The notes under the pieces: model-generated
Told to the model about the DNA's origin: nothing
Databases searched by the model: none
What the model saw: the letters and a program-made list of their open reading frames with translations, nothing else
NCBI GenBank assembly: GCA_963662715.1
Contig: OY759724.1
Coordinates: 3,270,001 to 3,302,000 of the forward strand
Direction: 5' to 3'
DNA from: Candidatus Omnitrophota bacterium
Lineage (GTDB): Bacteria > Omnitrophota > Gorgyraeia > Zapsychrales > JANLHA01
Length of the DNA: 32,000 nt
Shown here: in pieces, positions 1 through 32,000 of the stretch
How the letters are laid out: each line of letters begins with the position of its first letter
Position numbering within the stretch: the stretch's first letter is position 1
Position numbers and translations under genes: made by a program

Positions 1-270
1 GGTCACATACCGCCCCTGCGCCAGGTCCAGCCCTTTGTTCAATGCCTCTGACAACCCCTCGTCAGGATCAGCAATGAAACGGACATGGGGATAATCCTTG
101 GCATATTGTCCGGCGATCGTTCCCGTGGCATCCGTGGACCCGCCGTCAATAATAATATGCTCCAGGTTGGCGCATTCCTGCTGAATAACGCTGGCAAGAC
201 ATCCTTTAATAAAACGTTCGCCGTTACGGACAGGCGTGATAATGGACAATTTAACCGCCGGTTCATTCAT
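1..270 (-). CDS. Glycosyltransferase family 2, N-terminal 90 aa only (gene runs off the left edge)
   Basis: I translated the reverse strand from the ATG at 270-268. It reads MNEPAVKLSIITPVRNGERFIKGCLASVIQQECANLEHIIIDGGSTDATGTIAGQYAKDYPHVRFIADPDEGLSEALNKGLDLAQGRYVT, a typical GT-A/GT2 opening (SIITPxxN ... IIDGGSTD). It is missing from the ORF track because there is no in-window stop. The listed 39..266(-) and 85..282(+) ORFs are in other frames. Confidence 0.8.
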   Translation of the reverse strand, partial: MNEPAVKLSIITPVRNGERFIKGCLASVIQQECANLEHIIIDGGSTDATGTIAGQYAKDYPHVRFIADPDEGLSEALNKGLDLAQGRYVT

Positions 271-314
271 GTGATTCTTTAAGATCCTCCTCCGCAAAAC
301 ATTTTAAAATATTC

Positions 315-1523
315 CTATTTCATCAAATGGCATGTTCTTCTGACTTCATCCCTGTATTTCTCGGCCTGCATCAGCAAAACATTCTTCAAACACCTCTTAT
401 CCTGCATCAATAATTCCAATTTCCCGGACAACTTATTTTCAAAAAGGCCTTCAATCGGCAGGACATAGTCTGTGTGCCCGTAAAAATCCCGAAAAATCCC
501 TTCGGCTTTCCGGCTGTACTTAATGACAATGGCCGGAATGCCTTGAGACAAGGCGGCAATAGTCGCATGCGTCCGGCAGCCGATAAAATAGTCGCATTGA
601 CCGATGATATATTTATATTCGTTTGCACTTAAATCCGGAGGGATCAGCGTCAGCCTGGACTCACAATCAGGGTCCTCATTAAGCCGCTCCTGAATCAGTT
701 TCGACAGGTCATAATCATTGTTGCGGTTTTCAGGGACCGCGACATGGGGAACCAGCACAATTTGACAATCATATTTCTGGACCATATCATGAATGGCACG
801 GGTCCAGGCCGAGACATATTGTGCTTTGTCAAGTTTCATATATCCGATTAACCCTCCGCTTAAAGACATCCCGATCGATACCCGGTTCTGTTTCAGAGGC
901 ACATCTTTTCGGGGTTGACACGGCTTAAGCAAAAAGGCCGGGTCAGGCGCATAGCCGCAGGGGATACTCTCGTCAAGAGACCGGACATAATAAAAGGTTG
1001 CTTTCTCCCGGCACGTTACAAAACGGGCTTTCAGCAAGGCCGCTTTCAGCCGTTTCTCGTTCTGGGCAGAGAGAGTATCAATAGAACAACCTAATAAGAA
1101 AAGACGGTCATTATACCGGGTAGCAATTTCAAGCTGGGTCACCCATTTATTAAAACTGATCTGACCATAGCATTCCGTAAGCTGGTCACGGCCGCTCATG
1201 ACGATAAAGTCGGCGGATTCTAAATTCTTCCGAAAAGATTGCGTTAAAGCAAAAGTCATATTCCCGTCCAAAGAAAGACTGGGCCGCAGCGTTCTTAATA
1301 TTTTATTCCTGATACGCTGACAACAACCGGCCTTATAATAATTCAGCAGCCTGACGTGTTTTGTGTCCACTCTCTCAGGGATATATTTTCTGTCATACTT
1401 TAAATCTTCGGTGATAACCTCTATCTCGGCTCCCTGGGGCATCAGGTCAATTAAAACTTTAAGGATGGCTTCGTCTCCCTTGTTGCGACAATTGATATGA
1501 CCGAGTATAAGAACTTTAAGCAT
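315..1523 (-). CDS. Polysaccharide pyruvyl transferase family protein (CsaB/WcaK-like)
   Basis: The 402-aa ORF opens MLKVLILGHINCRNKGDEAIL, as pyruvyl transferases typically do, and carries a C-terminal CDYFIGCRTHATIAALSQGIPAI block. It sits in a sugar-modification operon. Confidence 0.75.
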   Translation of the reverse strand: MLKVLILGHINCRNKGDEAILKVLIDLMPQGAEIEVITEDLKYDRKYIPERVDTKHVRLLNYYKAGCCQRIRNKILRTLRPSLSLDGNMTFALTQSFRKNLESADFIVMSGRDQLTECYGQISFNKWVTQLEIATRYNDRLFLLGCSIDTLSAQNEKRLKAALLKARFVTCREKATFYYVRSLDESIPCGYAPDPAFLLKPCQPRKDVPLKQNRVSIGMSLSGGLIGYMKLDKAQYVSAWTRAIHDMVQKYDCQIVLVPHVAVPENRNNDYDLSKLIQERLNEDPDCESRLTLIPPDLSANEYKYIIGQCDYFIGCRTHATIAALSQGIPAIVIKYSRKAEGIFRDFYGHTDYVLPIEGLFENKLSGKLELLMQDKRCLKNVLLMQAEKYRDEVRRTCHLMK

Positions 1524-1532
1524 AAGTCATCG

Positions 1533-2768
1533 TCAATCCTGGTTATGAATAAAGATATCTTTGCTCTTACGGTACAACCGGTAAAGCCCCGGGGCAAATT
1601 TCCTCACAAAAAGTGACAGTTCATCTTTTAATGCCGTTAGATGATAGCAGATCAGGATTTTTCTTTTTAATCTCAACAGATACGGTTCCTGAATCAGGCT
1701 AAAAAGATGCATCCATTCTTTCAGTCCCGACTGCAGCATTTCCTGTACCGTCAATTTAATCAAAAGCCTTTCGTTCTTTATGATCTCCTGTTCGTCGAGT
1801 TCCAGGACACTTAAGTCCAGACCGTTATTTTTAAAAATAAAATAATTCCGGTAACACTTCTCACAGCGGCAACACCAGCGTTTCTCTGTGCGGAAATGAC
1901 ACGAATTCTGATGTCTGGCGAGGCTGGGATATTTAAGGTGCAGAGTCGCAACAACGTCATATTTCGGCAGTTCACTGAGCCTCGATTCAAAAAGAACACC
2001 TCTAGAGACTGACGCGTACAGCGTCTCCGCCCATTCGGCAAAAGCATTAATACACTCTTTTTCTCCCCCGCAGAAGATCCTGCCGATCCGGAATTGATGA
2101 CAGACAGGATAAACCAAAGAGACAAAAAACGGACAGTAAAGGACAGCGACTAATATCGATGCTCCGGACTTCATCAGGGGACGCCAAGTCTTATCAGAGA
2201 CAATTTCTTTAAAATTAGAACGGATGTTGATAACCTGCAAGCCTGTTTCCCTAGCAATTTCCATATCTTTTTTAAATTTTACCGTATTGATAGTCGGATC
2301 ACTGCCGGCCCATAACGGCCCCCCTAAACTGATGAGATAAGGGCGGACACCTTCATCCAGCAAAGTCGCCAGGGTTAATAAGGATTCCGAACCTCCTCCC
2401 AGCAGCAGAGCATTTTCGGAATAGGAATCATCACAGACCTCATAAGGCTCATCCTCTTCTCCATTCACGAATTCCACCTGACAGGGACGGACATACCTGA
2501 CGGCGGCAACTTCTTTTATGGCCCTCATCCAGTTGTCAAGGACATCCTGCCTGACCCTGTACGGCAAATGGAAACGAACGGTCCCCAGAGCGGCCAGGGC
2601 CAGACAAACAGGGAAATAAACTTCACTTAATTTTTCTTTAGGACAGTCTATTTTCTCCAGATCCGGACATTCTATCCAGTACGTGTTGGAGAGGAAACAA
2701 AAACTAGGGTCCCAGGAAAGAATAAGCTTATTATTATCAACAACAGGTTTGTGTAAATAAATATCCAT
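1533..2768 (-). CDS. Uncharacterised 411-aa protein with a possible PP-loop-like nucleotide-binding motif and a C-terminal Cys cluster
   Basis: The long ORF abuts the VanZ-like gene directly: the VanZ stop (2769-2771) is immediately followed by this ATG (2768). It contains LLLGGGSESLLTL, which resembles the SGGxDS PP-loop, and WCCRCEKC near residue 300. I recognise no family with certainty. Confidence 0.6.
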   Translation of the reverse strand: MDIYLHKPVVDNNKLILSWDPSFCFLSNTYWIECPDLEKIDCPKEKLSEVYFPVCLALAALGTVRFHLPYRVRQDVLDNWMRAIKEVAAVRYVRPCQVEFVNGEEDEPYEVCDDSYSENALLLGGGSESLLTLATLLDEGVRPYLISLGGPLWAGSDPTINTVKFKKDMEIARETGLQVINIRSNFKEIVSDKTWRPLMKSGASILVAVLYCPFFVSLVYPVCHQFRIGRIFCGGEKECINAFAEWAETLYASVSRGVLFESRLSELPKYDVVATLHLKYPSLARHQNSCHFRTEKRWCCRCEKCYRNYFIFKNNGLDLSVLELDEQEIIKNERLLIKLTVQEMLQSGLKEWMHLFSLIQEPYLLRLKRKILICYHLTALKDELSLFVRKFAPGLYRLYRKSKDIFIHNQD

Positions 2769-3143
2769 CTATTTTTTCTTATAAAAGCTAATCGTTAGGA
2801 TTGCCCCCAGGGCGTTCCTCAGCATATCCCCCAGTGAAAATTCCCGGCCCGGGACAGAAGCCTGAACAAACTCGTTCAGGATACCGAAGGATACCGCCAG
2901 GCCGAAAACCAGAAACAGGACGCACCGCTCCCCTCCGGTCTTCCAGGATAAGGCATGACCGTGCAGCGTCTGAATAAGAAAAAAAGCCAAAACGGAATAG
3001 GCGGGAATATGCAGAAAATTCAAAACAACCCCTCTTTTGGAAAAACCCTCGGTGTCCGAAGACCCCGGCATCGTGGAACTCCACAATATTGCGAGCATAT
3101 AAACAACCGTTATCAGCAACCAGGACCGTTTTGTGAATTTCAT
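2769..3143 (-). CDS. VanZ-like family membrane protein
   Basis: The 124-aa ORF has four hydrophobic segments. The C-terminal NEFVQASVPGREFSLGDMLRNALGAIL matches the VanZ signature (xE..Q.f.PGR..s..D...N..G). Confidence 0.7.
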   Translation of the reverse strand: MKFTKRSWLLITVVYMLAILWSSTMPGSSDTEGFSKRGVVLNFLHIPAYSVLAFFLIQTLHGHALSWKTGGERCVLFLVFGLAVSFGILNEFVQASVPGREFSLGDMLRNALGAILTISFYKKK

Positions 3144-3146
3144 TAT

Positions 3147-4091
3147 TTATGTATTCTTAAAATACTCCACGGTTCTTTTTAATCCTTCTTCAAAATTGAC
3201 CAGCGGAACATAACCCAGTTTCTCTCTGATTTTTGTGATGTCCGCTAAGGTCCGGAACACATCCCCCGGCCGCAGGTCAAGGAACTTGGGCTGCAATGTC
3301 TTGCCCATGATCCTGTTTAAGGCCTCGACCAATTCTAGAACAGTATTGTCCGCCCCGTTACCGACGTTAAAGACTTCATGTTTGATGCCGGGTTTTGTGG
3401 CGGAAAGGATATTCGCCGAGACCACATTATCGATATAAGTAAAATCTCTGGATTGTTTCCCGGTCCCGAAGATCGGCGGCGCTTCATCATGCATAATGCA
3501 ATGGATGAATTTGGGAATAACGACCGCATACTCGTCATCCAAAGCCTGCCGCGGGCCGAAAACATTGAAATATCTTAAACAAACTGTTTCCAGGCCGAAA
3601 TTCTCGGAAAAAATCCGGCAGTAAAATTCCCCGGTCAATTTGCTCAAGGCGTAAGGAGAAATCAACAGCGGATAAAACGTTTCTTTTTCCGGGAACTGAT
3701 CGGTATCCCCGTAAACCGAGCTGGACGAGGCAAAGACAAACCTTTTCGCCTTATGCTTGGCCGCGGCCTGGAGCATAAACAGAATCCCGTTAATATTAAC
3801 ATCATTGTAGCTTTCCGGCTCTGTCATGGACTTCGGGACCGACCTTAAAGCCGCCTGATGAATGACATAATCCATTCCGGCACAGGCCTTGTCGCAGACG
3901 TCCTTGTCCCTGATATCACCCCGGACAAGCTCAAAAGCGTCTGAGCCGAGCTCTTTGGCAAATTCCAGATTTTCCTCTTTACCTGAATAAAAATTATCCA
4001 GGACACGGACAAAATGCCCTTCCTGAATCAGTTTCTCTGTTATGTTTGAACCGATAAATCCGGCCCCTCCGGTGACTAAAAACTTCCCCAT
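3147..4091 (-). CDS. NAD-dependent sugar epimerase/dehydratase (extended SDR; UDP-hexose or UDP-HexNAc 4-epimerase-like)
   Basis: The ORF has a Rossmann motif (VTGGAGFIGSN) and the catalytic YALSK (YxxxK). Length is 314 aa. A GGAAGGAG SD lies upstream. Confidence 0.9.
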   Translation of the reverse strand: MGKFLVTGGAGFIGSNITEKLIQEGHFVRVLDNFYSGKEENLEFAKELGSDAFELVRGDIRDKDVCDKACAGMDYVIHQAALRSVPKSMTEPESYNDVNINGILFMLQAAAKHKAKRFVFASSSSVYGDTDQFPEKETFYPLLISPYALSKLTGEFYCRIFSENFGLETVCLRYFNVFGPRQALDDEYAVVIPKFIHCIMHDEAPPIFGTGKQSRDFTYIDNVVSANILSATKPGIKHEVFNVGNGADNTVLELVEALNRIMGKTLQPKFLDLRPGDVFRTLADITKIREKLGYVPLVNFEEGLKRTVEYFKNT

Positions 4092-4290
4092 GATTAGGCT
4101 CCTTCCTAAGCAAATGCTTATAAATCCCGTCGCTTATCTAAAAGACGGTAAGACTCAATGTGTGATATTTTTTTAACCTGACTTCAAAACAGACGCATAC
4201 CTATGCTGTTTAGCATACTATCATTCTTAGAATATTCATATTAATATTTAAATTATTTAAATATCCGTAGAATAAAAGCCCCGATAAGCA

Positions 4291-5076
4291 TTATAAGTAT
4301 CGGTAAATATACTGCGGCAGGTGGTATTCAATGTTCGTCAAGACATGGCCCAGCACCTTCGCATGACACTGGTGGAGATGTTCTGAAGCCCGTTTGACGA
4401 TGCCGCGCTGAGTGCGTCCGGCCTGAATGACCATAATAACGCCGTCAGCCTTGGCCCCCAGGATACCGGAATCCGTAACGGCGATGATGGGAGGAGTATC
4501 AATGATAATATAATCAAACTGGCGTTTGAGATCCGCCAAAAGCAGCTTCATTTTCTGGGAGTCGAGCAATTCCGCGGGATTCTCCGGCACAGGCCCGGAA
4601 GCCATAAAATTAAGATTATCCACATCGATCTGAAAAACAGCATCATCCAATGCGGCCTTGCCCTGCAGGACATCAGAAAGCCCCACGTCCTGGTCCAGGC
4701 CCAGATACTTGGCGATCCGGCCTCTGCGCATATCCGCGTCAATCACCAGGACTTTCGGCTTTTGGGACGACTGGGCCACCGTGACAGCCAGATTAAGCGT
4801 TGTGACCGTTTTCCCTTCTGTATTAATCGCGCTGGTAATGACCAGAACTTTGTGTGCTTTCGTTTTATTCATCGAAAGCACGTTTGTCCGCAATATCTTA
4901 TACTGCTCGGATATGGGGGATTTGGGATCAAAATACGTGATAATTCTCGGGTCAACTTTGGAGTCCCCCATCTTTTTAATGACCAAACGGTCGTGATTCT
5001 TAATTTTATTTATTTTGTCGATACGCTCCAAGCGTTCGTCAGCGGCTTTTCTCAGAGCTTCGGTTAATTTCCCCAT
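4291..5076 (-). CDS. Cytoplasmic BY-kinase (CpsD/CapB/EpsG-type tyrosine autokinase)
   Basis: Three P-loop motifs are present: Walker A SAINTEGKT, Walker A' VLVIDADMRRG and Walker B DYIIIDTPP. The C-terminal tail is Tyr-rich (EYHLPQYIYRYL). There is no transmembrane part, so this is the kinase half of a split system. Confidence 0.85.
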   Translation of the reverse strand: MGKLTEALRKAADERLERIDKINKIKNHDRLVIKKMGDSKVDPRIITYFDPKSPISEQYKILRTNVLSMNKTKAHKVLVITSAINTEGKTVTTLNLAVTVAQSSQKPKVLVIDADMRRGRIAKYLGLDQDVGLSDVLQGKAALDDAVFQIDVDNLNFMASGPVPENPAELLDSQKMKLLLADLKRQFDYIIIDTPPIIAVTDSGILGAKADGVIMVIQAGRTQRGIVKRASEHLHQCHAKVLGHVLTNIEYHLPQYIYRYL

Positions 5077-5357
5077 TTTCTAATATTCCTTTCATATTAC
5101 ACCGGGCAACAAGAGGGTCATCCTGTCAGCCGGCCGTTTGTTAAACACTCAAGTAATGTTTAATGGCCTCCTGCGCCTCCTGATGTTTCAGGAACGAATA
5201 TCCATGAAACGAAACGACCTCAGCCTGAGCGGGCCGGCGCGTTGCTGTCCCGTCTTTTCTGCCCTGCCACATATTTAAAAGATATTGTATGAATTTTGTC
5301 ATCTTATGTTTATTCCGGTTTCAAAAATTTCAATTCTATGCCCCGAGTAAAGAACAC

Positions 5358-5585
5358 TCAATTCTCGTTCTGATCCCGCATCAGAGAATGAATCCGGGCA
5401 TACCGTTTTTTCAATTCCCGGAATTTCTTTCTCGTCAAATATCCTTTATGGTACGCCATATCAAGCCACGCATTCTTTGCGCTGGACGCTTCGTCTTTAG
5501 GCAGACACAGGTCAACAATAAATCGTCTCCGCTGATCATCGGAATCCCTGGAAGTCGTGCGCGCTGTCCCCGGCGTTTTTTTCAT
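5358..5585 (-). CDS. Small basic hypothetical protein (75 aa)
   Basis: The ATG lies 8 nt after the ATPase stop and is preceded by GAGGAG. There is no recognisable domain. It is the only sizeable same-strand ORF in the roughly 500-bp spacer between the ATPase and kinase genes. Confidence 0.4.
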   Translation of the reverse strand: MKKTPGTARTTSRDSDDQRRRFIVDLCLPKDEASSAKNAWLDMAYHKGYLTRKKFRELKKRYARIHSLMRDQNEN

Positions 5586-5592
5586 CTGCTCC

Positions 5593-6498
5593 TCAAATCT
5601 CAGGTATTTTAATATTCAGACTTTCCCGCTCGTATCTTTCCTTCTCCACTTGATCCAGCCTTTGAATCGCTTTGGATGTGCTGGAAGAAATTTGCGTCAT
5701 CGGCGATTCATGGATCACTTCCCGCATGATATCAGCCGTAATAATGTCCGACCCGGCGATATATCCCGTCAGCAAAGCGCTGTCGCAGATTTGGTTCACC
5801 AGCCTCGGGACGCCTTTGGAATACTTCCAGACAAGATCTAACGCTTCCTCGGTAAAATACTGGTGGTCGCTCTCGCTGGCGATCTTTAAGCGGTGAACGA
5901 TGTACTCCTTGGTTTCTTTCTCCGTTAACGGGATCAAGTGATAAAAGACCGCGATACGCTGCCTTAACTGTTCCAGACGGGGCAAAGCGAGTTTCTTTTT
6001 TAATTCCGGCTGCCCGATGAAAACAATCTGGATCAGCTTTTCATGTTCCGTTTCCAAATTCGACAGCATCCGCACCTCTTCCAGAACCGAGGCCGCGAGA
6101 TTCTGCGCCTCGTCAATGATCAGCACCACATTGCGGTCATTCCGCAGCTGTTCGATCAGATAATAATTAAGCTGGGACAACAGCTTCGCTTTGGAGCCTG
6201 GCACAAACTCAATGTCCAAATCCTCCAGGATACTGACCAGGAGATCTTTCCCGCTGATATGCGTATTGGTGATAAGGACAACTTCCGTATTGGCCCCGAT
6301 CTGGTTCAGCAGCGTGCGGCAGATCGTGGTTTTTCCCGAACCGATATCCCCGGTGATCACGACAAAACCTTTTCTTTCCTGAATCGCATAGATCAAAGTG
6401 CTGATAGCTTCCGTATGCTTTGTGCTGGAATAAAAAAATCTTGAGTTCGGCGTTAAATTAAACGGCGAGTCTTTAAATCCGTAATGTTTCTTATACAT
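5593..6498 (-). CDS. ExeA/GspA/MshM-like AAA ATPase (PEP-CTERM-locus secretion ATPase type)
   Basis: The N-terminus YGFKDSPFNLTPNSRFFY is typical of the ExeA family. Walker A is GDIGSGKTT and Walker B is VVLIIDEAQNL. Confidence 0.85.
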   Translation of the reverse strand: MYKKHYGFKDSPFNLTPNSRFFYSSTKHTEAISTLIYAIQERKGFVVITGDIGSGKTTICRTLLNQIGANTEVVLITNTHISGKDLLVSILEDLDIEFVPGSKAKLLSQLNYYLIEQLRNDRNVVLIIDEAQNLAASVLEEVRMLSNLETEHEKLIQIVFIGQPELKKKLALPRLEQLRQRIAVFYHLIPLTEKETKEYIVHRLKIASESDHQYFTEEALDLVWKYSKGVPRLVNQICDSALLTGYIAGSDIITADIMREVIHESPMTQISSSTSKAIQRLDQVEKERYERESLNIKIPEI

Positions 6499-6558
6499 AT
6501 TCTCTCCTCACGCGTATCTTTTCTTTCCGGGCAAACCTTTTATACATTCAAGCTCACT

Positions 6559-7839
6559 CTATTTCAAAAAATTCTCCACAGCTATTGTGACGACAACTAA
6601 AACAATGCCTCCGAGAATCGTCAAGGCATACATCCAAACCTGTTTTTCCCTCTCCATCCGGACCGTCATTTCCGTTTCGATCTTGGAAATAGCCCCTAAT
6701 AACGGCCCTCCCAAATACTCTTTGGCTTCCTCGACATCAATAAAAGATTTATCCAAAAACTCGAGTAAAAAGACCAGCCCGATCCCCAGCGCCAATCCGA
6801 TGATGCATCCGATAACGGCAATCAGGACTCTGTTGGGCTGAAACGGCTGTAGAGGCACGCGCGGGGGGTCCAGAATGGTGTATTTTGTGCCTTCCTTGGA
6901 TAGCTGAAGGCTCTGGGTGATCTTGGCGGTTTCCAGCCGTTTTAAGAGCATATTATAGACCTGCTCATTAACTTCCACGTCTCTGGCCGCCACCGAATTG
7001 AGCAGCATGAGCTTATAGATATCGTCCTGCCCGCCGGCGACTTTTGTTTTTTCCGCTACGGCCGGGGCATCCATCTTGTCCAAGGCGGCTTTAATGCTGG
7101 CGATAAGCGGATTGCTCGTTTCCGAGGCCAGCTTGTCCGGATGAGTGTACTGAAGATTTTCCGCCTCTAATTCAGCCTTTTTGACGTCAATCTTTTCTTT
7201 GATCTGCCTTACAAGCGGATGCTTTGCCGTGGAATCCACCAACAGCTCGTCAAGTTTGTCCTGCAGCTGAGCGATCTCCGCCGACTTGATCTTACCCTTA
7301 TAGACCTTCAGTTGTTGCTCGATGAAGGAAATAGCGTCTGTGGTCTCCTGGGTCTGTATCTTTTTGTTCCTTTCAATAAAAATATCCGTGATGTTCTGGA
7401 CAACAGCCTGGGTCTGCATCGGATCAAGCCCGATATAAGCCAGTTCCAGAATATTATTCGACCTCAGCCTGATTTTGATGTCCTTCCGGATGCCCAAAAT
7501 AAGCGCCTCGAATTCCCGGCGGGTATCGACGTCCCGGTCAAGATTGAGCCTTTTGACAAGTTCAACCAGGCTCATCCATCCCAGCATGGATTCCTTAATC
7601 GTATTAAGACGCTGCTGAACCGTCGAGGATACCGCCAAGTCACTGAACAGGGGGTTATCTGTTTTTCCTTCCTCAACGAGAATGACCGTAGAGGAAATGT
7701 ATTTCTTCGGCAACAATATCCCGGTGCAAATCCCCAGCGCCAGCCCCAATAAAGCGGGAATGATAATCAGCTCCTTCCGGCGGAAGAACATCTTTAAATA
7801 AGCCATAGGAGACATTGTATCTGAATGTAGTTCTGCCAT
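6559..7839 (-). CDS. Wzz/GumC-type polysaccharide chain-length determinant (transmembrane partner of the BY-kinase)
   Basis: The 426-aa ORF has an N-terminal TM helix (LIIIPALLGLALGICTGILL) and a long coiled-coil periplasmic region. A C-terminal TM helix is preceded by the P-rich PPRVPLQPFQPNR motif typical of Wzz/PCP proteins. Confidence 0.8.
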   Translation of the reverse strand: MAELHSDTMSPMAYLKMFFRRKELIIIPALLGLALGICTGILLPKKYISSTVILVEEGKTDNPLFSDLAVSSTVQQRLNTIKESMLGWMSLVELVKRLNLDRDVDTRREFEALILGIRKDIKIRLRSNNILELAYIGLDPMQTQAVVQNITDIFIERNKKIQTQETTDAISFIEQQLKVYKGKIKSAEIAQLQDKLDELLVDSTAKHPLVRQIKEKIDVKKAELEAENLQYTHPDKLASETSNPLIASIKAALDKMDAPAVAEKTKVAGGQDDIYKLMLLNSVAARDVEVNEQVYNMLLKRLETAKITQSLQLSKEGTKYTILDPPRVPLQPFQPNRVLIAVIGCIIGLALGIGLVFLLEFLDKSFIDVEEAKEYLGGPLLGAISKIETEMTVRMEREKQVWMYALTILGGIVLVVVTIAVENFLK

Positions 7840-7889
7840 ATAGTTTTTCCTTAACTTTTGTCTTGCTTGATTATAATAAAGTTGTTCGC

Positions 7890-8714
7890 TTAAAAGCCTG
7901 TTGTCACTGCGCGGCCCGCACCAGCGGCGGTCCCGACCGGCGCTGCGACCGGCTGAATAGCCCGTAATGTTTTCGTTAAGAACGTCGCCGGGATATAGAT
8001 GACATCACCCGGTTTCATATCCAAATTCTGCCTTAAATCCCCCTCATATAAAAGGGCATAAACATCGACTTTCCGGATATTGGCATCGCCGGATTCGGAC
8101 GGAGTGATCAGCCGGCTTTTCCGGGTCACACCCGTCAATTGCGGCAGTCCGGCCTGCATGAGCGCTTCTCTAATAGTAATGGTATCGCCGCGCATAAAAA
8201 TCTTTCCCGGACGGCCGACTTCTCCGACCACATAAACGACCTTGCTGTTATACCCCACTATTTTCACCGAGACCTCCGGCGAAATAATATATTCGGCCAA
8301 AGCCTTCTGAATGGCATCTGCGGCTTCATCCTTGGTCAACCCGGCAATGAGGATGTCCCCGACAAACTCATACTGAATTTTTCCTTCCTGATTGATGAAA
8401 TACTGTCCGCTGACTTCCGGATGCCGCATAACATCAATTTCAATAACATCTGTGGCGCCGAGCGTGTACCGGCTGCTCTCAGCCTCAACAGGCAAAGCCG
8501 CTTCTTCACCTTCTCCGCGTTCCTCAGCCGCCACCCGGTTAAGAATATCATTAATCGTAGGATCTTCTGATGATGTCGAAACAGCGGTTTCCTCTTGCTC
8601 CGGCGGCTTGCTGTTATCGGGAGTCCAGTTTGCAAAATTCTGTGCTTCCCCCTGATGGGCAAATACCAGAAGAAATGCGCTTATTAGAAAATATGTATAA
8701 TATTTATTTTTCAT
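7890..8714 (-). CDS. Polysaccharide export protein (Wza/EpsD-like: Poly_export plus SLBB domains)
   Basis: A signal peptide (MKNKYYTYFLISAFLLVFAHQGEA) is followed by YTLGATDVIEIDVMRHPEVSG (Poly_export motif). An SLBB-like VYVVGEVGRPGKIF ... GDVIYIP follows. An AAGGAGA SD lies upstream. Confidence 0.85.
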   Translation of the reverse strand: MKNKYYTYFLISAFLLVFAHQGEAQNFANWTPDNSKPPEQEETAVSTSSEDPTINDILNRVAAEERGEGEEAALPVEAESSRYTLGATDVIEIDVMRHPEVSGQYFINQEGKIQYEFVGDILIAGLTKDEAADAIQKALAEYIISPEVSVKIVGYNSKVVYVVGEVGRPGKIFMRGDTITIREALMQAGLPQLTGVTRKSRLITPSESGDANIRKVDVYALLYEGDLRQNLDMKPGDVIYIPATFLTKTLRAIQPVAAPVGTAAGAGRAVTTGF

Positions 8715-8739
8715 CTGAATAATCTCCTTGGATTATGCC

Positions 8740-8928
8740 TTACTCAACTTCAAATAAAGTCTCGTGAAAATCTTTGATTTCTCGCAAATCCTGTTCATCA
8801 TAGACACGCCAGCCTCTCCAGTCACGTTTGGGTCTGCGGATCTTTCCTACTTTTTCCCATCTGGCCAATGTCTTCGGGCTTATCCCTACCGCCTCTGCTA
8901 CTTCTGTAATTGTCATACGCTTTTTCAC
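8740..8928 (-). CDS. Stand-alone MerR-type helix-turn-helix DNA-binding protein (62 aa)
   Basis: MTITEVAEAVGISPKTLARWEKVGKI...RGWRVYDEQDL matches the MerR N-terminal HTH and wing. It uses a GTG start at 8928 with AAGGAGG 7 nt upstream. There is no effector or dimerisation domain. Confidence 0.7.
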   Translation of the reverse strand: MKKRMTITEVAEAVGISPKTLARWEKVGKIRRPKRDWRGWRVYDEQDLREIKDFHETLFEVE

Positions 8929-9010
8929 TATACGGCCTCCTTATTTTATATTAAATCCGGCGTCTCGTCTTTCGAGTCACATGCTTTTTTGCTTGACAAT
9001 GGAAATAGGA

Positions 9011-9027
9011 AGCAATTATCATGCCAG
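9011..9027 (-). promoter_or_regulatory. Sigma-54 (-24/-12) promoter
   Basis: The minus strand reads CTGGCATGATAATTGCT. Against the consensus YTGGCACG-N4-TTGCW there is one mismatch, and the GG/GC spacing is exact. It lies about 70-100 nt upstream of the MerR-like GTG. Confidence 0.6.
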
Positions 9028-9322
9028 GATCATCCGGAACATATGATCAGAGCATTAAAACATTGGGATATAAAATGTTATGAAATAACGTTTCTTACCG
9101 CCCCATAATATTTCAGGGAGGGTTTAAGATATTGTTTAAAAGATTAGACATGCCTGTCCTGGACATACCCGGACAACAATGGAAAATACGCCACAACAAA
9201 TACTTAGGAAATGTTGAGAAAAATTATCAATATGCAATTAAATATACAATAATAGTAACAATACTGTAAATATAAAAAAATATTAACAATTATTTAGCTG
9301 TTTTAATACAAAAATAAACAAT

Positions 9323-9351
9323 TTGTTGTTAACAATACATTATGGTATACT
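9323..9351 (+). promoter_or_regulatory. Possible sigma-70 promoter of rpoN (TTGTTG-17-TATACT)
   Basis: The -35-like TTGTTG is at 9323-9328 and the -10 TATACT is at 9346-9351, with a 17-bp spacer. This would give a very short or absent leader before the ATGs at 9360 and 9366, and no SD is visible. The background is AT-rich, so a chance match is possible. Confidence 0.3.
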
Positions 9352-9365
9352 TTTTGCGTATGGGC

Positions 9366-10757
9366 ATGAAATTAAACATATCGCAGGTACAGAAACAAAT
9401 TCTGGCCCCATCCATGCAGCAATCCATTGAAATATTGTTGCTCCCCCTTTTGGACCTAAGCCAGAGCATTGAAGCCGAAATGCAGAACAATCCCCTCCTG
9501 GAGATTGATGAAGAAAAACAGCGGGAAAGCAGCAAAGATGAAGATCAAGCAGACAATTCACTGGACAACATGATCAACCAGATCGTTGAGAATAGCGAAG
9601 CCCCATACTACCACAAAGAGATTTACGAAGAACCTCCGGATGAAAAGCCCTACAAAAGGCAAGAAACCCTGGAAGAAAAATTGTCCAGGCAACTCCATAT
9701 CGACCTGAACGACCCTTTACATGAAAAAATCGGAGAATTCATCATCGGGAATATCAATGAAGACGGCTATTTAACTTTAAGCTGTGAAGAAATAGCGGAA
9801 ATCCTCGGCCTACAGGACACAACAGAGGTTGAGTTTGTTCTAAAGATCATTCAGGATTTCGACCCTGTCGGCATGGCGGCCCGGGACCTCAAAGAGTGCC
9901 TCCTGCTGCAGATACCCCACAAACTTAATTCCAAAATTGAATTAGCGACTATTATGGTCCGGGATTACCTGCAAGAACTCGGGCAGAAAAAATATCAATA
10001 TATGGCAAGAAAGCTCAAAGTCAGCCTGGATGAAATCAAGGAAACGGCACGCCTTATCGCTTCTTTGGATCCGCGTCCCGCGCGAAATTATCGGCCGATC
10101 AGAGGAAGTATTTATATCAAACCCGATGTGTCTGTGGTGAAAGACGAGAACGACCGCTATGTCATCAATGTCAATCATGACGGGCTGCCCCCGTTACGCA
10201 TCAATCATAAATATAAAAGCCTGATTCGCGGAGGGAAACTCTCGACGGAAGAGAAAAAATTCGTCAAGGAACAGCTGCAGAACGCGATCATATTCATCAA
10301 AAGCATTGAACAGCGAGGCCAGACCATCCACGCCATTGCTGAACACATCCTCAAAACTCAGGAGAACTTCTTTAATAACGGCCATTCCGGGCTTGTCCCC
10401 ATGACGCTTAAAGATGTGGCCCTGGCGGTCAACCGCAATGAATCCACGATAAGCCGCGCTATTAATAATAAATACATGGAAACCCCCAAAGGAATTTATG
10501 CCTTTAAATTCTTTTTCTCCCAGGCTGTAAGTCAAAATCAGAATGCCGGGCCCCAGGAAGAAGGCAGCGGGGTTTCCAACAGAAGCGTTAAAGAGAAGAT
10601 CAAAGAGCTCATTGAACATGAAGATAAATCCTCGCCTCTGTCTGACGCGGATATTCAAAAATATTTCACCCGGAAAGGCATGAATATTGCCCGCCGCACC
10701 ATTGCCAAATACCGGCAAAAAGAACGTATCCTCCCTTCCCATCTGCGGAAAATATAA
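9366..10757 (+). CDS. rpoN: RNA polymerase sigma-54 factor
   Basis: The N-terminal region I is MKLNISQVQKQILAPSMQQSIEILLLPLLDL. An acidic region II follows. The C-terminus has an HTH and the RpoN box ARRTIAKYR. The ORF is open from 9342. I prefer the ATG at 9366 (MKL...) or 9360 by comparison with other RpoN N-termini. Confidence 0.95.
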   Translation: MKLNISQVQKQILAPSMQQSIEILLLPLLDLSQSIEAEMQNNPLLEIDEEKQRESSKDEDQADNSLDNMINQIVENSEAPYYHKEIYEEPPDEKPYKRQETLEEKLSRQLHIDLNDPLHEKIGEFIIGNINEDGYLTLSCEEIAEILGLQDTTEVEFVLKIIQDFDPVGMAARDLKECLLLQIPHKLNSKIELATIMVRDYLQELGQKKYQYMARKLKVSLDEIKETARLIASLDPRPARNYRPIRGSIYIKPDVSVVKDENDRYVINVNHDGLPPLRINHKYKSLIRGGKLSTEEKKFVKEQLQNAIIFIKSIEQRGQTIHAIAEHILKTQENFFNNGHSGLVPMTLKDVALAVNRNESTISRAINNKYMETPKGIYAFKFFFSQAVSQNQNAGPQEEGSGVSNRSVKEKIKELIEHEDKSSPLSDADIQKYFTRKGMNIARRTIAKYRQKERILPSHLRKI

Positions 10758-10847
10758 TTCAAAAGCCAAATCATGGATCGAAGCAGCGGGACACCATCAC
10801 GAGCGATTTACGGGCTAACTCCGCGGGGATGCGGACTCAATGAAACT

Positions 10848-10873
10848 CCACGGCCTCACGGCCGTGGTTTCTT
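10848..10873 (+). terminator. Hairpin CCACGGCC-TCAC-GGCCGTGG plus TTTCTT; possible rpoN terminator and/or IS200-like end structure
   Basis: A perfect 8-bp GC-rich stem with a 4-nt loop is followed by a T-rich run. It lies 90 nt after the rpoN stop. The same hairpin recurs at 11373-11392. Confidence 0.4.
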
Positions 10874-10898
10874 AACTATTTTGACTGTGCAAACGCAG

Positions 10899-11327
10899 CT
10901 AAAATTCTATCTGCGTTTGTCCTCGGTCTTCCCGGCCTTGATATTCGATGTATCGCTTTATCGATTCTTCGTCGGCTCCAACCGTTGACACAAAATACCC
11001 TGCTGACCATATCCCTGCCTTTTTCACATACATCTTGTCTAAAAACTTATATCGCCGCCTCATCAGCTTTGCTGTGTTACTCTTAATCAGATTTACTGCA
11101 TGACTTACAGCCATCTTCGGCGGAATTGATGCCAAAAGATGCATATGATCTAAATCTGTATTTACTTTTTCAATGATGATCTCAGGATACCGTCTCATCA
11201 CTCCCAAAACGCATCTTTTGACATACTCCGCCGAACCCCATCGCAATATCTTTCGCCTATATCTTGTACAAATGACAATATGGTATCTGGCATAGTAAAC
11301 TGTGTGTCCTTGCTTCAAATATCTCAT
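10899..11327 (-). CDS. tnpA: IS200/IS605-family Y1 (HUH) transposase TnpA
   Basis: The 142-aa ORF has YHIVICTRYRRKIL, the HUH motif in DHMHLL, and the catalytic Tyr context SAGYFVSTVG. Its size is typical of IS200 TnpA. Confidence 0.9.
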   Translation of the reverse strand: MRYLKQGHTVYYARYHIVICTRYRRKILRWGSAEYVKRCVLGVMRRYPEIIIEKVNTDLDHMHLLASIPPKMAVSHAVNLIKSNTAKLMRRRYKFLDKMYVKKAGIWSAGYFVSTVGADEESIKRYIEYQGREDRGQTQIEF

Positions 11328-11372
11328 GCACCCATTGTATCATACGCAACCAAGACCTCGGAAACGCTTCAT

Positions 11373-11392
11373 CCACGGCCTCATGGCCGTGG
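11373..11392. repeat. Second copy of the CCACGGCC-TCAT-GGCCGTGG hairpin (followed by TTTTTT on the plus strand)
   Basis: It matches 10848-10867 at 19 of 20 positions, the only difference being in the loop. Both copies are preceded by GAAAC(N)C. Confidence 0.8.
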
Positions 11393-11403
11393 TTTTTTCG
11401 CGA

Positions 11404-11434
11404 TAATAAAAAAGCGGGTTGAGGGCCAACCCGC
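11404..11434 (-). terminator. Rho-independent terminator (GCGGGTTG-loop-CAACCCGC plus U6AUUAU on the minus strand)
   Basis: An 8-bp GC-rich stem (11414-11421 / 11427-11434) with a 5-nt loop is followed on the minus strand by TTTTTTATTAT (11413-11404). Confidence 0.65.
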
Positions 11435-11542
11435 TTTCATCAATGGCACAGAAAGGTTAGGAACATGCCAGTCTTTACCTTATTTATGTCCATTGACTGT
11501 TTCGGCAACAGGTGAACCTGTTGCCGAAGTCTCGATAAAAAC
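11406..11542 (-). ncRNA. Candidate small non-coding RNA (about 137 nt) between a consensus sigma-70 promoter and an intrinsic terminator
   Basis: The promoter is at 11549-11577. The transcript would start with a perfect 12-bp hairpin (11501-11512 / 11517-11528, loop TTCA on the minus strand). A middle domain follows, closed by CAATGG/CCATTG with an inner AAGGT/ACCTT stem, and then the terminator. The only ORFs are 4 and 7 codons. Confidence 0.5.
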
Positions 11543-11548
11543 AGTTCA

Positions 11549-11577
11549 ATTCTAGAGGGAACCGCCTGAAATGTCAA
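11549..11577 (-). promoter_or_regulatory. Sigma-70 promoter TTGACA-17-TAGAAT with an A/T-rich upstream tract
   Basis: The minus strand reads aaatcttttttaTTGACAtttcaggcggttccctcTAGAATtgaactg. The -35 matches 6/6, the spacer is 17 bp and the -10 matches 5/6. Confidence 0.55.
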
Positions 11578-11701
11578 TAAAAAAGATTTGCCGGACTACA
11601 ACAAATATGGCCGGGGAACAGCCTGGGCACAAGGCGTCAGGCAGAGCCAAACAATTTATAAAATATTGATAATAAATGACTTGGAATAAAAATCTTCAAA
11701 A

Positions 11702-12145
11702 TCAGTCATCATCACTGCGGGCGAAATCATCCTGAATACGGACAATATCATCTTCTCCCAAATATTCTCCGCAGGCCACTTCAATAAAGGTCAATTTCTC
11801 CTTGCCGATGTTCCCGATACGGTGTTCGGCCCCGACAGGGACATCGACTATAGACCCGGGCTGAACAGTAATCTGGACGCCGTTAACCAGGACCATGCCT
11901 ATTCCATTCACAATAATCCATTTCTCAGACCTTTTATTATGCTTTTGCAGGCTTAATCGACAGCCCGGCTCAACAGAAACGCGTTTCACCCAAACACCTT
12001 TTTCCTGGTAAAGCTTATAATAATTGCCCCATGGACGGTCAGAAACCGTGTCATAATTATTGGTTGCCATAGTCTTTTTCTTTCTTTTTTGCGCTGTTAA
12101 TACCTGGTTTCGTTCATGTCCGAAACGTTTGTTTGCCCCAAACAT
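11702..12145 (-). CDS. Cupin-domain protein related to the C-terminal phosphomannose-isomerase domain of type II PMI/ManC
   Basis: RPWGNYYKL...VKRVSVEPGCRLSLQKHNKRSEKWIIVNG...GAEHRIGNIG...FIEVACGEYLGEDDIVRIQDDF follows the PMI type II cupin pattern. The true start may be the internal ATG at 12070 (MATNNYD...). Confidence 0.8.
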   Translation of the reverse strand: MFGANKRFGHERNQVLTAQKRKKKTMATNNYDTVSDRPWGNYYKLYQEKGVWVKRVSVEPGCRLSLQKHNKRSEKWIIVNGIGMVLVNGVQITVQPGSIVDVPVGAEHRIGNIGKEKLTFIEVACGEYLGEDDIVRIQDDFARSDDD

Positions 12146-12345
12146 GCGTTAAACAATCAAAGAAATGACGTACTAACAATTTTTCTAAGTATAATATAAA
12201 AGATTATGATTTGCCATAAGAAATGAAGATGTTTGCCTGCCGCACGGGAGACTTTTTCGCGGAAAGGAGCCGCCGGCCCCCGGCGGATAAACATCCCCGC
12301 CGCGAGGGACTCCGGCCCAGCAAGGAATGCCGCATAACGAATATA

Positions 12346-12915
12346 TCACTCTTCTCCGTAGGCAATTTGAGAGAGATTATCCTGCAGGTGACCGATAAAA
12401 TCCGTGTAATCCAGATAAGCATCGGCTTTTCGAAAACGGGGGTCCTGGTTCCAGGATTTCAGCTTCTTTTGTCCGTCATAATCAAATATCAGCCAATGGC
12501 CCTTCCCTTTTTCAAGGATATGGTAGCCCTTTTTATCCCATTGCTCTTTGAGGAACACCAAATACTCTTTCTTACTGCTTAACGAAATATTATTCTTTTT
12601 AGACTTAGGTGTCTCGCTGAAGATATCAATAAGCTGATTGACTTTTAAGGACCCTTTATACACTTTCGAAACATAAAAAGACGTTTGCTTGACCGGGCCA
12701 AATCCGAGCACCAGGGTCACCCCGGTGGAACCGATATTTTCCTGAAAAAGTTTGCTGGAAGCGGCAGATTCATTGAGGACAAAACCTTCCACAATAACAT
12801 CAGATTCCTTGATCATATCAGACACGGAAGGTTGAGACGCCGCCATCGCTGTTTGCGCGGCAAGGCACAAAGCTAAGGCGGAAATGATAATGTCATAATA
12901 CCGTTGTTTTTTCAT
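12346..12915 (-). CDS. Secreted hypothetical protein (189 aa)
   Basis: A clear signal peptide is present (MKKQRYYDIIISALALCLAAQTAMAA). No recognisable domain and no obvious SD. Confidence 0.65.
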   Translation of the reverse strand: MKKQRYYDIIISALALCLAAQTAMAASQPSVSDMIKESDVIVEGFVLNESAASSKLFQENIGSTGVTLVLGFGPVKQTSFYVSKVYKGSLKVNQLIDIFSETPKSKKNNISLSSKKEYLVFLKEQWDKKGYHILEKGKGHWLIFDYDGQKKLKSWNQDPRFRKADAYLDYTDFIGHLQDNLSQIAYGEE

Positions 12916-13277
12916 AATGAATTACTATATATTATGCACTATATTTCCTTTCCAATGCAAGATGACAAAGATGGACAAAGTAGGACAGGAATAAACTGAT
13001 TCCAGGGCCCCGCAAGCCCCCCTGCCCAGAGCCCTGGAAAATCAGCGGTCACTAAACATGCATCTTGATGAGATCAAGATGCAGAGGAGGAGTCATTTGT
13101 GTTTAGTGACGCATTGCATTTTTTATGTCGTTCTTCTCTCCCCGGCCTTACAGCCGATTTACAAATATTAGGAATTAAACACTTCCGGGGATTTTTGAGG
13201 ACCAACGGGAAGGTGCTGGGAATGGAATTTCATGCTCCGGCGGGGCCTAAGCCCGGAGCACGTAACAGATTTACTTT

Positions 13278-13886
13278 TTAATCGTCCTGCCCTAACTTCC
13301 TGATAAATTCGATAATATCCTCTGGGGCGGGACGCACGCGATAATCTTCGTTGACATAAGCATAAAGGATCTTCCCCTGCTGATCGATCACATAGGTGGC
13401 CGGCACAGCGATAATCCGGTCTGTCCGGCCGGAGGCCTGTTCAAGGTCGATCCCGTATTTTTCTTTATACAGATCAGCCAGTTCAAGGGGAACCTGGTAG
13501 CGCACTTTATAAAGATCCAGGGTTAACGCGCTGGAATCGCTCACCACTTCGAAACCGAGATTGTTCTCTTCCACAAACCGGGCAGCTGCCGGGACAGTAT
13601 CCACGCTCACGGCAACAACAGAAACGCCCAATGCTGTAAAAGCAGGTAACTGTTCCTGATAAGCCTGCATCTGAGCACGGCAATACCGGCACCATCCTCC
13701 CCGGTAAAAAAGCAGGACAGCCGGGCCTTGCTTCACATAATCCGCCAGAGCGACCGGCTGCCCTTTATAATTATCGGCTTTAAAATTGGGAGCGACCTGG
13801 CCGACGGCCAGCCCGCCGTTGATTCCTGCCCGCGCAGAACAACACAAAAGTAAAAGACACGGCACGGCCAGGAGTGTTCTTTTCAC
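13278..13886 (-). CDS. Exported AhpC/TSA-family peroxiredoxin-like (thioredoxin-fold) protein
   Basis: GQVAPNFKADNYKGQPVALADY...VLLFYRGGWCRYCRAQMQAYQE...GVSVVAVSVD is a peroxiredoxin/redoxin fold with a WCxxC motif. The ORF is open to 13967 (TTG). I favour the GTG at 13886 (VKRTLLAVPCLLLLCCSARA signal peptide); the ATG at 13934 is an alternative. Confidence 0.75.
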   Translation of the reverse strand: MKRTLLAVPCLLLLCCSARAGINGGLAVGQVAPNFKADNYKGQPVALADYVKQGPAVLLFYRGGWCRYCRAQMQAYQEQLPAFTALGVSVVAVSVDTVPAAARFVEENNLGFEVVSDSSALTLDLYKVRYQVPLELADLYKEKYGIDLEQASGRTDRIIAVPATYVIDQQGKILYAYVNEDYRVRPAPEDIIEFIRKLGQDD

Positions 13887-13911
13887 AGGAACGCCCAAAT
13901 ACAATCTGAAA

Positions 13912-14307
13912 TTAGAGATTTTTCTGGATAGCATTAAAGATGAGTTCGGATTTGCCTTTGTCTCCAAAGACGCCGACCCGTATCCTGATTTTAGACCGGA
14001 CTTCCGTCAGAGCATCAATATTAATTTTCACACCGCTGCCGTCGGCAAAACTGGCGGCCAAAACCGCGGATATCCGGTCGGCCCTATCTTCATTGATGTT
14101 GAGGCCCAGCTGGGACACCCCTTCCTTCGTGGCCTGGTAAAGGTCCTGGGCCGGCACTTCAAATTCTTTGACCAAAGCGCCTTTAACCCAGACATAGCTC
14201 CCGGCCCCGGCTGCCGCGCCGACCACAAGAGCCGCGCACCCGGACAGGGAAACGGCTAATACAAAAAGCTGAACAAACGCAACAATATTTCTGGGAAATC
14301 GAATCAT
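13912..14307 (-). CDS. Small lipoprotein, DUF3568-like
   Basis: A lipobox is present (LAVSLSGC). It is followed by a Gly/Ala-rich stretch AALVVGAAAGAGSYVW and a C-terminal IRIRVGVFGDKGKSELI. Confidence 0.7.
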   Translation of the reverse strand: MIRFPRNIVAFVQLFVLAVSLSGCAALVVGAAAGAGSYVWVKGALVKEFEVPAQDLYQATKEGVSQLGLNINEDRADRISAVLAASFADGSGVKINIDALTEVRSKIRIRVGVFGDKGKSELIFNAIQKNL

Positions 14308-14345
14308 GCTCCACTCCTTTTTTTAGATAATATGATGATACGACA

Positions 14346-15614
14346 TCATCCGCCATTTTTAAAGAAATTCTTTAACAGATTCAGCAGGCACTGGCAATCT
14401 TTTAACCTGTGCATTCCGGAGATATAAAACGGTTCCTGACAGCTTGTCGGCCAAAGCACCTTATTTTTTAATAAATACCCGCACAAGTTCCGGTAAGCGT
14501 CCCGGGCAGATCCCTCCCCATCTTTCCGCGTTTCCCCGGACCGTTCCTTTTGTTCAGCCAGCCATCGCAGCCTCAGCATCGTGCCGTGATGAGATAATGT
14601 CAAAGACAGCTGTTCTTCCCGGAAAAAGGCATTCAGCTCATCCGCCAAAAATTCCGCCCGGGCGTTGACCGCACGATAAAAATCTTTATTCAGCAGTTTT
14701 AAAGTAGCCAGCCCCGCCCGCATAATAACAGGATTGGCCGACAAGTCTTCCCTCAGCAGGACGCCCCCCGGGGAAGCAGATTCCTTCATAATATGATACC
14801 GTCCTCCCAGCGCCCCCAAGGGAAAGCCTCCCCCGATAATTTTCCCCAGACAAATCAAGTCCGGAAAAATGCCGGACAGGGCCCCGGCACCCCCTTTATG
14901 AAAACGGTACCCGCTGGTGACTTCGTTAAAAATCAACACAATTTTGTGTTTCCTGGTCAACGAACGGAGCTCCTGCAGAAAGCCCTTTTCCCCCGGGACA
15001 ATCCCGCCTTCACTCATCACCGGTTCAAGCAGCACACAGGCAAGACTGTCTTTATAACGGCTGAAAGCCTCACCGAGCTGTTCCGTGTCATTATAAGGCA
15101 GAGAGACCGTTGATTGGGCGTCTGTCACGCCGCCGGTCTCCCGGGCATTCGAGGCCGGTTCATCAAAAGCCGTTTCAGAAGACGGAACCGAAGAGAACGT
15201 CATGACCCGCGTCTTTTTCGTAAAAGCCCGGGATATCTCTACGGCGCAGGCCAGAGCTTCTTTATCCGAATTAAAAAAACAGACCCGCTCCATTGAAGGG
15301 AATGACCTGACGATCTCTTTGGCCAGGTCGATCTCGGATTTCGTGTTAAAACCGAACCCCAGGCCCCGCTGCGCGGCTTTCTTGGCGGCAAGGACAACAT
15401 TGCGGTGAGCATGCCCGTAAACCAGACTTCCCCAGGACAGACAATAATCCGTATAAGCATTGTCATCCTGGTCATAAAGAGACGCCCCTTTGCCGAAACG
15501 GAAGAACAACGGGGCGGCGGCCATCCCCTGAAATGAACGGCCCGTCCTGTTGGCCCCGCCGACAAAAAGCTTACGGCCCTGGGCGGCCAGAATATGAGAA
15601 TTTTTCTGTTTCAA
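14346..15614 (-). CDS. Class III aminotransferase-fold protein, divergent glutamate-1-semialdehyde 2,1-aminomutase (HemL)-like
   Basis: It is colinear with HemL: GGANRTGRSF (HemL GGVNSPVRAF), WGSLVYGHAH, FNEVTSGYRF and LGKIIGGGFPLGALGG (PLP lysine context). Several HemL-invariant blocks are altered (see findings). It overlaps mogA by 4 nt. Confidence 0.75.
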   Translation of the reverse strand: MKQKNSHILAAQGRKLFVGGANRTGRSFQGMAAAPLFFRFGKGASLYDQDDNAYTDYCLSWGSLVYGHAHRNVVLAAKKAAQRGLGFGFNTKSEIDLAKEIVRSFPSMERVCFFNSDKEALACAVEISRAFTKKTRVMTFSSVPSSETAFDEPASNARETGGVTDAQSTVSLPYNDTEQLGEAFSRYKDSLACVLLEPVMSEGGIVPGEKGFLQELRSLTRKHKIVLIFNEVTSGYRFHKGGAGALSGIFPDLICLGKIIGGGFPLGALGGRYHIMKESASPGGVLLREDLSANPVIMRAGLATLKLLNKDFYRAVNARAEFLADELNAFFREEQLSLTLSHHGTMLRLRWLAEQKERSGETRKDGEGSARDAYRNLCGYLLKNKVLWPTSCQEPFYISGMHRLKDCQCLLNLLKNFFKNGG

Positions 15615-16111
15615 TCTTTTGGACTTTTTTCTTGAGTGTGCGCCTTTCCGGCCAGCATATCGAGCCCGTGCGCCAGGACATCAAGCACGGCTGTCAATGA
15701 CTGTTCTGCCCCTTTAGGGCTCCCGGGCAGGTTGACCATCAGGGTTCTCCCTCTTATGCCTGCGATACCCCGCGACAAGATCGCCCGTTCGGAGAACTCC
15801 CGCCCTGCCGAGCGCATCGTTTCCGGGATGCCCGGGACATCCCGTTCAATAACTTCCCGGGTGGCTTCCGGGGTCCTGTCCCGGGGCCCAAAACCTGTTC
15901 CGCCGGTGGTTAAAACCAGGTCCACCTGAAGCCGGTCACAATAGGTCACCAGACGGGACTCGATCATTTCCTGATTATCCGGAACAACGTCATACTGGAC
16001 GATGTTCGCCGGCAAGGGCTTGATCAGGGACATCACGAGTTTTCCGCTGAGGTCCTCCCGCTGTCCCTGGGCGCAGGAATCGCTGACTGTTAACACGGCA
16101 CATGTATACAT
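15611..16111 (-). CDS. mogA: Molybdopterin adenylyltransferase MogA/MoaB family
   Basis: VLTVSDSCAQGQREDLSG ... DLVLTTGGTGFGPRDRTPEAT ... PGIPETMR ... LSRGIAGIRGRTLMVNLPGSPKG aligns well by eye with E. coli MogA. Confidence 0.85.
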   Translation of the reverse strand: MYTCAVLTVSDSCAQGQREDLSGKLVMSLIKPLPANIVQYDVVPDNQEMIESRLVTYCDRLQVDLVLTTGGTGFGPRDRTPEATREVIERDVPGIPETMRSAGREFSERAILSRGIAGIRGRTLMVNLPGSPKGAEQSLTAVLDVLAHGLDMLAGKAHTQEKSPKD

Positions 16112-16367
16112 CGGATCAACCTTTCATGATTCAAAAAAATAACGTTCAGGATAAAACAGGGCATTAAAACACGATCTTTTCATTATGACTCCGGGATGAC
16201 GAAACCGCCGCTGTGCGAGGACATCGGCTGCCCGAGGATCAGGCCTCCGAAAAAAGGAAAAACAATATCACTGATGCCGCAAATGGTTATGGTGACCGTA
16301 AAAATGCCGCCTTCTTACCGGGTTGCCGGCCGTGATATCTTAATTCTCAGGCCGTATAAATTTTTTA

Positions 16368-18458
16368 TTATAAACACAAATCCCTTATTTCCGCAAGCTT
16401 TGCCCGCGCGGCCAATTCCCCCTGCCGGATCAGTTCGTCAACCTTATAAAATTCAAACCACTGTGTCCCGGCCAGGTCAGGGTGAATGACAACATGCGCC
16501 AGTTCCGCACTGCTCTGACTGATAACGTATTCGGAAGCCATCAGACTTTTGACGATGATATCGGAGATGTTGGGATGAAAAGCCGCATCGAGATTCATCC
16601 GTAAAGGGGCGGTCATAAACCGGAAAGGGTTGCGCCGCAGGCGCGCCTTGAGCCTTTTCTTCCTCAGCTGCCTTTCCCGCAGGGCTTGGCCTTTCATCAC
16701 GTCTTCCGGGGACTGGAGCACGTTAACGGCTATGATCTTGTTGATGCCGCAATTTTGCAGCACATTTGTCGGCAGGGGGTTAAGAACCCCGCCGTCAATA
16801 ATCACCTGTTTCTTTTCAAAGACCGGTTCCATGACTCCGGGGATGGAAATGCTTTTTCTCACGGCGTCAACCAGCAGCCCGGAATCGATCACGATTTCCT
16901 GCCTCCGCTCCAGGTCATAAGCCACAATTTTAACCGGGATCCTGGATGAATAGAACGTCTTTTCCGCCAGATGTTTCTTCTTCAGCCAGTTTTTTAACAA
17001 CCGGCCGCCGATCAGCCCTGACTTCGGGACAACCGGGTCAAACAATTTCACGAGAGACCGCTGCGACCCGAACTCTTTGGCCAGAACGGTCATATCGTCG
17101 GCTGTCATCCCGGTCACCCACAAACTCGCGATCAGCGCCCCCATGCTGCTGCCGGCAACCATATCAACCGGGATATGTTCCTGTTCAAGCACGCGCAGCA
17201 CGCCGATATGGGCCAGTCCGAAAGCCGCGCCGCCGCCCAGCACCAGCCCCACCTGAATCCCGCTGACGCGCCGGGCCATCTTCCTTACAAACCGGCCGTA
17301 AGGGGAGTCGGTGCCCGGACAGCCGACATACAGATATTCAGAATCAAATATTTCTTTTAAATCACGGATATCAATATGCGGCAGCTTGGCGTAAACGTCA
17401 TAATCGATCCTGTTATTGATATCCTCCAAAGAAAAATCCACGGAGGACAATCCGCTCACCAGGACCGACAGTTTCTCGGGAGAAAAATTCCCCTTCAGTT
17501 CCTCTTCAATCCTGTAGATAATCTCTCTTGCCAAAGAACAGTTCTCGTCCCGGTCCAGGTTCACGATAAGGTGGATGTTATCTGACTGACCCAATGTCTT
17601 CAGGACAATATCATCCATATCATTAGGCAGGTCAACAACGACACAATGATAATCATGCTCCAGTTCCGTGACAAAAGCGCTGATATGCTGCCTCAAAGAC
17701 ATATCCTGCGGATCAAAACGGACGGACAACATATCAATAACCGTTTCCGAATGAAAGATATGCCGTTTAATGTTTTCATGGCTTGTGACCACATCGGTGA
17801 GCCTGGCCCCTTCCTTTTTCCAGAGCGGAGTCACCGGGACATCTTCCTGCGGCGCCGGCGGCGCCTGCCCTGTTTCCGAACGGAGGTTGACCAGGATGAC
17901 GTTCTGTTTCGCTTCACAATGCAGAGCAAAGGCCAGATGAGTCGCGTAGGTTGAACTTCCGGCGCCCTTAAACGGGCTGTAGACGGAAATGATCGAACCG
18001 GCGCTGCACACTTTTTCTTCATGCACAATATTGCGCCGGACTCTCCGCGACAGGCTCTGGCTGAACTCCAGCCCGAGCTGCGGGATATTCTGCAGGATTT
18101 CCTTAAAATGCTGTTTGTCGAGCTTAAGGACAACGGAATCGTTCAAAGCCTTGAACGTGAGCGAATGGTTCTGCCCGGTCAATAAAGAAATAATGCCGAA
18201 ATACATGCCCCGGCGGATAAAATCAACGTGCATCTTCTGCCCGCCGCTGTCCAGCAGGAACGACTGCACCCGCCCGGAAACCAGACAATAAAGGGCATCG
18301 GGCGGGTCGCCCTGTTTACGGATGATATCCCCTTTCCGGTACTCTTCCACTTCGGAGGATAAAGCAATCCGGTGCTGATCCAGCCACTTCAATGGCTGAA
18401 AAATCGGGAAGTCCCGGACAAAACCATAGCGTTTGATGTAAGAATATCCTTTGGCCAT
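16368..18458 (-). CDS. Three-domain protein: cyclic-nucleotide-binding domain, degenerate ParA/MinD/CpaE-like P-loop domain, patatin-like phospholipase domain
   Basis: Residues about 20-135 form a CAP_ED-like domain (YRKGDIIRKQGDPPDALYCLVSGRV ... GMYFGIISLL). Residues about 155-400 have a ParA-like layout with Walker A degraded to KGAGSST and Walker B-like CVVVDLP. Residues about 403-600 are patatin: GLVLGGGAAFG (oxyanion), GSSMG (nucleophile elbow, nt 17139-17153) and IIDGGVLNPLP (catalytic Asp). Confidence 0.85.
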   Translation of the reverse strand: MAKGYSYIKRYGFVRDFPIFQPLKWLDQHRIALSSEVEEYRKGDIIRKQGDPPDALYCLVSGRVQSFLLDSGGQKMHVDFIRRGMYFGIISLLTGQNHSLTFKALNDSVVLKLDKQHFKEILQNIPQLGLEFSQSLSRRVRRNIVHEEKVCSAGSIISVYSPFKGAGSSTYATHLAFALHCEAKQNVILVNLRSETGQAPPAPQEDVPVTPLWKKEGARLTDVVTSHENIKRHIFHSETVIDMLSVRFDPQDMSLRQHISAFVTELEHDYHCVVVDLPNDMDDIVLKTLGQSDNIHLIVNLDRDENCSLAREIIYRIEEELKGNFSPEKLSVLVSGLSSVDFSLEDINNRIDYDVYAKLPHIDIRDLKEIFDSEYLYVGCPGTDSPYGRFVRKMARRVSGIQVGLVLGGGAAFGLAHIGVLRVLEQEHIPVDMVAGSSMGALIASLWVTGMTADDMTVLAKEFGSQRSLVKLFDPVVPKSGLIGGRLLKNWLKKKHLAEKTFYSSRIPVKIVAYDLERRQEIVIDSGLLVDAVRKSISIPGVMEPVFEKKQVIIDGGVLNPLPTNVLQNCGINKIIAVNVLQSPEDVMKGQALRERQLRKKRLKARLRRNPFRFMTAPLRMNLDAAFHPNISDIIVKSLMASEYVISQSSAELAHVVIHPDLAGTQWFEFYKVDELIRQGELAARAKLAEIRDLCL

Positions 18459-18527
18459 ACACCCTTTCCGCGGTTTAAAAGAAAACCGTTACCCTTGTAC
18501 GCTGATGATATTTTTTCAGGCTCATTT

Positions 18528-18556
18528 AGTATAGAGAGAATATTTTTGAAAATCAA
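18528..18556 (-). promoter_or_regulatory. Possible sigma-70 promoter of the cNMP/patatin gene (TTGATT-17-TATACT)
   Basis: The minus strand reads TTGATTttcaaaaatattctctcTATACT, about 70 nt upstream of the ATG at 18458. Confidence 0.35.
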
Positions 18557-18637
18557 TAAAGGAGTCGGGAATCTCGGCCCGCGAACGAAAACACACGGCA
18601 TGAAACCGCAGGCTTTAAACGGCGTGTTGACCGGGCT

Positions 18638-19714
18638 CTATAGACTCGACAGCAGGACAAGCGTCTCCAGATGTTTTGTTTTGGGAAAGAAATCAAACGG
18701 GATGATACGCCGCACCTTCCATCCGTTCTTTAAAAACACATCCAAATCCTTGATCAAAGATTCCCTGTGGCAGGAAAGGTATAACAAATAACCGAAATCC
18801 TTTCTTGCCGCCAGGAAGACAGCTGTTTGAGGCGTCAACCCTTTCCGGGGCGGGTCAATCATGGCGACCTGACAGGACGCCGGCCTCTGCGCAAGCCCGG
18901 CATAAACATCCTCCATGCGTCCGCTCACGATCTTAAACTGATCATAACCGTGATAAGCCGCGTTATATTCAGCACAGCGGGTGGCATAAATGTTCTCTTC
19001 GACCAAAACAACATCACGGACATGATCCGCCAGACAGATCCCGAAAAGCCCCACCCCTCCGTACAGGTCAAAGAAGGTTATATCCGGGTGAAAAATTCCC
19101 AAATCAATGATATGGTCTATTAGAAGAGGCAGGATAGACAGGTTGGCCTGAAAAAACGTATCCAGAGAAAAATGCACTTTCTTCCCTTTCACCGCGGTCC
19201 ACAAAAAATCCTCTTCTTTCATCCTGAGCGAGCGGCGCCCGATCCCTCCCCAGAAAACGCGCCCGTCATCCCCGGTCTTAACAACAAGGTTCGCGTTCCG
19301 GTATTTCGCGGGCAGACAACCGGCGGCCTGTTTCTTTAACTCGGGTAAGAAACCGGAAATGGGCGGAAGGGCCAGCGGACAGTCCGAAACTTCAACCACC
19401 CGGTTGCGGCCGGCGGGAGAAAAGCCTATAAAGATTTCCTGCCCACGGGTCTTGAGCAGTTTCATGTCCAGGCGGCACCGGTAATGATACTCTAACGGAG
19501 AAGGAACGATGGGGCTGAGCAGCTCCCGGTCAACGGCAAGTTCCGATTCCAGCAGCCGGGAAAGCTCTTCAAATTTGATACGGCATTCATCCGGGTAAGC
19601 ATGGTCCTGGTACTGACAGCCTCCGCATTGCCCGAACAGCGGACACAGCGGTTTGACTGCCCGGGTATTTTCCTGTTTCGTAGGGGTTGAATGGCACATA
19701 GATTTTTCATACAC
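18638..19714 (-). CDS. RumA/TrmA-family SAM-dependent RNA (uracil-5)-methyltransferase with N-terminal Fe-S cysteines, no TRAM domain
   Basis: The Cys cluster is CPLFGQCGGCQYQ. The SAM motif is FDLYGGVGLFG. The DPPRKG motif and the C-terminal catalytic-Cys context YLSCH are both present. Confidence 0.85.
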   Translation of the reverse strand: MYEKSMCHSTPTKQENTRAVKPLCPLFGQCGGCQYQDHAYPDECRIKFEELSRLLESELAVDRELLSPIVPSPLEYHYRCRLDMKLLKTRGQEIFIGFSPAGRNRVVEVSDCPLALPPISGFLPELKKQAAGCLPAKYRNANLVVKTGDDGRVFWGGIGRRSLRMKEEDFLWTAVKGKKVHFSLDTFFQANLSILPLLIDHIIDLGIFHPDITFFDLYGGVGLFGICLADHVRDVVLVEENIYATRCAEYNAAYHGYDQFKIVSGRMEDVYAGLAQRPASCQVAMIDPPRKGLTPQTAVFLAARKDFGYLLYLSCHRESLIKDLDVFLKNGWKVRRIIPFDFFPKTKHLETLVLLSSL

Positions 19715-19757
19715 GCAGCCGGCGGAAGGGAACAGACCTTAAGCAGAAGCTGTGATG

Positions 19758-20366
19758 TTATTTTTTCGGTTTGATCGTGTCAAAAGAGGAAATCGTTTTA
19801 TTGACAAGTTTTAAATATTTATCAAAAGTGCTTTCCCTGGCCGAGTAAGTGATAATGAAGACCCGGTTGCCCACAATGGTCCAGACATGCATATACTTCA
19901 GGGGGTCATCGATGCCTTCCACCACACCGACATAAACGAACCTGTACCCCCGCCTTCTCCCGACCCAGCAAGGCTCTTTTTTAAGCACTTTCATATACCC
20001 TTTAAAAGTCCTGGTAACCTGGAGCACCATTTTGGGCGAAAGTTTCTTTAACGTTCTGTATTCATCTTCCAGTTCGCGGTAAGTTAAAACAATGTTTTCC
20101 GTATAGGTATCCAACGGCCCTTCCGGCGGCGCAAAAAAAACGATGATGGCCCCGGGCTGTTTAGGGTCATTAAACCCCCAATGATTCGGGAACTTGATCT
20201 GGATCCCGGTCGGAGGGTGAGTGAACGTGGCAAAGCCCCGGATCTTTATGGCGTTAAGGAGCGTAATAACCACGACCAGAACGCCCACAACAATAAGCGT
20301 ATTTAAAATAAGGGACTGCCACCGGGATTTTTCCTTGAGTTCCGTAAGTATCGACTGCTTCTCCAT
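19758..20366 (-). CDS. Membrane-anchored hypothetical protein (202 aa)
   Basis: One N-terminal TM helix (LILNTLIVVGVLVVVITLL) precedes a beta-rich soluble domain. No family recognised. Confidence 0.6.
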   Translation of the reverse strand: MEKQSILTELKEKSRWQSLILNTLIVVGVLVVVITLLNAIKIRGFATFTHPPTGIQIKFPNHWGFNDPKQPGAIIVFFAPPEGPLDTYTENIVLTYRELEDEYRTLKKLSPKMVLQVTRTFKGYMKVLKKEPCWVGRRRGYRFVYVGVVEGIDDPLKYMHVWTIVGNRVFIITYSARESTFDKYLKLVNKTISSFDTIKPKK

Positions 20367-20422
20367 AAAAAATTCCTTTCGTCTGCTCTTGAATCAATGA
20401 CTGCATTGCATCCTGATGAGAC

Positions 20423-21916
20423 TCATTCATTATTATTACAAACTTTCCGCCGGTCAACAATCCTTTTTTCTTTTCCCGCTGTTTCCAGCTGCAGGCGTTC
20501 GACCATATCCGCAAGAGCGATAAACTCAATTTTATTGGGGGATATTTCCGTCTCCAGATAAAACTTCTTCTTAACATGCTCCGCGAACGTCTGGACAGGG
20601 ACAGAGTCCTTGGCAGTGATATAGATATTCAGCAGATCAACCTCAAAAGGGTCGTCGTCCTTCTTGCCGATCTCGATCTGCCATTCTTCGATCTCCGCAC
20701 ACCCGTCCAATACGGAAGACAATTTGTTCAAATTCACCAGCGACCCCTTGATTTTCGTCAACTGCAGGTCCTTGATGTTGGAAATCCGGGTGATATCGCT
20801 CGAGATCACCGGGACCGTACGTCCGCAATAAGGGCAGGGCTGGTAGGTGATCCCTCCTTTCACAAAGTCGCCTGTCCGGTAGCGCAGCACACTGCTGCCC
20901 CGGGAATTGATCGAGGTGTAGACGAGCTCCCCGTCCTCGCCTTCTCCCTTAACCTTGCCGGTCTGCGGGTCGATAATTTCAAAGATCTCCTTGTCAGGAT
21001 AAGTGTGGTACCCGCTGGAGGCATTCCCGCCGGCCGGGCATTCCGCCCAGGCCATGCGGGCTTCCGTAAACCCGTACGTCCCCAAAACATAGACCTCCCG
21101 GGACCCGAGTTCGGCTAAGAGCTCGGTGATTTTGTGTTTAAACCCCGGCTCAACGCGGGCCGCTCCCAAAACGATCTTTTTGACAAAATCCATGCGGCAC
21201 CCCATGGCCCTGGCCTCTCTTAAGACATGGTAAAGATAACTGGGCGTCCCCAGGATGACAGCCGGCCGGATTTTCAGAATCGATTTGATATTGCCTTGCG
21301 TGCCGAAAACCTTCCCCCCTCCCGTACTTAAAATGAAATGCCCGGCGGCGATCCCGCCCAGCACAACCTGCCAGAAGGCCAAATGCGGGGCATAAGGAAA
21401 AAGGTTCACCAGATATTCATGAGGGGCGATATCCAGCACCTGGATCAGCCGCTCTCCGGCATGATTTAAATTATTCAAGTCGTACCGGGAATAAAGGTAA
21501 GCCAGCGGCGTCTGGGTGGTACCGCTGGTGAATGTCATAAAAACAGGCCGGAACTCACGCCCGAGCTTTTCCCGGACATGTTTTTCCCCGTATACGAGCT
21601 TCTCAACCTGAAGAGCCACTAACTTGCTTATCGGCCAGGACTGCTTTAGTGTGGACACGCTGGGCCGCAGGACAAACTCACGGAACTTGTCCGGCTTTTC
21701 CGGGTCGACAAAATCCTGTTTTGTTGTAAACGGGACCTGCCCGAGGTCTTCAACGGTTCGGATGGACCGGGGGCGGATGGCATTCCGGTCGAATAACTGC
21801 TTATAAAAAGGGCTGAAGGGATATAAATAATGATTGACAAACTCGAATAATCTCTTATTCTGGCAATCCCTGATTTTCTGCGGAGAGGAGAACTGTAATT
21901 GATGCCAACGTGTCAT
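20423..21916 (-). CDS. Adenylate-forming enzyme of the phenylacetate-CoA ligase / coenzyme F390 synthetase (PaaK/CapK) family
   Basis: The AMP-binding motifs are FTSGTTQTPL, YGFTEA and RYRTGD. The 497-aa size and the N-terminal helical domain are typical of the PaaK-like subgroup. Confidence 0.8.
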   Translation of the reverse strand: MTRWHQLQFSSPQKIRDCQNKRLFEFVNHYLYPFSPFYKQLFDRNAIRPRSIRTVEDLGQVPFTTKQDFVDPEKPDKFREFVLRPSVSTLKQSWPISKLVALQVEKLVYGEKHVREKLGREFRPVFMTFTSGTTQTPLAYLYSRYDLNNLNHAGERLIQVLDIAPHEYLVNLFPYAPHLAFWQVVLGGIAAGHFILSTGGGKVFGTQGNIKSILKIRPAVILGTPSYLYHVLREARAMGCRMDFVKKIVLGAARVEPGFKHKITELLAELGSREVYVLGTYGFTEARMAWAECPAGGNASSGYHTYPDKEIFEIIDPQTGKVKGEGEDGELVYTSINSRGSSVLRYRTGDFVKGGITYQPCPYCGRTVPVISSDITRISNIKDLQLTKIKGSLVNLNKLSSVLDGCAEIEEWQIEIGKKDDDPFEVDLLNIYITAKDSVPVQTFAEHVKKKFYLETEISPNKIEFIALADMVERLQLETAGKEKRIVDRRKVCNNNE

Positions 21917-21953
21917 GAGTTTTTCATATTAAAATAAACGGTCAAGTCTAAGC

Positions 21954-21982
21954 ATTATAGCAACCTTCCTCCTCTCAAACAA
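21954..21982 (-). promoter_or_regulatory. Possible extended -10 promoter for the PaaK-like gene (TTGTTT-17-[TGc]TATAAT)
   Basis: The minus strand reads TTGTTTgagaggaggaaggtTGcTATAAT. The -10 is perfect and has a TGn extension. Confidence 0.3.
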
Positions 21983-22046
21983 ATCAAAAATCCTATTAAT
22001 GGGGGGACAGTTCCTTAGATAAAATTTAAAGGAGGGGGATGAATCA

Positions 22047-22778
22047 TCACCTGCGCTGTCTGAAAAAAACACCAAACAGCCCCAGACTGAAGAGCACAGC
22101 CGTTGCGGGTTCCGGCACAGCGGACGTTCCAAAGCCTAAACGTGTGAATTTCAAATCATCGACAACCGGGAAATGACCTGAGACGGAAAAACCTTTTATA
22201 TCAGTTACGTCGCGATGGAGAGCCAGAAAAAATCCGGCATTGACGGCATCTTCATCAGGCAGGATATCAACAGCCACAGATACTGCTTGATTGCCGGTAA
22301 GAAGAAAATTTATTTGAACTTCCCCATATGCCGCTCCGCCGCCCAGCCCATTTAAAAAGGCCCCCAGGCCGTTCACAGGGTCTTGGAACAAAAAATACAT
22401 CCCTCCGGCGTCGCCGTTTAAAACGATATAACCGTCACGCTGCTCATCCCAATAGCCATTTTCTCCCAGGTCATAATACCCATTACCAACCCATGACGTT
22501 GTCGGTGTCGATGCCCCCGAAGAACCCGTTTTAATGGAAGGATATGCGTTCCAAACGATGTCTTCTCCGGCTGAATCTCCGACATTCAAAGGGCCGTTGG
22601 TTTCAACGAACTCACCTTCAAACTGACTGAAATCAACAAGTGTCCAGTCCGGGAGAGGTTCATCTGTAATCATTCTGGTTATGGCATCAATATCAGTAAT
22701 AAGAGCTTGGGCCGGCTGAGGAGAAAGGAAAAGATAAAAAACAGTTAAGAAAACAGATAGTAATTTTAAACGATTCAT
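22047..22778 (-). CDS. PEP-CTERM sorting-domain protein (exosortase substrate)
   Basis: An N-terminal signal peptide is present. The C-terminus is VPEPATAVLFSLGLFGVFFRQRR, which is a PEP motif, a TM helix and a basic tail. Confidence 0.9.
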   Translation of the reverse strand: MNRLKLLSVFLTVFYLFLSPQPAQALITDIDAITRMITDEPLPDWTLVDFSQFEGEFVETNGPLNVGDSAGEDIVWNAYPSIKTGSSGASTPTTSWVGNGYYDLGENGYWDEQRDGYIVLNGDAGGMYFLFQDPVNGLGAFLNGLGGGAAYGEVQINFLLTGNQAVSVAVDILPDEDAVNAGFFLALHRDVTDIKGFSVSGHFPVVDDLKFTRLGFGTSAVPEPATAVLFSLGLFGVFFRQRR

Positions 22779-22784
22779 AGGAAT

Positions 22785-22820
22785 ATTTTAATTGTCGTTG
22801 AACAATTGTCAATATGACAA
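22785..22820 (-). promoter_or_regulatory. Sigma-70-like promoter TTGACA-16-TAAAAT with an overlapping TTGTCA-TAT-TGACAA palindrome; would give a leaderless mRNA
   Basis: The minus strand reads TTGTCAtatTGACAattgttcaacgacaatTAAAATattcctATG. Only 6 nt separate the -10 from the ATG, and there is no SD. Confidence 0.35.
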
Positions 22821-22859
22821 AATCACCCAGATATAGACAGCCAGGTTAATTAGCGGACA

Positions 22860-23411
22860 TCAGTATCCTGTCATTATCTCGCGGACTGACGCAATTCTCT
22901 GGCGGGCCTTTTGCGCTGCCTGTCTGGCTTTACTGCCGTTTACCGTTCTGGGGCCGGCAATACTTTCCCACATTTCCAGGGCATCTTCATAAGCATAAAG
23001 GGCTTTTTTCCATTCTTTTTTTCTGGCATGATATTCGCCCTGATTATATCTCGCCTGCGCCTCCCGGTATTTATCTACAATTTCCACCTCAGCCTCGTAC
23101 TGCTCCTGACTTCTCATGGCTTTTCTGTTATTATTGGCGTTACTTCTGCTTATCCGGATATTATCCTTCATTTTAGGGCAGAGGCACCCGTCTATCTTCG
23201 AAGCTTCGGTATAATACTCGGCGGCTTCGTCATAAAGCTCAGCCGCTTCCTCGTAATATTTGTTATCCGACGCCTCCATCGCGTCATCAAATGTCCGTTG
23301 AGCCTGTGCTTTGAGATGCTGACAGCTGCTGGCATAAAGAGAGACCGGGTTAACTATAACAAACAAACTCATGATCATGAACACAAAACCTATTCGCTTA
23401 ACAACCATCAT
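22860..23411 (-). CDS. Secreted or membrane-anchored helical (TPR-like) hypothetical protein
   Basis: I prefer the start at the ATGATG at 23411/23408, directly after GGAGGAGAG. The signal/anchor is VVKRIGFVFMIMSLFVIVNPVSLYA. The remainder is charged and helical (YYEEAAELYDEAAEYYTEA). The ORF is open up to 23477. Confidence 0.6.
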   Translation of the reverse strand: MMVVKRIGFVFMIMSLFVIVNPVSLYASSCQHLKAQAQRTFDDAMEASDNKYYEEAAELYDEAAEYYTEASKIDGCLCPKMKDNIRISRSNANNNRKAMRSQEQYEAEVEIVDKYREAQARYNQGEYHARKKEWKKALYAYEDALEMWESIAGPRTVNGSKARQAAQKARQRIASVREIMTGY

Positions 23412-23487
23412 CTCTCCTCCTTTCCGTGAAACCGGGATCATATCTAAGTCCTCCCCATTTTTTGTGGGGGTGGGCAACCTACAAACG

Positions 23488-23548
23488 CGGAGAGGGGGAA
23501 TCCTTCCGAGCGAGTTCCGCAGTCAGATGTTTACTTTCATTCCAGGAG
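23488..23548. repeat. Left arm of a long imperfect inverted repeat interrupted by the IS256-family element
   Basis: It pairs with 24888-24943 (see finding). Confidence 0.7.
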
Positions 23549-24887
23549 GGTAGTGCAACGAATTTTTCGCACATTTAAAGGAACAAAAAAGTCCTCAAAC
23601 TGCTGCGAGTTCCGGGAGCAGCCGCTGCTTGCGTAAGTAATCCATGTTCAAATACTTTTTTTGACTCCAGTATGTTCCTGCAATATGGCGTAACCGTCCG
23701 GAAGCTAACATTAATGCTGATTCCCCATCTGGAAAACATCCCACAACCCGCGTTCTTCTTCGTATCTCTCTGATAATCCGCTCCATTGGATTATTCGTTC
23801 GAATCCGTATCCAATGTTCTACCGGGAAGTCCATGTATGTTAAAGTCTCACCAATGCCTTCATTAACACATTCGGCGGCTTTATTTAACTTCATCTCTTT
23901 GAGTTTTTGATAAATCGCCTGGGCTTTGTTAAAGGCGGCTGACGAACATTCTTGGGCATGAATAGCTTTTAGCATGGTGGCAACCGTCTTAATTTTTCCG
24001 TTTGGCACATAACGGAAAACATTTCTGTAGAAATGAACCATACATCTTTGCCATTTAGCCATGGGATATATTTCTTCTGCGGCATTGAGCAATCCCAGAC
24101 ATTTATCGGTGATCAATAATTGAATCCGGTTAAGTCCTCGTTGCTTTAAATGTCTCATCAACGCTTGCCATCCCGTCTTGTCTTCCCGGGCCCCCTCTAT
24201 AATCCCGATGATCTTTCGATATCCATGCCAATCAACTCCTATGGCAATTAAGACGGATACATTGCTGACTTCACCACCCCAGCTCCGCTTTAAGCTAATC
24301 CCATCCATATAAACATACGGATATTCTTCATCTAAAGGCTCATGTCTCCATTGATTGATCCGTTCATAGATCTTCTTGTTTACTCGGCTGACTGTGCTAG
24401 CCGATACTTTTGATCCCCATAATGCTTCAGTTATATCTTCAACTCGTCTTACCGACACTCCTGCTAAATACATCTCCATCATCGCTTCTTCTACTGATAT
24501 CTCTCGTCGTTTATATCGTTCAACTATGGCTGTCTCAAACGGTAATTTTCTTAGCTTCGGCATTCTTAATTTTACTTTTCCTACTCGTGTCTGCAATTGC
24601 CGCTCATAATAGCCCGCCCGTGTGTCCTTCCGGGCTTCTGTGCGTTGATATCTCTCGGCTCCAACCAAGTGATCGGCTTCTGCATTCAATAAATTATTCA
24701 ATGTCTCTTCCACGCTGCCCCGAATCTTCTCATCAAGTTTTTCTTGGATTTTTTCTTCATTAACTGTAATAATAGTATTGTTCATTGAGTCCTCCTTTTT
24801 GGTTAGGTTTGGTTGCCTAGTTATTATACCAATTGGAGGACTTTTTTTGTCCCTTCTGCAAATGTGCGAAAAATATTATACGTTATC
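23549..24887 (-). mobile_element. IS256-family insertion sequence (about 1.34 kb) with imperfect terminal inverted repeats and a 7-8 bp target duplication
   Basis: The left end is GGTAGTGCAACGAATTTTTCGCACATTT... and the reverse complement of the right end is GATAACGTATAATATTTTTCGCACATTT..., sharing a 15/15 core ATTTTTCGCACATTT. Further matches run inward to ...CAAAAAAGTCCT. The flanking direct repeat is (T/C)CCAGGAG at 23541-23548 and 24887-24894. Confidence 0.8.
23595..24785 (-). CDS. IS256-family (mutator-type) DDE transposase
   Basis: The 396-aa ORF has LNNLLNAEADHLVGAERYQRTEARKDTRAGYYERQLQTRVGKVKLRMPKLR, the characteristic IS256/Transposase_mut N-terminus. The ORF appears intact. Confidence 0.95.
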   Translation of the reverse strand: MNNTIITVNEEKIQEKLDEKIRGSVEETLNNLLNAEADHLVGAERYQRTEARKDTRAGYYERQLQTRVGKVKLRMPKLRKLPFETAIVERYKRREISVEEAMMEMYLAGVSVRRVEDITEALWGSKVSASTVSRVNKKIYERINQWRHEPLDEEYPYVYMDGISLKRSWGGEVSNVSVLIAIGVDWHGYRKIIGIIEGAREDKTGWQALMRHLKQRGLNRIQLLITDKCLGLLNAAEEIYPMAKWQRCMVHFYRNVFRYVPNGKIKTVATMLKAIHAQECSSAAFNKAQAIYQKLKEMKLNKAAECVNEGIGETLTYMDFPVEHWIRIRTNNPMERIIREIRRRTRVVGCFPDGESALMLASGRLRHIAGTYWSQKKYLNMDYLRKQRLLPELAAV

Positions 24888-24943
24888 CCAGGAGAAACAT
24901 CTGTTGCGAGGACTGTCTGAGCGAAAAGGGTTCTCCCTCTCCG
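24888..24943. repeat. Right arm of the inverted repeat interrupted by the IS256-family element
   Basis: It pairs with 23488-23548. Confidence 0.7.
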
Positions 24944-25010
24944 TGGAAAGCTAATTTATTTGCCCTGTCCCTTTTTGGGGACTGGCACTTTCATTCTTTC
25001 ATTTAACTGT

Positions 25011-25472
25011 TTACAGAAGGAATAAACATACAATCAATGACAAAATATAGAATGTTAGGGAGACAATAAGAACAAAAAGAATATAAAAAATACTTCTAGA
25101 AATATTTTTAGCGAAAAATGATAACGTATTTAAAGGAATTAAAAACAGTATACAACCTACCCCCCCTAATAATGCACCTTCTAAATGAGAAAAAGATATC
25201 AATCTACTACTTAAAGCCCCTAGAATAAATCCAACTACGGAACCCAACAATAATCTTTTAAGTATAAATTTAAAATAGCTATTCTTATCAGTTTCTAACA
25301 TTTCACTTAAATTATGACTTAATACAATCCCTACGCCTAAAATAACAAAAAATAAAATTTCACTAATATCTTTTCCAATAAATAAGATTGAATAGATACC
25401 CCCCAAAATAATAGCAAGGAGAATTAGTCGAAAATTAACGAATAAAAGATCTTTAAAAGATTTAATACTCAT
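25011..25472 (-). CDS. Multi-pass membrane protein (153 aa, about 5 TM); putative immunity protein for the upstream Rhs C-terminal tip
   Basis: It starts 13 nt after the Rhs stop, with a GGAGAT SD overlapping that stop. It is very AT-rich, like the Rhs tip. Position and composition fit a toxin-tip/immunity cassette, but there is no sequence-level family call. Confidence 0.6.
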   Translation of the reverse strand: MSIKSFKDLLFVNFRLILLAIILGGIYSILFIGKDISEILFFVILGVGIVLSHNLSEMLETDKNSYFKFILKRLLLGSVVGFILGALSSRLISFSHLEGALLGGVGCILFLIPLNTLSFFAKNISRSIFYILFVLIVSLTFYILSLIVCLFLL

Positions 25473-25484
25473 ATACCATATCTC

Positions 25485-28400
25485 CTATTTTGGACAAATT
25501 TTATTTAATTCTTCCTTCGCCCTATTGTACTCCTCATTTCCAATTTCACCGAGATCATCCCAAGGCAGATTTGGATTAATTTCTTTTAACTCCTCAAGCA
25601 ATAAATCACCCTCTTCTTTTGACTTATCTAACATCTCATTTAATTCTTTTAAATCTTGAGAAGTCAATTCACCTTTGTCGTAAATTTCTTTTGTTCTTTC
25701 TTCTCGCTTTTGAATATTTTTAATATCTTTTAATGTAAGTTTATCAGCGATAGCTTCAGCCATTGCGTTTCTAGTTTTTTCACTTATTTTAGGTAATTTA
25801 GATTTAATTTGGTCAGAAATTTTATTCCTTGCAATTCTCCATACTGGATTGGACTTCATCGGACCTCTAGGTACTAATCCAAAAGAATCAATCAAGTTAA
25901 CTGGATCATCCAAAGCGTAAACATATAGATCCGCATCCCCATCGGCAAAGCCAATCGGGTCTTTGGCAGTCCAACGGCCGGTCTCGGGCGAATAATCTCT
26001 CATCCCAAAGCGAACGAGGCCAGTATCCCGGTCATGCAAACCCCCTGCGAACCCGAAAGGCACCTCAAAGGACGGGTCAGAATCAGCAATGATGTTGCCG
26101 AATGAATCATAGTCGATCTGCTTGATGATGGTTCCGGTTGAATCCGCAACAGCCCGCAAAGAGCCGACCTGGTCATACGTCAGGTAATACGTGGTCCCTG
26201 ACTTGTTCATGCTAAGCGGCATGCGGCTGTCAGCATATTCAAACCGCATCAGGAGATTATCCGAGCCATCATAAATAGCGAGTAATCGCGTTAACCCAAG
26301 CCATAAATACTTCTCGGTAATACTTCCATTGACTACCTTGGCGATCCGCCGGCCTAAAGGATCATGTTGATAGGTGATGATATCGCCTGAAGGCAAGTCG
26401 ACCTGCAGCAGTTCCCCTCTCGAAGAATAATCATAAGATGTTGTATCCGCGCCATCAACCTTATTCCACAGGAAACCATCCTGATCATACTGATAGGTCG
26501 CTGTTCCTACGCTTAAGAGCTGATCCTCAGTATTATATGATAAAGAACGTCCCGCAATCCCCCTTAAACTGTTCATCTCATACGTCCGCACTCCCAGGGG
26601 ATCAGTATCATTATAGCGGTATTCCTCTACCAGCACACCATCTTTTTCCACATGCGTCAACCGCCCCACCTCATCGTAAGTGTAAACATAATTTACGTTT
26701 ACCCCAGCTACCGATTCCGACTTGGTCGCGATCTGTCCGTTATTATCATGCGTCAGCGTCCAGGACGAAACGGCTGTCCCGCTCACCGACGACGCCTGAC
26801 TGGCCACTTCCCCGTAACCGTTAAAGGTGCGCACCGTATCAAATGTCCCGTTGCCCACCCCCTCCGGCAGACCGTTCGACGCATTATTCGTAATAATAAA
26901 GCCCGAAGCCTGCGTGAGGAGCCCGTCATCATCGTAGATGTAATTGCTCGTCCCCCCGGCATAGGTGAAAGCGGTGAGGTTGAAATCATCGTTGTAAGTG
27001 TAAGACAAGGTTTGACTGACCGTTCCCAATAAAGTCTGGGAGGTGAGCAGGTCCCCGTCATAACCATAGAAGATCTGCTCCCCGCCTTTAGAGGTGGACT
27101 GCACCTGGCCCGATGCCAGGTAGCTCAGACTCACATGGCCTTCCGGGGTCTGAATCTCAGTGAGCTGCCCGCCGGTGTAAACATTCACGATCTGCGCGCC
27201 GGAAGGATAGGTGGTCTGCGTGAGCCGCCGGTCCCGGTCATACGTATAGGTCGTGGAACCGGAAAGCGGCGGGTCGTATTCTTCCGCGAGGTTAACGTTA
27301 TTATATTGAAAACCATGGTCAATGCCTGACGGGTTGGTCAGCACCGTCATATTGCCGTTGTTGTCATAATCATAATACAGGTCGGTACCGTCCGGCCGGT
27401 GCACCGCTGTGGTGCGGCCCAAGGCGTCGTACTCAAAGGTGGTCAGATGGTTTTCCGGGTCAAGGATCGAATAGACGTTGCCGTCAGCGTCATACTCAAA
27501 TCTTGTCTGGCGCGTCCCGGTCTGCACGGTTTCAACCCGGCCCCGGGTATCATAGGTGTAACTTGTATCTAACAGCCCCGGCACGCTCACGCTACTGGTC
27601 AGCAAAGTTGCCGGATCATACGTGGTTGTCACCACCCGGCCTTCCGGGGACGTGGCCGTGCTCTGAGACGTTAACAGATCCTGCACCACGGCTGTCGTCT
27701 TTCCGTTGAGGGAAGCCGTGCGGGTAATACGGTCGGTATCCCCATCGGAATTCGTATCTTCATAGAGCCGGTTATAAACCATCTGGGCGGTTAGCCCGGC
27801 CGGGGTGACGGTCGTTGCCTGCCGCGTATATTTAAAGCGGTATTTGGGATCATAATCTATAATATATTCCCGCTCGGTTTCATTCGGCTGGGTGACCTGG
27901 GTCGTGAAGCCGTCGGATGACCGGAAATACACCGTGGAATTCGTACTGGATGACGTGGTCACGGTGGTCTGCGCCCCGCCGGCAACCTCCTGGTCAAGAT
28001 AGGTTGTGGCATAGCCTTCAACCGTGGTCACTCCTGATTCCACATCACCGCTGACCAAAACCTGCCGGGTAAAAGGATTCTGCTTTCCGGCCTGGTCTTC
28101 AGTGGTGTTTATCCGGCCGTCAGCATTAAACGTGTGAATAAAGAAATTGCCGTTAGGTTCGGTTTCCTGAGTCATCAAGCCGTTGTTGTACAAGAAATGA
28201 TACGCTGTCGCATCCGGGTAGCTGATCTGGCTGAGCAGATAGCTGCTCGGGTTAACAGCCAGTTCTGTCCGTATGCCGTCCGGAGAAATAATGGCCGTCG
28301 GCACCCCTCCGGCGGTGCGTTCGACCGTGACCTGATTGCCGAACCTATCGGTCACTGAAACCAGCCGGTCGCTGGCATCATAATTAAAAGTTTCCAAGAC

Positions 28401-31400
28401 CATACCTGTATTCAGGTCCACCGTCTCTTTATGCCGGCCGTCGGCATAAAAAATATACCCCACGCCTTCTTCAATAAACTGATTATCGGTCGGGTCGGAA
28501 GAAAGGGCAAACGCCGTGCTTTGTGAAGCTTCGACCTTGCGGACGCGCTTATTGTACCAGTCAGCGATATACACGCTGCCGCCGTCATCCACCGCCACGT
28601 CCTGGGCATAACTTATCTGGGCTTCGTTCGCCGGGCCGCCGTCCCCGCTGAACCCGCTCAGCCCGGTGCCGGTTATGGTCGTGATGATCCCGTTGGTATC
28701 GACTTTACGGACCACGGAAAAGTAAAGTTCGCCGATATACAAATTTCCGTTGGTGTCCATAGCCAGACCGTTTGGATTCGGCAAGCCTGCGCTGGTGGCC
28801 GGGCCGCCGTCCCCGCTGGGTTCTATGATATCCCCGCCCTGCCAGATTTTTCCGGCCACGGTTGTGATAATACCGCTGGCCGCATCGACTTTACGGACCC
28901 GGCTGTAATCCGCGATATAAAAATTGTCCGAACTGTCTACGATGACGTTTTTGGCATTGGTCAGAATAACGGACGCGGCCGGGTCTCCGTCATCATAATA
29001 AGGAAGGCCTCCTCCGGCAACAGTGGTGATGATCCCGCTGGTATCGACTTTTCTTATCCGCAGGTTCCCTGAATCAGCGATATAAAGATTGCCCGCGCTG
29101 TCCACGGCAATGCCGGAAGGGGCATTGAGCTTCGCAGATGTGGCCGGGCCGTTATCCCCGCTGAACCCGACACTCCCGTTACCGGCTACAGTGGTGATAA
29201 TCCCGCCGGTGTCGATCTTACGGATACAATTGTTCCCATTATCCGCGAAGTAAATGTTGCCCGTATTGTCCACGGTCAACCTGCGGGGATTGTTCAAACC
29301 GGCAGAGGTCGCCGGGCCGCCGTCCCCGGTGTAATCCGCGCTGCCGTTACCGGCAACATGGTAAATATATCCGTCCGGTTCGACTCTGAAAATACGGTTG
29401 GAATAATATAAGGCAATATAGAAATTACCGGAACTGTCCGTGGCCAGACCGGAGATATGGCTCATATCCCTGTTTACCGCCAGCGGATCTGCCCCGTTGC
29501 CGTTACCCGGATCCCCAGTCCCGGCAACCGTCGTGATAATCGTGCTCCCGGACTCAAGCTGACGGCCGTTGCCTTTATTGAGGATCCTCGTATCTTTAGG
29601 AGTAATGAACAGGTGATGGTGGTTGGATAAAGTCCAGCCTTCGGCAAGTTTGCTCGGTAAAGCGGCTATGTTATAAAGGGTCTGCATCTCCTCTGTCCAG
29701 GAGATGATTTCATTCCGGGCCGGAACTTCGGTGACGGTTGTGCCCGGAGTGCCGAAGGACGGCATGGTCGGGGTTGAGCCGAAACCGTAATAGATCGCGT
29801 CATACACAAAACCGACACGGATCGAAGCGGTCGGGGCCAAGACTCTTTGCCCTAAATAATCCAAACCGTCCCAGGAAAACACCGCCTGCTGGTCCGGCAA
29901 GGCCGGAAGCGTCTGTTCAAATAAACGTCCGCCCACTTCAACCTGGACAATAATTTCTTTTAAACTGGCCGGCACGGTGGAACCGCTGGCCGGAACGGTA
30001 ATGACCGTGTGATACCCGCCCGTGCGGCTGGTGGCATAATGCAGGGTCAGGCCGGTCCCGGCAACAGGGATATCTTCATGATAAACCCGGCTGCGGCAAG
30101 AGACGTAAGAATCTTCAGAAACATCGCTTCTAACGGCATGAGCTTTACATTGATCTGTCTGCTGTTCGACATTAGAGCTTTTTCCGGAATTCGGGTCAGT
30201 CGAACCTTCCGGAGGGCCGGACGGATAATTGCAGTCCCAGGCCGAAAAATGAGGCACCTCAACCCGCCAGTATGTATCGCCGGGTGTGTATTCAGATGGG
30301 TCATCAAGTCCCGCAACTTCATCCGCATAATCTCCGTCACTGTCCAGATCATCCGGAAGAAAATCGCCGTCCATATCCAGGCTGTCAACAATACCGTCGC
30401 TGTTATCATCCAGCAGGGTCACCACCCTGCCGTTTTCTGAAGCGATCCATTCCGCCTGGTCCGGGTCGTAATATCCGACCGGAACAATTTCCCCCACGTC
30501 AAACCCTAAAAAGTTATCGATCCAGGTGATAACCGGGTTCTCAAACCGCACGTTGGCAACACCGTCCACGCTCAATTCCACACAATACGTGTAGGATGTG
30601 GTCGGCGGCAGGATCGCGGGCATGGATTCCGGGGTTTTAAACTCCGTGGCCCGGATGGTCATCGTCGAAAGAGCGAAAAGGTCATCGCCGTTTTCATCAA
30701 CGGCAAAAGCCTGATTGTCGCCGGTCATCACCACAGTGGCTTTACGGGTGCCGAACGTGTCGGTCACCGGGCTGCTTTCATGCAGCAACACGGTTTGTGC
30801 ATTGCCGTCCAGGGTAAGTGTCGTGGCTTTTTGGTCTTCGGCTAATAATACCGGGGTTTCAACAATAACCACATCGTTGATAGGCACCTCGACTTTACGG
30901 TACGCGGTTATCAGCCCCTGCTTTTGAAAAATCACGTTAAGAGTTGCGTCGCCTTCAACCGGCAGAGAATATTCGCCGCTGGTGTCGGTCTGTACTGTGC
31001 CGTATTCCGGATGACCGTCAATTGTGACCAGGACATCAGGAACAGGGTCGTCATAAATATCCAGCACCTGGCCTCTTATCACGGCAAAAGTATCCGGATC
31101 GTATTCTGCGATAGTGGCATCGTCCGGGACAAGCTGTTCATATTGCTGGCCGTAAGCCCCGTCCGGCTGAGAAGCAGGTTCCGACTGCACGGAAACCAGC
31201 ACCTGCGCGCTGGCCGAGCCGTTAGGCCCGGTGGCCGTGACAGTATACGTTGTCGTATGCTGGGGCGTCACTTCGAGTGTTCCGCTCACCCCGACAGCCC
31301 CCATATCCTGATCCATATACACGTCATAAGCATCTGTTGACGTCCAGGAAAGGGTTGTGGATTCTCCGGCCTGAATCACCGCCGGGTTGGCGGAAATTTC

Positions 31401-32000
31401 AATAGCGGGCCGTCCATCATCCACCAAAACTGTTACGGTATCTCTGGCCGTGCCTTCGGGCCCGGTCGCGGTAATGGTATAAGTCGTATCCGTGACCGGA
31501 TAAACAGCCACAGCCCCGTTAGGATCTACTGCTCCGATTTCAGGTTCGATCGTACAAGTATCCGCATCCGTGGAAATCCAGTACAGGGTTGTAAACTCCC
31601 CGGCCTGAATCGCCGTAGGCTCCGCCTCAATGCTCACGGTCGGCGGAAGCGTGGTATATTCGGTGACGACATCAAAATTCGTGTCATGGTTCAGCCAGCC
31701 GTTGGCATCGCCATACTGAATATAATAATAGGCGATATCATTATCAGCGATATCTCCGTAATCCGGGATACTAGTCCAGGCAAATGTCACTGTTATTGTA
31801 TCCGTGCCGATCACGACTTCGCTGTCCCCAGCCTGCAAATTTATGAATTCAGAGCCGTACCCGCCTTCCTTAATAAACCCCGTATCCTTATACCAGCTTA
31901 AGTATCCCCGGTTGGGATTGCCCGAATCATCCTGGTAATTGATCAGAATCGACACCCTCTCCATGGAATCCGGTTCCGGCACGTTAAACACCAAGGTCGC
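25485..32000 (-). CDS. Giant RHS/YD-repeat protein with teneurin-like architecture (N-terminus beyond the window)
   Basis: The frame is open to nt 32000. Reading from the N-terminus there are two tandem Ig-like repeats (31188-31646) and a carboxypeptidase-regulatory/TTR-like domain (about 30879-31082). An Asp-rich Ca-binding-like stretch follows (about 30300-30415), then six NHL blades (about 28530-29550). Many YD repeats follow (..YxYDxxGRL/V..). The RHS core ends ...[42 protein letters not shown] (ends at nt 25875). A 129-aa tip follows. Confidence 0.9.
   Translation of the reverse strand, partial: [2171 protein letters not shown]
28530..29550 (-). repeat. Six tandem NHL-repeat coding units (about 165-170 nt each) inside the Rhs gene
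   Basis: Recurrent DNA and protein blocks are seen: ...[32 protein letters not shown]..IRKVD... At the DNA level, gccgggccgccgtccccg and gtgat(g/a)at(c/a)ccg blocks recur. These are coding repeats, not a CRISPR array. Confidence 0.8.

Follow-up and report, generated by a model that had tools for sequence, protein, structure and literature searches.

A candidate toxin/immunity cassette at the end of a teneurin-like Rhs protein in Omnitrophota

Described systems and the present locus

In the Rhs, WapA and CdiA cassettes, a variable tip follows a core motif, the immunity gene is positioned directly downstream, and the pair is marked by foreign composition, orphan copies and flanking mobile elements (PMC3482391). 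Teneurin-like proteins (TLPs), a class described in 2026, are defined by an FN-plug, an NHL propeller and a YD shell in that order (PMC13018210); the mean size of their C-terminal domains is about 15 kDa, and toxicity has been shown for some. BiTLP of Bacillus inaquosorum (PDB 9pt5/9ifo; PMC13018210) combines the order TTR, FN-plug, NHL and YD shell with a catalytic R/D/D set, a cleavage Leu, a C-terminal domain of about 15 kDa and a small gene directly downstream. The Tse5 (RhsP1)/Tsi5 pair of Pseudomonas aeruginosa consists of an Rhs shell with a C-terminal tip that lacks predicted enzymatic activity and is cleaved off as the toxin, and of an integral inner-membrane partner that serves as its immunity protein (PMC9637101, PMC10684867). 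Lipocone tips, in turn, are small, soluble and all-alpha polymorphic-toxin tips whose immunity proteins are transmembrane (TM) proteins or lipoproteins, one of them with a 4-TM core (PMC12419801).

The locus considered here lies in a stretch of 32,000 nucleotides from a Candidatus Omnitrophota bacterium (assembly GCA_963662715.1, contig OY759724.1), referred to below as the window. Omnitrophota are largely uncultured and possibly predatory or epibiotic, and to our knowledge teneurin-like toxins have gone unreported in them. All the traits listed above for BiTLP recur in the carrier protein of the window, those listed for Tse5/Tsi5 and the small, soluble, all-alpha make-up of Lipocone tips have their likeness in its tip and partner, and the arrangement of the Rhs, WapA and CdiA cassettes is found as well, with a candidate immunity gene downstream; unlike the latter, tip and partner fit no family in the profile libraries searched. 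The features are as follows.

23488 to 24943, minus strand: IS256-family insertion sequence (transposase 23595-24785; PF00872, E 8.5e-108)
25011 to 25472, minus strand: candidate immunity gene, 153 aa with five TM helices, GC 0.262
25482 to 25487, minus strand: TAG stop codon of the Rhs gene overlapping an AGGAG ribosome-binding site, an overlap kept in locus L001
25488 to 25874, minus strand: C-terminal tip and candidate toxin, 129 aa, 15.0 kDa, pI 5.8, predicted all-alpha
25875 to 26000, minus strand: predicted autoproteolysis module RDYSPETGRWTAKDPIGFADGDADLYVYALDDPVNLIDSFGL, from the end of the TIGR03696 match and the alignment to 9pt5
25875 to 32000, minus strand: carrier, a teneurin-like Rhs/YD protein, from Pfam matches and the full protein P0003, cut by the window edge

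We consider it quite probable that the tip and the membrane gene make up a toxin/immunity cassette. That 25011-25874 is a horizontally exchanged cassette of this kind, ending a Sec-exported teneurin-like Rhs protein and working as a whole in the way proposed below, is also rather probable.

The carrier and its cleavage site

The Rhs reading frame occupies 25485-31994 on the minus strand and continues past the window, the full-length protein being 2771 residues long. Pfam matches give the domain order TTR, FN-plug, NHL propeller, YD shell and Rhs core, with the strongest scores for TEN_YD-shell (4e-38), TEN_NHL (2e-36) and the RHS repeats (RHS_repeat, PF05593, 3.9e-32), together with TTR_TEN1-4 and FN-plug_TEN1-4. 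PF24329 scores 28.4 bits (cut-off 27.8) at residues 668-733, PF25021 starts at about residue 945, and PF25023 covers 1179-2012; for the FN-plug region, E is 5e-14 in the match to teneurins and 1.5e-8 in that to the Bacillus TLP. Among PDB entries the best relative is 9pt5, the teneurin-like protein of Bacillus, with E 4.7e-52 across the Rhs core, and the Rhs_assc_core profile TIGR03696 is matched at 1.4e-19 over 76 of its 76 positions. With FN-plug, NHL propeller and YD shell in the required order, the carrier is more specifically a TLP. The TLPs reported so far come from six phyla, and the host phylum of the carrier is not among them (PMC13018210); the system is now extended to Omnitrophota.

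The N-terminus of the full-length protein, MSSHCKKILKGVAAVLLIACFSSPVFAEDP, looks on reading like a Sec signal. Delivery would accordingly differ from that of Tse5, which depends on a PAAR-like domain, VgrG and a T6SS, in that the carrier here has an apparent signal peptide and adhesin-like repeats.

At the other end, the TIGR03696 match stops at residue 209 of the last 338 of the Rhs protein and leaves exactly 129 residues, the length and position (25488-25874) that the initial annotation had given to a tip following the motif DSFGL. The carrier motif PVNLIDSFGL departs from the PxxxxDPxGL type in that Ser replaces Pro. In BiTLP, R2103, D2116 and D2140 are catalytic and L2144 is the cleavage site (PMC13018210); a residue-by-residue alignment with 9pt5 sets the carrier Arg, the Asp of DPIG and the Asp of DSFG on the three catalytic residues, and the final Leu of DSFGL (25877-25875) on L2144. 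Judged by this alignment, the aspartyl autoprotease site of the carrier is intact, and cleavage is predicted after that final Leu.

The tip, the membrane protein and their relatives

The tip is 41% charged, contains no His and has a GRAVY of -1.09, with a maximum 19-residue Kyte-Doolittle value of 0.02. An AlphaFold model built from three sequences (pLDDT 88) has helices at residues 10-26, 32-45, 48-66, 72-99 and 105-126, in line with the strongly charged, helical domain first described, K/E-rich sequences being in general readily predicted as helices. The hydrophobic moments of these helices (muH 0.14-0.50) are ordinary for a soluble bundle, no glycine zipper was seen on reading the tip sequence, and from the model we infer a soluble five-helix domain. 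Three motifs are common to the three aligned subfamilies, namely NPxW (N9, W12), MAExxAD (38-44) and LPWD (103-106), and Glu40, Asp44, Asp106, Asn117, Lys33, Lys97 and two Trp are invariant in the family; no conserved His is present in its alignment. The MAExxAD and LPWD motifs could equally be compatible with an enzyme site, and Glu40 and Asp44 both lie on the least amphipathic helix of the tip.

With the tip and the membrane protein as queries, Pfam, NCBIfam, PHROGs and PADLOC returned no match above threshold, and the weaker ones were of the sort typical of coiled-coil or TM composition. Against PDB sequences, neither the single-sequence nor the profile search with the tip went below E 0.2, and Foldseek with the tip model reached at best E 2 in the PDB and E 1.3 in BFVD, without a fold neighbour. 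The tip family is absent from every library searched, so that the suggestion of an undescribed family was borne out, and no library profile assigned the tip to a known non-toxic domain. The further statement that it bears no recognisable catalytic signature (HNH, His-Me, deaminase or GHH) agrees with the lack of any His and of any profile match, and the His-dependent toxin folds (HNH/His-Me, HEPN, GHH and the HxE/CxxC deaminases) were rejected for the tip on the former ground.

For the 153-residue partner, which had been credited with about five TM helices, hydropathy, AlphaFold secondary structure and the positive-inside count (8 K/R inside versus 1 outside) agree on five. Its predicted topology is N-in/C-out, with periplasmic loops of 4-5 residues and a single cytoplasmic loop of 20 residues (54-73); a Foldseek search of the PDB with its poor model (pLDDT 63) was uninformative. 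As the initial annotation had noted, its Shine-Dalgarno sequence AGGAG (25486-25482) overlaps the Rhs stop codon TAG (25487-25485), and the ATG follows at 25472.

Base composition sets the two genes apart from the carrier. The core has a GC content of 0.536, which falls to 0.318 for the tip and 0.262 for the membrane gene; the insertion sequence has 0.427. The AT-rich DNA thus extends through the tip and the next gene as initially reported; the switch placed abruptly at DSFGL does occur there as a fall in GC, whereas its onset at about 25,940-25,900, some 25-65 nt ahead of the final motif base (25875), makes it slightly earlier and less knife-edged than had been stated. The relatives likewise have a cassette GC of 0.24-0.34 against 0.38-0.44 in their flanks. 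Among 5000 shuffled versions of 25011-25874, a stop-free run of 129 codons was reached in 13 and one of 153 codons in none. In comparison with L001, the membrane gene has a dN/dS of 0.18-0.24 and the tip end one of 0.14-0.18, values which show purifying selection on both genes.

The tip family comprises six loci, the window and five others (L001 to L005), in three divergent subfamilies that are linked by pairwise BLASTP values of 8e-12 and 5e-7. The search consisted of an exhaustive phmmer run over 1.84 billion proteins, in which the tip matched P0004 with E 1.3e-5 and P0005 with E 7.4e-4, and of one metagenome scan that added L004 and L005. A word-indexed protein search with the tip gave no match and its profile version only the two relatives already known; relatives were absent from a genome collection of 185k species, from viral contigs and from a plasmid collection. 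To judge from these sequences, the family is real but very rare.

The tip begins directly after DxxGL wherever a contig includes the carrier junction (DIDGL|LPR in P0004, DPLGL|LERK in L004 and L005). L002 and L003 hold orphan tips without a full-length carrier, and these copies are located beside integrase or IS elements. Comparison of the orphan tip of L003 with the fused tip of L005 shows identity beginning with the first codon after DPLGL, and similarity between the window and L001, its closest relative, stops at the stop codon of the membrane gene. In these alignments the cleavage motif and the stop codon of the membrane gene are shown to be the cassette boundaries, and tip and membrane gene form one low-GC unit that recurs in other metagenomes.

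A small hydrophobic reading frame follows the tip by 8-15 nt in all six loci, the complete ones being about 154 residues long with five TM helices, and AT-rich DNA as such tends toward hydrophobic-looking peptides. The partner in L001 (155 aa, same spacing) is 73-74% identical to that of the window, the one in L005 has 154 residues and five TM helices, and those of L002 and L003 are partial hydrophobic frames that reach the contig ends. Homology of the membrane partners across subfamilies was undetectable by BLASTP (E 1 and 0.12) and by hhalign (probability 0.2%), so the conserved partner is one of position, size and topology. Co-occurrence of tip and membrane protein, which had been named as the classic test of the pairing, is borne out as far as public data go: a hydrophobic frame is found in six of six loci, and a demonstrably homologous partner in L001 only.

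Mobile DNA adjoins the pair. The IS256-family element placed immediately downstream from the outset carries a Mutator-type transposase between nested terminal inverted repeats (23488-23602 and 24830-24943), whose positions put its end 67 bp from the membrane gene, and IS elements adjoin or sit inside the cassettes in both the window and L004. The GC break, the edges and the frame present in six of six loci are what is expected of Rhs/YD systems, in which a variable tip is exchanged with its downstream gene. Overall, public data on loci, edges and partners support the toxin/immunity reading with which the analysis began, and on sequence grounds the pair is a candidate.

Site of action and competing explanations

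In the mechanism we propose, the tip of about 15 kDa would be cleaved after DSFGL, held within the YD shell and delivered to a neighbouring cell, as in other Rhs and teneurin-like proteins. Its site of action would then be the cytoplasmic membrane, where it would work on a membrane-embedded or lipid-linked target as an enzyme or a tight binder and without forming a pore. We propose this site because nearly the whole of its partner lies within the inner membrane, and we give a membrane-associated site of action somewhat less than an even chance. The five-TM protein would protect the producer and its kin by shielding the target or by trapping the tip at the face of the membrane. Direct contact of toxin and immunity protein is hard to picture for a hydrophilic tip and a partner with almost no soluble surface, and the pair thereby poses the question of target shielding or exclusion versus direct binding. 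The tip may be 'non-enzymatic or membrane-acting', as the initial annotation put it, and the pair probably represents a new toxin/immunity family within a system already known, with the inner membrane as its presumed site of action.

By analogy, the best functional counterpart of the tip is provided by the Lipocone tips, whose predicted targets are lipid head groups or lipid-linked precursors at the membrane. The Lipocone core has four helices with an ancestral His, Glu and Asp on H2, H3 and H4, whereas the tip here has no His and carries its Glu and Asp on one helix. Neither TelC, SAA nor Wnt was returned by the Foldseek PDB search with the tip, no Pfam family reached threshold, and membership in the Lipocone superfamily (PMC12419801) was rejected for want of the His triad and of a fold match. 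Nor could the tip be matched to any of the predicted function classes of TLP C-termini in PMC13018210, a paper in which we found no mention of polytopic membrane immunity proteins.

Two other ways of poisoning a cell have to be weighed. A pore-forming or depolarising toxin of the kind of Tse5-CT or of the C-terminal domain of the Bacillus TLP, blocked by the five-TM protein through intramembrane helix contacts as by the immunity proteins of pore-forming colicins, would suit a partner that is almost entirely intramembrane; the Rhs pore-former Tse5 has an integral-membrane immunity protein, Tsi5, with 2 predicted TM regions as against five in the partner here (PMC9637101), and the sole structurally studied TLP C-terminal domain is active on membranes and exerts its toxicity from the periplasm only (PMC13018210). 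However, Tse5-CT, which inserts into bilayers by predicted TM and amphipathic helices, and the hydrophobic C-terminal domain of BiTLP, to which the tip is unrelated, both have predicted TM or hydrophobic segments, and the tip has none. Its hydropathy, charge, ordinary amphipathicity and lack of a glycine zipper all speak against insertion, and a pore is in our view very unlikely; without His and without a hydrophobic segment, His-dependent enzymes and classical pore-formers are alike unlikely. A cytoplasmic enzyme with, for example, a nucleic acid or nucleotide target is what most characterised Rhs and TLP tips are, and the invariant E40, D44 and D106 could bind metal. The membrane protein would in that case block import across the inner membrane (entry exclusion) without binding the toxin, for which its only sizeable loop, the cytoplasmic one, might be adduced. 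Against this stand the absence of His, by which many nuclease types, HNH, His-Me and HEPN among them, are excluded, the lack of a matching known toxin profile or fold neighbour, and our failure to find a cited Rhs toxin whose immunity protein is polytopic and works by entry exclusion; we regard this combination as quite unlikely.

The remaining explanations dispense with immunity altogether. Tc toxins are released by holin/endolysin cassettes, and the membrane protein might likewise be a holin-like factor that releases the large YD protein, in the manner of the lysis-cassette ('type 10') release of Tc toxins. Weak PHROG holin matches (E 0.0025 and 0.0043) and a Pfam Phage_holin_3_2 match (E 0.035) point that way, the PF04550 score being 15 bits against a cut-off of 25, as is typical of compositional matches between TM proteins. 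However, the membrane gene travels with the tip and not with the carrier, following the orphan tips of L002 and L003 as well, and shares the low GC and the cassette boundary of the tip; the carrier bears its own N-terminal signal-like sequence, and no endolysin or spanin gene adjoins the membrane gene. Holin identity was rejected on its sub-threshold scores and the missing lysis-cassette context, and a release factor is the most improbable of the explanations considered. Scarcely more probable is a non-toxic tail, be it a plug, tether or adhesion module, beside a functionally unrelated membrane gene. No tie connects the tip with any known toxin, and charged helical bundles are frequent among non-catalytic domains and immunity proteins. 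A mere tail, however, would hardly be expected to start exactly after an intact autoprotease site, to be exchanged as a unit with the membrane gene under a tight SD/stop overlap that has been kept, to have orphan copies near integrase or IS elements, and to be of a size that suits the payload of about 15 kDa of TLP shells.

Returning to the cassette that acts at the membrane, its furthest-reaching form would be a new fold and toxin activity class in Omnitrophota, in which a His-free, charged five-helix domain disables a membrane-embedded or lipid-linked target without insertion and fast-evolving five-TM proteins protect by shielding the target or the entry route, not by binding the active site. 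We hold this form to be on the unlikely side; if true, shielding of the target or the entry route would be an uncommon immunity logic for Rhs systems. New unassigned Rhs tips are common, and the present result is an annotation-level one. Recognition of TLPs as a toxin class is recent, and the majority of their payloads lack an assignment. With no sequence or structural relatives beyond these few metagenomic loci, a confident model and clear invariant motifs, the tip should make a compact subject in the search for a new toxic activity.

Carrier protein and reading frames

It is quite probable that the low-GC unit formed by the tip and the membrane gene is a toxin/immunity cassette. Its composition, its recurrence, its edge at a stop codon and purifying selection all support this, the main interpretation of the initial annotation.

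Features of the region (window coordinates)
32000 (window edge) to 25485, minus strand: carrier Rhs ORF by ORF reading, entering the window at 32000, stop codon 25485-25487
25874-25488, minus strand: tip, the last 129 codons of the carrier
25472-25011, minus strand: membrane-gene ORF of 153 codons, with AGGAG overlapping the upstream TAG stop
24785-23595, minus strand: IS256/Mutator transposase gene (PF00872, E 8.5e-108)

The GC content falls from 0.536 in the Rhs core to 0.318 in the tip and 0.262 in the membrane gene, and is 0.427 in the IS element. The drop had been read as an abrupt switch at base 25875; the drop itself holds, but in 30-nt steps it starts at about 25,940-25,900, within roughly the final 20 codons of the conserved core. 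Among 5000 shuffles of 25011-25874, a 153-codon open frame arose in none and a 129-codon frame in 13, and both the tip and the membrane-gene frames are therefore real.

The full carrier product, P0003, was recovered from a protein database and comprises 2771 aa with Pfam domains in teneurin order (TTR_TEN1-4, FN-plug_TEN1-4, TEN_NHL, NHL repeats, TEN_YD-shell, RHS repeats). Within its last 338 residues, an end-to-end match to TIGR03696 (Rhs-associated core) stops at residue 209, leaving 129. The closest solved structure of these 338 residues is BiTLP (9pt5/9ifo, E about 5e-52), the teneurin-like protein (TLP) of Bacillus inaquosorum. The MRDY Arg, DPIG Asp and DSFG Asp of the carrier align with BiTLP R2103, D2116 and D2140, of which the two aspartates are catalytic and the arginine is needed for autoproteolysis (PMC13018210). 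The final Leu of DSFGL aligns with L2144, the last ordered residue ahead of the cleaved C-terminal domain (PMC13018210), and the 129-aa tip originally placed after this motif is borne out. Its mass of 15.0 kDa matches the average of roughly 15 kDa reported for TLP payloads (PMC13018210). By its aligned residues and domain order the carrier is a bacterial TLP, with the tip as its predicted encapsulated C-terminal domain. Omnitrophota is absent from the six phyla reported for TLPs (PMC13018210) and is a new host phylum for them; the best matches of a 497-aa ligase-like housekeeping gene in the window (20423-21916), at 49-70% identity, come almost only from Candidatus Omnitrophota MAGs (loci L006-L085).

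Within residues 1-800 of P0003 (window 31500-32000 and beyond), a repeat of roughly 150-165 residues (…VFNVPEPDSMERVSILINYQDDSGNPNRGYLSWYKDTGFIKEGGYGS…) occurs five times in near-identical form, ahead of two Ig-like domains; the window holds the last repeat only, and the repeat matched no Pfam family in the portion scanned. The single cysteine of the tip, Cys127 (25494-25496), lies three residues from the C-terminus (ICPK); it is kept at locus L001 (PCPK, 144-146), and the related protein P0004 ends in ECCVSG. In BiTLP, a disulfide between C2216 of the C-terminal domain and C719 of the FN-plug keeps the cleaved payload tethered (PMC13018210). In the carrier, cysteines lie 7 and 24 residues ahead of the aligned FN-plug segment.

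Tip family and membrane partners

The tip had been described as of unknown type, and this stands: it has no significant match in Pfam, NCBIfam, PHROGs or PADLOC, none among PDB sequences by single-sequence or profile search, and no relative in the plasmid collection, viral contigs or 185,579 species genomes. An exhaustive phmmer search of 1.84 billion cluster representatives returned its own protein and only two others, P0004 (E 1.3e-5, 30% identity) and P0005 (E 7.4e-4, 26% identity). A metagenome scan added L004 and L005, and a search with the membrane protein added L001. BLASTP with composition correction links the window tip to the L005 tip (8e-12) and P0004 to the L005 tip (5e-7); the alignment shares the motifs NPxW, (A/K)MAE-x-(I/V)AD and LPWD. 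Each of the four database proteins looked up (P0001, P0003, P0004, P0005) forms a singleton cluster that carries no name. Within the libraries searched, the tip represents an undescribed, very rare family.

The six loci fall into three subfamilies: (a) the window and L001, (b) L002 with P0004, and (c) L003, L004 and L005; cassette GC lies below flank GC in all of them. L001, a 925-bp contig from run SRR23004075, carries the final 50 residues of a tip, 86% identical, then the same TAGGAG-to-ATG junction and a membrane protein of 155 aa (73-74% identity). DNA similarity to the window spans both genes and ends at the membrane gene's stop codon, with dN/dS at 0.14-0.18 over the tip end and 0.18-0.24 over the membrane gene. 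In P0004, an orphan Rhs C-terminal fragment of 260 aa, the tip begins after DIDGL. Upstream of P0004 lie an integrase-like fragment and two further small called genes, and a hydrophobic ORF (MNIKKDGYDIYAVSIISVLF...) begins 15 nt past its stop and continues off the contig end.

The L004 and L005 tips begin after DPLGL. In L005, an ORF of 154 aa follows 8 nt after the tip and has five hydrophobic segments together with the N-in charge pattern of the window protein. The L004 cassette is 97% identical apart from an IS3-type element that breaks the membrane ORF (1212-2339; OrfA 2000-2269 and OrfB 1242-1985 on the minus strand). L004 would carry an inactivated copy of the candidate immunity gene, next to an Rhs C-terminal fragment that reaches the contig edge at its upstream end. 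The L005 matches flanking the insertion share 6 nt, suggestive of a target-site duplication. L003 is 100% identical to L005 from the first codon after DPLGL. Its stand-alone tip copy (609-1210, P0005) has a new 15-residue N-terminus in place of the Rhs core and adjoins a divergently transcribed IspD-like gene; it is accordingly a displaced orphan module.

The expected pairing of tip and membrane protein is upheld, with limits. A hydrophobic ORF lies downstream across the six loci and that of L001 is homologous, but no homology is detectable between the partners of the three subfamilies, two partners are incomplete ORFs, and AT-rich DNA favours hydrophobic codons.

For the window's 153-aa partner, the proposed five or so TM helices and the Shine-Dalgarno overlap with the Rhs stop are both supported, hydropathy and AlphaFold secondary structure agreeing on five helices. 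With the N-terminus inside, K/R residues number 8 cytoplasmic against 1 outer (11 against 0 in L001). The predicted topology gives periplasmic loops of KDISE and SHLE and a sole sizeable loop, 54-73, in the cytoplasm. A fold search was uninformative because the model is weak (pLDDT 63), and sub-threshold holin matches (PHROG 2359 and 175, E 0.0025-0.0043; PF04550, E 0.035) are probably compositional.

Predicted mode of action

The tip lacks His, has a single Cys, is 41% charged in its residues and shows a GRAVY of -1.09. Its AlphaFold2 model, built on a three-sequence alignment, is confident (mean pLDDT 87.9, pTM 0.74) and has five main helices (10-26, 32-45, 48-66, 72-99, 105-126); Foldseek found no neighbour (best E 2 in PDB, 1.3 in BFVD). 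Helix 32-45 is the most conserved (K33, M38, A39, E40, A43, D44) and the least amphipathic (muH 0.14), which in the model fits a core helix bearing putative functional acidic residues.

The architecture, intact protease site, cassette unit, purifying selection and recurrence are demonstrated. By analogy with characterised Rhs and TLP proteins, the carrier would be cleaved after DSFGL, the tip encapsulated in the shell and delivered to a neighbouring cell, and the downstream membrane gene would protect against it. The least secure step is the site of action, for which the polytopic partner suggests the inner membrane. Bilayer insertion in the manner of Tse5 or BiTLP is counted against by the absence of any hydrophobic segment (19-residue hydropathy at most 0.02). 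We tentatively favour, at slightly less than an even chance, a soluble tip acting on a membrane-embedded or lipid-linked target, with immunity through shielding of the target or capture of the tip at the membrane face. In function, the closest analogy is to the Lipocone tips, likewise soluble and all-alpha, whose predicted action is to cut lipid-linked head groups. Every immunity protein of these tips is either a TM protein or a lipoprotein, one type having four TM helices (PMC12419801). Membership of that group fails on the missing His, a different motif layout and the lack of a fold match.

The type of system, an Rhs/TLP polymorphic toxin with downstream immunity, is already known; the tip family, its predicted fold and the pairing with five-TM partners are undescribed in the libraries and literature searched. 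As new unassigned Rhs tips are common and the cassette reading is a prediction, the significance of this candidate toxin family is moderate.

Genomic neighbourhood

The IS256 copy noted directly downstream is confirmed by its transposase and inverted repeats, and stops 67 bp short of the membrane gene. The transposase gene is enclosed by nested terminal inverted repeats (23488-23602 and 24830-24943); in the element as a whole (23488-24943) these are unusually long and imperfect, pairing as 23488-23505/24926-24943, 23562-23576/24860-24874 and 23577-23602/24830-24855. The cassette also adjoins an exopolysaccharide and PEP-CTERM neighbourhood (315-10757 and 22047-22778) with genes for a polysaccharide pyruvyl transferase, an NAD-dependent epimerase, a Wzz/GNVR chain-length protein, an AAA_22 ATPase, sigma-54 and a 243-aa PEP-CTERM protein.
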